From a virus (lineage: Duplodnaviria > Caudoviricetes), in the IMG/VR virus record IMGVR_UViG_3300022707_001565, positions 1-52,788 of that record: a DNA stretch of 52,788 bases, one strand, 5' to 3'. The position numbers and the translations under genes were made by a program. The notes beneath the pieces were generated by a model. The model was not told the origin of the DNA, searched no databases, and saw only the letters and a list, made by a program, of their open reading frames with translations. Positions 1 to 52,788 of this stretch are shown here, in pieces; positions within the stretch are counted from its first letter, which is position 1, and every line of letters starts with the position of its first letter.

Positions 1-102
1 AAAGAAGATTTACCTATTGATTTAAGTGATTATGAAAAGATTGGCGATAAGCGTGATGCAGTCAAACAGGCTATGGTTGCTCAAGCTCAAGCATCTGCTG
101 CT
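1..102. repeat. Inverted duplication of 415-516 at the contig end (probable fold-back chimera)
   Basis: Bases 1-102 are the exact reverse complement of 415-516; the junction shows gct(t)ggcg microhomology. Confidence 0.9.
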
Positions 103-251
103 TGGCGAATGGCTATTTCTTTTAATGTTGTAGATAAAGCCGTCCAAGTGGCGTCAGCAACATAATCATCATTGTATGTATCAACATCAGCGATGGGCAC
201 ATACGAATCAGCATTAGCAATTATTGTCCCATCTTCAATGATTAAAGCCAT
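103..251 (-). CDS. Head-tail adaptor/connector protein, N-terminal fragment (truncated by the fold-back)
   Basis: Manual translation MALIIEDGTIIANADSYVPIADVDTY...WTALSTTLKEIAIRQA resembles the typical N-terminus of siphophage adaptors; lies downstream of the capsid genes. Confidence 0.7.
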
Positions 252-404
252 TTAACCCCCGTCAGTGCTGATTGGCTCCTGCTGCTTTTTTGCGAATTTC
301 CAGCCCTCTTTTTCAAGACGCTTAGAAACATGAATGACAACATCTTTTCTGTCCCCATCAGGATTAATCATCTTAACAGTTTCACATGAGTATTTTCTAC
401 TCAT
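252..404 (-). CDS. Small hypothetical protein (head region)
   Basis: Likely start MSRKYSCETV at 404, overlapping the upstream gene end; its stop abuts the next ATG. Confidence 0.5.
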   Translation of the reverse strand: MSRKYSCETVKMINPDGDRKDVVIHVSKRLEKEGWKFAKKQQEPISTDGG

Positions 405-822
405 CACTGCCGCCAGCAGCAGATGCTTGAGCTTGAGCAACCATAGCCTGTTTGACTGCATCACGCTTATCGCCAATCTTTTCATAATCACTTAAATCAA
501 TAGGTAAATCTTCTTTGTCAATAATCTTTTGCAGATCCTGAGCAGTAGATTTTTCAATTGATTTATCAGCATCAGCTTCAATACCAGATGTATCGCCAGC
601 AGCAGCTTCAATACGCTTTTTCTGGTCTGCGGCAGAAAACCAGGTACCAATGCCCAAGGCAATAAATTCGCGGGCATCAACTGCATACACACGTTTGTAT
701 CCACCTTTTCTAACAGCGGCGTTTGGGCCCTCTTTATTGGGCAGCATAAAAATTCTAACTCTGCCATCAGCGGCATTTGTTATTGGAACATATACATCAT
801 TTGCATCTTTAGCTTTAGCCAT
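397..822 (-). CDS. Hypothetical head-region protein
   Basis: 141-aa ORF with AGGA RBS, in the capsid operon. Confidence 0.65.
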   Translation of the reverse strand: MAKAKDANDVYVPITNAADGRVRIFMLPNKEGPNAAVRKGGYKRVYAVDAREFIALGIGTWFSAADQKKRIEAAAGDTSGIEADADKSIEKSTAQDLQKIIDKEDLPIDLSDYEKIGDKRDAVKQAMVAQAQASAAGGSDE

Positions 823-852
823 TGGATTTTCCTGTACTTATTTTTAAAAGAT

Positions 853-881
853 TCCCCCTAGCTACTTGGCTTCACTAGGGG
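853..881 (-). terminator. Hairpin, possible intrinsic terminator after the capsid/decoration genes
   Basis: CCCCTAG...CTAGGGG inverted repeat, followed on the minus strand by a short T run. Confidence 0.45.
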
Positions 882-910
882 TTATTCGATTATCCCGACT
901 ATGAGGGAAA

Positions 911-1330
911 TTACAGATGTTTAGCAAGACGTGCTGTATAAGTCAGGATTGGTGTGGTGCCAGCAAGTGTATGTTTAATGCGCACTTTATTATGAATAAC
1001 ATCGTCACGCATATTGCTGAAAGGCACAACGACTTTATCAGCTGCTAATGAAGCAGAATCCAACTCAACTCTAACAAGGTCAATGACATTACTAAAATCA
1101 TCAGAGGTTCCTTCAAGAGTAATGAAATATGTTTCATCAGCTGTAGTGAAATCAAGGGCTGTTGGTATAATTACAAGATCACCCTTCATGCTTCCAGTGC
1201 CAAGATCAAGTTCAGCATCACTGCCGCCATCCTGACCAACACCAGTGGCGGTTTTAGCGCCAGCACCATCTTCAAGAACAAGTAAAGCATCAAAGGTTCT
1301 GTTCTCTGAACCTATAAGTGGGTTTGCCAT
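911..1330 (-). CDS. Putative capsid decoration/cement protein
   Basis: 139-aa beta-rich acidic protein immediately after the major capsid gene; AAGGAATAGCCAAATG RBS. Confidence 0.6.
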   Translation of the reverse strand: MANPLIGSENRTFDALLVLEDGAGAKTATGVGQDGGSDAELDLGTGSMKGDLVIIPTALDFTTADETYFITLEGTSDDFSNVIDLVRVELDSASLAADKVVVPFSNMRDDVIHNKVRIKHTLAGTTPILTYTARLAKHL

Positions 1331-1366
1331 TTGGCTATTCCTTATTAATTAGAATGAAAAGAATAA

Positions 1367-2290
1367 TTAAACTACAACAGGGGCATTAGAAATATCACGG
1401 AGCCTAGCAGCAGCACGTGGGTGCCATAAGCTGATTCCATTGTACCATTCAACACGTGTACGCATAGCAGGCTTACTTTCAAGCTCGCCAATATCACGAA
1501 CATCAATGCCACCGTTCTGAATACCAGCCAACATTCCAATGCCAAGTGATACACAATAGATAGATGTAGCAGTAGAACCACCACCCGTTGCAGCTTCAGT
1601 AAATTGAAGCGTTGGGAAAGCAGAACCATTTTCATCCATAATTACAATCGGCAGATCAGCATAGATAGCAAAACGTCTGCCAAATGCATCTCTTTCATAA
1701 ACAATAGTACCAGCAACAGCAACGCTGCGAGCAGCAGCATCAATACGCCTGCGCATAGCTTTGTTCATTAAAAGATGGGTAGCTTCATCCACCAGATCAA
1801 TTAATTCATCCAGATTGGCCAGCGATAATGGATCACCACCAGATGTAGCACCATTAGACAGCACCTGTGAACCGCCAAGGCGTTTCTGCAGACCATCATA
1901 CTCTTTAAGGTTAACATCACTGTCACCCTTAATGAAAGTCTCAGCCCATTTATGCGCCAGATTTTTTACTTTCATAGCTTCATGCTGAGCACGGATATCA
2001 GTGCCACTGGTGTCGATAATAAATTTATCAACATCAAGGTCACCACCAGCAATGACCAGAGCTTCAGTCATTGGGTTTAAAACCCCAGTACTTTCTGTAA
2101 AGCCTTCATTCACACCGCGAAAGCCAACACCAGGAAGTGTTTCTTCACGGTTATATTTTAAAGCATTGCCAGGAATTTCATCAAAAGGCAACACGCGCAA
2201 AATACCAACCGTTTGAGCAAATATTTCAATAACTGCTCTGGTTAAATCATCCTGTTCGACTTTTGCCGCTTCAATAAGAGTAAGAGCCAT
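1367..2290 (-). CDS. Major capsid protein (HK97 fold)
   Basis: MALTLIEAAK start, FRGVNEG, GGDLDVD, FIKGD...EYDGLQKRL, RVEWY motifs; 307 aa; follows the scaffold gene. Confidence 0.9.
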   Translation of the reverse strand: MALTLIEAAKVEQDDLTRAVIEIFAQTVGILRVLPFDEIPGNALKYNREETLPGVGFRGVNEGFTESTGVLNPMTEALVIAGGDLDVDKFIIDTSGTDIRAQHEAMKVKNLAHKWAETFIKGDSDVNLKEYDGLQKRLGGSQVLSNGATSGGDPLSLANLDELIDLVDEATHLLMNKAMRRRIDAAARSVAVAGTIVYERDAFGRRFAIYADLPIVIMDENGSAFPTLQFTEAATGGGSTATSIYCVSLGIGMLAGIQNGGIDVRDIGELESKPAMRTRVEWYNGISLWHPRAAARLRDISNAPVVV

Positions 2291-2312
2291 TGGTTATTCC
2301 TTTTTAATTAAT

Positions 2313-3116
2313 TCAGGATACTTCTGCTTTACGCACTTGTGATAACAAGGCTGCACCATGAGCATCACCTGAAGATTTAGTTTTGTTTTTTCCACCAGCA
2401 CCGCCGCTGCCGCCGCCACCTTGGGAATTGGACCCAGCAAACACTTTGCTGAATTCATCTTTCTTGGACATTTCATCAACCAGTTCATCCAACGTCATAG
2501 GATTATTATTCTGTGACACAGGACTCAAACGTGTTCCACCTTCAGCATTTTTAATCACAACCCGTAAAGTGCCATCATCATTATCTTCAACTCTGGCCTG
2601 GGCCTCAACATGTGGTAGTAAAAGGGCAACAGCATCAGGCGCTTTATCACTTAATGCTATCGTTGCTTTAGAGGTTATTAATTCTTTGTGCAATTGACTA
2701 CGCAATTTTGAATTAGTATCATTTAAAGTCTTTGTATCAGTTTCATACTTAGTATTTAATTCAGATTGCTTATTCTCATAGCCAGATTTGACTTCATCCT
2801 CAATTGCTTTCTTAATCTTTTCTTTATCTGCTGGATCAAAATTCTTCAATTTAGTGATGGCATCAATAGCCTGTTGGGCAGTAACATCTGTGCCATCAAT
2901 AGTGTACAAGGAAAGTTTTGACTTTAAATCTTTACTAATCCCTCTTTCACTTTGAAGAGCATTATAAGCCCCCTCATTATCACCAAGAGACATTTTGTGT
3001 GCTGCAACTACATCAAGAACAAACTTTCCTTCAAGCTCACCAGTACCTGCTTTATATTCTGCTTTAATAGCATCAGGTAATGAATCAATTGAATCTAATA
3101 CGGCAGTTAAAGACAT
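2313..3116 (-). CDS. Capsid scaffolding protein
   Basis: Coiled-coil, charged protein with Gly-rich C-terminal linker, directly before the capsid gene. Confidence 0.8.
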   Translation of the reverse strand: MSLTAVLDSIDSLPDAIKAEYKAGTGELEGKFVLDVVAAHKMSLGDNEGAYNALQSERGISKDLKSKLSLYTIDGTDVTAQQAIDAITKLKNFDPADKEKIKKAIEDEVKSGYENKQSELNTKYETDTKTLNDTNSKLRSQLHKELITSKATIALSDKAPDAVALLLPHVEAQARVEDNDDGTLRVVIKNAEGGTRLSPVSQNNNPMTLDELVDEMSKKDEFSKVFAGSNSQGGGGSGGAGGKNKTKSSGDAHGAALLSQVRKAEVS

Positions 3117-3127
3117 TGGATTTCCTC

Positions 3128-3226
3128 TTAAGCATCACGCTTTTTTCGCCCTCAGCATCACGCATATTGGACTGGTTGTTGTCCATATTCTTATTAGGTA
3201 TCACACCACCAAAAGCATCACGCAAT
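3128..3226 (-). promoter_or_regulatory. Repeated GUGAU-loop mini-hairpins in the scaffold mRNA leader
   Basis: Plus-strand AGCATCACGC at 3131, 3154 and 3214, variant GGTATCACAC at 3197, and a hairpin at about 3164-3188. Confidence 0.5.
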
Positions 3227-3256
3227 TGGGCAACACTAATATGAACAGTTGTGGGT

Positions 3257-3284
3257 ATAATATAATGAATTATGTTCAAGTAAA
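3257..3284 (-). promoter_or_regulatory. Putative promoter for the scaffold/capsid genes
   Basis: TTTACT-N16-TATTAT on the minus strand; same upstream box as the plus-strand promoters. Confidence 0.5.
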
Positions 3285-3305
3285 TAATAATCTCTGGTGA
3301 TCAAA

Positions 3306-4379
3306 TTATTCCAACCCTTCGGCTTTTTTGATATCTGCTAGGGAAACAGATTTGAAATTATCATCAACAAACCGGTCAAACGCCTGGTCTGGATTTCGTG
3401 GATCTGCTCTAAATATGGCAGCACGACTCTTGCCCAAGACTTGATTCTGTACTTTCTTAGATTGACCAGCTAACCATTGTCGATAATTTAATCTCTCTGG
3501 GACTAATCCATTCATGCTTGCGCGTTGACCCTCATTTAAGTCTTTGAAGTTGAATCCTAGTTCCTGCCATGATTTAGTTATGGGCACCGTTGTGCTGCGG
3601 CATCGCATATGGAGAGGGGGCCGTGGTCCTTGGCCAATTTTAAATACACGTCCATCCAATGATGCGCAGATATCAGTAGTGCGAGCATCCAGCGTTGCCA
3701 AATATCGAACGCCTTTAATAACACTCCCATTTGCCTTGTAGGTTGCCTCACGGGCCTGGGTTGTCGCTGCTGTTACTGCTGTTCTGGTTATCGTAACAGC
3801 ATTGCGTCTTAATTTATTAAATACAGAGCCACCTTGGATGCCAAATAATCGTGTGGCCAATTGCTCATTACTTTCTCCAAAGGTTAAGCCAATATTTAAT
3901 TGACTTTGAATTTGTGCCTGGGTAACGATATTAACATTATTCCACCAGCCTCTTAATGTGTTACCTTGAAATGGATTACTGACCACTGCGCTATGTAATA
4001 TTTGTGTTGCTGGTAAAGTAATGCCCACATCAACAGGGAAAGCATCATCTAACATTTTAGCTTGAAATTTAGCCTCCATTTCAGCAACTTGAAAAAACTC
4101 ATCTCTGCTCTTATTATATATCTGATCAGTTGATTCTTTTAATACCCGTTCAACCCCTGCCATCATCGCCTGTAAACGCTTAGTGGATTTAATACCTTTA
4201 CTCCTGGTCAGATTTGGTGTAGCTGCTAGGACATTATCAATGCGCCGTTGTAAATCAGGCAACACATCCGTATCTAAAAAATTTAATACTTGATTTGCTT
4301 CATGCGTTTTTAATCGCTCAAGAAATACGGCATGCCTTATCGCCCTGTCTTGTAATATCTCATTAACGGTGTGCGGCAT
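3306..4379 (-). CDS. Head morphogenesis protein (SPP1 gp7/Mu gpF family)
   Basis: ATLDARTTDICASLDG and PPLHMRCRST motifs; follows the portal gene. Confidence 0.9.
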   Translation of the reverse strand: MPHTVNEILQDRAIRHAVFLERLKTHEANQVLNFLDTDVLPDLQRRIDNVLAATPNLTRSKGIKSTKRLQAMMAGVERVLKESTDQIYNKSRDEFFQVAEMEAKFQAKMLDDAFPVDVGITLPATQILHSAVVSNPFQGNTLRGWWNNVNIVTQAQIQSQLNIGLTFGESNEQLATRLFGIQGGSVFNKLRRNAVTITRTAVTAATTQAREATYKANGSVIKGVRYLATLDARTTDICASLDGRVFKIGQGPRPPLHMRCRSTTVPITKSWQELGFNFKDLNEGQRASMNGLVPERLNYRQWLAGQSKKVQNQVLGKSRAAIFRADPRNPDQAFDRFVDDNFKSVSLADIKKAEGLE

Positions 4380-4382
4380 TAA

Positions 4383-5948
4383 TTATTCCTCAATAGGATT
4401 GCCATCTTCATCAAGCTCAGGCTTAACTATTGGATTACCATCCTCATCTAATTCAGGTTTCTCTATCGGGTTGCCTTCTTCATCAAATTCTTGATCATCT
4501 CCAAATTGACCTAGGCCAAGACCTTTATCAATTTCCCCTTCTGCATCCTCTAATTCTTTCTCAATATCAATATCAGCAGAAATAATATCACGCCGCTGCA
4601 TTTCTTCTAATGTGGTTTTCTTGGTCAATATACCCATATCCTTAGCAGAAAAAACCTGGTCCATTGTTTTATCGCTTTGAATAGATGCAGTAAAATCTTC
4701 AAATATTTTAACAGCAAAATCTTCAGGCAATTCGTCAATACCATACCACTTAGCAGCCCATTCATAAGCTTTCACTAATCCAGCAGACGTAGCACGCACC
4801 CATGATTGAGCAAAGGTGGTTGTTTTCTTATCATTAATCACAACACCAGTAGCCAAATTTGAGGGCTGTAATAATGGCTGGGCTCCTAGCATTTCCATGC
4901 GATCTTCAATTTGTTTTAAATCTGCTGAGCCTGCCTCTATCGCATGACCCTGGAATTCGACAACTGTTAATGATGCATCAGGATTTTTAGCCTTAACCAT
5001 ATTATCAACGCCAATAATAAGCGATGTTTTTATTTCATCAGCGCTAAATCCAGCGCCAAAATAAGTACCAGTCCTAGCAAAGCGCAATATATTATTTTGA
5101 TCACTACTGGATTGATAATGTTGTAAATTTAACCATGCTAGGGATCCCATTGATGGATCTGCCTGCATGAATCCTTTACGTTTAAAATAAATATTGGTCA
5201 ATGGTATTTCGCCCAATGTATTAGTGCCGTCCTTAACCATTGACCACTCATTAGCACTATTAGCAACACGCTCCCATATCTCCCAACTGTCAGGCTCATA
5301 CACTCTGATCATATCAATAGTGTCTTCACCAAATTTGCCTTCTTCATCAGTGCGTTGATCAAACACTCTTAATTGAATTAAACGTCCTGGTTTATTTGGG
5401 TCCTCTCTGAAGCCTAATATATTTGGGCGTGGCACTAAAATAAAACATGGCCTTATATCCTCATCACGCTCCCCACCTAATGATAAAGGGTTGCCCTCTT
5501 CATCCATATTACATGAAAAATCAGTAAGGATAGAAACCATACCAAAATCAATACCACTATCATATAGGTCATGGGCAAGTTGGGTAATGTTGCGCCCCTC
5601 TTTATCAGCATCATCTTTTATCTTCTCAATAAATTCATTAAATTCATCACCAACAATAACAACTTCTTTTGAGAATGGCTTACTGGCAATAGAGCTTACT
5701 GCCTCATCATACGCATTGAACAAAAATGATCGTTTAAGACGATTCTTATATTTGGTTTTTGTCTCTTTAGTTTCCTTGGGCAAAAATTCAGTGCCTTGTG
5801 CCCGCATAGCATCTGTACCATCACGCAGTGCCTCAACCAGATTCCAGATCTCAAATTGTTGTCTATTATAATCGCTGACCGCATCAGGCTGATCCTGATC
5901 ACCTTGTGTCCGAATTATACTTGTTCGTCTTGCTACTTTATGGGGCAT
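4383..5948 (-). CDS. Portal protein (DUF4055-like)
   Basis: 521 aa between terL and gp7-like; FLPKE...YKNRLKRS and LNLQHYQSSSD motifs; acidic C-terminal repeats. Confidence 0.85.
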   Translation of the reverse strand: MPHKVARRTSIIRTQGDQDQPDAVSDYNRQQFEIWNLVEALRDGTDAMRAQGTEFLPKETKETKTKYKNRLKRSFLFNAYDEAVSSIASKPFSKEVVIVGDEFNEFIEKIKDDADKEGRNITQLAHDLYDSGIDFGMVSILTDFSCNMDEEGNPLSLGGERDEDIRPCFILVPRPNILGFREDPNKPGRLIQLRVFDQRTDEEGKFGEDTIDMIRVYEPDSWEIWERVANSANEWSMVKDGTNTLGEIPLTNIYFKRKGFMQADPSMGSLAWLNLQHYQSSSDQNNILRFARTGTYFGAGFSADEIKTSLIIGVDNMVKAKNPDASLTVVEFQGHAIEAGSADLKQIEDRMEMLGAQPLLQPSNLATGVVINDKKTTTFAQSWVRATSAGLVKAYEWAAKWYGIDELPEDFAVKIFEDFTASIQSDKTMDQVFSAKDMGILTKKTTLEEMQRRDIISADIDIEKELEDAEGEIDKGLGLGQFGDDQEFDEEGNPIEKPELDEDGNPIVKPELDEDGNPIEE

Positions 5949-6450
5949 TGGCAGCTCTCTTATTGATTAATTTTTCCCAGTTATATTTGGACAATGTATA
6001 ACCTTGGAATTTCAACTTCATATCCACCCAACCATAGTCAATTAATTTATTCTTTGTTTTATCGTATATCAATACATGGGCATAATGGCCCTTTACTTCT
6101 TGGATAAGGAATGGGCTATCTGGGTGGGCAATAATGGCCTCTGGTCTGAAGCCAAAGCATGAGGACAAACATAGACATAAAAATAATGGGAATAATTTGT
6201 TTATCAATCTCCTAAAGAAAGGATGTTGTCTTATAAGCCTTTCTTTAGGCGTTTCCTGATCAGGTATTACTGCTGTACAGGGCTGTGGGGTATACGCATG
6301 GCATTCTTGTAATCTGTCATCCGGCATATCAATAAGCACCACTTTTAATTCGCCACGCTTACCTAGATTGGCAGGCCTTTCATCAATTGATATGATCTTG
6401 GGCAATTGACCATCATCCTCTATCTTAGAAAATTTATATTTTTCATCCAT
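5938..6450 (-). CDS. Hypothetical protein with an internal lipobox-like segment (possible lysis/spanin component)
   Basis: Likely start MDEKYK; contains RRLINKLFPLFLCLCLSSC. Confidence 0.5.
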   Translation of the reverse strand: MDEKYKFSKIEDDGQLPKIISIDERPANLGKRGELKVVLIDMPDDRLQECHAYTPQPCTAVIPDQETPKERLIRQHPFFRRLINKLFPLFLCLCLSSCFGFRPEAIIAHPDSPFLIQEVKGHYAHVLIYDKTKNKLIDYGWVDMKLKFQGYTLSKYNWEKLINKRAANAP

Positions 6451-6835
6451 GTTCCATATCCTTTTTCTTATTGACAATAGTGCATCCAACACCAACGCCT
6501 CTACACAATTTAGGATGCGGGCAATAGTGGAACACACAATTTGGGTGGCTATACACTTCTTTATCTCTCTCGTCAATTTTTTTCCTGCCTGCTGCTATAA
6601 CAACTGCATCATCTTTTGCGATTTCCAAGGCTTCATCGAATTCTTCTTGGCCTGGTAAAATTATATCAGTATCTGCCTCTGAGAATATCTTTTTTTCTAT
6701 ATCTGCTGCTACATCATCAACCAACTCTTTATCGCCCCCAATAAAATGTCCCTCGTCAGGCTTCTTTATTTCTTCAACTGCCTTATCTAAGAACAGGCCA
6801 AAAAACATCTTTAATATACCCATTATCCAACTCAT
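6443..6835 (-). CDS. Hypothetical protein with hydrophobic N-terminal helix
   Basis: Likely start MSWIMGILKMFFGLFL through an ATGA overlap; Cys-rich C-terminus. Confidence 0.55.
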   Translation of the reverse strand: MSWIMGILKMFFGLFLDKAVEEIKKPDEGHFIGGDKELVDDVAADIEKKIFSEADTDIILPGQEEFDEALEIAKDDAVVIAAGRKKIDERDKEVYSHPNCVFHYCPHPKLCRGVGVGCTIVNKKKDMEHG

Positions 6836-6933
6836 GGCATCTGCCTTATGGTCATTACAATAGATACGATTAATAATGACACCATAATGATCAGCACAGT
6901 CGTTACCCAAAAATCAAGTCTTTTATTATCCAT
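6832..6933 (-). CDS. Small single-pass membrane protein (33 aa)
   Basis: Manual translation MDNKRLDFWVTTVLIIMVSLLIVSIVMTIRQMP; ATGA overlap with the next gene. Confidence 0.5.
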   Translation of the reverse strand: MDNKRLDFWVTTVLIIMVSLLIVSIVMTIRQMP

Positions 6934-7066
6934 TATTATCCCACCCCGAAGAGGCGAACTTTCTTAGGATAAGGCATCCACATTCCCCGTTCCAAAGCTG
7001 ATTACAGCAAAAACAACAAGCTCTGCCTCACTCAGCATCCCAAATGATCAAGCGTTTATTATTGGA

Positions 7067-7282
7067 TTATTCAACGCCCGAAGCTTTACTGGACACATTC
7101 TTGTCACGAGAAAACCACCCAATACCAAGTGATCCAAGAGCAGTGACTAATGCGGCATAACTAAATACTGTTTCAGGATCATCATCCAGAACATTGCCAA
7201 TTTGTGCAGCTAAAATACCAACAGCAACAGCGATACCTGCAACTGTGGTTTTCCAACTGGTTTTCTTTTTATCTTCAGCCAT
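7067..7282 (-). CDS. Putative holin-like protein with two transmembrane segments
   Basis: 71 aa, SWKTT N-terminus, two hydrophobic segments, basic C-terminus, AGGAG RBS. Confidence 0.6.
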   Translation of the reverse strand: MAEDKKKTSWKTTVAGIAVAVGILAAQIGNVLDDDPETVFSYAALVTALGSLGIGWFSRDKNVSSKASGVE

Positions 7283-7360
7283 TATTATCTCCTTGGTTGA
7301 GAATGAATTGCTATAGGTTAGGACTATTGATCAAAAAATAAAGAATAATAATATGGACAG

Positions 7361-8728
7361 TCATAGAAGGGTCACTTCAATATTATCACCACCATCAACC
7401 GGAAAGTCTTTCACAATTTTATAGCCTAAAGCATCTGAGCTATGGGTTAATGATCTATCGAATGCCTTGTCCAATTCTCCTGCTGAGCCCTTCAATATAC
7501 GCACACCATCAAGGTCTTTAATCAACCATGGACATAAATCGGTGTCTATCATTAATCGGTTGGTTCCATTACCTGATCTAATTCGGGAATTAACCGCATT
7601 AATTCTGCCACGGACACTAGGATTTCCACGTGGTACCTCATTATCATACCGCCCGCTATAACGCTTACGAAACATCTCATCAATGAGATCCCAGTCTGAG
7701 CCTTGGAGCTTGGCCGTGCCACGATTGCCCCCGGTCGCATCACCATATACCCTGACTAGCCCTACATGGTCACCCCAATCCTCAAATATTTTATTACACA
7801 CTGCTGGCGTGTTGCTATTTTGTGGGATATAGACCTCACCCATACAGGCGGTTACTGATTCGGCGCAATTCGGGTTTTTGCCTCTGTACAATGTATCTTG
7901 TGAAACGATGGCCACTCCAGGGTCCACATTAAAGTCAAATGATACGTCCAGCATTCGCTTAGGGTCATAATGTAAGTCTTTTAATCCGTGCTCACAATTC
8001 GCCTCATCATCAAACTCATAATAAGCACGTCCAGAAAAGGTAACAAAGCTGCCCTCATACTCCTGTTGGAATGTAAGGATGTCCATCTCTGCCTTAGCTG
8101 CCTCCACTTCTTTTGGGTCTAATATATCTGCTGAAAACCAATGGAAATAAGCCCAATCTTCTTTGCCCCTCTTAGCACCCATGGCCAAATCATAATAATG
8201 ATTGCGCCCCTCTGGTACGCCAATGAGCCATGCCCATCCAAGACGCCCACGTGTTGATAATGCTGGCCTGACATTATTAGTCCATGCCTCTGATTTCATG
8301 TTGGCATATTCGTCTAATATAATACCATCAAGCGGTGGCCCTTCTACCCGCTCTGGTTTGTCCATTCCAACAACTTGTAATTTGACCCCATTAAAGAGCC
8401 ATATAGATAATTCAGTCTCTGATATTTTGACAATTGCCCATTTAGGCACTAATGCTTTTAAATCATTCCAGTAAATATTTTTGGCTTGCGTATAGGTAGG
8501 AGCGGCGCATATAAACCACCCATCAGGATAGTCGCAAAATGTTATTGCCTTATAGACAATGTATCGCTTAGCAAATTCAGTCTTACCAGATCGACGCCCT
8601 GAAGGCACCACACGAAAACGGGCATCACTATTCCATAATGCCTGCTGAGTAGCGTGTGGTATTAATTCTGTCCATCGTGAAGTTAATCCAGCACTACCAG
8701 TCTTTGGATTCCTGGCTATAGCTACCAT
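7361..8728 (-). CDS. terL: Terminase large subunit
   Basis: Walker A SGRRSGKT, Walker B ILDEYA, nuclease motifs FDFN and HSSDALGY. Confidence 0.95.
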   Translation of the reverse strand: MVAIARNPKTGSAGLTSRWTELIPHATQQALWNSDARFRVVPSGRRSGKTEFAKRYIVYKAITFCDYPDGWFICAAPTYTQAKNIYWNDLKALVPKWAIVKISETELSIWLFNGVKLQVVGMDKPERVEGPPLDGIILDEYANMKSEAWTNNVRPALSTRGRLGWAWLIGVPEGRNHYYDLAMGAKRGKEDWAYFHWFSADILDPKEVEAAKAEMDILTFQQEYEGSFVTFSGRAYYEFDDEANCEHGLKDLHYDPKRMLDVSFDFNVDPGVAIVSQDTLYRGKNPNCAESVTACMGEVYIPQNSNTPAVCNKIFEDWGDHVGLVRVYGDATGGNRGTAKLQGSDWDLIDEMFRKRYSGRYDNEVPRGNPSVRGRINAVNSRIRSGNGTNRLMIDTDLCPWLIKDLDGVRILKGSAGELDKAFDRSLTHSSDALGYKIVKDFPVDGGDNIEVTLL

Positions 8729-8731
8729 AGG

Positions 8732-8986
8732 TTACATCCCTGGTCTATTCACATGGAATCTACTTGTCTCAAATTGTTCGAGCAATAATGATTGCCTTAT
8801 TGTTTTATAAATATAACTATTACTGCTGGGCATTGGGTGCCTTATTATTAATTGGTCATCAACCTTGCCTCTAATCTCCCATTGTATCACCATGTCAGGT
8901 ACACAATGCTCATAAAATATATAGCCTTTTACTAAAGACCATGGCCATGGTATATTAACCCAACACTCTGGTGGGAAGTCTTTCAT
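8732..8986 (-). CDS. Hypothetical protein
   Basis: 84-aa ORF packed between terS and terL. Confidence 0.5.
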   Translation of the reverse strand: MKDFPPECWVNIPWPWSLVKGYIFYEHCVPDMVIQWEIRGKVDDQLIIRHPMPSSNSYIYKTIRQSLLLEQFETSRFHVNRPGM

Positions 8987-9171
8987 AATTTATCCTCACC
9001 CTCATCCTTTATTTGATCAACAGCTTTTTGTATATTAAAAGCCACGCAATGCAACACTCCAACGACATCAGCAATAGTAAGGCCCCATTCATCTATACTT
9101 GAACAGGCAACATTAGTAATCCGTTCCATTAAGTCATCTTGGCCTTTATTTGTATCGCCATCCTCACCCAT
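8983..9171 (-). CDS. Hypothetical protein
   Basis: 62-aa ORF overlapping the next gene's start. Confidence 0.5.
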   Translation of the reverse strand: MGEDGDTNKGQDDLMERITNVACSSIDEWGLTIADVVGVLHCVAFNIQKAVDQIKDEGEDKL

Positions 9172-9275
9172 TAATTTACTTCTTTTTAGATTTGGGCTTC
9201 ATAAGACCTGACGATTTAGACTTGGGCTTTGATGCTGCTGCCTTTTTAACGTTCTGCTTGATATGTAGTGCCATG

Positions 9276-9983
9276 TTATTCTCCTCCTGTTATTCTGGCC
9301 ATTTCCTGGGCCGCTGCTATTGCTTTGATTGCTATCTCTGCTGGGGTCTCATCATTCCTATCCTCATCAACAAGACCCTCATGCTTAGCCAACATTTCTA
9401 ATGCCTTCATTTTATCATGTTGGGTTATTTTAATAGTTGTGGATTTCTCACCTACTGTTTCCTGTATGCTGGACACACCACGCCTTGCATCTTCACCCAT
9501 TTCCTCAAACGGCTTAACTTTTACACGGCCATCTTTAAATTCAACCACCTCACCAATATCAGCAAACGCTATCCGAGCATACTCAGCCAGTATCCGTTCT
9601 TTAGTAATTCCTTGAGCCTGGATCTGACTACGTGATTTATTATTAATGTAATGCTGAACACATGGCTCTTTCAATGCTGATTTTGACCAGCCCTTAGCAT
9701 TATAATTTTCTATACCAATATGAATGGCCACCGCAATAGCATAGTCCTCATCATTGCGTGCTGAAATGGTCCCGATATTATCAACATACGCATCACCAAA
9801 CTTTCGCTCAAGCGGCGTCATATGATACAATTTACGAGACATTATTTTGTATAGATCTTGGTCAACCAGATCAGTTTTCTTGGTAGACTTTTTCGCTGCC
9901 CGTTTGGATGAGGACTTTGTGCGCTTGCTCGGTGGTTTACCAGTCTGTGGCTCTACCGAATCTTTGGGATGGTTTTTGGCCAT
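9276..9983 (-). CDS. terS: Terminase small subunit
   Basis: ERILAEYARIAFADI...HDKMKALEMLAKH motifs; likely start MAKNHP at 9983. Confidence 0.85.
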   Translation of the reverse strand: MAKNHPKDSVEPQTGKPPSKRTKSSSKRAAKKSTKKTDLVDQDLYKIMSRKLYHMTPLERKFGDAYVDNIGTISARNDEDYAIAVAIHIGIENYNAKGWSKSALKEPCVQHYINNKSRSQIQAQGITKERILAEYARIAFADIGEVVEFKDGRVKVKPFEEMGEDARRGVSSIQETVGEKSTTIKITQHDKMKALEMLAKHEGLVDEDRNDETPAEIAIKAIAAAQEMARITGGE

Positions 9984-9987
9984 GGTG

Positions 9988-10014
9988 ATTATAAAATAAG
10001 GATTGTCTGGGCAA
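9988..10014 (-). promoter_or_regulatory. Putative terS promoter (possibly leaderless mRNA)
   Basis: TTGCCC-N15-TATAAT ending 4 nt before the ATG; no SD sequence. Confidence 0.45.
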
Positions 10015-10093
10015 AGTCGATAAGAATTCATAAAAGATGCTGAAAAAACCAAAGCGTACCGAAAGGATGTAAAAGTGGCAAAAACATTGAGAG

Positions 10094-10635
10094 ACTGGGT
10101 TTCAACTGGGTATCCTTAGAGGAAACTTTGGCATAAAATCAGGGGTTTTTGGCAAAGTTGGAGTGTAATATTTTCTTACGATACGCCGTAACCCCTTGTC
10201 AGACTACATTTTACATGGACAGCTGGTCAAAAGACTGGGTTTCTTAGAACCCCCTAGTAATTAGCGTAAACCCTTGGTATCAATACAATTAAAAAGTTCA
10301 ACTAACCCCTTAATACTGGGTAACTAGGTACGTTTTGGTCTAAGCTCGGACGATTTTGCTAGGAGTGGAGCACGTCTACTCGACTATATATAATCAATTC
10401 TAAATATAACTGAGGTAAAGAATATGGCTTAACCCAGTTGCCTTTGCCATTCCTTCAAACATAAACCATTCACACAACTCAACTTACCACGATACTGGGT
10501 TCTAGAAAAATCATTGTTTTCTTTTTTCTTTATTAATATAATATCATATATATAATAGACATACGACAGAATGCCTTTTAAATCGTACCCAGTTATTTTA
10601 CACATAAAAACTGGGTACAGAGCTTCAAACCCAGT
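10094..10635. repeat. Dispersed ACTGGGT/ACCCAGT heptamer array in the divergent intergenic region
   Basis: Nine exact copies at 10094, 10105, 10234, 10315, 10432, 10494, 10587, 10610 and 10629, plus an AT-rich tract at about 10510-10560. Confidence 0.85.
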
Positions 10636-10649
10636 TAGGAATAAAAACT

Positions 10650-11141
10650 ATGGATATAGTTGAAAAAGATATGGAGGCATCTGATCCACAGCCAAACATC
10701 ATTCATGGCTATAAATTAATTAAGAGGGGGTTAATAGCACCAAATGACATGTATTGGGCCCCAGAAAGAAAAGATTGGATACTCATGTCTGCAGGTCATT
10801 CCTATGTAGGACGTAAAATAATTCATGTAGGGCGAGTCATTAGACCACAAGACCAAACCATCAAAGAGGCAGGACGACAATTCAAAATCTATCGCTATGA
10901 AATACATGGCCAAGCAAACAGGCGTGGCATAGTCACAGCCCTGATGTATGCGGTTACGATTCGCCGCAATACCCACTTCAAACATTTAGTGGCTACCATC
11001 ACATGCACAGAAATGCAGTTCAAGTCGATAATTCAAATGCTCCACAGACCAGCAATGGCCAATATAAACTTCGATGACATCGAACATTTCCACACAGCAT
11101 TTGAGAACAGAGTAGAAGTAACAGGAGAGCGTAATGAGTAG
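10650..11141 (+). CDS. Hypothetical protein (first gene of the rightward arm)
   Basis: 163-aa ORF with AGGAATAAAAACTATG RBS. Confidence 0.65.
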   Translation: MDIVEKDMEASDPQPNIIHGYKLIKRGLIAPNDMYWAPERKDWILMSAGHSYVGRKIIHVGRVIRPQDQTIKEAGRQFKIYRYEIHGQANRRGIVTALMYAVTIRRNTHFKHLVATITCTEMQFKSIIQMLHRPAMANINFDDIEHFHTAFENRVEVTGERNE

Positions 11142-11370
11142 ACAAGAGAGGCGGCAAAAAATCGCAGATAAAATACATATACTGGCCAACAAAGGGAATG
11201 CATATTCCTATGAGTATTACAATCTTGTGCTCTGTGCCTCTCCAACAGATCATGGTTGGGTGGCTACATATCTAATCATCAATAAGGATGATCGCTGTAG
11301 CAATTCCCATTGCTGCATGTCTGCGGGAGAGGCAGCACGCTGGCTGATTGAAATCCTAGAATGGTACTAA
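11134..11370 (+). CDS. Hypothetical protein
   Basis: AGGAG RBS; overlaps the upstream stop. Confidence 0.55.
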   Translation: MSRQERRQKIADKIHILANKGNAYSYEYYNLVLCASPTDHGWVATYLIINKDDRCSNSHCCMSAGEAARWLIEILEWY

Positions 11371-11424
11371 ACATGGCCAAGCAAACAACTTATACAAATT
11401 TAAGACACCAGACCAAAATAGTTG

Positions 11425-11451
11425 TTTACTTTCACAATTACGCTATATGAT
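11425..11451 (+). promoter_or_regulatory. Putative early promoter
   Basis: TTTACT-N15-TATGAT; the 20 bp at 11413-11432 are identical to 35824-35843. Confidence 0.65.
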
Positions 11452-11548
11452 CTAATTCAGATAAAAGGAAAACATAATGCTCGCTGCTTTCATCCTCATT
11501 TGGATACTTATCATCTTCACCATCATGGCCTGCACATAGGAACCAACC

Positions 11549-11755
11549 ATGCACCCAGACGCCTTAGAGCCCCGCACTGACAGAAAATTCCGCTTGACTT
11601 TTACCTCAGGCAAATCGCATATCATCTGGGCAGAAAGTGAAGAGCACGCGCTTTACAGAGCATCAGTTGAACAATGGCTCCAGCCTTATGGTCCCGTCAA
11701 TTACGTTGAAGAAATCGGAATCCCTAGCACAGAAAGAAATGACAGATGCGCATAA
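11549..11755 (+). CDS. Hypothetical protein
   Basis: AGGAAC RBS; 68 aa. Confidence 0.55.
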   Translation: MHPDALEPRTDRKFRLTFTSGKSHIIWAESEEHALYRASVEQWLQPYGPVNYVEEIGIPSTERNDRCA

Positions 11756-11933
11756 TCCCAAAATGCAAATTCCATCCATTCGCCGCAGAAAGAGCAGAGC
11801 GTGAGGGCAGATATGAGGATGCCATCGAGTTATATAAACTGGCCATCATCAATGCTGATACCCTAGCAGATAAAGAAATGTACCAAGACAGTATCGACTT
11901 TTGCAAATCATTAATCCCATAAAGGAATAAAAG

Positions 11934-12131
11934 ATGCTCTATAAAATTACTTTTGAATCCACACTGATGAACTGTTTTGGTGGCACTGCAATAATCCGCG
12001 CTGGCAACAGCAATGAAGCGCATGCTATATTACGAGTTCATTTCCGCCAAGTACCTACAAAAGATGAATGCGATATTGATGAATTATCTGAAGGCGCAGG
12101 CATTTTATATTATAAAAGTAGCGATCAATAA
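11934..12131 (+). CDS. Hypothetical protein
   Basis: AAAGGAATAAAAGATG start context. Confidence 0.6.
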   Translation: MLYKITFESTLMNCFGGTAIIRAGNSNEAHAILRVHFRQVPTKDECDIDELSEGAGILYYKSSDQ

Positions 12132-12140
12132 GGAGCAACC

Positions 12141-12341
12141 ATGCCATTAACAATCCACAATCAGAAAACCAAAGCAGCAATAGATGAACGCTGCCACGGG
12201 CATTTAAAACGGGAAATTACAAAACATTTCGCCTGCGTCACCCTAGCAGAATCTGTCTACCACCGTTATGCTTTACGCAATCCCCGCGATTATAATATCG
12301 TGATCAACCGCACCATGGCAGTGATAACACCTAGGGGCTAA
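12141..12341 (+). CDS. Hypothetical protein
   Basis: AAGGAG RBS. Confidence 0.55.
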   Translation: MPLTIHNQKTKAAIDERCHGHLKREITKHFACVTLAESVYHRYALRNPRDYNIVINRTMAVITPRG

Positions 12342-12343
12342 GC

Positions 12344-12553
12344 ATGAAAATAGAATTCAACAAGAAAAATTTCGCCTGCGTGACTGTAGTCATTGATGGG
12401 ACAGGTATTGGCAGGATTACTTTAACTGTTGATGGGTATGTATTTTGGGATCTGCTCCCTGAATTTGCCCTTGGCCAGATAGAATTAGAAATAATATTGA
12501 GACAGATAAAGGAATTGAATAAACATTTAAACACTGACCACCCACCAAAATAA
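12344..12553 (+). CDS. Hypothetical protein
   Basis: ORF tightly packed in the operon. Confidence 0.5.
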   Translation: MKIEFNKKNFACVTVVIDGTGIGRITLTVDGYVFWDLLPEFALGQIELEIILRQIKELNKHLNTDHPPK

Positions 12554-12557
12554 AAGC

Positions 12558-12584
12558 TTTAACTTAAAAATAACGCTCTATAGT
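12558..12584 (+). promoter_or_regulatory. Putative promoter
   Basis: TTTAAC-N15-TATAGT in an intergenic gap. Confidence 0.55.
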
Positions 12585-12608
12585 CAAATTCAATTAAAGG
12601 AACTAAAG

Positions 12609-12824
12609 ATGAAGATCCAAAAAATAATCTCTCAACATCGCAGAGACTTCCAAGCTATATATGAATGCGAGCATTGCAGCCACACACATAAAGGCTCAGG
12701 CTATGACGATACAAATTTTCACCAGAATGTAATTCCAGATATGGAATGCCCTGAGTGTGGTAAAAAAGCTCCAGAGGATAATAGGCCATTGGCTCCAAAA
12801 TATCCTGATGGGTTGACAGTTTAA
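12609..12824 (+). CDS. Zinc-ribbon protein
   Basis: CEHC...CPEC pairs; AAAGGAACTAAAGATG start context. Confidence 0.7.
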   Translation: MKIQKIISQHRRDFQAIYECEHCSHTHKGSGYDDTNFHQNVIPDMECPECGKKAPEDNRPLAPKYPDGLTV

Positions 12825-13057
12825 TGAAAACAATTGCAGGCATCCCAACAGAATTAATACTCCAATCAATAGCTGCTCAGCTGGCCAGGCTGGATGATAA
12901 AGTCCAAGGTGAATTCTTTAATACATTCTGTAATGAATTGCGAATCAACTGTGTAACAAATTACAATGCATGTATTCAATTAAGAAACGCTCAAAGCTAT
13001 ATAGAAGAAAATAATCAAGAGCTGTTGGGCCACATGCTTCCAAGTGAAGGGGATTAA
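12824..13057 (+). CDS. Hypothetical protein
   Basis: TAATG coupling to the upstream gene. Confidence 0.55.
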   Translation: MKTIAGIPTELILQSIAAQLARLDDKVQGEFFNTFCNELRINCVTNYNACIQLRNAQSYIEENNQELLGHMLPSEGD

Positions 13058-13059
13058 AG

Positions 13060-13788
13060 ATGGGACGTGAAATAAAAAGAGTAGCATTAGATTTTGAATG
13101 GCCACCCAACCAGATTTGGAAAGGCTATTGGAATCCTTATAGCGGATTAAAATGCAGCACCTGTGATGGCTCAGGCATGGCACCTGAATATAAAATATTA
13201 AGCGATGGCTGGTATAATATAAATTGGTGCTATGAAATAACCCAAGATGAAGTGCAAGCTCTTTGGGATGATGGCAGGCTCAGAGATTTTGAAAATAAAA
13301 ATAATGAAGTCCCAACCGCAGCTGAAGTTAATGCATGGGCGCGAACAAATGGCATGGGCCATGATGCTATTAATAAATATATATGTGTTGACCAGCGAGC
13401 AAAACGCCTTGGCATAACAGAAAAGAAATGCAAATGGTGTGGTGAAGATGGAGAATTGTGGCCCAGTGAAGAAATTAAAACCCTAGCAGAAAACTTTAAA
13501 CATATAGAACCGCCTGAAGGCGAAGGATATCAAATGTGGGAAACAACAAGCGAAGGCTCACCACAATCGCCTGTATGTGAAACGCCAGAAGAATTAGCGC
13601 ATTGGTTAACAGATAATAAAGCATCAGTGTTTGGATATGACACAACAACATATGAAAATTGGTTGGCATTTTGCAAAGGCCCTGGATGGGCTCCAGATTT
13701 AATTGTTAACATTCCAGGCAAAATACAAAGCGGCGTTGATGCCATGGCAGAGAAAGACCGAGCTGTTAAGCTAGGGGATATGCCATGA
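13060..13788 (+). CDS. Hypothetical protein with DnaJ-like CxxCxGxG zinc motifs
   Basis: CSTCDGSG and CKWCGEDG; GEGYQMWETTSEGSPQSPV segment. Confidence 0.7.
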   Translation: MGREIKRVALDFEWPPNQIWKGYWNPYSGLKCSTCDGSGMAPEYKILSDGWYNINWCYEITQDEVQALWDDGRLRDFENKNNEVPTAAEVNAWARTNGMGHDAINKYICVDQRAKRLGITEKKCKWCGEDGELWPSEEIKTLAENFKHIEPPEGEGYQMWETTSEGSPQSPVCETPEELAHWLTDNKASVFGYDTTTYENWLAFCKGPGWAPDLIVNIPGKIQSGVDAMAEKDRAVKLGDMP

Positions 13789-13906
13789 CTAAGAAAACAA
13801 CACAACAAGCTTGTCAAGATTTATCTGATGCATGGGATAATTTTATTAAAGTCCTAGCAAAAGAAATAAGCAGACCAATCATATTTTTATTTATCAGGAA
13901 TAAAAG

Positions 13907-14107
13907 ATGACTAAGAAAAAAAGGAATCTCCACACTCCATGGCACCCTGCTTTACAAACCATGCGAGAGGATGAAAACTTTGCACCTTACTGTATGGAAT
14001 GTCCTGGATTAAGGCGCATGGTAAGAGTTGATTTTGATACTGCCAACTGCAGTATGTGCGGTGAAACATATTCATTAAAAGAATATAACCCTAGCTCAGG
14101 GAGATAA
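13907..14107 (+). CDS. Small zinc-finger protein
   Basis: CMEC...CSMC; AGGAATAAAAGATG start context. Confidence 0.6.
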   Translation: MTKKKRNLHTPWHPALQTMREDENFAPYCMECPGLRRMVRVDFDTANCSMCGETYSLKEYNPSSGR

Positions 14108-14109
14108 TC

Positions 14110-14295
14110 ATGACCACTTGCCCCACGTGTAATGGTACTGGCTCAACAGGATCAACTGGTGGCTGTAAAGAATATAGAGCACAGATAAGGTGCTGGACCT
14201 GTAATGGCACTGGCAGAGATACATGGGATGATTTTATGACAACTAAACATGGCGCTAATTGGCGCAACATTATATGGGATGATCATCATGATTAA
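14110..14295 (+). CDS. Small DnaJ-type zinc-finger protein
   Basis: CPTCNGTG...CWTCNGTG. Confidence 0.65.
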   Translation: MTTCPTCNGTGSTGSTGGCKEYRAQIRCWTCNGTGRDTWDDFMTTKHGANWRNIIWDDHHD

Positions 14296-14460
14296 AGCTT
14301 CAAAACTTAAAAGATTGTTGCATCAAATACCAGATGATGCTGAAGTATACGCTTATGAAGGGGAACAGACAGGCATTGTTATTAAACGTGATTACGAGTT
14401 GTGGTTCATTGGTTGTTATGATTCTAAAGAAAAAGATACATACACAGAAGGATTTGAATA

Positions 14461-14748
14461 ATGATTAAATTATTATGCATCAATGACTATTTCCCTAGCA
14501 ATTGCGACAGACCGTGGATGCCAATAGAAGGGGGAATATACACTGCATCAATTATAAAAGGCAGGCAGGTTACATTAATTGAAGATGAACTTATCGAACG
14601 ACCTGGAAAGTCAGATAGCGTTGGACGCATAGCATTCCATAATGGTCGCTGGCCATTCAGATCCAACCGTTTTGTCGATATTACAACTATTGCTAAATCT
14701 GAATCACACGCAGCTTATGCACAAGAGAAAATAAAATCTGATGTCTGA
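14461..14748 (+). CDS. Hypothetical protein
   Basis: TAATG coupling; 95 aa. Confidence 0.55.
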   Translation: MIKLLCINDYFPSNCDRPWMPIEGGIYTASIIKGRQVTLIEDELIERPGKSDSVGRIAFHNGRWPFRSNRFVDITTIAKSESHAAYAQEKIKSDV

Positions 14749-15025
14749 CACGTTGCGTGGGCATCCTATTTATCAAGACGATAATGGTGATTTTAGATTC
14801 TGTGATGATGATACATTAACGGTTGAAAACTGGTTTAATAGACCGTGTGGGCATTGCGGAAAGTATGGAAACAGTAACACGGGGTTGCCCGATCCATGCT
14901 TGGGTGTCTTAGATGGCGTCACGAATGCATGCTGTGGCCATGGAGATCCTGGCCAGGCATATATTTGTTTTGAGAATGGACTTAGAATAGAAGGATTTAA
15001 AATAGATAGCAAAAGGATTAAATAA
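14741..15025 (+). CDS. Cys/His-rich hypothetical protein
   Basis: RPCGHCG...DPCLG...NACCGHG. Confidence 0.65.
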   Translation: MSDTLRGHPIYQDDNGDFRFCDDDTLTVENWFNRPCGHCGKYGNSNTGLPDPCLGVLDGVTNACCGHGDPGQAYICFENGLRIEGFKIDSKRIK

Positions 15026-15511
15026 ATGAAAATTGAAATCAGCAACACCAATTTTCATAATGAAGATAAGACTAAGCAATGGAAACAATATCTGGTTAGT
15101 ATAACTGATCGTAACGAAATAATGAATTGCAAAGAGAAGCGTACATTCTGGCTTAATGGCCCTGATGAGATGCGACAGTTGGCAAATGGATTATTAAAAA
15201 AGGCTGAAGAATTAGACCCAATAACTGAACTTCTATCCCCAACAACTAAAGCCCTACAGAATATACATGAAAATAACGCAGCAATTATTGCAGCAAGCGA
15301 ACAGGATGCAGTCCTAAGAACAGGCGCTGGCCATATGGCAGTAAAACTAAAACCAGTTATGCGCCCCAAAAACAGATCCAGAGGTTTGCTTGCACAAATA
15401 AATAATTCAAATGATCTTGGAAAGCAGCGTCTTGTATTAAACACAGATATGCATGGCAGCTCATGCATTAAACTGCTTGATGCACACAACAATTTAATAG
15501 GATACATCTAA
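15026..15511 (+). CDS. Hypothetical protein
   Basis: 161-aa ORF abutting both neighbours. Confidence 0.55.
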   Translation: MKIEISNTNFHNEDKTKQWKQYLVSITDRNEIMNCKEKRTFWLNGPDEMRQLANGLLKKAEELDPITELLSPTTKALQNIHENNAAIIAASEQDAVLRTGAGHMAVKLKPVMRPKNRSRGLLAQINNSNDLGKQRLVLNTDMHGSSCIKLLDAHNNLIGYI

Positions 15512-16215
15512 TGGCCAAAACAAGAGAATTAATTATCCCTGTGCTTGATGATATTATGAGTGATTTTGATCGCTATTACATTAGGCACCCAACTGCGGAT
15601 GGTAAAAAGCCTGAGCCATATTTATTATTGAGTGAACATGATTTTTGTAGGCTACGCATAGAAGCGCGCTCTGCATTTGTGCAACAAGTTCATGATGAAT
15701 ATAATATGAAAGCACAAGAGTTCAATGGGTATAAAATCCTGAGAACTAGCAAACGGGTCGAACCACAAATGGTAATTAAATGCCCTAGCTATACCGAAAG
15801 AGGCAGGAGTGTTAATATTAAAATAGAAGGCAGTTTGTGGCCAACGCAAAGCGCCATGAAACAATTTGCAAAGGCTGTTGGCGAAATTGATCCAGAGAAA
15901 TATGAACTGGACCCTCCCAACATCAGACCAGATAGACAGAATAACCTAGCTAAATATCCAACGGATAAAAACTTTCTTGAGATGGTAGATAAAGAAAAGA
16001 AAGCCAAAACTACTGAAATAATATCTGGTGGGCACCGTGGTGGCAAAACAGCCAAAATCCAGCAACACAGAGATGAAATTAAAAAATCAATATCCAATCG
16101 CTTCAGATCTATACTAGACAAAACGAAAAACAAAGTACCAAAGCAGCCCCCGTGGTGGGTCCGTATGCTCAAGCTCAAACACAAAAAGAAACATGAGGAC
16201 AATTACGACAAATGA
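15511..16215 (+). CDS. Hypothetical protein
   Basis: 234-aa ORF; TAATG coupling. Confidence 0.6.
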   Translation: MAKTRELIIPVLDDIMSDFDRYYIRHPTADGKKPEPYLLLSEHDFCRLRIEARSAFVQQVHDEYNMKAQEFNGYKILRTSKRVEPQMVIKCPSYTERGRSVNIKIEGSLWPTQSAMKQFAKAVGEIDPEKYELDPPNIRPDRQNNLAKYPTDKNFLEMVDKEKKAKTTEIISGGHRGGKTAKIQQHRDEIKKSISNRFRSILDKTKNKVPKQPPWWVRMLKLKHKKKHEDNYDK

Positions 16216-16235
16216 CCATCAGCCTTAATTAATAC

Positions 16236-16262
16236 TTTACTTTCAAATCAACCCGCTACCCT
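16236..16262 (+). promoter_or_regulatory. Putative promoter
   Basis: TTTACT-N15-TACCCT; AATTAATACTTTACTTT is shared with 24833-24849. Confidence 0.55.
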
Positions 16263-16290
16263 AGGTAGCTCACCCAAAAAGGAATAAAAG

Positions 16291-16920
16291 ATGACAACCG
16301 CATTAATAGAGCCTGACCAGGCTAAAGTTGCACAGCAAATTAGAAAGCCAACAAAGAAACAGGCAGTATTAGCCGCATTGCTCCGCTATAAAGCAAAGCA
16401 AGAGGATAAGTTGGATGCGATTGAAGCAAAAAATACGCCACTCATAAAAGAATTGAAGAAAGAACGATCTTTAAAAGAAAATGAATTGGCAGAATTAATT
16501 ATTGCAACAGCTAAGAAAATGGGATTCACCTTAAAGAAATCAGATATTACAATTGATGCAAATTATTATAATCCTATTAAATTCAGCAAGACTAAAGATG
16601 GATATAGATTAGAGTCACATACCTATATGGATGGCTGGAAAGGCACTGAAGAATTTAAACGATTAAAAGCGCTTCAAAAAATTGAGAAGGATGCAGAAAA
16701 ACTACAAGATGAAATTGATAATGTTGAAAATAATTTAAGCGCAGACCACCTTGATGATGTTCGCAGAAGATTAGGTCTACACATGAGTGGCACTCAGGAA
16801 TATTCAGACATGCAAGTAGCTACTGCACTGTTAGAAGATAAAGCAACATCACAAAGTATTGATGCAGTCTTAAAATCTTTATCTGGGGAGCATGATACGC
16901 TTGGCATTGCACTTAAGTAA
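16291..16920 (+). CDS. Coiled-coil hypothetical protein
   Basis: 209 aa; AAAGGAATAAAAGATG start context. Confidence 0.7.
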   Translation: MTTALIEPDQAKVAQQIRKPTKKQAVLAALLRYKAKQEDKLDAIEAKNTPLIKELKKERSLKENELAELIIATAKKMGFTLKKSDITIDANYYNPIKFSKTKDGYRLESHTYMDGWKGTEEFKRLKALQKIEKDAEKLQDEIDNVENNLSADHLDDVRRRLGLHMSGTQEYSDMQVATALLEDKATSQSIDAVLKSLSGEHDTLGIALK

Positions 16921-17296
16921 TATCGCTGTTGGACTCTATCACACACAGGGTCAGGTTACGTTCACCGACTGGGACAGAACAGGTCAGCCAAAAAGCAAGA
17001 AACATGGTGGCAGTATTAAAGGAATAAAAGATTGAACCCAAAGCGCAGAATAAGCAAAGCAACATTTATTTGCAGGCATTTACTGCGCAGTGGGAAGTTT
17101 TACTATAACATTTATCAAGGGCAAGATGGAATATATTTTAGCGATCCAGAAACATTTAACTGTGAGGACTTAACTGAATTAAAAATAAACATTAACAATA
17201 AAAAGAATATCAGCATGACTGGAGGCGAGCATTTTAAGCGCATGCAGGAATGCCAATCCAACCAAATCAAACTCCAACAGATAAAGGACAATCCAA

Positions 17297-17863
17297 ATGT
17301 TGAACCAATTACGAAAACCAAACGTCGATAGATGCCTCGAAGTATTCCACGATTCGCTTGAGGAATGGTCAGTGTCTGACTGGGCATGCGCTGCTGCAGG
17401 CGAATGTGGCGAAGTGTGTGACGCTGTTAAGAAATTAAGGCGATTGGAAACAGGCGCACCAAATAAGGAAACAGACCCATATGATATTGAAACTGCTGTT
17501 AAGGCAATTGGGGAAGAAATTGCAGACACTATTATCTATTTGGATTTATTGGCTGCTCGATTAAACATTGATTTAGATTGGGCAATCCAAGAAAAATTCA
17601 ACGCAGTGTCCAAGCGATTAAATAGCAAAGTATTTATTGACACATCCCCTGAAGAAGAAAAATCAAAAGATTATCTGGTTTGGGATTGTAAAATTGTCAT
17701 CCCTATTGATTCAGACACGCCAAGCGGATTTGATGCACCGCCAAGATCTGCCGCATGCGCGGCAGTAGAAGCGGCAGGCTTTGAAGTGCTTGGTTGTTTC
17801 TCTGGCTGGAATGGCAATTTAGAAAAAAGGGAATTACAGGTCTTAGAAAGCAATCCATTGTGA
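17297..17863 (+). CDS. MazG-like nucleotide pyrophosphohydrolase with an extra C-terminal domain
   Basis: AAGECGEVCDAVKK...EEIADTIIYLDLLA...QEKFN (ExxE...ExxD MazG motif). Confidence 0.85.
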   Translation: MLNQLRKPNVDRCLEVFHDSLEEWSVSDWACAAAGECGEVCDAVKKLRRLETGAPNKETDPYDIETAVKAIGEEIADTIIYLDLLAARLNIDLDWAIQEKFNAVSKRLNSKVFIDTSPEEEKSKDYLVWDCKIVIPIDSDTPSGFDAPPRSAACAAVEAAGFEVLGCFSGWNGNLEKRELQVLESNPL

Positions 17864-18108
17864 AAGCAGTCAAATTCCCCCAAGCCAATAAAATATTAAC
17901 AGCACCTGCAGGCAAAGAAAAAGAAGTATATGATTTGCATGTCTGCCAGACAGAGGATTCTAATGGCCAGACTGTTGTTATATCCTGCTTTGAATTAGAT
18001 GATGATGATTTAATAAACTTAAATTTGAATCGCAAATTATATCTAAGCTTCCATGGCACTACCCACCCACCTGTTGCAATTTATTGTGAAGATCCATGGA
18101 AGGAATAA
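17860..18108 (+). CDS. Hypothetical protein
   Basis: GTGA overlap start VKAVKFPQAN; ISCFEL...HPPV. Confidence 0.6.
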   Translation: MKAVKFPQANKILTAPAGKEKEVYDLHVCQTEDSNGQTVVISCFELDDDDLINLNLNRKLYLSFHGTTHPPVAIYCEDPWKE

Positions 18109-18749
18109 TGCCCAATAAACCTGTAGCAACAGACACAATCCACGAGCAGCAAACAATAGGCGAAATACCAAATCACCTGCTCGATTATCCTATTAAAAAT
18201 GCCGCAGCATCCCGACCTTTGATTGGGGAAATTGCAGAAGATTTTGCAATGAGTCTTTACACTTGCAATGTGCGACGATTGCGAGTTAATAGTGGGCGCA
18301 TATGCCCTGATATTAAATTAGGTGATGACGCATATGCAGAAGTAAAAGCAATTGGTCAAGGTGGCGCATCTCATTTATTTAAAACACGTATAGAAAAATA
18401 TCATACATTCATGAATAGTAAAGTTTCACCGCGCATAGAATATGTTTATATATTTCATGATGCAAAATGGGAGCAGGATGACACTAGGGATTCAATGCGC
18501 CATAAAGTTATAGAATCTATTTACCGTGTTTTATTTATTGATGCGAAAAAGTTGCATCAAGTTGTCCTTTTTCTGCCTGAGAAGAAATTTAATATTAAAG
18601 GCAGGCCTGAATTGGATAAAGGGTATAGGCTGACCAAGAATATAATGAACGTGATGTGGGCTTTATCTGAACGCTCGTACACACAAAAGAAATATATTTA
18701 TACTGCTTATAGATCCATGAACAATTTGCCAATAGGATTAATCCAATGA
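18108..18749 (+). CDS. Putative PD-(D/E)xK nuclease-like protein
   Basis: GEIAE...CPDIKLGDDAYAEVKA pattern. Confidence 0.5.
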   Translation: MPNKPVATDTIHEQQTIGEIPNHLLDYPIKNAAASRPLIGEIAEDFAMSLYTCNVRRLRVNSGRICPDIKLGDDAYAEVKAIGQGGASHLFKTRIEKYHTFMNSKVSPRIEYVYIFHDAKWEQDDTRDSMRHKVIESIYRVLFIDAKKLHQVVLFLPEKKFNIKGRPELDKGYRLTKNIMNVMWALSERSYTQKKYIYTAYRSMNNLPIGLIQ

Positions 18750-19117
18750 GTGCAAAAACCAAAAAAATAACCAAGCACCAATTCGATTTCTTTCAGGACT
18801 GCTGCTATGAATACATTGAAAAATTTGGATGCAAACAATATGAAGTTGAGATAAAAAAGGCTAAGCTGGATGGCCAATGCGCCCGTGTTAAAGTATCGCA
18901 GGGCGGTGCGTGGGCTAACATAGAAATTAATCAGGATATGACAATTCCTGTAGGGCAAACTATAAATGAATATCTGCGAGTCACTGCATTACATGAATGT
19001 TTGCATATATTATTATCTAATTATCGCATGCTTTCCGAATGTCGTTTTAATGTTGATGGTGAAGATGTTAGCTCTGAAGAAGAAAAGATTATAAGAGTCT
19101 TGGAGAAATTATTATGA
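18746..19117 (+). CDS. HExxH zincin-like protein
   Basis: ALHECLHILL plus a downstream EE. Confidence 0.65.
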   Translation: MSAKTKKITKHQFDFFQDCCYEYIEKFGCKQYEVEIKKAKLDGQCARVKVSQGGAWANIEINQDMTIPVGQTINEYLRVTALHECLHILLSNYRMLSECRFNVDGEDVSSEEEKIIRVLEKLL

Positions 19118-19267
19118 GTGCAACTCAGAAAAGACGCAGAGAACGCCAGCGCGAATACGTGCGGCAGATAATCCAAGCCCCATGCTCAAAGTGCGGGAAA
19201 AAAGAAAAACATTTTATCCATGCCTCTTTAGGCGAACCATCATTTTATTTATGCGAGGTAGAAAATA

Positions 19268-19693
19268 ATGACTAAACTATTTAGTTTTGGCTATGGCCAC
19301 TGTGCACCAAACAGATGGGTGCGAATGGAATCACGCGAAGCAATGGTTGAAGCATTTTCCATGTACTGGTACACGGAGTATGATGATACTCCAAAAAAGA
19401 TTGAAGATTTTGGCCTGTACAACATGCATGAAATATCCCTAGAGGATGCTGAAATTGCTTTTATTAAATGGCGAACCGAAAAGGTCACTAAAATGTGCAT
19501 AGAACAGCAATATAAAATAAAATATTATGATGGCGAGTCAAACGATTGTTCAGAAGAAATTGATGAAGCCAAAGGTGTTATCGCAGACTGTTTGGTAGAG
19601 CTTGGCTGGCTTTTAGAGCGAGCTAGAAAATACAATATAGAAATGCCTACAATCCCTGATACTATCCCAACTGGAGAAGCAAATGAGATATGA
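19268..19693 (+). CDS. Hypothetical protein
   Basis: GAGG RBS; 141 aa. Confidence 0.6.
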   Translation: MTKLFSFGYGHCAPNRWVRMESREAMVEAFSMYWYTEYDDTPKKIEDFGLYNMHEISLEDAEIAFIKWRTEKVTKMCIEQQYKIKYYDGESNDCSEEIDEAKGVIADCLVELGWLLERARKYNIEMPTIPDTIPTGEANEI

Positions 19694-19877
19694 AATAAGA
19701 AACACAAGCAATGGTAGCATCCACATGCATATTATTAATGATGATATGCAAATTGGTTTATGCTCTATTAAAGATGCATATTTTACAGAATTTATGTTGA
19801 AAGTTAGCTCTGCAGATGATGAACAACAGGTTGCTGATTTTCTTGCTGGCAATATTAAATCTTTGGATGCAGCGTAA
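19683..19877 (+). CDS. Hypothetical protein
   Basis: GGAG RBS; overlaps the upstream gene. Confidence 0.5.
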   Translation: MRYEIRNTSNGSIHMHIINDDMQIGLCSIKDAYFTEFMLKVSSADDEQQVADFLAGNIKSLDAA

Positions 19878-20358
19878 TGGGGCCTCCAGACGAAATCCCA
19901 AACAATACCTTTCACCTATTAACAGAACCTATAATCGAAAGAGCACAGCCATGGAATCCTCCCAAGAAGTTGGCCAGCCAAAACAACCTGATGAAGAAAC
20001 GCATGAAAAATATCCCGCGATAGAAGGCACTGTTGAAGAAACTATGTCAGAATATAATGAGCAAGAAATGATTTCATTTCCTTTGCCTGAGTGGAATACA
20101 ATCCACGCAGAATATAACGCGATGGTGGCTGAGATTGATAATCTTAAGAGCGCATTGAAAGTTTTATATCATGATGTGGAAGGCTACTTGAATTTATTCA
20201 GTCCACATATTAATAAAAGCCCACAGATATCTTTTAAATTAATAAAAGAAAAACGTGAAAGCTTAGCTAAGCGATTGGGAACACTTGGCCCACTCATCAG
20301 ACAACTCCAACATGAAAAGTTGATGGAATTAAATAAAAAGGAAAAGAAGCATGATTGA
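19816..20358 (+). CDS. Hypothetical coiled-coil protein (true start uncertain, probably downstream)
   Basis: Open frame filling the operon gap. Confidence 0.5.
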   Translation: MMNNRLLIFLLAILNLWMQRNGASRRNPKQYLSPINRTYNRKSTAMESSQEVGQPKQPDEETHEKYPAIEGTVEETMSEYNEQEMISFPLPEWNTIHAEYNAMVAEIDNLKSALKVLYHDVEGYLNLFSPHINKSPQISFKLIKEKRESLAKRLGTLGPLIRQLQHEKLMELNKKEKKHD

Positions 20359-21169
20359 AGTCTATCACGAAATAGGCCCAGACACTGAGGCAGCCATCCT
20401 AGTGAAAGCATATGAGGATGCTGCAGCTATATTCATGCTGCATGTTCACAAATGCCGACAATTAATTGGTGAGCTGCTAGGGATTGATGTTGATAAAGAA
20501 AAATTGTTGGTGTCGCACAATCAGGATGAAGGAATAACCCATTTCACCTATGCTGGGTATTTAAATGATATCAAGGAATTTAATAAAGAGTGTGGCAATA
20601 TATTTGTTGATGTCCAAGGTAAAGCATTTACATGGGAAAAAGATATAGTCAAATCTCAGAATGAGGCTATTGCCCAGACTTTAAATGAAACTATCATTGG
20701 TGTTAAACATCCACCCCAATCAATGCTCTGGCCATTACTTGGACGTACAGCATTTACTATGTGCCCTGGGCCCGAAGGCGCAATTAAAGCTCCTGGGATT
20801 ATTGTTAATAGTGGTAAGGTCAGGTATATTGTTGGTAATGAATATACATTGTATGGTAAAAAAGGACATAAATTGCCGCTGATGGAAGGCATTAGACAAA
20901 TTGACCCATTACTTATTATTGAAGAAATGCTTGCTGAATATAAATCAGAACAGGAGAAAAATATGAGCATTGAATTCAAAGAGGCTGCTGCTTTTGTTAT
21001 GCACTTTGGTAAGTATGCAGGCAAATCCCTCGATCATATTGCTGAAGATGATCTTGATTATTTAGTCTGGTTATATGAAAAACGTAAAAAAGATGGTGAT
21101 GATCAGGTTCTTGATAGATTTCTTAATGATTATTTAAATGATCCAACAATTGCTAAGGACTGGCAATAA
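20351..21169 (+). CDS. Hypothetical protein with a C-terminal FGKYxG (DUF3820-like) domain
   Basis: MHFGKYAGKSLDHIAEDDLDYLVWL. Confidence 0.65.
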   Translation: MIEVYHEIGPDTEAAILVKAYEDAAAIFMLHVHKCRQLIGELLGIDVDKEKLLVSHNQDEGITHFTYAGYLNDIKEFNKECGNIFVDVQGKAFTWEKDIVKSQNEAIAQTLNETIIGVKHPPQSMLWPLLGRTAFTMCPGPEGAIKAPGIIVNSGKVRYIVGNEYTLYGKKGHKLPLMEGIRQIDPLLIIEEMLAEYKSEQEKNMSIEFKEAAAFVMHFGKYAGKSLDHIAEDDLDYLVWLYEKRKKDGDDQVLDRFLNDYLNDPTIAKDWQ

Positions 21170-21447
21170 TGTTAACACATTGCCCTTTTTGTGATAGACT
21201 TTTAGATAATACAATGGTTAAAGTTATTGGGAGTCAAAGAAAAGTTGGGCAATTGCATTGTTCTATTCATGGACATATAGATGCAGATATTGAAGCACTA
21301 GGGACAAAACATTTAGCACTGAAAAAGATCTTTGCAAAGTATCATGAACAAACCGAAATATTTATGGGTGATAAAATATCAGATATAGAAAGAGTATTCA
21401 CGCCAGCAGAATGGGAAGCCATAGAAAGTTTAAATAATGAATCCTAA
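21169..21447 (+). CDS. Hypothetical zinc-binding protein
   Basis: CPFC...CSIH; TAATG coupling. Confidence 0.55.
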   Translation: MLTHCPFCDRLLDNTMVKVIGSQRKVGQLHCSIHGHIDADIEALGTKHLALKKIFAKYHEQTEIFMGDKISDIERVFTPAEWEAIESLNNES

Positions 21448-21973
21448 TGAAACAATTAATAAATGGCTTGATGAACACAAAGCTGAATATATAACACTAC
21501 CTTACCACCATGTGCAGAAAGCTCATTATTTAATCGCGGGCGAATATGAAAAGCTAAATGCATTCCCTAGTAGAGTTGAAGCCATCGATGATTATTTAAA
21601 AGATAAGTATGAGAAAATCAAACAGGCATGCTTTGATGAGAAAATGATAACCTTATCAACAATGGCCACATTGAAAGTGCCATTGCTTGATGAATATATT
21701 AAAGGTGAAGATATTATTGGAGCCATAAATAATAATATTTATAATGCACATGGTGTCCAAGGGCAGGTATTAACAACGGATGTTGAAGATGATGCTTTTG
21801 AGTTTTTGGACAGTGCAGTCAAAAATTTGGTTGCTACCTTTATGACCCGATTTAAAATAAAAACACATGTCCATATAATGTGCCACCCAAGACAACATGC
21901 AATGGGCACAGAAGAAATGCAGGATTTTCTATTAAAGTATGAAACAAAAAAGAAGCTGGCCAGTAATGAATAA
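21437..21973 (+). CDS. Hypothetical protein
   Basis: 178-aa ORF. Confidence 0.6.
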   Translation: MNPNETINKWLDEHKAEYITLPYHHVQKAHYLIAGEYEKLNAFPSRVEAIDDYLKDKYEKIKQACFDEKMITLSTMATLKVPLLDEYIKGEDIIGAINNNIYNAHGVQGQVLTTDVEDDAFEFLDSAVKNLVATFMTRFKIKTHVHIMCHPRQHAMGTEEMQDFLLKYETKKKLASNE

Positions 21974-22036
21974 ATAATGCTATCTTTTCCTGCAGACTGT
22001 GTAACATATTTATCCCGCTGAATAAAAGGAATTAAA

Positions 22037-22438
22037 GTGGAAGTGCCGCAACCGCCAGACCCCTTCTGCAGAGACATTCAAGAAGCATATCAATATATGT
22101 TTTATAGTTTGAAAAATGAGCACCTTGATGTTGTCTTAGTTCCTGCGCCAAGCCCACAATTTGAAGGGCATAAAATCCGAGTTGTGCAAAATAGAAATCC
22201 TGATTGGTACCAATATGCCTGCTGGTGGTATGGAACAGACAGAGTAAGACGAAAAAGATTTATAGATTATCTGTCACGAATAATTAAAAAAGATGAATTG
22301 CATCACGCAGCAACACATTTAATAAATGAAATTGCTAACAGTTTAATACTTGATGGCAAATTCACAGACCCGTATGAAGGGATGGAGATTGATGGGGAAT
22401 TAAGCACAATACCAGAGCCACATGATATGCTTTCCTGA
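22037..22438 (+). CDS. Hypothetical protein
   Basis: GTG start with AAAGGAATTAAAGTG context. Confidence 0.6.
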   Translation: MEVPQPPDPFCRDIQEAYQYMFYSLKNEHLDVVLVPAPSPQFEGHKIRVVQNRNPDWYQYACWWYGTDRVRRKRFIDYLSRIIKKDELHHAATHLINEIANSLILDGKFTDPYEGMEIDGELSTIPEPHDMLS

Positions 22439-22456
22439 CGATGAAACTCCATTTTA

Positions 22457-24817
22457 ATGAGTGATAGCGCATATGAACAAATCAAACAGTATGTTGACAA
22501 TGGGTGGAAGCTTGTACCAATTCCACGTGGTTCTAAAGCACCAAAAGGAAAGCATGCGAAGGGTTGGCAAACTAATTTTATTACAGACCCCATGGCCATT
22601 GGCGATGGTAATTGTGGGATTCTGCTTGGTGAACCATCTGGCTGGCTTATTGATATTGATTTTGACTGGCGTGAGGCAGCAGAGCTTGCAAGCTATTTCC
22701 TTCCACCGACTGATGCAGTCTTTGGGCGCACAACTAATAAATCGTCTCACTATTTATATATATGCAGTGGCGCAAAGACAAAAAAATTCCAGATAGGGAA
22801 AAAACAGGATGGAGGAATGATCTTAGAATTAAGATCAACTGGCCATCAAACCGTATTCCCACCCAGCGAGCACAAGACTGGTGAAATAATCACCTGGGAA
22901 AATCAGGGCAAGCCTGCTGAAATATCTATAACAGAATTAGAATCAGGTTGCCGACAATTAGCAGCAGCAGCATTAATTGCGCGTAATTGGAGTGACGGCA
23001 ATCGCCAAGACTTATCCCTAGCAATTGCTGGATTGATGATTAAGGGCGGGATAGAAGTTGATAAAGTAAAACATTTAATTCAATCAGTGTGCGAATATAC
23101 GGGTGACCCTGAAACTGAAGATAGATTGCGATGCATTACTGTTACTGAAGAAAAAGTTGCTGATGATATACCTGTGGCTGGCTATCAGAAATTAGTTGAT
23201 ATACTAGGGGAACAGACAGCATCCCATATTAGTAAATTTTTAAAAGCATCAGTCAAGCAACAAGTACCAGAAGGATCAATTCAAACATCCAACAGACCCA
23301 GTAAAGATATTGCAAATCATGCGTGGCACCAAATAGCTGAAGAACAGAAAGATGGTCCAACATTATTTCGCTTTGGAAAAGAAATTGCCCGTGTTGACGG
23401 GAAAGTTGAAATATTACCGAATGATAGATTGTGGCAGGAAATGTGTGACCGATTAGACTGGGTTCGATCTATTGGTGAAGGTAAAATTGTTAGGTGTGAC
23501 CCGCCGCAATCAGTCATCACATATATGCGAAATCAGAAAACCAGCAGCATACCATTACCACGATTATCCCATACAACATCCACGCCAGTCATAACTCAAA
23601 ATGGCGATATTCATGCTAATGCAGGGTATGATGATAAAAGTGAAACGTATAATTTTGCTGAATTAAGTCTACCAAAAATAATGGATGCGCCCACTGAATC
23701 TGATATTACTATTGCTAAGGAATTATTGGAGGATGTGCTTTGTGATTTCCCTTTTGTGCATGAGAGTGATAAAGCGCATGCTTATGCTATGATGATTTTA
23801 CCTTTTGTTAGGCCTATGATTAATGGACCAACACCGCTACATTTAATAGATAAACCAAGACAGGGAACGGGTGCAACATTATTAGGTGAAATATGTATGT
23901 TAATAAAAACTGGAGAGCAAATAGCAGCACAGCCCCCTTGTCATCGTGAAGAAGAATGGCAAAAAACATTATTAAGTAATTTAGTGAAAATGCCTGAATT
24001 TATTTTTATGGATAATGTTAAAGCAATTTACTCTATGAGTCTTGCTTTAGCGTTAACCAGTGGCGCATACACTGCACGTAAATTAGGTTCAACTGAAATG
24101 ATCGAAGTCCCCGTCCAATGCACATGGATTTTTACGGGGAACAATGTTGAGATGGGTGCCGATTTCCCTAGGAGAATTGTTCATATCCGTATTGATTCAA
24201 ATATTGAAGATCCAACTAACAGAGTATTTAAGTATTCTGATTTAAAAACCCATGTTGAAAATAACCGTGGTAAATTAGTATGGGCTATTTTAACAATAGC
24301 AAGAGCATGGGTGACATTAGGATCACCACCACCAAAAAAAGATTTACCATCATTCACTTCATGGAGTAATATTGTTGGAGGCATTGTTGAGTTTATGGGT
24401 ATTAAAGGATTTTTGGATACACCATTGGCCAGGAAAAATCGCATTGACCCGTATATGGAATTGGAAATTGAATTTGTAAGATGCTGGGCTGCTCATTTAT
24501 TAAAAGATTTTGACATTTATTATTGCTTGCGATCTAAACAATTGATTCAAATGTGTGAGATGTGCGAATTAGAATATGGACAAGGTGATCGTGGCTATTA
24601 TAATTCCATGGCCTTCACCCATAGATGTATGAATAAATTATCAGATAGAGTATTTACTATTCATACATTAGCAGGTGAACCAATAACTATAAAAATAATT
24701 CGAGAAACAAAAGGTGGTAATGGTGGCTGGGCATTGTCTATTTTTGAATCATCACAAGTATTCTTTGACCAATTAAATTTTGTAGAAATATGGAATGGAT
24801 CACAATGGGACAGATAA
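22457..24817 (+). CDS. Bifunctional primase-polymerase fused to a helicase-like P-loop domain
   Basis: N-terminal Prim-Pol motifs (VPIP..SKAP, NCGILLG, DIDFD, SHYLY, ELRSTGHQTVFPPSEH); C-terminal GTGAT, FIFMDN, TGNN, RRIV. Confidence 0.9.
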   Translation: MSDSAYEQIKQYVDNGWKLVPIPRGSKAPKGKHAKGWQTNFITDPMAIGDGNCGILLGEPSGWLIDIDFDWREAAELASYFLPPTDAVFGRTTNKSSHYLYICSGAKTKKFQIGKKQDGGMILELRSTGHQTVFPPSEHKTGEIITWENQGKPAEISITELESGCRQLAAAALIARNWSDGNRQDLSLAIAGLMIKGGIEVDKVKHLIQSVCEYTGDPETEDRLRCITVTEEKVADDIPVAGYQKLVDILGEQTASHISKFLKASVKQQVPEGSIQTSNRPSKDIANHAWHQIAEEQKDGPTLFRFGKEIARVDGKVEILPNDRLWQEMCDRLDWVRSIGEGKIVRCDPPQSVITYMRNQKTSSIPLPRLSHTTSTPVITQNGDIHANAGYDDKSETYNFAELSLPKIMDAPTESDITIAKELLEDVLCDFPFVHESDKAHAYAMMILPFVRPMINGPTPLHLIDKPRQGTGATLLGEICMLIKTGEQIAAQPPCHREEEWQKTLLSNLVKMPEFIFMDNVKAIYSMSLALALTSGAYTARKLGSTEMIEVPVQCTWIFTGNNVEMGADFPRRIVHIRIDSNIEDPTNRVFKYSDLKTHVENNRGKLVWAILTIARAWVTLGSPPPKKDLPSFTSWSNIVGGIVEFMGIKGFLDTPLARKNRIDPYMELEIEFVRCWAAHLLKDFDIYYCLRSKQLIQMCEMCELEYGQGDRGYYNSMAFTHRCMNKLSDRVFTIHTLAGEPITIKIIRETKGGNGGWALSIFESSQVFFDQLNFVEIWNGSQWDR

Positions 24818-24841
24818 TTGATCAGGTGCCCAAATTAATAC

Positions 24842-24868
24842 TTTACTTTATAAAATTACGTCAATACT
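24842..24868 (+). promoter_or_regulatory. Putative promoter
   Basis: TTTACT-N15-AATACT. Confidence 0.5.
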
Positions 24869-24876
24869 AGGAGATT

Positions 24877-25251
24877 ATGATGCCGACCGTTTATGTAACG
24901 CAACGTCCACAACGCAGTAAGGCTGGTTGGAAGCCCAATCTATTGCCTGCTACTGTTTATGGTGAACTTAAATATGTTTTTGAAAGTGATGATTATGTTT
25001 TTTCATCACCAAATGAAAGCATGGCCAAAGCAAAAGAAATTCTCAACCAATTTGATCCGAGTGTTGATTATATATTATATCCTAACACTGGTGATCCTGC
25101 TGCTATCTATGCTATCTGTTTAATTCTTGGTTATTGGTTTAGCCAGTGCACCATTAATTTTTTATATTGGGACAGAACTATAGATGAAGATGGGAACCGA
25201 TCACACGATAAAGGATCATATAAAGTCATACCAATGCCACTTCACAATTAA
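24877..25251 (+). CDS. Hypothetical protein (replication module)
   Basis: AGGAG RBS; PATVYGEL...DYIL..GDP...LYWDR. Confidence 0.7.
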   Translation: MMPTVYVTQRPQRSKAGWKPNLLPATVYGELKYVFESDDYVFSSPNESMAKAKEILNQFDPSVDYILYPNTGDPAAIYAICLILGYWFSQCTINFLYWDRTIDEDGNRSHDKGSYKVIPMPLHN

Positions 25252-25265
25252 TGAAAGGAATTAAA

Positions 25266-25868
25266 GTGAGCAATACAGATATTGATGTACTTGAAGATGC
25301 GAAGCCTGCAGGATCTGAAGATTTATTACAAAAAATTTATGATTATGCTGATAAAATGCTGGCTGTTGGCACACGCATAGAAAAAGGTGTAATATTGTTA
25401 AAAGAATTGGGTGATGATTATAAAGAAATTGAAACACACATATTACCTGAATTGATGGCTGAAGCTGGCATGAAGGAATTTACTACTGAAGCAGGTAAAT
25501 TTAAAATCAAAGATATATTAAAAGCATCATTGCCAAGCAAAGGTGCTATTGATAAAGCTAAGGGTGAAGAAAGAGACAAGCTTGAAGATAGACTTGCCAG
25601 AGCATTAGTCTGGTTGCGAGAGCACGAAGCTGAATCTTTAATCAAAAATATTATATCTGCAGATGTTGGTAAAGATAATGAGATTGCTGATAAAATAGTT
25701 AAATTTCTAACTAAAATTAAAGCTGTGTACAAGAGAGATGAAAATGTTAATGGTAATACGTTATCATCTTACATTAAAGAACAAATTGGCGCTGGTGTTG
25801 AAATTGATTTTGAATTGTTTGGCGTGTTTTCCGGTAAACAAGTTAAGGTGACCAAGGCCAAAAAATAA
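25266..25868 (+). CDS. Hypothetical protein (replication module)
   Basis: GTG start with AAAGGAATTAAAGTG context; LPELMAEAG...WLREH..ESLIKN. Confidence 0.7.
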   Translation: MSNTDIDVLEDAKPAGSEDLLQKIYDYADKMLAVGTRIEKGVILLKELGDDYKEIETHILPELMAEAGMKEFTTEAGKFKIKDILKASLPSKGAIDKAKGEERDKLEDRLARALVWLREHEAESLIKNIISADVGKDNEIADKIVKFLTKIKAVYKRDENVNGNTLSSYIKEQIGAGVEIDFELFGVFSGKQVKVTKAKK

Positions 25869-25871
25869 ATG

Positions 25872-25898
25872 TTTACTCTAGTAAAAATGAATTATAAC
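25872..25898 (+). promoter_or_regulatory. Putative promoter
   Basis: TTTACT-N15-TATAAC. Confidence 0.55.
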
Positions 25899-25938
25899 AC
25901 AGGACCAAAATAAGCCTACTATCCAAGAAAGGACACTC

Positions 25939-26760
25939 ATGGCTAATAAAAATGAAGTTGCAGGTTCTTCACCAAAATCTGTTGCCATCCCTGATGATAT
26001 TGATTTACTTGATGATGCAGGCTCTGGTGGTGAAACCATCGACAAAGATGATTTGGCAATCCCACGTATTAATATATTGCAGGCATTAAGCCCACAATGT
26101 TTAATTAAAACTGATACATTTATTGAAGGTTGTGAGCCAGGAAAATTCTGGAACACTGTTGAAGAAATAGCCATTGATGGCGAAATTGGTATGTTTGTTA
26201 TATTTGTTTCTTATCGCCGCACATACCTTGAGTGGCGCATCCGTGAATCTGGTGGAGGCTTTATTGCTGACCACGGCAATACTCCAGAACTCATTAATAA
26301 ATGCGAGAAAGATGAAAAGAATCGCATGATTAATGCTGATGGTCATGAAATTAAACAAACTGCTGAATATTATGTATTAATTATTGATGATGATGGCACT
26401 GCTAAGCCTGCTGTTATTTCTATGGTTAGTACACAGCTGAAAAAGTCTCGTCAATTAAATACTAAATTGACCCAGCTACAAATTGATAGACCTGATAAGC
26501 AGGGCAAATTCAATCCTGCATTCTTCTATTCAGTCTTTAAATGTACCACTGTTCCTGAAAAGAATGATGCTGGTAATTGGATGGGATGGAAAATAGAAAG
26601 TTATAAGCCAACCCTGGAATTAGAAAATGGCGCTGAGATTTATAAAGCTGCCAAAGCATTCCGTGAACAAATTGCTGCTGGAACCATCAAAGTTGACTCT
26701 CAGGATAAAGGCGCTGATGCTGTTAGCGAAAATGAAGAGGATGACACCGCCCCAATGTAA
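25939..26760 (+). CDS. Putative single-stranded DNA-binding protein
   Basis: IPRINILQALSPQ motif, aromatic beta strands, acidic C-terminal tail EEDDTAPM. Confidence 0.65.
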   Translation: MANKNEVAGSSPKSVAIPDDIDLLDDAGSGGETIDKDDLAIPRINILQALSPQCLIKTDTFIEGCEPGKFWNTVEEIAIDGEIGMFVIFVSYRRTYLEWRIRESGGGFIADHGNTPELINKCEKDEKNRMINADGHEIKQTAEYYVLIIDDDGTAKPAVISMVSTQLKKSRQLNTKLTQLQIDRPDKQGKFNPAFFYSVFKCTTVPEKNDAGNWMGWKIESYKPTLELENGAEIYKAAKAFREQIAAGTIKVDSQDKGADAVSENEEDDTAPM

Positions 26761-26769
26761 TTAAAACTT

Positions 26770-26841
26770 TCTCTGGGTTTTAACGTAACCGTTAAACGGG
26801 CAAATGTTGTGGAGGCATGGAACCCAGCCCAGAGATTTTTT
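26770..26841 (+). terminator. Multi-stem hairpin followed by a T6 tract (terminator/attenuator candidate)
   Basis: TCTCTGGGT/GCCCAGAGA outer stem enclosing a TTTAACG/CGTTAAA hairpin, then TTTTTT. Confidence 0.55.
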
Positions 26842-26853
26842 GAAAGGAATAGC

Positions 26854-27066
26854 ATGGAAGATAAACGCAGACGTGGCCGCCCCAGTGAATTTGATGGATG
26901 TACATTTAAAAAAATTAAAGAAACAACACGCAAAGATGGATCACTTGGCCAACAACAATGGAAAATATTAAAAGATGGAATGACCTATGAAGAATTTAAA
27001 AAGGCTGGTGGCATTCGGAAATATCTTGCTTGGGAAATTAAGCAAGGGCATGTAGTCATTATTTAA
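26854..27066 (+). CDS. Small basic protein, possibly nucleic-acid binding
   Basis: AAGGAATAGCATG start; KRRRGRPS (AT-hook-like). Confidence 0.6.
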   Translation: MEDKRRRGRPSEFDGCTFKKIKETTRKDGSLGQQQWKILKDGMTYEEFKKAGGIRKYLAWEIKQGHVVII

Positions 27067-27092
27067 AGCACATTTAATAAAAGGAATGAAAG

Positions 27093-28052
27093 ATGAAGAT
27101 ATTGGGCGCAGGCATGGCAGGATTAATCGCTGCAAATTTATTACACAGATATAATCTCCTAGTGCTAGAAAAAGCAGACAACTTGCCAAAAAACCATGCT
27201 GCAGTTTTGCGATTTAGAACTGATGAAATTTCTAAGGCTACGCAGATCCCATTTAAAAAGGTCCATGTGTCCAAGTCTATTTATTATGATCGCAAGCATT
27301 ATAATGAATCCAATTTATTCTTTGCCAATATGTATTCAATAAAAGTGACTGGCAGGATATTAACACGCTCAATTATTAATTTGAATGATTGTGAGCGTTA
27401 TATTTCACCACCAGATTTTATTCAGCAGTTATCTAAGGGTGTTGAAATATGTTTTGGAGTAGAGATTGGCAATGATTTATTCAATCACAGATATCCTGAC
27501 AAGATTATTTCCACACTGCCTATGCCATTGATGATGGATATGTGTGGCACTTCTCTTGCAAAACGAAATTTTACGTCAAATCCTATTTGGGTTGCATCGT
27601 GCACCATTGATAATCCTGAGTGTGATATTTACCAAACTGTCTATTGTCCAGATAAAACAAAAGATTGGTACAGGGCAAGTATAACAGGAAGCGAATTAAT
27701 TGTTGAGTTTATTACCAAGCCGCATGATTTTCACAATATGAAGTCTGGACAGAATGATCACGACCAACAACATCATTTTATAAATATGCTTGAGAAAATA
27801 TTTGGTATTGAAGTTGATATGGTTTCAAATATGAAATTCAAAGAGCAGCCTTATGGAAAGATTGCCCCAATGAATGAGGAACACAGAAAGGAATTCATCC
27901 ACCATCTAACTACAGAATATGGCATTTATTCCCTGGGACGTTTTGCAACGTGGCGCAATTTATTACTTGACGATATTGTAAAAGATGTTAATGTCATTAA
28001 GCAATTAATTGAATCAGATTCAACATATGATTTAGCAAAGGCAAATCTATAA
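27093..28052 (+). CDS. FAD-dependent oxidoreductase (Rossmann fold; UDP-galactopyranose mutase-like C-terminus)
   Basis: ILGAGMAGL dinucleotide-binding motif, ISTLP, GIYSLGRFATW. Confidence 0.8.
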   Translation: MKILGAGMAGLIAANLLHRYNLLVLEKADNLPKNHAAVLRFRTDEISKATQIPFKKVHVSKSIYYDRKHYNESNLFFANMYSIKVTGRILTRSIINLNDCERYISPPDFIQQLSKGVEICFGVEIGNDLFNHRYPDKIISTLPMPLMMDMCGTSLAKRNFTSNPIWVASCTIDNPECDIYQTVYCPDKTKDWYRASITGSELIVEFITKPHDFHNMKSGQNDHDQQHHFINMLEKIFGIEVDMVSNMKFKEQPYGKIAPMNEEHRKEFIHHLTTEYGIYSLGRFATWRNLLLDDIVKDVNVIKQLIESDSTYDLAKANL

Positions 28053-28873
28053 TGAAAGTTACCTTATTAAAATATACACCAGATGCTTTAGAGACATTAT
28101 TGTTCACAAAGCAAACCAGATTAAAAGTCAACCCAAATGCAATGGATGAAGTTGCTGCTTGGAGTGATGAAAAGAAAATGTCTGAGTTAGAATATATGTT
28201 GAACACTATCAAAAGCTCATGGGAATTTATTGACTACATATTTGTCATTGAAGATGTTACCAGAGCATTCACGCACCAATTAGTAAGACACAGAGCAGGA
28301 ACCAGCTTTGCTCAACAAGCGATGCGTGTTGTTGATATGTCTGGATTCAGTTATGAAACTGGGGATAGTATTGACACTGAAGAAGCACTTGAATTATACG
28401 GTGATGGCATGGATGAAATTAATGATTGTTATCAAGACCTAGTGAGTGCAGGCGTCAAGCCACAAGATGCTAGGGGCATTCTCCCCACAAATATACATAC
28501 CAACATTGTCTTTAAAGCGAATTTGCGCTGCTTACATGATATGGCGCAAACTCGATTGTGCGTTAAAGCGCAGGGCGAATTCCAAAAAGTATTTAGAGCT
28601 ATTAAAGCTGCAATGATTGAAGTTCATCCATGGACTGAAAATATGATTCAGGTTGCCTGTGCTGCTACTGGCGTTTGTAAATTCCCTACAGTACCAAATG
28701 AAGATTGTCATGTGAAGCCTTTTGTATTTAATCCAAAGACTGGTGTAGCATTTAATGGTGGGCAACCTTACACGCTGGATGAAATTAAAGTGCAATATGC
28801 CTCTGAAGAAAGAGAAATTCAACCTATTGTTATTGGCGATGATGCTGTAACTACAACTGAGAGCCAATCATGA
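28052..28873 (+). CDS. thyX: Divergent flavin-dependent thymidylate synthase (ThyX-family) homologue
   Basis: THQLVRHR, DARGILP and NLR...R...AQGE motifs. Confidence 0.85.
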   Translation: MKVTLLKYTPDALETLLFTKQTRLKVNPNAMDEVAAWSDEKKMSELEYMLNTIKSSWEFIDYIFVIEDVTRAFTHQLVRHRAGTSFAQQAMRVVDMSGFSYETGDSIDTEEALELYGDGMDEINDCYQDLVSAGVKPQDARGILPTNIHTNIVFKANLRCLHDMAQTRLCVKAQGEFQKVFRAIKAAMIEVHPWTENMIQVACAATGVCKFPTVPNEDCHVKPFVFNPKTGVAFNGGQPYTLDEIKVQYASEEREIQPIVIGDDAVTTTESQS

Positions 28874-29331
28874 GACAGTGGATAATAGTAGACATGGATG
28901 GAACAATTGCAGACTGCAGGCATAGATTGCATTTAATTAAGGATGATGGTAAGAACAGAGAGACGCGCAATTGGTTTCCATTTTTTGAGCAATTGATTAA
29001 TGATGATCCAATATGGCCAATTATTAATCTTATTAAATTATTAGCCACTCAACATCAAATATGCATAATGACAGCGAGAATGATTGAATTTAGTACAGAA
29101 ACGCAATCATGGCTCCAATGGCATGGCGTTATATATGATGAATTGTTAATGCGTCCAGCAGCAGATTTTAGAAATGATGATATTGTTAAAAAGCAATTGT
29201 ATCAAGATTCATTTAAGCAAAGGGATATGCTAAGGAATGTTGCTTTAGTTTTAGAAGATCGTAACAGGTGCGTCAAGATGTGGCGCGAATTAGGCTTAAC
29301 ATGCTTACAGGTTCAAGAAGGGAATTATTGA
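28870..29331 (+). CDS. HAD-superfamily phosphatase (T4 PNK phosphatase-like)
   Basis: VDMDGT motif I, TAR, LLMRP, K, LEDR. Confidence 0.85.
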   Translation: MRQWIIVDMDGTIADCRHRLHLIKDDGKNRETRNWFPFFEQLINDDPIWPIINLIKLLATQHQICIMTARMIEFSTETQSWLQWHGVIYDELLMRPAADFRNDDIVKKQLYQDSFKQRDMLRNVALVLEDRNRCVKMWRELGLTCLQVQEGNY

Positions 29332-30074
29332 TGAGTAATATTGTTGTGACAGGGTGCACAAGCGGATTGGGCGAATTAATTGCTACAAAACTATCAGCAA
29401 ATGGGCATTATATCATTGGCATTGGGCAAGAGGCTGATTTTGATTTGCCTCACATTCATGAATATCATACAGTTGATTTAGCAAGGATGGATGCGCATGC
29501 AAAGTTGGATGCCATTGCACAAGATCACCTGGGATTGGGCCATCGCTTACTTGATTGTGTTATTAATTGCGCAGGCGTTAATATAATAAATTATCTTGAG
29601 AGCGCAACAGAGCATGACTGGTATCAAATGATGGACGTTAATGCAAAGAGCATCTTTTTAACATCCAAAGCATTCTTGTCCAATCTCAGATTAACACACG
29701 GCACCATACTCAATATTATATCAAATGCCAGCCACATGCCAATGACCTGCTCTCTAGCATACAATGCTAGCAAAGGCGCAGCAGAAATAATGACTAAACA
29801 ATTAGCTAGGGAATTAACAAAACGCCATGGCATTACTGTGTTTGGGATAAGCCCAAATAAATTAAAAGGTACAGGTATGAGTGATTCTATTGATAAACAG
29901 GTTATGGAATCGCGTGGATGGAGTTTAGAAGAAACTCAGGAATACCAGCGCAAAGGTTTATTATGCGGTGAAGAAACAGACCCAGTACAATTGGCAGAGT
30001 TCATAGGATTTTTATTAAAGAGCAAAGAGCGTCACAAATATTTAACTGGATGCATCATCCCATACGGACTTTAA
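29331..30074 (+). CDS. Short-chain dehydrogenase/reductase
   Basis: TGCTSGLG, INCAG, catalytic Ser and YNASK; start by TGATG coupling. Confidence 0.9.
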   Translation: MSNIVVTGCTSGLGELIATKLSANGHYIIGIGQEADFDLPHIHEYHTVDLARMDAHAKLDAIAQDHLGLGHRLLDCVINCAGVNIINYLESATEHDWYQMMDVNAKSIFLTSKAFLSNLRLTHGTILNIISNASHMPMTCSLAYNASKGAAEIMTKQLARELTKRHGITVFGISPNKLKGTGMSDSIDKQVMESRGWSLEETQEYQRKGLLCGEETDPVQLAEFIGFLLKSKERHKYLTGCIIPYGL

Positions 30075-30083
30075 GGAACAATC

Positions 30084-30569
30084 ATGGCCATTGAGTTACA
30101 GAAGATAGAACAGATTGCAATTTATAGTGATGATCAGGGTGAGTTGAAATCTGAGTTATCCAAACTTGGGATTACAGAATGGGTTGAAGATATTGTAACT
30201 GCTCATGGATTTGTCTTTGGTAGTGAAGAAACAAAGAGCGTGGCGCATTTATCTTTTAATTATCAACTTGGATATGAATTTGAATTGTTAACATATCTGG
30301 AAGGTGATAATTGGCACAATTCTAGACAGAGTGATGCTTATTTAAGAGGTGATTCATTCCTTAGTCACAAAGGTGTCCACGTAGACAATGCTGATGTGAT
30401 ACGACAACAGATGATTGATATGGGAATTAATATTGCACAGGAATTATGGACTGACCATCACACAAATCCTTATTTAATTGAAAAGAAAAGGAAATTTCAT
30501 TACATTGTTTTTGATACGCAGCATTTATTTGGTTTTGATTATAAAGTCATAGAGAGAATAGAAAAATGA
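30084..30569 (+). CDS. VOC/glyoxalase-fold enzyme (methylmalonyl-CoA epimerase-like)
   Basis: IEQIAI, FELLTY, SHKGVHV, YIVFDT...KVIER beta-alpha-beta-beta-beta pattern. Confidence 0.7.
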   Translation: MAIELQKIEQIAIYSDDQGELKSELSKLGITEWVEDIVTAHGFVFGSEETKSVAHLSFNYQLGYEFELLTYLEGDNWHNSRQSDAYLRGDSFLSHKGVHVDNADVIRQQMIDMGINIAQELWTDHHTNPYLIEKKRKFHYIVFDTQHLFGFDYKVIERIEK

Positions 30570-30940
30570 TAAATACGCCTGACATATTAAAAAAGATGGC
30601 AGAGACATATGCTGAGCGCAATGCAGTGTATGGAGACAACTTTCGCAATGTCGGCAGAATAATGATGATATTATTTCCAGAAGGATTGAACTTAGAATCA
30701 GAAAGTGATTTTACACGCTGGCACATATTTGAATTAATTGTTGTTAAGTTAACCCGCTATTCAATAAACTTTAAAAATGGCGGCCACCCAGATTCCGTGC
30801 ACGATGCTGCTGTTTATAATGCTATGCTTGAAATGCTTGACTATGAATTAACATGTGAGGATGAAGAGGAACATTCAATCTCAGCAAAAGATAAATTCAT
30901 GCAAGGCATTCGCCAGGAGATTAGAAATGATAATATTTGA
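30566..30940 (+). CDS. Putative all-alpha NTP pyrophosphatase-like / nucleotide-modification-associated protein
   Basis: ERNAVYG...KLTRY...DSVHDAAVY resembles the DUF6378/Nmad1-type pattern. Confidence 0.55.
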   Translation: MINTPDILKKMAETYAERNAVYGDNFRNVGRIMMILFPEGLNLESESDFTRWHIFELIVVKLTRYSINFKNGGHPDSVHDAAVYNAMLEMLDYELTCEDEEEHSISAKDKFMQGIRQEIRNDNI

Positions 30941-31469
30941 CACAGAGACAACTGGACTGCCTAAAAAGAAAAACCAGCCAATGGATGAACATCCTGAGAT
31001 TGTAGAATTCGCAGCCATTAAAGTTGACTTTAATACTCTGGAACGAATAGACAGCATGGAATTCCTGTGCAAGCCAATGCGCCCAAGCGATGAAGGTGCA
31101 TTTAAAACCCATGGCATCACAGAAGAAATGCTGAAAGATGAAAAACCTTTCAAGGCGCATTATCTATGGCTGGCTAAATTCTTTTTGGGTGCGCGTTATT
31201 TAGCCGCACACAATGTAAACTTTGATGAATATATGCTCTGGACAGAATTTACACGCATGGATAAAATAACTAAATTCCCATGGCCGCCAGAGCGTATTTG
31301 TACGGTAGAAAAAAGCATGTCAATACAAAACGGGAAACGCAGCAAGCTTGATTTCCTAGTGGAACATTACCTAGGAATTAAAAAGCGTAAAGGTTCCCAC
31401 CGCGCTATGAAAGATGTTGAAGATTTATATGAAGTCATTAAATGCATGAGGGCAGATAATTTATTATAA
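30927..31469 (+). CDS. dnaQ: DEDDh 3'-5' exonuclease (DnaQ/epsilon-like)
   Basis: FDTETTG, AHNVNFD, HRAMKDV. Confidence 0.9.
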   Translation: MIIFDTETTGLPKKKNQPMDEHPEIVEFAAIKVDFNTLERIDSMEFLCKPMRPSDEGAFKTHGITEEMLKDEKPFKAHYLWLAKFFLGARYLAAHNVNFDEYMLWTEFTRMDKITKFPWPPERICTVEKSMSIQNGKRSKLDFLVEHYLGIKKRKGSHRAMKDVEDLYEVIKCMRADNLL

Positions 31470-31484
31470 TCAAAGGAATAAAAG

Positions 31485-32690
31485 ATGAAGTTGACAATAG
31501 AACAGAATGATGCGCTTAATAAAATAAGCAAATGGATAAAAAATACTGACCAGCAAGTATTTTGCTTGGGTGGTTATGCAGGCACAGGCAAAACTACAGT
31601 GCTGCAGGAATTAATTAACAATCTTGATATTGCTCCTGTGTGTTGTGCTCCAACAGGGAAAGCTGCATCAGTATTGAAAAAGAAATTGTATGGAGCAATA
31701 GATGTAAGAACTATTCACAAAGTTTTATATAATCCGCGTGATAGGTCCAAAGCAAAATTAATTGATTTGCAAGTACAAATGAGAAAAAATCCAGCTGATA
31801 AACGGATTGAAATTGCTTACAATAGAGAATTAAAAAAACAAGGTGATGTTACTTTCTCATTAAAAGATATTCACGAAGTGACGCCAAACAGAATTGTTAT
31901 CATTGATGAAAGCTCCATGGTGACAGGAACAATATCAACAGATATAATAAATACAGGGGCTAAGATATTATTTGTTGGTGATCCTGGACAGTTACCTCCT
32001 GTTGGTGATGAAGGTTATTTTAATAAAAGCAACAAAGATTTTATCCTGCAACAAATTCACCGTCAAGCCCTAGGCAGTCCAATCACTGCCCTAGCCAGTG
32101 CTGTACGATTAAATGAACTTGCGCCACCCAAGTCAGATAAAATTAGATGTGTTGGCAGAGGCGTATTACAGGATGAAGATTATTTGAATGCTGGGCAAAT
32201 ATTATGTGGTAAAAATATAACCAGAAGGAAAATGAATAAGTTTATTAGAAAGAAGCTTGGCAAATCAAGCGTGATGCCAACTGAAGGTGAGAAGATTATT
32301 TGTTTAAAAAATAAATATCAAGGGGGAGTGTCGCATTTCATCAATGGAGTGGATGCAATCACTTTATCTGATGCACGATGGGATGAAATGCTACAGTGTT
32401 TTATTTGTGTTATAATGTATGATGGAAAAGAAGTGCCTGTAGCATTTTATGATTATCATTTTAAGTTACATTATGATTCTGAAATAGAGCCAACAGACTG
32501 GCGCGAAAGAGAAGGGCAAGCAGAATTTGATTATGGATATGCAATCACTGTTCATAAATCGCAAGGCAGTGAATGGGATAATATTATAATATGTGATGAT
32601 GGATTTAAAGCGAATGATCATAGCTTCAGACGTAAATGGTTATATACTGCGATAACTCGCGCAAAGGATTCTTTAATATGGATAAAGTAA
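31485..32690 (+). CDS. SF1B helicase (Dda/RecD-like)
   Basis: GYAGTGKTT, IDESSM, GDPGQLPPV, TVHKSQGSEW, YTAITRA. Confidence 0.9.
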   Translation: MKLTIEQNDALNKISKWIKNTDQQVFCLGGYAGTGKTTVLQELINNLDIAPVCCAPTGKAASVLKKKLYGAIDVRTIHKVLYNPRDRSKAKLIDLQVQMRKNPADKRIEIAYNRELKKQGDVTFSLKDIHEVTPNRIVIIDESSMVTGTISTDIINTGAKILFVGDPGQLPPVGDEGYFNKSNKDFILQQIHRQALGSPITALASAVRLNELAPPKSDKIRCVGRGVLQDEDYLNAGQILCGKNITRRKMNKFIRKKLGKSSVMPTEGEKIICLKNKYQGGVSHFINGVDAITLSDARWDEMLQCFICVIMYDGKEVPVAFYDYHFKLHYDSEIEPTDWREREGQAEFDYGYAITVHKSQGSEWDNIIICDDGFKANDHSFRRKWLYTAITRAKDSLIWIK

Positions 32691-32968
32691 TATTTGATAT
32701 TAAAGATGAATCAATTTTTTCTATAAAGTTGATGCAGCAACTTGGCTGTATGCAATTGTTGCTTTATGAATCAGTTTGGGATTTCAATTGGAATATTGGT
32801 TTATTAAAATCCTTTATAGATTTATATAAATCTGATCCCGACGATGAATATATGAATTCTATTAATTATTATAACCGTAATCTTGAGCGTAGTAAAAAAG
32901 AAATTGATGCATGGGTTTTTGGCATTGATCATATAGATAAAAAATTAAGAAATAGGCGAAAAGATTAA
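32678..32968 (+). CDS. Hypothetical protein
   Basis: Likely start MDKVIF, between the helicase and DnaE. Confidence 0.5.
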   Translation: MDKVIFDIKDESIFSIKLMQQLGCMQLLLYESVWDFNWNIGLLKSFIDLYKSDPDDEYMNSINYYNRNLERSKKEIDAWVFGIDHIDKKLRNRRKD

Positions 32969-35809
32969 ATGATCAACATTAAAGTTAGAACAGAATACAG
33001 TTTCAAATATGCCTATGGCCATCTTCAAAAGATAATTGATGCTTGTGATGAAGATTGTATGGGCATCTGTGACAGGAACAGTACATGGGGCCACGTGCAA
33101 TTCCAAAAGAAAATGAAAGAGGCAGGCAAGAAACCTATATTTGGTGTTGAGATTGGTGTGGTTAAAGATGCATTCATAAAAGAAAAACAAGGCTTTAACT
33201 ACATGAGCTTCATTGCAAAAAATAATGACGGGTTAAAAGAAATATATGCACTAGTGACAGAATCCACTAGGAACTTCTACTATGAACCGCGCTTAGATTA
33301 TTCACACATCAGAAATATATCTGAGAATGTTTTTATATTATCAGGCATACTGCCTGACTTTGATCAATTAATAAAACACATGCCAAATTTATATATCGAA
33401 TTGTGCCCTGGATTTATTAATGCACATAATGTGCCGCAATCATATAAAGATAAATTGAAATTTGTAGCAACCAGCAATAATTGTTATCCAAAAATTGAAG
33501 ATAAATTGAATTATACTGTTGCAATAAATTTTGCCAGCGAGCAGACTTATCCTCAGCATATTCTTGATGAATTTGATTGGAAAGAAATATTCCCAGGTTA
33601 TGATGTCAATTATCCTTTAACCAGAGCTAAGATTATAGCAGATCAATGCAATGCAGAATTGCCTAAAGCGCAGATGGTAAAATATCACAGTGATATTAGT
33701 TTGCATGATCTGTGTATTGAGTTGGCTCCAAAAAAGAATATTGATTTATCAGATCCAATTTATAAAGAAAGGTTTGAACGTGAAATTAAACTTATTGATG
33801 AAAAAAATTATAATGATTACTTCTTTGTTATTTGGGATATGTTACGCTATGCCAAACAACATATGCTTGTTGGTCCAGCACGCGGTAGCTCGTGCGGATC
33901 ATTGGTGTGCTTCATTCTCTCCATCACTGAAATTGATCCTATACCCTTCAGCCTTATTTTTGAGCGTTTTATTGACATCAATAGAACTGACATGCCTGAT
34001 ATTGATATTGATTTTCCTGACAATAAACGTGATATGGTTTTTGATTATGCTAAGTCAAAGTATGGTAGTGATTGTGTTGCTCGGCTTGGGACTGTGGCTA
34101 GGTTTAAGGCTAAATCAACAATTACACATGTGGCTAAACAATTAAATATTCCTGCTTGGGAAGTGAATGAATTAAAAGATGCAATCATTGAACGCAGCAG
34201 CGGTGATGCGCGTGCAACATTTTGTATAATGGATACCTTTAAAGAATTAGATATTGGTAAACGAATCATCCAAAAATATCCACACATACAAATTGCCGAA
34301 CAATTAGAAGGGCATGCAACTCATCATGGCCAACATGCAGCTGGTATAGTCGTAACAGAGCACCCTGTTAATTGGTACTGTTCTGTTAATGCACAAAATG
34401 GTGCTACTCAAATTGATAAAGATGATGCTGAAGAATTAAACCTATTAAAAATTGATGCCCTAGGATTGAGAACATTATCAGTAATACAAGATTGCCTAGA
34501 TCAGATTGGTTGGAGCAGAGAGAAAATAATGTGCTGGCCTATTGATGATGAGGGTGCATTTAAAATTTTACAAAATAAAAAGTATGCAGGGATATTTCAA
34601 TTTGAAGGCTATGCGCTACAAAGTTTATGTGGCCAGATGGTCGTGGAAAACTTTGAAGACATTTCAGCCTTGACAGCCCTAGCCAGACCAGGACCGTTGA
34701 TGAGTGGAGGCGCAGCGGAATATGTTGCGAGGCGAACAGGCAAGAAAAAAGTTGAATACATGAACAAGATGGTTGAGGAACTAACCCAAGTAACATTTGG
34801 CGTTATTATTTATCAAGAACAGGTAATGCATATTGCACGCCATGTTGGCAAAATGGAATGGGAGGATGTATCATTTTTAAGAAAAGCAATGAGTAAATCC
34901 CTAGGGAAAGAAATATTTGATAGTTACTGGGAGAAATTCAAAAAAGGTGCTTTGGAAAATGGATTGGCTGAAGATAATGCTAGAGAAATCTGGGACAGTA
35001 TTAATACGATGGGCTCATGGTCTTTTAATAGATCGCACGCAATTGCTTATGGTATGGTTTCTTATTGGACTTGTGTTCTCAAATCAAGATTTCCTATGGA
35101 ATATGCTGCTGCCTGTTTGCGTCATTCTAAAGATGATGAACAATGCATTAAATTGTTAAGGGAGTTGGTGCGTGAAGGTCACAGCTATGTTGACTTTGAT
35201 AAAGATAGATCAGAAATTAACTGGAGTGTGCAAGATGGAATATTGTATGGTGGGTTAACTGGAGTGAAAGGAATTGGATTAAAAACAGCTCAATTGATTA
35301 TGGATAAAAGAAAAGCAGGTGAAGCATTAACTGCAGCGCAACAAAATAAATTAGACAATGCAGCAACGCCTTTTAAACATGCATTCAAACGTGATGCTTT
35401 ATTCAGAGATTTAATTGAGAACCCTGAAAAATATAATATTGCTTCCAAGATAACTGACATTGCAATGATTGATGAAGATAGCAAAGGTGAATTTTTGATA
35501 TTTGGAGAATTAAAAAAGAAAGTCCAGCGTGATCACAATGAATTAAAATTGATTGCCAAGCGTAAATATAAGATGTCTGGCCAAACATTATTTTTAAATT
35601 TAACAATAGAAGATGATACAGGCCCAATCATGTGTACCATTACCAGAGATAAATATAGAAGGCTAGGACATCACATTGTAGAAAATGTTAAAGTTGGATC
35701 ATGGATAATGATCAAAGGGCGAATTGATAGTGCATTCCGATCTATCAAAGTGGCTAGATACAAGATCATTGATCCCAGTGAAGTCGATGTAAGTAGTGTG
35801 ACTGAGTGA
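32969..35809 (+). CDS. dnaE: DNA polymerase III alpha-like (family C, DnaE)
   Basis: PHP domain (TEYS, PIFGVE), GPARGSSCGSLV, FERF, PDIDIDF, HAAG, KIDALGL, FNRSHA, C-terminal OB fold. Confidence 0.95.
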   Translation: MINIKVRTEYSFKYAYGHLQKIIDACDEDCMGICDRNSTWGHVQFQKKMKEAGKKPIFGVEIGVVKDAFIKEKQGFNYMSFIAKNNDGLKEIYALVTESTRNFYYEPRLDYSHIRNISENVFILSGILPDFDQLIKHMPNLYIELCPGFINAHNVPQSYKDKLKFVATSNNCYPKIEDKLNYTVAINFASEQTYPQHILDEFDWKEIFPGYDVNYPLTRAKIIADQCNAELPKAQMVKYHSDISLHDLCIELAPKKNIDLSDPIYKERFEREIKLIDEKNYNDYFFVIWDMLRYAKQHMLVGPARGSSCGSLVCFILSITEIDPIPFSLIFERFIDINRTDMPDIDIDFPDNKRDMVFDYAKSKYGSDCVARLGTVARFKAKSTITHVAKQLNIPAWEVNELKDAIIERSSGDARATFCIMDTFKELDIGKRIIQKYPHIQIAEQLEGHATHHGQHAAGIVVTEHPVNWYCSVNAQNGATQIDKDDAEELNLLKIDALGLRTLSVIQDCLDQIGWSREKIMCWPIDDEGAFKILQNKKYAGIFQFEGYALQSLCGQMVVENFEDISALTALARPGPLMSGGAAEYVARRTGKKKVEYMNKMVEELTQVTFGVIIYQEQVMHIARHVGKMEWEDVSFLRKAMSKSLGKEIFDSYWEKFKKGALENGLAEDNAREIWDSINTMGSWSFNRSHAIAYGMVSYWTCVLKSRFPMEYAAACLRHSKDDEQCIKLLRELVREGHSYVDFDKDRSEINWSVQDGILYGGLTGVKGIGLKTAQLIMDKRKAGEALTAAQQNKLDNAATPFKHAFKRDALFRDLIENPEKYNIASKITDIAMIDEDSKGEFLIFGELKKKVQRDHNELKLIAKRKYKMSGQTLFLNLTIEDDTGPIMCTITRDKYRRLGHHIVENVKVGSWIMIKGRIDSAFRSIKVARYKIIDPSEVDVSSVTE

Positions 35810-35835
35810 ATTAAGACATATGGCCAAAATAGTTG

Positions 35836-35862
35836 TTTACTTTGACCATATGACGTTATACT
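35836..35862 (+). promoter_or_regulatory. Putative early promoter
   Basis: TTTACT-N15-TATACT; near-copy of 11400-11432. Confidence 0.65.
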
Positions 35863-35893
35863 GCACGCATACCCCAAACAAAAGGAATGAAAG

Positions 35894-36736
35894 ATGACTG
35901 CAACAGTTAAAGACCTTGGCCACTTCCCAGCCTCAGACCTTGCATTGGTCTGGAACCTGCTGGCTAAGAAAAGCATTAAACGATTCAGCACCAAAGCCAT
36001 CGCATGGCAACGGCTGAAGAAAGCCTTTTCCCTGGATCAAATTGAGAAAGCTTTTGCCAAACTCGGATTGATTACTGCCAAAAAGGCACAGCCTAAAGCT
36101 GATACTCCACCAGTAGCTGTTGAAAAACAGACTGCTGATGAAGTTATTGCTCATAAGAAGTTAAACAGAGAGCAATGGCTAAATAAGCTGGCAATGGCTA
36201 TGATCCCTCAGTTCAATAAGCTAGGCTATGTCCTGCCCCGTATTGCGATATCATGTGGCTTTACATCTTCAGGTACCCGTGGAACGCGCATTGGCGAATG
36301 CTGGCACGCAAAAGATGGCGGCATTGCAGAAATATTTATCAAACCAGACCAAGTAGACCAATACGAAGTTGCTGGCATCTTGTGTCACGAAATGATTCAC
36401 GCTTGCCTTGGAAGTAAAGTTGGCCATACAAAGCCTTTTGCGGATGCTGCTAAAAAATTAGGTTTGGAAGGCAAGCCAAAGAGCGCAGGCAATGGGCCTG
36501 AGTTTCAGAAATGGGCAAAGCCTTTAATGGAAAAGATTGGTGGGTATCCACAAGAAAAATTAAATTGCTCACCAAATATTAAAGCCCAGAAGCACCCAAA
36601 GATGATTAACATGCGATGCACAAATGATGGATACTTTATAAAGTGTTCTGATTTCTCGCTGGCAATGGCTGTTCCAAAATGTCCTGTGTGTGGCGATGAA
36701 TTACTCACTGCTGCAGAAAGGGGAATGGCGCATTGA
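35894..36736 (+). CDS. SprT-like zinc metalloprotease-domain protein
   Basis: IGECW, LCHEMIHA...GH..PF, C-terminal CPVC. Confidence 0.75.
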   Translation: MTATVKDLGHFPASDLALVWNLLAKKSIKRFSTKAIAWQRLKKAFSLDQIEKAFAKLGLITAKKAQPKADTPPVAVEKQTADEVIAHKKLNREQWLNKLAMAMIPQFNKLGYVLPRIAISCGFTSSGTRGTRIGECWHAKDGGIAEIFIKPDQVDQYEVAGILCHEMIHACLGSKVGHTKPFADAAKKLGLEGKPKSAGNGPEFQKWAKPLMEKIGGYPQEKLNCSPNIKAQKHPKMINMRCTNDGYFIKCSDFSLAMAVPKCPVCGDELLTAAERGMAH

Positions 36737-38502
36737 TAACCGTTCACGCGCACAAGCTGGAAGGTGCTAGGCAGCGATTGCGCCTAGTGTCATCCAGCTT
36801 TGGTTTAGATTTTTTTGATCTGGGACGGTTCCCAGGGTTCAGTAAATGGAATCCTGGGAACCAACGTCAATTATTAATAGAGCCAACCTTTGGGAATCTT
36901 AAACATTTATTTGCCTGCTGGATTGATGATGTGGAGTGGAGCGACGATGGGTGCAAAAAATACTTAGAAGATTATGAGCGCATGGCAGAAGAGCATGCAG
37001 CAACAATGGCGGCAAAAGCAAGTGATGATATACCTGATGATGGAATTTATAAATATAAAACCAAGCCATACATGCACCAGCATAAATGTTTTGTCATCTC
37101 TAGGGATTTAGAAAAGTTTGCAATCTTTGCTGACCAAGGTACAGGCAAAACTAAAATAATAATTGACAATGCAGCATACCTTTGGGAGCAGGATAAAATT
37201 GATATGATGGTTGTTATTGCGCCTAATGGAGTGCATCGCAATTGGTGTGACAATGAAATTCCTGCGCATCTGCCAGATCGCATTCCTTATAAAATGGCAT
37301 TCCAACGCCCAGGTAAAACAAAGAAGCAGCAGAAATTAATTGACAGTGTGATAAGTGATCTCAGCGAATTGAATAATGAATTGCGCATATACGCTTTCAA
37401 CATTGAATCATTTATGGGCACAACAGGGCGAGAACTGCTGACAACTATATTAAATAAATTTCGTGTGTTTCTTATCTTAGATGAGAGTGACACAATAAAA
37501 AATCACAATACCATGCGCACTAAGTTTTTAATCAAAACTTCAACAAATGTAAAATACAAACGCATCCTAACAGGAACCCCAATCACAGAAGGCGTTGAAA
37601 ATTTATTCTCACAATGTAAATGGCTTGATCCAAACATCCTTGGCTATAATACATTCACAACATTCCGCAATCAATATTGCACAATGGGTGGCTATCAAGG
37701 AACACAGGTCACAGGCTATAAAAATCTTGATGAATTAATTGAACGTATTAAAGGCTTTTCATTCCGTGTATTAAAATCAGAATGCTTGGACCTACCAGAG
37801 AAAATTTATAAACTCTGGCCTGTAGAAATGGCAACAGAGCAGAAAAAATTATTCAAAGAAATGCAAAAAGAATGGAAAACAGAATATGAAGGCGAAACAT
37901 TAACAGAAGGCATGGCCATCAGTAGAATCATACGGTGTCAGCAAATATCTGCAGGCTGGTGGCCGCACAAAGATGAAGACACGGTTAAAATGATTCCTCT
38001 TAAAAGCAATCCAAAATTAGATGCATTAAAACAATTATTGTCATTAAATAGAGGATCAGCAAATATATGGACACGGTTCAAAGCTGATGCGCGACTCATC
38101 AATGCCACCCTAGGGGAGCAATGTGTTCCTTATTACGGGGATATAAGCGCAGACGCTAGGGCAAACAATATGGACCGATTTCAGAATGATCCCGATATTA
38201 AATGGATGGTGACCAGCCTACAGACAGGCGCAGCAGGTTTAACATTAACGGCTGCGGATTTTGTAATTTTCTACACAAATCACCACGGCTTGCGTTTCCG
38301 TATACAAGCTGAAGATCGGCACCACCGCATTGATGAAGTGCGGAATAAGGACAGAAAATCTATAATATATTATGATATGTCAATGATTGGGTCTTTAGAT
38401 TTGGGAATTATTCGCTGCTTAAAAGAAAAGAAACAAATATCAGATTATGTTATGCAAGATCCACCCTCAATGTTCTTGGAGTTTGAAAATGAGTACACCT
38501 GA
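36733..38502 (+). CDS. SNF2-family (SF2) helicase
   Basis: DQGTGKT, LDESD, LTGTP, GLTLT, QAEDRHHRI. Confidence 0.9.
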   Translation: MITVHAHKLEGARQRLRLVSSSFGLDFFDLGRFPGFSKWNPGNQRQLLIEPTFGNLKHLFACWIDDVEWSDDGCKKYLEDYERMAEEHAATMAAKASDDIPDDGIYKYKTKPYMHQHKCFVISRDLEKFAIFADQGTGKTKIIIDNAAYLWEQDKIDMMVVIAPNGVHRNWCDNEIPAHLPDRIPYKMAFQRPGKTKKQQKLIDSVISDLSELNNELRIYAFNIESFMGTTGRELLTTILNKFRVFLILDESDTIKNHNTMRTKFLIKTSTNVKYKRILTGTPITEGVENLFSQCKWLDPNILGYNTFTTFRNQYCTMGGYQGTQVTGYKNLDELIERIKGFSFRVLKSECLDLPEKIYKLWPVEMATEQKKLFKEMQKEWKTEYEGETLTEGMAISRIIRCQQISAGWWPHKDEDTVKMIPLKSNPKLDALKQLLSLNRGSANIWTRFKADARLINATLGEQCVPYYGDISADARANNMDRFQNDPDIKWMVTSLQTGAAGLTLTAADFVIFYTNHHGLRFRIQAEDRHHRIDEVRNKDRKSIIYYDMSMIGSLDLGIIRCLKEKKQISDYVMQDPPSMFLEFENEYT

Positions 38503-38905
38503 AAGTAAATTGTGGCTTTGGTTTGATAAACATGTTGGCAAAAAATTAGACTATTGTGAACGTATAGAGACCAAGCGTGAAGATGGTTTGCCAGATGTTA
38601 TGATTGTTAATAATTCCAGAACTATATTTATTGAATTAAAACAAAATGTTCAGGCTCACAGACCAAAATATGTCCCATTGAGAAAAGATCAAATAATGTG
38701 GTGGGAGAAATTTACCAGAGCTGGTGGCGTTGGATATATTTTATTCAAATATAATATTGATAAAATGGTAATGATAGGTGGCAAATTTGCTAGGGCTATT
38801 TCTGAGGATGAATATTTCTGGGAAGAATGGTGTCAGTGGGTTATTCCCAATGATGATATGGGGCTTTATATTCGTAATGTTATATTGCTTGCTACTTCTG
38901 ATTAA
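38489..38905 (+). CDS. VRR-NUC/Holliday-junction-resolvase-like nuclease
   Basis: E...GLPD...FIELK...LRKDQ..W motif. Confidence 0.75.
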   Translation: MSTPESKLWLWFDKHVGKKLDYCERIETKREDGLPDVMIVNNSRTIFIELKQNVQAHRPKYVPLRKDQIMWWEKFTRAGGVGYILFKYNIDKMVMIGGKFARAISEDEYFWEEWCQWVIPNDDMGLYIRNVILLATSD

Positions 38906-39189
38906 CCCCAAAGGAATTTAAAGAACCCTGCAAGACCCATACAGATCATAGATCCAACAATGGTCCTGTTCAACCACAGCTTATCAGATTTAATATAAGC
39001 AATATCTTTTTTCATATTCGCAACATTGGTCACGTCCTGTACTCTCAAAACTTTATAGTCTGAGACTATAGCCTGTGTTTTATTTTGTGAATTCAATATG
39101 TCTGTTAATCCATTTTCAATACGCTTTGTAGCTGCATCTTGGGTCTTAACATACATATCAAACTCCTCACGAGTAATAAAATCAGGCAC
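38902..39189 (-). CDS. Coiled-coil protein with a C-terminal transmembrane segment (XhlA/holin-like)
   Basis: Last late gene; C-terminal hydrophobic helix. Confidence 0.55.
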   Translation of the reverse strand: MPDFITREEFDMYVKTQDAATKRIENGLTDILNSQNKTQAIVSDYKVLRVQDVTNVANMKKDIAYIKSDKLWLNRTIVGSMICMGLAGFFKFLWG

Positions 39190-40282
39190 TGTTCTTCCAG
39201 CTGAATTTCACGGGTGTGACGCCTTCTGGAGTTGAGCGATTAATGGTATCATTATTTAATTCTATATAACCTTCATACAACATATCAGAAATATATAATC
39301 CAGCTTCATGTTTCTCTAATAAATCCAATGTGTCTGGTGGATCTAACAGCGCGATGGTGACGCCAGTTTGTTTAACAGTGTGGTGTGGCAATATGTCCAT
39401 ATCTCTATTTTTTCTTTCTTGATCCATTGGTATTATTTTCATTTCATCTTTATATTCTTTAGTCTGTTGTGTAGAATATAAACGGACATCATCATCAGTT
39501 GGTATTGCAATGCCTTTTGCTTTCAGTCGATTAAATTTCTCAACAGCTAATTCATAGCGAGACATTTTCAATATTTTATTAATAACTTTACCAGATTTAT
39601 TCCTAGTTATTTTATCAGCACGCAAACGGGTTGGCCCATTATATGCCCAAGGTGGAATTGGAGCAACATATGACCCTAAAATATTTCCACCAGAATCTAT
39701 TTCGACAAATATAAATAATGGAATCTCTCCATCACCTAAATCAAAAGGTGGAGAAGCATTTATAAATGTAGTGCGCACACTTATAGCTGTGACAGGAGAA
39801 ACATCGCCCTGGAGATATATATTTGTAGCAAAGCTTGTCCCTAATGCTGCAGCAGTAGCACCAGGACCCACTATTTGCGCCTGAACATCGCCTGCATTAC
39901 TTACTGTTGCTCTCGATTCTGGATAAAATGCATATTGGCCACCTGGTAATGTTCTCTTTGATGGAGTGCCACTAATACTATCAACCGTCCCTGTTGATGT
40001 ATCCAAAGCTGCTTGGTCAACAGAACCTGCCCCTGGAGTATTTACACCCCACACAGCGCCATCAACTCCATCAGGTACTAAAACTTTTGTTGTATCAGTC
40101 TCATCCGTGAATATTGCAAATTGCGAATTAAAATCAATTGCCACGCCTTTTAATGCAGTGCGAGCAGTAGCGTCACCCTCAAATATTGCTAAAGGATTAT
40201 CACGATTTTTAAATGTGACCGCCGCCGTCCACGGAGACTCAGCATCAATTTCACCATTCGTTATTTCATCATAAACAGACAT
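39182..40282 (-). CDS. Tail tip/fibre-associated protein
   Basis: Position after the hub gene; ITNGEIDAESP...RDNPLAIFEG N-terminus. Confidence 0.6.
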   Translation of the reverse strand: MSVYDEITNGEIDAESPWTAAVTFKNRDNPLAIFEGDATARTALKGVAIDFNSQFAIFTDETDTTKVLVPDGVDGAVWGVNTPGAGSVDQAALDTSTGTVDSISGTPSKRTLPGGQYAFYPESRATVSNAGDVQAQIVGPGATAAALGTSFATNIYLQGDVSPVTAISVRTTFINASPPFDLGDGEIPLFIFVEIDSGGNILGSYVAPIPPWAYNGPTRLRADKITRNKSGKVINKILKMSRYELAVEKFNRLKAKGIAIPTDDDVRLYSTQQTKEYKDEMKIIPMDQERKNRDMDILPHHTVKQTGVTIALLDPPDTLDLLEKHEAGLYISDMLYEGYIELNNDTINRSTPEGVTPVKFSWKNSA

Positions 40283-40294
40283 TCATTATTCCTC

Positions 40295-42091
40295 TCATAT
40301 AAGTCTATAAGGTGCATCGCCATTCCCAAAGCCCTGATTTATTAAAGTATCATCTCCAACCCATCCATATCTAGCTTTATCTTCATCACTAGCGGCGGGA
40401 TAATCAATTGCTGAAAATTCAGCAGTTGGGCTGACCAAGAAGTATCTGCCCTCAAAGCGCACATCTTCAGCCTTCATAGCAATCTTGCCATTCTTCATTG
40501 TTTTGGCTTGCAGTATTTTAATAAATATACCAGGGCTTAATCCGTCAGCGTCTTGTAATTGATTACTTTGGAATAGAACCGTATCACCAGTCCAAATATC
40601 CTGGTCTTTAACTTCGATCATGAAATCAATAAACTTTGGATTGTTTCTAAATCTGCTTAATTCTCTTGATGTCATTTGCTGAACCAGACCCCTTTGGGCA
40701 GCAGTCAACCACCTGCAATGCTTTGTCCTAGTTCTACGCTCATCATATTCTTGCACACTTTCGGCATTAACATCAATTGGATTATCAGTCCTAGTATAAT
40801 TTTTCTTTTTCTCTAAATCGTCAGTTGGGTCAGTAATATTATAATGGAAAACTACATTTGATATTCTATCTTTAACTCGCTCGGTGACCTTCACGGAATT
40901 CTGTACCACAGACCCTTCTTTGGTTAAGCTAGGGAAATCCTGCGCGAATGGCGGTTGAATTGCAGATAATTTAATCTCAACATCAATTTCATCAGCCCAT
41001 ATATATAAAGGGAATAATCTTAGCCACTCGTCAACTAATGCTAATACACCCATTGGCTCAACAATAATTCCTGTGAGATCTAAATCAGGGAGCCATGTTT
41101 CTAATTCATCCTCCCAATCAGTTTTAGGTATATGTGTTTGCAATACATTTCCAAATTCAACAAGTGCTTCTTCAAGTGCATCTGCAAAAGGCACATCAGT
41201 ATAATTATGGCACTGCTGCACTGTGTCATCAATGTCATGCGATTCTTTTGCTCCATTAAATAATGCACGTCCAGAAGTTGTTAGATCATTTCCGCTAATT
41301 GCAGAATAAGAAAAGATCTCATCGCCAATAATAACAAATTCAGTTAGTAGTGTTACAGCAGGATCACGGTATTCAGTTGAATCATCAAGCTCAATGGTTG
41401 GTGTTGCATCCGTATCATTAATAGCTGTCTGCAATTCTCCAACAGTTACTTTTGGAATCAATGCCTTTTTATTACTAGCTACTTTCATTATATCTTTGGC
41501 AACAACTTTAAATATCCCTGCAGCATCAGGCGCAGTCATACTTTCTATTTGATATGTCCGTATCTGGAATGCACCTATTTCAAATGGATCAGTTAAAAAT
41601 CCTTCAAGGACTCTTAATTCTCTATTTTGATAGAACGTATTGCGTGCAAAGAACCTGCCCCAATATGTTCCTTGCTTTTCAATATCAAATGCACGATCTG
41701 CAAAATATTTATCAATGCCGCGATCATGCCATGTGTGATCTTGGAATGTTATTGTCACACTGCCTCTTTTGCCTAAGCCATCTCCAGGGGTTATAGTCGT
41801 TGGACTTATATTTACATCCAAGACGCTAGGGATTGCATTGAGTGGGGGCCGTATTGTTGGAGTGCAGAATCTATATGTTTTTAATGTTTGATTAAAATTT
41901 GCAACATCCTGGCAATTTGCTTTTGCACTTTTTGATCTCACATTAAAACATTTGTCAGGACCCGTTGCAGGAATAGATGCAACACAAGGAGCAACGCCAT
42001 ATGTCTCAGCACAAAAATCTAGATCCATCTCAATAATTGTGAGCTGTGTGCGTATTGGCTCCTTACGTTGCGCATCAAAATTAGCCATCAA
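40295..42091 (-). CDS. Baseplate hub/central tail protein
   Basis: 598 aa with Cys-containing N-terminus (LDFC...C...C); downstream of the tape measure gene. Confidence 0.65.
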   Translation of the reverse strand: MMANFDAQRKEPIRTQLTIIEMDLDFCAETYGVAPCVASIPATGPDKCFNVRSKSAKANCQDVANFNQTLKTYRFCTPTIRPPLNAIPSVLDVNISPTTITPGDGLGKRGSVTITFQDHTWHDRGIDKYFADRAFDIEKQGTYWGRFFARNTFYQNRELRVLEGFLTDPFEIGAFQIRTYQIESMTAPDAAGIFKVVAKDIMKVASNKKALIPKVTVGELQTAINDTDATPTIELDDSTEYRDPAVTLLTEFVIIGDEIFSYSAISGNDLTTSGRALFNGAKESHDIDDTVQQCHNYTDVPFADALEEALVEFGNVLQTHIPKTDWEDELETWLPDLDLTGIIVEPMGVLALVDEWLRLFPLYIWADEIDVEIKLSAIQPPFAQDFPSLTKEGSVVQNSVKVTERVKDRISNVVFHYNITDPTDDLEKKKNYTRTDNPIDVNAESVQEYDERRTRTKHCRWLTAAQRGLVQQMTSRELSRFRNNPKFIDFMIEVKDQDIWTGDTVLFQSNQLQDADGLSPGIFIKILQAKTMKNGKIAMKAEDVRFEGRYFLVSPTAEFSAIDYPAASDEDKARYGWVGDDTLINQGFGNGDAPYRLI

Positions 42092-42383
42092 TCAGTTTCA
42101 ATCTTTTAAGTATTCTTTTCAATATTTCTTTTGTTGCCGTTTTTGATATTGCATCATCAGCATCATCAATTTTATTCCATATGTTTCTCATTTGTGCAAA
42201 TGCCTTTGCATCATCACTTTGTTCCTCATCCATCACAGTAAAATCATCTTCAAATGATTTTTTTAAATGTAACATGAAATCAGCAAACGATCTTCCATCA
42301 TCATCAGTCCACATCCACTCTTTGGGAGTGTTATCAGGCTTTTTTAATATATTATGTTTTACTCGTCTTTGTTTAGTAGCCAT
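42081..42383 (-). CDS. Hypothetical protein (tail region)
   Basis: 100-aa ORF with AGGA RBS. Confidence 0.55.
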   Translation of the reverse strand: MATKQRRVKHNILKKPDNTPKEWMWTDDDGRSFADFMLHLKKSFEDDFTVMDEEQSDDAKAFAQMRNIWNKIDDADDAISKTATKEILKRILKRLKLIDG

Positions 42384-42387
42384 AGTT

Positions 42388-43782
42388 TTATCCTATCCTT
42401 GAAATTGACATGCTGTTGACATCGCCATTAGAACTTCGTGTGCCTCCACCATCAGATCTAAATTCTATAGTATCGCCAACATTACAGAAAAATGTACCAA
42501 ATACCGTAAACACTCCAGTGCTTGTTCCCCCAAAATCGTTGCCATATGCTCTTGTATTACCTTGATGTTTAAGAAATGCACTGGCACCACCCGATGTGAA
42601 ATTTAATGAACACCGCGCAGCATAGATACCAGGTTGGGGCACAACATATTGATTGCCATCCCACGCTCCATGCAAATCCGAACCATCAAGCTTAGTTCCA
42701 TAATCTAAATTTTCACTACTGGCAGTTACCGCTTGACTTGATGTATCGCTATAAATTGCATGAGTGACATATACCTCGTGAACAATTTGCCAATCAGACC
42801 CATCACTACGAATAGATAAAAATTCCCCATCAACAATTTTATACGTTGTGTTTCCAGCAATATCCTGAAATCCACTTGCGGCAATTGTGTAGATTCCTGT
42901 CTCTCCTGCCTGTACTAATATATTCAACACCCTGCCAGCTTGCCCAACAGCAGTCTGTAATGTTAAAGTAAAGGTTGCACCGGAAAGTATTACTGTCTTG
43001 CCCCAATCCGCTAATACCAATGTTGATGTAGATGATTTTGGATTTTCTGCAACATCAATTAAATTGCTTTTAGAATCTATAATCTCCCAATTAGCTCCAT
43101 CACTCCTTACTTGTAAATAATCGCCAGCCACCATTTTTACATCTGCATTGCCACCAAGAGTCTGGGCACCGCTGCCATCAATCGTATAAATACCCACAGC
43201 CGTAGGATCAACAAGAATCCCCATAATCCTTCCAGCTTGACCAACAGCAGTTTGCATTGTCAAAGTAAATGTTGCACCTGACAATGTTATTAATTTGCCC
43301 CAATCCAAAACTGTCAATGTTGTTGTAACAGCTACAGGCTTGTCTGATAATGCTAATGCATTATTTTTATTTCTCGTCACCTGCCAATTAGCACCATCAC
43401 TACGCAATTCAATAAAATCCCCATCAATCATATCAATAGTTAATGCGCCATCAATCGTTTGAGATCCTGTAGGGTCAATTGTATAAATACCAACAGAACC
43501 AGGATCAACAGATACCCGCATTGTCCTGCCAGCTTGCCCAACAGCAGTCTGTAATGTTAAAGTAAAGGTTGCACCTGATAAAGATATCTCTTGGCCCCAA
43601 TTAGCTGAAGTCAATATAGTTGTTACAGCAATTGGTGTTATTTCAAAATTAAGTATATCCAGAATTGATTGTGCAGGGTTCCATTTATTACCTGAACCTG
43701 CAGTCGTATCCCCAATGCCAAATAAGCTTGACGTTAATAATTTTGTTATAACTGTTTTATCTTTAAATTTCTGATCAGTCAT
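42388..43782 (-). CDS. Tail fibre/receptor-binding protein with three ~100-aa repeats and a C1q-like C-terminus
   Basis: Three copies of LSGATFTLTxQTAVGQAGR...GIYTI...RSDGxxW; C-terminal YVVPQPGIY...GDTIEF. Confidence 0.75.
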   Translation of the reverse strand: MTDQKFKDKTVITKLLTSSLFGIGDTTAGSGNKWNPAQSILDILNFEITPIAVTTILTSANWGQEISLSGATFTLTLQTAVGQAGRTMRVSVDPGSVGIYTIDPTGSQTIDGALTIDMIDGDFIELRSDGANWQVTRNKNNALALSDKPVAVTTTLTVLDWGKLITLSGATFTLTMQTAVGQAGRIMGILVDPTAVGIYTIDGSGAQTLGGNADVKMVAGDYLQVRSDGANWEIIDSKSNLIDVAENPKSSTSTLVLADWGKTVILSGATFTLTLQTAVGQAGRVLNILVQAGETGIYTIAASGFQDIAGNTTYKIVDGEFLSIRSDGSDWQIVHEVYVTHAIYSDTSSQAVTASSENLDYGTKLDGSDLHGAWDGNQYVVPQPGIYAARCSLNFTSGGASAFLKHQGNTRAYGNDFGGTSTGVFTVFGTFFCNVGDTIEFRSDGGGTRSSNGDVNSMSISRIG

Positions 43783-44661
43783 TTAATTCTCCCAAATCAT
43801 ATTGTTGCCATCATCCCAAACCATGTTATTGCCATCATCCCAAACCATGTTATTAAATGCAGGAGCCAATATTGGTGCATCGCCAGGATTGCCATAAGCT
43901 AATATTTTAAGTGTGCCATCAGTACCATCTCTTGTCGTATAACTTTGCTTCCCAGGGGTTCTATCCGAAACGCAGAAAACAGCCTCCCTAGGGAAATCAA
44001 CTTCGTTCCATGAAATATAAAATACCCCGTCATTATCGTCATCTAAATCACCATAAGCATAATCTATAAATGGTAACCAAGATGCATGAAAGAAATCATG
44101 CGACATATCTAATTGTGATATGATTAAATGCTTTCCTGATTGCTCAATTAATTTTCCTAAAGGGAATCCATCTTCACTATATAATTCTGTATATTGATAA
44201 TCATCAGCGCCAGGTGGCCTCATGAAATCCGTTTCCATTGGCCTTTCAAATATTAATTTTTCGCCAATCATAATATTAACCATTTTTGCAGGACCATCAA
44301 AAACAAAACGCCAGAAGCGATGGCTTACGCCTGAAATGGATTCAAAGAATGTTTCATTGGCAAACAATGTGCCAGTTAAAATTGATGCGGCAGGATCTGT
44401 TGCTGCGCCTGCAAATATTTCAAATCCATGATCATCAGTACTATCACCTTCCAATCCAAACATGCCAATGGCATCTATTGTTTGTGCGGAGCCTAAATCA
44501 AATTCAATAAATGGATTAGCGTCAACACTATCCTGCCACGCTGAATATAAGTAACGATCTGTTACATTTTCTTTAAATGTATCAGTATCCTCTCCAGAAG
44601 TAATTATCGTTGAACCAATTGCTTTATTAGTAAATAGTGTGGAAGATTCACATGAGGTCAT
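43783..44661 (-). CDS. Tail tip protein (distal-tail-like, discoidin-like domain)
   Basis: FIEFDLGSAQTID...HRFWRF; C-terminal NNMVWDDG repeats. Confidence 0.6.
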   Translation of the reverse strand: MTSCESSTLFTNKAIGSTIITSGEDTDTFKENVTDRYLYSAWQDSVDANPFIEFDLGSAQTIDAIGMFGLEGDSTDDHGFEIFAGAATDPAASILTGTLFANETFFESISGVSHRFWRFVFDGPAKMVNIMIGEKLIFERPMETDFMRPPGADDYQYTELYSEDGFPLGKLIEQSGKHLIISQLDMSHDFFHASWLPFIDYAYGDLDDDNDGVFYISWNEVDFPREAVFCVSDRTPGKQSYTTRDGTDGTLKILAYGNPGDAPILAPAFNNMVWDDGNNMVWDDGNNMIWEN

Positions 44662-45437
44662 ACATAGCCCCTTCCACTTACAATCATATTATTAGTCACA
44701 AGCGTATCATATTTTTCGTGTTTCTTTTTCTCTTTACGATATAAAAGCATTGGCCTATAATATTTTGTGCTCATATTCCAAACAAGAAATACAGGCTTAA
44801 TATTATAATTAGTCCAAAACGATCTAACCACAGAACTATTTTCACTTAATAAAGATAATGTGCCTGTAAAATTTACACGTCTGTTATAGTATTTTCTACC
44901 TAATGGCATCCCTGTAGATTGTGGCTGCCCAACTGCTTTAATGGATTGATCAAACCCAGGGACTGCCTGCCCAACATTAAATCCTCTTTCAAAAAATATA
45001 CCTTCACCTAAAGCAGCTTGCCTAATCGTCACAGCAACTTGACTGGGATTATTAATCCTAATGCGCCAAAATTTATGCGACTCACTTGGCGTTATTTCTG
45101 TAGTGAAATCAAAGGATACTTCCACATGCACTTTTTTAGTTTCATCAATAGCAGTTGCAGCGATTAAATCTGTATAGGATATTCCATCATCACTGTGTTG
45201 AAACTGATATGTTAAATCTGTTCCATCTGTTTCTAAAAATAATCCAAACGCTGTTTGGACTCTTGCAGTATTATATTCTGAAATAATATCTATAGTGGTC
45301 CCGCTCAAATCATAAATAGCAGGGTCGCCAAGTCGATATGATATTACATTTCGTTGATCATCCACATTTGTTGCAGTAAACATTTTCTGATCAACTTCAT
45401 CGTAAAATAAGAAAAATCCTTTATATAATAAAGACAT
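44658..45437 (-). CDS. Tail tip protein (distal-tail-like)
   Basis: Directly after the tape measure gene; QHSDDGISYTD...HKFWRI; resembles the next gene. Confidence 0.6.
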   Translation of the reverse strand: MSLLYKGFFLFYDEVDQKMFTATNVDDQRNVISYRLGDPAIYDLSGTTIDIISEYNTARVQTAFGLFLETDGTDLTYQFQHSDDGISYTDLIAATAIDETKKVHVEVSFDFTTEITPSESHKFWRIRINNPSQVAVTIRQAALGEGIFFERGFNVGQAVPGFDQSIKAVGQPQSTGMPLGRKYYNRRVNFTGTLSLLSENSSVVRSFWTNYNIKPVFLVWNMSTKYYRPMLLYRKEKKKHEKYDTLVTNNMIVSGRGYV

Positions 45438-47998
45438 TATCGCAGCACCGCAATACTTCCCAGACTAAAGTCATCATCAATTAATTCATTAGCCTTATCA
45501 AATATTGCTTCAACCATTTCAGTCGTTACTAGCTGGCCAGGTTGTAATCCGCTAATGCGCAAATCAACTTCTGATCGTGGTGGTGCCTCGCCCCCTGCGC
45601 CTCCACTGTCTGGCGCTGATGCTGTTTGTGCTGCTGCGCCTCCACCTGTTGGCGGTGCTGAAATTGTGCCTGAACCTTTTGATGCCCCTAGGATTGTTGC
45701 TATCTGTGCTGCGCCTGTTGCCGCAGCTAATGCCATAGCTGGATATGCCGCTGGGAAACCAAGTTCCATTGCACGAGCAATACCAATAGATGTAGAAACA
45801 GCTGCCTGTGCTACACCAAACAATTTACTATTGGCTAATGATCCTGAACCAAATGCCTCAGATAAAATTGATGCCGCTTCCAGAAATTGACTTGCCCCTT
45901 GCAGACGCATGCGGAATTTTTTGGCATCGCGTTTAACACGTTCATTATGGAATTCATCTTCCATTTTATTCAAACGCTCAAGATGTTTGGAATTTATATC
46001 CTCAAGTATTTTAGCTTTTTCTTCTTCACTTTCAAAAGCAGATTCATGCAATGAATTAATAAATTCTTTATCAAGCTCTGCACGTTCAATTTCCTTTTCC
46101 ATTTTCTTATCAAATGCCTCTTGCCGCATTTGTTCTTCAATGCTTAAGCCTGAAGATAATAATTCAAGTCTGCGTGCCTGGGTATCAGTTAATATTGCAT
46201 CAATTTCATCTTGAGCTTCTTTTAATTCATCAGGAGTAGGCCCACCAGCAGCTTCTTTTTCTTTTGCTTCAGGACTATCTTTTTCTGCAGACCTTTCGCC
46301 AAGACCACGTGCGGCAGCTTCAGCAGCATCATTAATGCCTTTAATTTGTGCCTCAAATTCTTCTTCACGTTTCTTTTTACGCTCTTCAATTGCATTAGCT
46401 TCATTACCAATATTAATTATTGCTTGCTCATTATTTTTCTTAGCAATTTCAGCAGCTGCATTTACTTTTTCCTGCTCTTCTGCTGCTGCTTTTCCTGCTT
46501 TACCTATTTCCTGACTCAGAGTTCTATTGACTGTTAATGTTGCTGTGTAGGTATCTGCTAAGGCTTGAGAACTAACTCCCAATTTTTCAAGTATAGCAGT
46601 TGCAGCCCCACTTTGCATTATAACTTTTATTATATCATTAATCCCACGCTTAAATGTATTGACCGTAAAATTAAGAATACCTTGAACAACAGCCATTGAG
46701 CTTCTAAGTACAGAACCTAAACCGCCTGTGAAAACAATCCACGCATCACTTAAATTGCTCGTAATAATTACCCATGTAGCCTCCAATCCCAATAATATTT
46801 TTTCCATGAACTCAACAGTAACAGCTAATCCATTCTTTATATTCAACCATACAATGCTGAATTGTCTACCCAATTCAATACTAATTAAATTCATTTGCAA
46901 CATCTGTGCTTCTGCGCCAGAGAATAATCGTATGACATCTGCAACAACATCAACCGTATCTCTGAATACTGCAAGCAAGCCTGAATCTCCTGCACTCAAT
47001 AACATTTCTTCAAAAGCAGAATTTAAACCTTTTAGAGATCCGCTAAGAGTATCTCTCATTTCAGCAGCAAGCTCTTTGGTTGTTCCTTTAGCAGCTTCAT
47101 TTGCCATTGTTAATTCTTCTAATGCTTTATTATTTTTGGAAAGTATTAATGCTGCTGCAGCATTTCTGCGTCCAAATATTTCTACAGCTTGTGCAGCAGT
47201 TAAATTGGCATCGCCAAACCTTTTGAATATTTCAGGCAAACCTCTTTTAGCAGGATCAACATCATCCAATGCTAGGCCCATTTGGCGCATTGTTGCCTCC
47301 GCGCCGTCCGTTGTTTTTAATAGCGCAGCCATAACACCACGCAGATTAGTACCAGCCAAACTGGCTTGGATGCCACTATTACCTAAAATACCAATAGCAG
47401 CTGCAGTAGTTTCTACAGATTGTCCAAGAGCACCAGCAATTGGGCCTGCAGATTTCATAGCCTCAGCTAATTGCCCCACAGTGGTATTTGCACTATTTGC
47501 TGTATTAGTTAATGTGTCAATGACTCTTTCAGTTTCATTGACACCTAAACCGAATTGTGCTAAAACATTTGAGGCAATATCAGCAGCTGTTCCTAGGTCT
47601 AACATTCCTGTCACAGCTAAATCTAAGGTACTGGGTAATGCTGATATTGCTTCTTCAGCGCTAAATCCTGCGCGTGCTAGGAATAATAAACCTTCACCAG
47701 CTTCTTTTGCAGAAAACTGCGTGGTGGCCCCCATCTCTCTGGCAGTTTCATTTAATTTTCTAAATTGTTCCTCTGTTGCCCCTGAAACACCTTTCAAGGT
47801 ACGCATGGTCAATTCAAATTCTGACCAGACCTTAATTGTTTTGCGAATGGTTGCAATGCCGCCAAGTATCCCAATTAATTTTTTAACTGATATGCCAGCA
47901 GACTTTGATGACTTCTCGATACCACCAGCAGCTTTTTCATATTGCTTACCGCCAATAGCAGCTTTAGCAGCATCAATTAGTAATCTTAATATTGGCAT
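45437..47998 (-). CDS. Tape measure protein (TP901-type core)
   Basis: AREMGATTQFSA...LARAGF...GIQASLAGTNLR; 853 aa, Ala-rich and helical. Confidence 0.95.
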   Translation of the reverse strand: MPILRLLIDAAKAAIGGKQYEKAAGGIEKSSKSAGISVKKLIGILGGIATIRKTIKVWSEFELTMRTLKGVSGATEEQFRKLNETAREMGATTQFSAKEAGEGLLFLARAGFSAEEAISALPSTLDLAVTGMLDLGTAADIASNVLAQFGLGVNETERVIDTLTNTANSANTTVGQLAEAMKSAGPIAGALGQSVETTAAAIGILGNSGIQASLAGTNLRGVMAALLKTTDGAEATMRQMGLALDDVDPAKRGLPEIFKRFGDANLTAAQAVEIFGRRNAAAALILSKNNKALEELTMANEAAKGTTKELAAEMRDTLSGSLKGLNSAFEEMLLSAGDSGLLAVFRDTVDVVADVIRLFSGAEAQMLQMNLISIELGRQFSIVWLNIKNGLAVTVEFMEKILLGLEATWVIITSNLSDAWIVFTGGLGSVLRSSMAVVQGILNFTVNTFKRGINDIIKVIMQSGAATAILEKLGVSSQALADTYTATLTVNRTLSQEIGKAGKAAAEEQEKVNAAAEIAKKNNEQAIINIGNEANAIEERKKKREEEFEAQIKGINDAAEAAARGLGERSAEKDSPEAKEKEAAGGPTPDELKEAQDEIDAILTDTQARRLELLSSGLSIEEQMRQEAFDKKMEKEIERAELDKEFINSLHESAFESEEEKAKILEDINSKHLERLNKMEDEFHNERVKRDAKKFRMRLQGASQFLEAASILSEAFGSGSLANSKLFGVAQAAVSTSIGIARAMELGFPAAYPAMALAAATGAAQIATILGASKGSGTISAPPTGGGAAAQTASAPDSGGAGGEAPPRSEVDLRISGLQPGQLVTTEMVEAIFDKANELIDDDFSLGSIAVLR

Positions 47999-48001
47999 TA
48001 A

Positions 48002-48430
48002 TTACTCGCTGGATTGTTTTTGTCTTTTTTTATTTTCTTTCTTTTCTCTTGCCTTTCGTTTTTTCTCTTTTTCTTTGGCTTCTTTTTTTAATTCTCTTTC
48101 ATTAGCCTGATATGTCATCCAGACGGTATCAAGTTCTTGAATATATTTGATAAAATCAAGTCTATCATCTACATTCTCAATACAGGCAATATCCAACCAT
48201 GATTTAATATCTGTTATTGATATTGCCGATGGTCCCCAGCCATTGTCCCCTCTTGAATTATTTAATTGAAAAAAAGCAACATAAATATATTCAAGGTCAT
48301 CATATAATTCTGGTTGATCTTCAAGAGGCCTTGGGAGCTTTCCTGTCTTTTTAAAAATCTTCCATAAATTATTCTGGAACTTTTCTTCACCAAAACGAAG
48401 CTGCCACTCTAAGCAGCTGGCAAGTTTCCC
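48002..48430 (-). CDS. Tail assembly chaperone, -1 frameshift extension
   Basis: Frame is open from the G GGA AAC slippery site: LASCLEWQ...AFFQLNNSR...AISITDI..W. Confidence 0.8.
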   Translation of the reverse strand, partial: GKLASCLEWQLRFGEEKFQNNLWKIFKKTGKLPRPLEDQPELYDDLEYIYVAFFQLNNSRGDNGWGPSAISITDIKSWLDIACIENVDDRLDFIKYIQELDTVWMTYQANERELKKEAKEKEKKRKAREKKENKKRQKQSSE

Positions 48431-48822
48431 AGTTCATCCTCCATAGATTGTTTGCGAAAATTCTGTTCCTCACTTGCAGCTTCAAGTACCCAAGTATAAA
48501 ACAGATCATTTTCTGGGTCAGAAATAATTTCATATGCTTTTTCTTCAGAATATTTAATTTCTTTGCCTTTTTCATCGAGTAAATTTTTCCAATCTAAAAG
48601 AATATATCGAGCAACGACTTTTTTAGCGATATCAGATAAGACGTCATCAGAAACCATATCTTTTGCTATTTGTTTACGAAGTGGTTTGTGTAAACGGTTA
48701 GTCATTTCTTTGCACTTAGCATTACCTGCACGTGCAATTAATAATTTTAAGCCCTCTGGAAGATTAACCCAGACGCCTTTCTCCTGTTTCTCTAGGTCAG
48801 TTTTAATTGATCCTAATCTCAT
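48409..48822 (-). CDS. Tail assembly chaperone
   Basis: GVWV...LLIARAGN...ILLDWK; between the tail tube and tape measure genes. Confidence 0.85.
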   Translation of the reverse strand: MRLGSIKTDLEKQEKGVWVNLPEGLKLLIARAGNAKCKEMTNRLHKPLRKQIAKDMVSDDVLSDIAKKVVARYILLDWKNLLDEKGKEIKYSEEKAYEIISDPENDLFYTWVLEAASEEQNFRKQSMEDELGNLPAA

Positions 48823-48851
48823 TTTACTCTCCTTGGATTAGAGTAGTTAGT

Positions 48852-50012
48852 TTATGGTGCGATGAATCGTGCTATTTTTAAAGTGAAGCCTAGTACATCA
48901 TCTCTGAAAGCTGAGTAAGCCATATCAGCAAGAATGTCACTATTCTGTCCACCAGCAACGCGCTGACCTGATGAATATTTGACACGTGGCATCCAGAACA
49001 CATAGCCATTGCCATCTTCATCCTGAACCACAAAAGCTAAATCAGCATCAGTGAATGATAAATATTTATCAATCAAAACAGCAGACTCATAATATTTCTG
49101 GAATGTTCCAGTAACATTAAATTGACCTGTACCAATAGAATCAGTATCAAGCTTGCCAATACATTTTCTGCTGCGCAGATTATTATTAATATCCATAGTG
49201 AATGCAACAGTACATTCATCAAGACCATCATTAAACACACCATCAATATCATCAACGCTTGACAACACTTCATTTTCATTTTTAGCAGGAACAGCGCCAC
49301 CCGTTAAAGATGATCTGCTATCCTCTTTAATTCCCATGAATCCAACAGTGCCAGTAATAATTGCATCACTTGCTAAAGCTAAATTAAGCGTATTAACTTC
49401 CATACCATTGTAATAAGCAAAATTAGTTGAAAGGTCTGCATATTCTCTTTCAATACCAAATGATCGTTGCTCAGTGCCATTAACAATTTCACCAAGCTGA
49501 TTAAAGGTAATAGCAGCACCAGCAGCTTCAGTCACAAGTGTTAATAAATCCACAACCAAATCTGTAGTTGTAACAGACACAACACGGGCAAATCCATTAT
49601 TTGCAGGATCTGTATATCCAGCAACACGCAAAATCTGACCAACAACAAATCCATCAGAAACAAAGCCAGCGGCAGAATCAGTATATTTATTACCAGTAGT
49701 AGCGGCAGCATAGGTTGTATCAGTAATATTAACTTGAGCTGTCCAATCAGCAGACAGTAAACCAGCTTCAAGAAAATCATCAAATGTTTCTGCGCTAAAT
49801 TCGATATTAACATCACCATCAGCGCCAATGCTTGTTCTTACAACATCAGCAGTCTGGCGATCATCACGAATTTCTGCACTATTAGATGAGCCTGTGGTTT
49901 GCTTTAAAGATTCCCCAGTGAAACGAATAGCCTTCTTAGTACCTGGAGCAGTGTCCAGTCCAAAAGTTGACTCTTCAAAATATGATAAATTTACGCGATC
50001 AGCATCAGACAC
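48852..50012 (-). CDS. Major tail tube protein
   Basis: EESTFG...RFTGESL...SAEIRDDR...SFGIE; GTG start with AAGGAG RBS; inserted beta domain. Confidence 0.85.
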   Translation of the reverse strand: MSDADRVNLSYFEESTFGLDTAPGTKKAIRFTGESLKQTTGSSNSAEIRDDRQTADVVRTSIGADGDVNIEFSAETFDDFLEAGLLSADWTAQVNITDTTYAAATTGNKYTDSAAGFVSDGFVVGQILRVAGYTDPANNGFARVVSVTTTDLVVDLLTLVTEAAGAAITFNQLGEIVNGTEQRSFGIEREYADLSTNFAYYNGMEVNTLNLALASDAIITGTVGFMGIKEDSRSSLTGGAVPAKNENEVLSSVDDIDGVFNDGLDECTVAFTMDINNNLRSRKCIGKLDTDSIGTGQFNVTGTFQKYYESAVLIDKYLSFTDADLAFVVQDEDGNGYVFWMPRVKYSSGQRVAGGQNSDILADMAYSAFRDDVLGFTLKIARFIAP

Positions 50013-50028
50013 GGTGTGCTCCTTTTAT

Positions 50029-50472
50029 TTATGCTATATGGTCAAAGTAATAAGGACAAATGACGTTTATAAGATACCACACATTTGGTTCAATGGCACC
50101 AAGATTATTTGTATTTCCTATTCGTTCAATTGATGGAGTTCTATATGTTACAGCATTTTCCTTTACAGCTGTGAAAGCAGGTTTAATTTGATCAACAATG
50201 TTCATTATATCTTTATCGCCATTCTCTATCCTACCATAAACACCAGCAACCGCTAGTCCTAAATTACGATGGCGATTTTTCTGGCCGAATGATGCTTGGC
50301 TAGATTCTCCAGGAGTAATCCTGAAATCAAGCCATAGCTGAACATTACGATGATCAATGGAAGGTCCATTATCATACTGGACAGGTATATCTGATCCACC
50401 ACCCAGAACCCCTATTTCAATATCATTCTTGAATTTAGTTCTAATAAAATTAAAAGCAGCACCATCAAGCAT
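50029..50472 (-). CDS. Tail terminator protein
   Basis: 147 aa directly upstream of the tail tube gene; YDN and WYLINV.CPY motifs. Confidence 0.7.
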   Translation of the reverse strand: MLDGAAFNFIRTKFKNDIEIGVLGGGSDIPVQYDNGPSIDHRNVQLWLDFRITPGESSQASFGQKNRHRNLGLAVAGVYGRIENGDKDIMNIVDQIKPAFTAVKENAVTYRTPSIERIGNTNNLGAIEPNVWYLINVICPYYFDHIA

Positions 50473-50930
50473 TATACTAAAATCTCCCGCTTCAATTCTT
50501 CAACAGCTAATTTGACCATATCACGAGACTGCCTTGAATGGCCATCTTCTAAGAACAAAATGTATGGAACACTGTTTGATAAATAATATGCACCATATGG
50601 TTTTAATGAATCAATTACACGCAACCCAACTTGAATTGCTGGCCCTCCATCTTCACCAAATGGTGTAGGGTCAATCCTTTCAGTACCATCTCTAAATCCT
50701 TTAATAGATGATTGCCACCCACCCCTGGCGCGACCAGTGTCCACTGGAGTTCTAGTAACAACTTTTCTTAAAGCATCCAGCGATATTTTTTGATGGAATG
50801 CTAGGAGCATATCTTGTGTCATCAACTTAGTAATTTTTCTGACCGCGCCAGTGAATCCAGCAACACTTGTGTGTATTTCTGCATTCACTCGATCTATTCG
50901 TCTCTGTGTATTTTCAATTGACCTAGCCAT
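50472..50930 (-). CDS. HK97 gp10-family tail completion protein
   Basis: TPVDTGRARGGW and NSVPYILFLEDGHS. Confidence 0.85.
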   Translation of the reverse strand: MARSIENTQRRIDRVNAEIHTSVAGFTGAVRKITKLMTQDMLLAFHQKISLDALRKVVTRTPVDTGRARGGWQSSIKGFRDGTERIDPTPFGEDGGPAIQVGLRVIDSLKPYGAYYLSNSVPYILFLEDGHSRQSRDMVKLAVEELKREILV

Positions 50931-52780
50931 TATTGTCTCATCTGCAATTCATATAAGGCTATGCGGGCACCAGAGCGGATAGGTCCGACTTCACTAATAG
51001 TAAATTCATCACAATCAATATCAACTTTCATTCCTTTAACGGGGGTAAATGGAATATCTTCAGCGGCAATAAAAGAAATCAGTTTAGAAATTTCTGAATT
51101 ATTATCTCTGCTGAATTTAGCTTTCTGAGGGAATGGTGGAGTTATTTTCCAGCGATACTTTACATTGGAAACAGTAGAAACGCTACCATCAGTTGGATCA
51201 TAACTTGTTCCTGTTTCCTCTGTGAATTCTGCAGTCTTACCAAATTTCTTTAAAAGCCTAGTTGCAAGAGGCACAAACTTTTTATCAAGTACAGTTTCTT
51301 CATTATCGAAAAAACTACAATCTTTAAATTGTGCTTCAGTATTATCTGATTGAATTAATACTCCTGCAGAGTTTGCATTGATGGCACCAACTGATGCCTG
51401 GGTATCATCTGATTGTATTAATTCAGTTCCAGGTCCAGAATTTAATCCAGGGATAAATGTTGCATTGGCATCATTCGCTGAAATTAATATTCCCGAAGCA
51501 AACACAGACATGCCGGTATCTGATCCTCGGTCAATAGTATCTGGTTGGCGCAATCGTGCGCGTGCGGTGAATCCTAAAAGGCTTGATGCGCATAGTTCAT
51601 CTGCATTATCTAAATGTGCATTTGTTGACCTGTTAAAATCTTCAAGCACATATCCTTCACTACCATCAAAGAAGTTATTAATAGTATCAAAAGAATTTTC
51701 ACTATTCGCATAAAGTATGAATGCTTTAAAATGGGAATCTGATACATCAAGATGCTCTGATCCAGCAGGATTTTGTTGTGCGAGAGTTATTGAATATTGG
51801 TTGGTTGGTACTTTTGACACAAAAGTTGTTTTAAATGATCCTGCCCCAATTGACTCGATTGTATCTATAGAATATGCGACTAAATGATCCCACTCAACAT
51901 CTGGATTTCCTAGAGTTGCATCAGGAATTATTTTTGATACAGCATTAATAGGTCCATCAACCATTTTAATTGTACCCAATATATTTTTTATAACTATGGT
52001 TGATGGTTCTGCTTTTCCTGCGAATGTTAGAGATTGATCCGCAACTCCATCCAATTCTAAAATTACACTTGTATTCCAACTTATTACTGAAGTTGCTGTT
52101 ACCAAATAGTCACCAGCCAGATTAATTTGTCCTGTGAATGCTGATAAATCTAAAGTAGCTCCAGCCCCAATAGTTAAGTTGCCACCAATTACATTATTTA
52201 AAGCCCCCAAAAGTATCGTCAAACCATTAATTTCCACGCCATCATCTGCAAACACAATTGCATTACTTGTACAATTAATCTTGCTACCGGATGCCTGAGT
52301 AACATCATAGCCTGCACCAGGAGTCCCTGAAACTCCTATTTCAAAATCACCACTATTAATTATTCCTGTTATGGTTGCCGTTTCTGTAACGCCACCATTG
52401 AAATTCTGGAAGGCGAATATGTCAGTTGTAGTCCATACGCCTCCAATAGTGGTCACATTATTACGAATAAAGATTCTAAAACTACCAAAGTCTGCACCTG
52501 TTGGCGTTGCGACCTGACTTACAGATAGTCGAATAGCTCCACCTGATGAGGCTGTAAATGTGCAGTTTTCTGGCGTAACTAATACCCCTTGAATAGCCCA
52601 TGTTTTAGAACCAATACCGTCATCAGTCATAATTGTGCCAGTTTCAAACGTATCAATTTCTGACGCTAAATTGTTTGTAAGATTAATAGTCTGATTTTGT
52701 CCCCATGTTCTATTCGTTGCGACAGACTTATCATCGAGCCAGTCTACATCATGAGTTTTTGCAACGGTTGGGGTAGCCAT
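50930..52780 (-). CDS. Head-closure protein with a large N-terminal beta-rich extension
   Basis: The C-terminal ~120 aa (ATRLLKKFGK...YDPTDG...LYELQMR) look like a head-tail joining domain; the N-terminal ~490 aa are Gly/Thr/Ser-rich. Confidence 0.7.
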   Translation of the reverse strand: MATPTVAKTHDVDWLDDKSVATNRTWGQNQTINLTNNLASEIDTFETGTIMTDDGIGSKTWAIQGVLVTPENCTFTASSGGAIRLSVSQVATPTGADFGSFRIFIRNNVTTIGGVWTTTDIFAFQNFNGGVTETATITGIINSGDFEIGVSGTPGAGYDVTQASGSKINCTSNAIVFADDGVEINGLTILLGALNNVIGGNLTIGAGATLDLSAFTGQINLAGDYLVTATSVISWNTSVILELDGVADQSLTFAGKAEPSTIVIKNILGTIKMVDGPINAVSKIIPDATLGNPDVEWDHLVAYSIDTIESIGAGSFKTTFVSKVPTNQYSITLAQQNPAGSEHLDVSDSHFKAFILYANSENSFDTINNFFDGSEGYVLEDFNRSTNAHLDNADELCASSLLGFTARARLRQPDTIDRGSDTGMSVFASGILISANDANATFIPGLNSGPGTELIQSDDTQASVGAINANSAGVLIQSDNTEAQFKDCSFFDNEETVLDKKFVPLATRLLKKFGKTAEFTEETGTSYDPTDGSVSTVSNVKYRWKITPPFPQKAKFSRDNNSEISKLISFIAAEDIPFTPVKGMKVDIDCDEFTISEVGPIRSGARIALYELQMRQ

Positions 52781-52788
52781 GCTATGAT

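Follow-up and report, generated by a model that had tools for sequence, protein, structure and literature searches.

A ThyX-family protein of phages without the folate-site histidine, encoded next to a second flavoprotein

Results

One gene of the window (the whole stretch of 52,788 nucleotides analysed, from viral record IMGVR_UViG_3300022707_001565) encodes a ThyX-family protein, which the alignments place in a phage branch where the network of polar residues lining the carbon-donor side of the flavin appears to be swapped throughout for aliphatic residues. Judged by the residues kept, this genuine ThyX-fold flavoenzyme has very probably retained FAD and dUMP binding as well as the activation of dUMP at C5. 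The gene lies directly behind that of a second flavoprotein, and as the best explanation as a whole we hold, at slightly better than even confidence, that the two proteins perform a non-canonical carbon transfer to dUMP. All features are listed in Table 1.

Table 1. Features of the ThyX-like locus in the window and the basis of their assignment
Feature	Position	Strand	Basis
Flavoprotein, 319 aa, N-terminal GxGxxG dinucleotide-binding motif	27093..28052	+	UGM/renalase/amine-oxidase-like fold
ThyX-family gene, His-less phage branch, 273 aa	28052..28873	+	ORF and Pfam Thy1, E 4.8e-33
Segment MLNTIKSSWEF, residues 49-59, counterpart of GHx(S/T)PxEH	28196..28228	+	Profile alignment and MAFFT
ThyX motif RHRAGTSFAQQAMRV, residues 79-93	28286..28330	+	Profile alignment, 30 homologues
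Second half of active site, conserved	28472..28579	+	Invariant columns; alignment to T. maritima residues 139-206
C-terminal extension, residues 198-262	28643..28837	+	Invariant Cys203, Cys209, Cys219; absent from T. maritima ThyX
HAD-family phosphatase, PNKP-phosphatase type, 153 aa	28870..29331	+	PF25109 HAD_PNKP, E 4.7e-29
Short-chain dehydrogenase/reductase (SDR), 247 aa	29331..30074	+	adh_short, E 2e-31
VOC (glyoxalase-like) protein, 161 aa, weak assignment	30084..30569	+	Glyoxalase_4, E 8.2e-4, below cut-off
DUF6378-like small helical protein, 124 aa	30566..30940	+	Sub-threshold DUF6378; phrog_4889 C-terminal part, E 5.2e-20
Replicase block preceded by the cassette	30855..35809	+	Exonuclease, helicase, small ORF, DnaE
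DEDDh exonuclease	30855-31469	+	RNase_T, E 1.3e-25
SF1 helicase	31485-32690	+	AAA_30/UvrD_C_2
DnaE-type DNA polymerase III alpha	32969-35809	+	DNA_pol3_alpha, E 2.2e-66

The ORF was confirmed as a full-length Thy1/ThyX protein with the ThyX fold. Pfam Thy1 (PF02511) matched with 115 bits vs 24.8, and residues 4-194 correspond to positions 1-191 of the 191-position profile, i.e., the whole domain. TIGR02170 thyX scored 91.7 bits; since this passes the NCBI equivalog cut-off of 87.9, an ordinary synthase is the default annotation. With the AF2 model (pLDDT 87.5), Foldseek returned T. maritima ThyX as the top match (E 2.7e-10, TMt 0.72) and ThyX chains throughout the best matches (E about 1e-10, TMt about 0.7). 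Canonical ThyX (T. maritima TM0449, PDB 1o26, 4gt9 and 7ndz; M. tuberculosis, 2af6) thus has the fold in common with the phage protein, but identity is about 20% and the phage protein carries a 65-residue C-terminal extension, three invariant Cys plus Cys170; a near-obligate flavoprotein neighbour and a phage-only distribution also belong to the branch. The peptide quoted in an earlier sequence-only reading, MLNTIKSSWEFIDYIFVIEDVTRAFTHQLVRHRAGTSFAQQAMR, was found at 28196-28327 of the window inside this ORF. The peptide itself was right, but the start given for it, 28202, is that of Asn51; the Met with which the quotation opens is found 6 nt before it. The word paralogue was also used loosely there, as the record has a single Thy1-family gene. 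At the DNA level the phage has no close cultured relative, since blastn of positions 27000-31500 against cultured phages gave zero matches.

The family matches are consistent with an ordinary ThyX, which uses CH2-THF and NAD(P)H to turn dUMP into dTMP. In that case the missing residues would be compensated or dispensable, and the flavoprotein would have an unrelated job in the replication module. We regard this reading as possible, though we would not bet on it. A Pfam scan of 72 ORF translations of the window found no ThyA-family member, and Thymidylat_synt (PF00303) had no match in 14-1, XcP1, ECML-117, RHph_TM3_3_6 or G001. The ThyX-like gene is therefore the sole TS-family gene of this record and of these five genomes, as expected of a phage that boosts its dTMP supply.

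For the active site, a profile from 30 homologues was aligned to T. maritima ThyX chains (chain numbering = native +12, from the tag), and Clostridium phage phiCP34O gp45, mycobacteriophage L5 gp48 and 78 cellular genes served as comparators in MAFFT. Ile53 (28208-28210) stands at T. maritima His53 and is the same in 30/30 homologues; in this segment Ser55 stands at Thr55, Glu58 is kept and Phe59 stands at His59, and there is no His within residues 49-62. The ThyX motif is defined as RHR-x7-S, the Ser being Ser88 in T. maritima. In RHRAGTSFAQQAMRV, Arg78-His79-Arg80 of T. maritima are present as Arg79-His80-Arg81 and are followed by a one-residue insertion, Gly83; the Ser is not there, Ala90 (28319-28321) taking its place after the insertion. 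Ala87 stands at Asn85, Gln88 at Glu86 and Val93 at Tyr91, and Arg92 keeps Arg90. The top-scoring T. maritima chain against the branch profile was the S88A mutant 3g4a.

The sequence-only reading had claimed by eye that the His is absent and that the Ser has become Ala after an insertion, with RHR, ARxxLP and AQxE kept. The alignments with canonical ThyX agree on the loss of His53, the profile alignment bears out Ala90 behind Gly83, and RHR, ARxxLP (Ala140, Arg141, Pro145) and AQxE (Gln174, Glu176) are kept in the 30-homologue alignment. Although the canonical GH sometimes falls in a 4-residue gap of the phage protein in MAFFT variants, alignment with Thy1-family proteins placed no His or Ser equivalents elsewhere, and no stand-in His, Ser or Tyr conserved specifically in the branch was seen in the alignments with canonical ThyX. 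The same alignments confirm that the change is wider than first read, as Asn85, Tyr91 and His59 are replaced too.

The second half of the active site holds Arg141 (= Arg147), Asn157, Arg159, Arg168 (= Arg174, 28553-28555), Cys170, Gln174 and Glu176, and the equivalents of Gln75, Arg147, Asn163, Arg165, Gln180 and Glu182 are retained. Arg168, Arg92 and Arg141, which comprise the dUMP-activating and the phosphate/uracil-binding arginines, are invariant. Of the earlier claim that FAD and dUMP binding persist, the part concerning residues held (RHR, Arg90, Arg174 and the further equivalents are kept), and binding itself is predicted from them. Canonical ThyX binds FAD and is a homotetramer whose subunits share the active sites; for the phage protein, the analysis of these two features covered residue conservation. 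An ordinary ThyX would likewise retain RHR and the equivalents of Arg90, Arg147 and Arg174. The string RAFTHQLVRHR is letter for letter identical to that of a Leptospira biflexa MAG ThyX, and beside this near-identical motif the branch has Ile53, Phe59, Ala87, Ala90 and Val93 vs canonical His, His, Ser/Asn, Ser and Tyr; the replacement of these neighbouring residues therefore looks targeted. The alignments support a restriction of the changes to the carbon-donor side of the flavin, i.e., to His53, its hydrogen-bond partners Asn85 and Tyr91, and Ser88. A donor other than CH2-THF may be read from this pattern; packing of Ile53 on a pterin is still conceivable.

As PMC11940539 describes, His53 stacks either on the pterin of folate or on the reduced flavin and forms hydrogen bonds with Tyr91 and Asn85, and its contact with Tyr91 stabilises an 'OFF' position of the reduced flavin and closes the folate site. 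Ser88 and Tyr91 are the proposed acids for the loss of the carbinolamine hydroxyl (PMC11940539, PMC8316439). PMC8316439 reports that Arg174 activates dUMP, that S88A, R90A and Y91A of the T. maritima enzyme reduce carbinolamine consumption, Y91A by >100-fold, and that free formaldehyde is usable by this enzyme. The last point implies that canonical ThyX is not strictly bound to a folate donor and that loss of the folate-stacking His need not abolish dTMP synthesis. The Y91A defect speaks against an ordinary ThyX in the phage; on the other side, C. glutamicum ThyX (3ge9) has Phe at the Tyr91 position, so that Tyr91 is not universal in solved ThyX. All 78 of 78 cellular ThyX genes from species genomes have His in the GH segment, Ser at 90 and Tyr at 93, which indicates a strong constraint on the three residues wherever dTMP synthesis is the known job and argues further against an ordinary enzyme.

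The branch is large: 264 of about 10,527 ThyX-like 50%-identity clusters match its profile at E <= 1e-30. A search of 185,579 species genomes gave one close relative among the best 80 of 245 matches, and this one sits on a 58.8 kb MAG contig; by these sequences the His-less branch is phage-restricted. On a tree of 349 tips rooted on phiCP34O, loss of His53 took 2 Fitch changes and loss of Tyr91 4, i.e., each was lost about once. Ala vs non-Ala at position 90 changed 45 times, with Ser, Thr and Ala interchanging freely, so Ala90 is not in itself special; the toggling fits a relaxation of the Ser after loss of the network. According to the alignments, His53, Asn85, Tyr91 and His59 are always replaced in the branch and Ser88 often.

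Absence of several residues reported as critical in T. maritima would also be expected if catalysis were lost and the protein had become a subunit of the replication module with a structural or regulatory role, binding a nucleotide or flavin. We consider this very improbable, because RHR and the dUMP-activation residues are invariant or nearly so in hundreds of sequences and because Ile, Ala and Phe at the replaced positions are themselves under strong conservation, unlike residues in a decaying gene. Four long members (P0136, P0137, P0218 and P0270) carry inteins within the ThyX-like gene, and as inteins tend to lie in essential active-site regions, this also speaks against lost catalysis. 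Domain fusions of the ThyX-like gene to the flavoprotein gave no support in either direction; the unmatched N-terminal part of P0147 (residues 1-344) has no match to the flavoprotein.

The literature search found no biochemical data (dTMP synthesis, complementation) for any branch member. Mycobacteriophage L5 gp48, whose enzyme has reportedly been assayed, was considered as a characterised His-less case and rejected, its sequence being canonical with GH, Ser and Tyr present.

The sequence-only reading had also pointed to a Cys-rich tail. This tail is real, with Cys170, Cys203, Cys209 and Cys219 invariant in 30/30 homologues and with pLDDT 91-97 for residues 201-250 in the AF2 model; Foldseek alignments to ThyX chains span 201-228 columns only, out of 273 residues. 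The four Cys form a possible metal site. The tail was dropped as part of the novelty, as canonical phiCP34O gp45 has Cys at the four matching positions; it thus occurs independently of the lost His and Ser.

The start codon of the ThyX-like gene overlaps the stop codon of the flavoprotein gene (TAATG), its stop overlaps the phosphatase start (ATGA), and such overlaps run through the flavoprotein, ThyX, HAD and SDR genes. In 69 of 71 IMG/VR loci with at least 1.1 kb of upstream sequence, the flavoprotein gene precedes the ThyX-like gene on the same strand, in 49 of them at a distance of up to 100 nt. In cultured phages, the flavoprotein matched 362 records, and its counts equal those of the ThyX-like protein in Pseudomonas (292), Escherichia (27) and Serratia (9) phages. 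From this gene arrangement, translational coupling and a near-obligate linkage of both genes are apparent. Actinophage ThyX-like genes lack the His, yet have no flavoprotein match (Aikoy gp87 has Leu at 53), and the ThyX-like matches of Gordonia, Mycobacterium and Microbacterium phages are likewise without one. These cases speak against the best explanation given above.

The flavoprotein resembles known enzymes at a distance. NAD_binding_8 scored 21.5 bits, slightly below the cut-off, phrog_4828 (E 3.4e-77) is of unknown function, there was no Pfam GLF match, and phmmer against PDB sequences returned nothing even at E 10. ESM Atlas structural rows gave TM 0.77-0.80 to Amino_oxidase/GLF families. 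The AF2 model (pLDDT 79.7) had A. fumigatus UGM as its top Foldseek match (E 7.5e-11, TMq 0.64, rmsd about 7 A); renalase (TMt 0.53-0.56) and amine oxidases are about as close as UGM. At 10-14% identity these fold matches are distant and name no activity, and the likeness to UDP-galactopyranose mutase is one of fold only.

The linkage raises the alternative of a two-component thymidylate synthase, in which the flavoprotein would do one step of canonical ThyX and the product would be plain dTMP. The delegated step would be NAD(P)H-dependent flavin reduction or the supply of one carbon (formaldehyde, or an iminium from an amine), and the His53-Tyr91-Asn85 gate of the shared NADPH/folate site would become dispensable. 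Besides the tight linkage, an external reductant or donor would agree with loss of the gate described in the literature, NAD(P)H complexes of renalase and of fungal UGM are among the closest structures that the flavoprotein matches, and ThyX is reported to run on free formaldehyde. However, the fold matches are as remote as stated, no role is left for the phosphatase, SDR and VOC genes, and Ser88 and Tyr91 are proposed to act on the carbinolamine for any carbon source, so that a formaldehyde route should still want both. Formation of dTMP by an altered or two-component route therefore seems unlikely to us.

The HAD phosphatase was found downstream of ThyX in 33/67 loci (BLASTP with the window protein), the SDR in 24/67, the VOC protein in 13/67 and the DUF6378-like protein in 53/67. 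XcP1 and ECML-117 have an SDR too, and a VOC homologue in one of the viral loci (L034) scored above the cut-off (1.2e-8). Sub-threshold DUF6378 matches were obtained for the window protein, 5/7 viral-locus homologues and ORF57 of 14-1, and the ESM Atlas feature score of the window protein to DUF6378 clusters was 0.94. In 14-1, XcP1 and ECML-117, the protein after ThyX also matches HAD_PNKP, and BLASTP with the DUF6378-like protein reaches the same ORF; the HAD and DUF6378-like parts therefore appear fused there. The order of the replicase block matches in XcP1, ECML-117, Ss1 and 14-1. In Rhizobium phage RHph_TM3_3_6, the ThyX-like gene lies near dUTPase and ribonucleotide reductase genes, as an ordinary thymidylate synthase gene would. 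An ordinary ThyX nevertheless leaves the coupled flavoprotein (69/71) and the conserved phosphatase and DUF6378-like genes unexplained, and a non-canonical carbon transfer is, from the residues and gene linkage, the more likely of the two. No 5-hmdU kinase or aGPT-Pplase was recognised in this record.

Orthologues of the same branch, at 38-43% identity, are ORF59 of 14-1/F8 and the ThyX-like proteins of Wifcevirus, Carpasinavirus XcP1 and Cronobacter phage Ss1. They share Ile at 53, the absence of Tyr at 93, the four Cys (not in Ss1), the flavoprotein upstream and the exonuclease-DnaE block downstream. They differ by RTR (RNR in Ss1) vs RHR here, by Thr at 90 and by the lack of the insertion, and also in the apparent fusion of HAD and DUF6378-like parts that are separate genes here. 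Phage 14-1 is, unlike this phage, without SDR or VOC. Cultured carriers outside Pbunavirus include XcP1, Ss1, Wifcevirus Bas98-101 and Serratia phage MTx.

Discussion

We propose that the ThyX-like protein and the UGM/renalase-like flavoprotein may form a two-flavoprotein unit that adds a carbon substituent to dUMP outside the canonical NADPH / CH2-THF / carbinolamine cycle. The two routes could diverge in the delivery of the carbon unit, in flavin reduction, or in whether the exocyclic methylene intermediate gets reduced. The product would feed phage DNA, either as a non-standard thymidine precursor, as in Pbunavirus relatives, or as thymidylate made in a non-canonical way; the ThyX-like gene would thereby head a compact cassette (phosphatase, SDR, VOC, DUF6378-like) ahead of the DnaE replicase. 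A precursor of a modified thymidine, 5-hydroxymethyl-dUMP-like or other, is the product that we find most plausible, if short of an even chance, and anything beyond the products and routes named so far is improbable.

Two known systems are of interest for comparison. In hmU and thymidine-hypermodifying phages, a TS-family enzyme of the phage makes a C5-substituted dUMP that replaces dTMP, aided by phage dTMPase and dTTPase, as described in PMC8989533. For these ThyA-type dUMP hydroxymethylases of SPO1, SP10, PhiW-14, M6 and ViI, a likeness at the pathway level is possible, whereas their fold, PF00303 with a catalytic Cys, and their cofactor are unrelated; where dTMPase and dTTPase help in those phages, the genes downstream here encode a phosphatase and a small helical protein. 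By this analogy one may hypothesize a hydroxymethylase activity of the ThyX-like protein; as its replacement residues are hydrophobic, there is no obvious water activation for such an enzyme. PolB, a Streptomyces ThyX paralogue of polyoxin biosynthesis that methylates UMP and dUMP according to PMC5954106, is a precedent for the recruitment of a ThyX paralogue for a C5-modified nucleotide other than DNA thymidylate. It belongs to a bacterial biosynthetic cluster, is reported there to still methylate, and is likened to the phage protein by description only.

The relevance of DNA modification arises from the Pbunaviruses F8 and 14-1, which have the ThyX-like/flavoprotein pair. According to PMC12191111, nucleosides of mass 362 and 390 take the place of roughly one in four thymidines, in TG context; these nucleosides are classed as derivatives of the sugar-alcohol and the cyclic-pentose type, and about three quarters of the thymidines are normal. 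Their hypermodification has been measured, as that text reports. The normal three quarters are in line with an ordinary ThyX. No biosynthetic genes for the modification are named in that text or in the literature searched. Phage 14-1 has no ThyA-family match, and in Pbunavirus genomes we found no recognisable candidate for carbon transfer to pyrimidine C5 other than the pair. Between F8 and 14-1, identity is 93.8% for the ThyX-like protein and 97.3% for the flavoprotein, ORF65; ORF57 (HAD plus DUF6378-like) is the most divergent large protein (80.8%), which is suggestive of a part of ORF57 in the different adducts of both phages. Tet_JBP (PF12851) had no match in 14-1, F8, ECML-117, XcP1 or this record, with a control that matched no genome either, so that this negative counts for little.

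The sequence-only reading had suggested aldehyde or sugar donors. The reported use of formaldehyde is a precedent for such donors, and the sugar adducts described for Pbunaviruses fit circumstantially; both points are drawn from elsewhere and say nothing direct about this protein. In a more specific version, which we regard as a long shot, the ThyX-like protein and its UGM-like neighbour would use an aldose, in place of a methylene carried by folate, to alkylate deoxyuridylate at C5. N5 of a reduced flavin and sugar C1 would form an iminium, as in UDP-galactopyranose mutase; activated dUMP would attack the iminium carbon, as in ThyX; and the alkylidene would either undergo reduction or be captured by a hydroxyl of the sugar. 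In standard masses, dU (228.2) + aldopentose (150.1) + 2H - H2O gives 362.3, the F8 nucleoside, and dU + aldohexose (180.2) - H2O gives 390.3, the 14-1 nucleoside. Both sums equal the formulae of the 'tetrose sugar alcohol' and 'cyclic pentose' thymidine derivatives in PMC12191111, if the thymine methyl carbon is taken to be sugar C1. If true, the aldose route would be a new class of nucleotide C-glycosylation or alkylation with a folate-independent member of the ThyX family.

Two further observations concern these adducts. O-linked adducts of 5-hydroxymethyl-dU have masses equal to those of the aldose products. The TG-context specificity of the Pbunavirus modification needs a step on DNA, beyond a mononucleotide enzyme; this speaks against the proposed two-flavoprotein unit and is the main obstacle to the aldose route.

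ThyX, a target for antibiotics, owes its mechanistic description to a few cellular enzymes, where His53, Ser88 and Tyr91 count as conserved. Here a large natural branch appears to dispense with all three, with the dUMP-activating machinery kept and a second flavoprotein alongside. Either the three residues are not needed for flavin-mediated carbon transfer, or the chemistry of the branch differs. Cultured phages with this branch number 362, among them the Pbunaviruses that serve in phage therapy against Pseudomonas, and the ThyX-like/flavoprotein pair provides candidate genes for the thymidine hypermodification of Pbunaviruses reported in 2025.

Wifcevirus phages, which have the ThyX-like/flavoprotein cassette, are considerably resistant to restriction according to PMC11990801. 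Restriction-site statistics of the window are equivocal in this respect. Two 4-bp palindromes, TGCA and CATG, occur less often than expected (z -3.7 and -2.8), contrary to what the 6-bp palindromes hint at: among the latter, depletion affects those that lack TG/CA (O/E 0.78) but spares those that contain it (0.98), as would fit a protection of TG/CA sites.

Active site of the divergent ThyX homologue

The single IMG/VR virus (52,788 bp, G+C 38%, CheckV completeness 88%) carries structural genes of a phage together with a replication module of the DnaE type, and one of its ORFs contains the peptide quoted in the sequence-only reading exactly, although not with the proposed start at 28202, which corresponds to Asn51, the quoted methionine lying 6 nt upstream. 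The ORF matches Pfam Thy1 over the full profile length (E 4.8e-33) as well as PHROG 85 'thymidylate synthase', and lies narrowly above the cut-off of the NCBI thyX equivalog (91.7 versus 87.9 bits). The best PDB matches of its AlphaFold2 model (30 homologues, pLDDT 87.5) are ThyX chains throughout (E ~1e-10, TMt ~0.7, 201–228 alignment columns), while a C-terminal extension of ~65 residues is well modelled and lies outside these matches. The gene is real and strongly constrained. Since it is the only Thy1-family gene of the record and ThyA gave no match among 72 scanned ORF translations, 'divergent homologue' describes it better than the earlier term 'paralogue'; dCMP deaminase and dUTPase families were also without a match in these translations.

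Features discussed in the text
Feature	Genome	Position	Strand	Remark
Flavoprotein gene	window	27093–28052	+	319 aa; stop overlaps ThyX-like start
ThyX-like ORF	window	28052–28873	+	273 aa; stop overlaps HAD start
HAD phosphatase	window	28870–29331		stop overlaps SDR start
SDR	window	29331–30074		
VOC-like	window	30084–30569		
DUF6378-like	window	30566–30940		
MazG-like pyrophosphatase match, early gene	window	17297–17863		weak, E 1.2e-4, under cut-off
ADP-ribosyltransferase PHROG match, early gene	window	21437–21973		weak, E 6.7e-4
Primase-polymerase gene	window	22457–24817		upstream of the Pam3-like genes
Three consecutive genes matching Pam3 myophage families	window	24877–26760		gp32-, gp33-, gp34-like; just upstream of cassette
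ORF57 (HAD plus DUF6378-like)	phage F8 (L169)	5772–6836		354 aa
ORF57 (HAD plus DUF6378-like)	phage 14-1 (L005)	7114–8130		338 aa
Flavoprotein/ThyX-like region	Rhizobium phage RHph_TM3_3_6 (L170, 207 kb)	3608–11349		Seg-like homing endonuclease and exonuclease gene between the two

HMMER served to align a profile of 30 homologues (54–63% identical) with solved ThyX chains, the numbering of the Thermotoga maritima chain being native +12. Around residue 53 the alignment is gap-free and places Ile53 at His53, Ser55 at Thr55, Glu58 at Glu58 and Phe59 at His59. Arg78-His79-Arg80 corresponds to Arg79-His80-Arg81, followed by Gly83 as a one-residue insertion in the ThyX motif, beyond which Asn85, Glu86, Ser88, Arg90 and Tyr91 are represented by Ala87, Gln88, Ala90, Arg92 and Val93; the top-scoring T. 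maritima chain is an S88A mutant. MAFFT alignments with Clostridium phage phiCP34O gp45, mycobacteriophage L5 gp48 and 78 cellular ThyX ORFs from species genomes gave the same residues; in some of them the phage protein has a four-residue gap opposite the canonical Gly-His. The absence of the folate-site histidine and the replacement of the signature serine by alanine after an insertion, with RHR kept, were therefore upheld by both kinds of alignment, but the residue list first drawn up, correct as stated, was incomplete, as the equivalents of Asn85, Tyr91 and His59 are lost too. In the active site's second half, Arg141, Asn157, Arg159, Arg168, Gln174 and Glu176 are kept (in T. maritima Arg147, Asn163, Arg165, Arg174, Gln180 and Glu182).

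In T. maritima ThyX, the imidazole of His53, held by hydrogen bonds from Tyr91 and Asn85, stacks against either the folate pterin or the reduced flavin, a contact proposed to steady the flavin 'OFF' position and to shut the folate site (PMC11940539). Ser88 and Tyr91 lie at hydrogen-bond distance from the hydroxyl of the flavin N5-carbinolamine and are proposed acids for its departure, dUMP is activated by Arg174, and the same laboratory reported free formaldehyde as a usable donor (PMC8316439). Alignment and residue roles together indicate that the dUMP-activating side is intact, while the entire polar network of the carbon-donor side has become Ile, Phe, Ala, Ala and Val. Judged by its conserved residues, the protein almost certainly binds FAD and dUMP. 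The earlier suggestion that methylene-tetrahydrofolate is probably not the carbon donor is plausible.

The C-terminal extension is Cys-rich, as had been noticed: Cys170, Cys203, Cys209 and Cys219 are invariant across the 30 homologues and lie in its confidently modelled part. Cys also occupies these four positions in PB1-like, Xanthomonas, Escherichia and actinophage members and in the canonical phiCP34O enzyme, and close cellular relatives are without the tail. The tail probably forms a metal site common to phage-type ThyX and is not tied to the missing His and Ser.

Distribution and evolution of the branch

Among the 120 nearest homologues, Ile is found at position 53 in 118 and Ala at position 90 in 97. 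A wider survey took in the window protein and 150 representatives of 50%-identity clusters. Of these, 126 have Ile, Leu or Val at position 53 and only 12, the most distant, have His; 11 have Tyr at position 93. At position 90, Ser occurs in 91, Thr in 31 and Ala in 23, and RTR replaces RHR in 79. On a maximum-likelihood tree of 349 tips (355 sequences less six fragments) with the canonical phiCP34O enzyme as root, parsimony requires 2 changes for loss of His53, 4 for loss of Tyr91 and 45 for Ala versus non-Ala at position 90. We read this as a single ancient loss of the His-Tyr network and a later relaxation of selection on Ser, so that Ala90 by itself is not the notable feature. A conservation comparison found no substitute His, Ser or Tyr conserved specifically in the branch, and the residues that are so conserved are Lys20, Arg23, Leu24, Thr52, Ile53, Phe59, Phe73, Ala87, Gly142 and Asn147.

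The cellular ThyX ORFs from the genome scan have the GH-segment His, Ser at 90 and Tyr at 93 in 78 of 78 cases, and the flanking motif RAFTHQLVRHR can match that of the phage exactly in cellular enzymes that keep all three. Among the best 80 of 245 matches in 185,579 species genomes, only one was a close relative (60% identity); its 58.8 kb contig, from a MAG, is probably phage. Searching 1.84 billion cluster representatives with a profile gave 10,527 hits at E <= 1e-3, 3,687 at 1e-10 and 264 at 1e-30. Given these counts and the scarcity in species genomes, the branch is large and, as far as sampled, confined to phages. A search for fused ThyX forms turned up intein-bearing members alone (P0136, P0137, P0218 and P0270); in the first three, which were scanned with Pfam, the C-terminal ThyX part restarts at about Thy1 profile position 71, near the RHR motif.

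ThyX as a family is known, 'thymidylate synthase' being a ubiquitous annotation. A full-text literature search gave no description of a phage ThyX branch without His, Ser and Tyr or of its flavoprotein partner, absence from print not being proven as most subscription journals lay outside the search.

Gene neighbourhood

Six enzyme-like genes (27093–30940), with start and stop codons overlapping or nearly abutting, lie directly upstream of genes for a DEDDh exonuclease, a helicase and DnaE. The first product has an N-terminal GxGxxG, belongs to PHROG 4828 (no assigned function) and resembles the amine-oxidase/protoporphyrinogen-oxidase/UDP-galactopyranose-mutase (UGM) group in Atlas and AlphaFold models; in the PDB, fungal UGM ranks first and renalase is nearest in size, both distant (rmsd ~7 A, 10–14% identity).

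Of 80 related IMG/VR loci, 71 had at least 1.1 kb of upstream sequence, and in 69 of the 71 the flavoprotein gene precedes the ThyX-like gene in the same orientation, within 100 nt in 49. Where 3 kb or more of downstream sequence was present (67 loci), the exonuclease occurred in 54, DUF6378-like in 53, DnaE in 37 and HAD in 33, SDR (24) and VOC (13) being optional members. The flavoprotein was found in 362 records of cultured phages, its counts equalling those of the ThyX-like protein for Pseudomonas (292), Escherichia (27) and Serratia (9) phages; Gordonia, Mycobacterium, Microbacterium, Bacillus, Streptomyces and Clostridium phages had ThyX matches without flavoprotein matches. XcP1, ECML-117, Ss1, 14-1 and F8 share the annotated gene order. 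RHph_TM3_3_6 has a HAD-like hydrolase, a dUTPase and both ribonucleotide reductase subunits within a few kb of the pair.

Possible function and modified thymidine

We lean slightly towards a departure of the ThyX-like protein from the canonical cycle. Our favoured, though tentative, reading is that of a nucleotide-level entry enzyme for non-standard thymidine, which we prefer to a two-component route to plain dTMP, an improbable one. An ordinary ThyX stays a strong rival and a real possibility, because the protein scores above the equivalog cut-off, the Corynebacterium glutamicum enzyme already has Phe at the Tyr position, the gene occurs with dUTPase and ribonucleotide reductase in the Rhizobium jumbo phage, and the flavoprotein is absent beside His-less actinophage genes.

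The tentative reading of an entry enzyme touches on the Pbunaviruses F8 and 14-1, both of which encode a branch member and the flavoprotein. According to a 2025 preprint (PMC12191111), these phages were long believed unmodified, their DNA withstands restriction enzymes with TG in the site, and nucleosides of mass 362 (F8) and 390 (14-1) take the place of about a quarter of the thymidines. This TG specificity also speaks for the ordinary ThyX, as it demands a DNA-level enzyme, which the ThyX-like protein cannot be. The text of the preprint names neither ThyX nor a biosynthetic gene for the two nucleosides, and papers citing it add nothing further on the pathway. No ThyA-family match was found in 14-1, and a search run without a working control gave no Tet/JBP match in F8 and 14-1. 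By our arithmetic, dU + aldopentose + 2H - H2O gives 362.3 and dU + aldohexose - H2O gives 390.3, a curious detail on the side of the earlier idea of a sugar or aldehyde donor; O-linked adducts of 5-hydroxymethyl-dU give equal masses. Wifcevirus phages, considerably restriction-resistant according to the BASEL paper (PMC11990801), carry the same cassette.

In known thymidine-hypermodifying phages, a ThyA-type dUMP hydroxymethylase supplies 5-hmdU to DNA, aided by phage dTMPase and dTTPase (PMC8989533), whereas in the present cassette a TS-family enzyme precedes a nucleotide-type phosphatase and a small helical protein. This set may be seen as a parallel to the hmdU pathway. Across the window, depletion is seen in 6-bp palindromes that lack TG/CA (527 observed versus 674 expected, O/E 0.78) but not in those that contain it (324 versus 331, O/E 0.98), and non-palindromic 6-mers have an O/E of 1.00. 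The pattern may hint at context-specific DNA protection, equivocally given that the 4-mers TGCA and CATG are depleted as well.

Between F8 and 14-1, phages with different thymidine adducts, identity is 93.8% for the ThyX-like gene and 97.3% for the flavoprotein, and ORF57 is the most divergent large module protein (80.8% identity).
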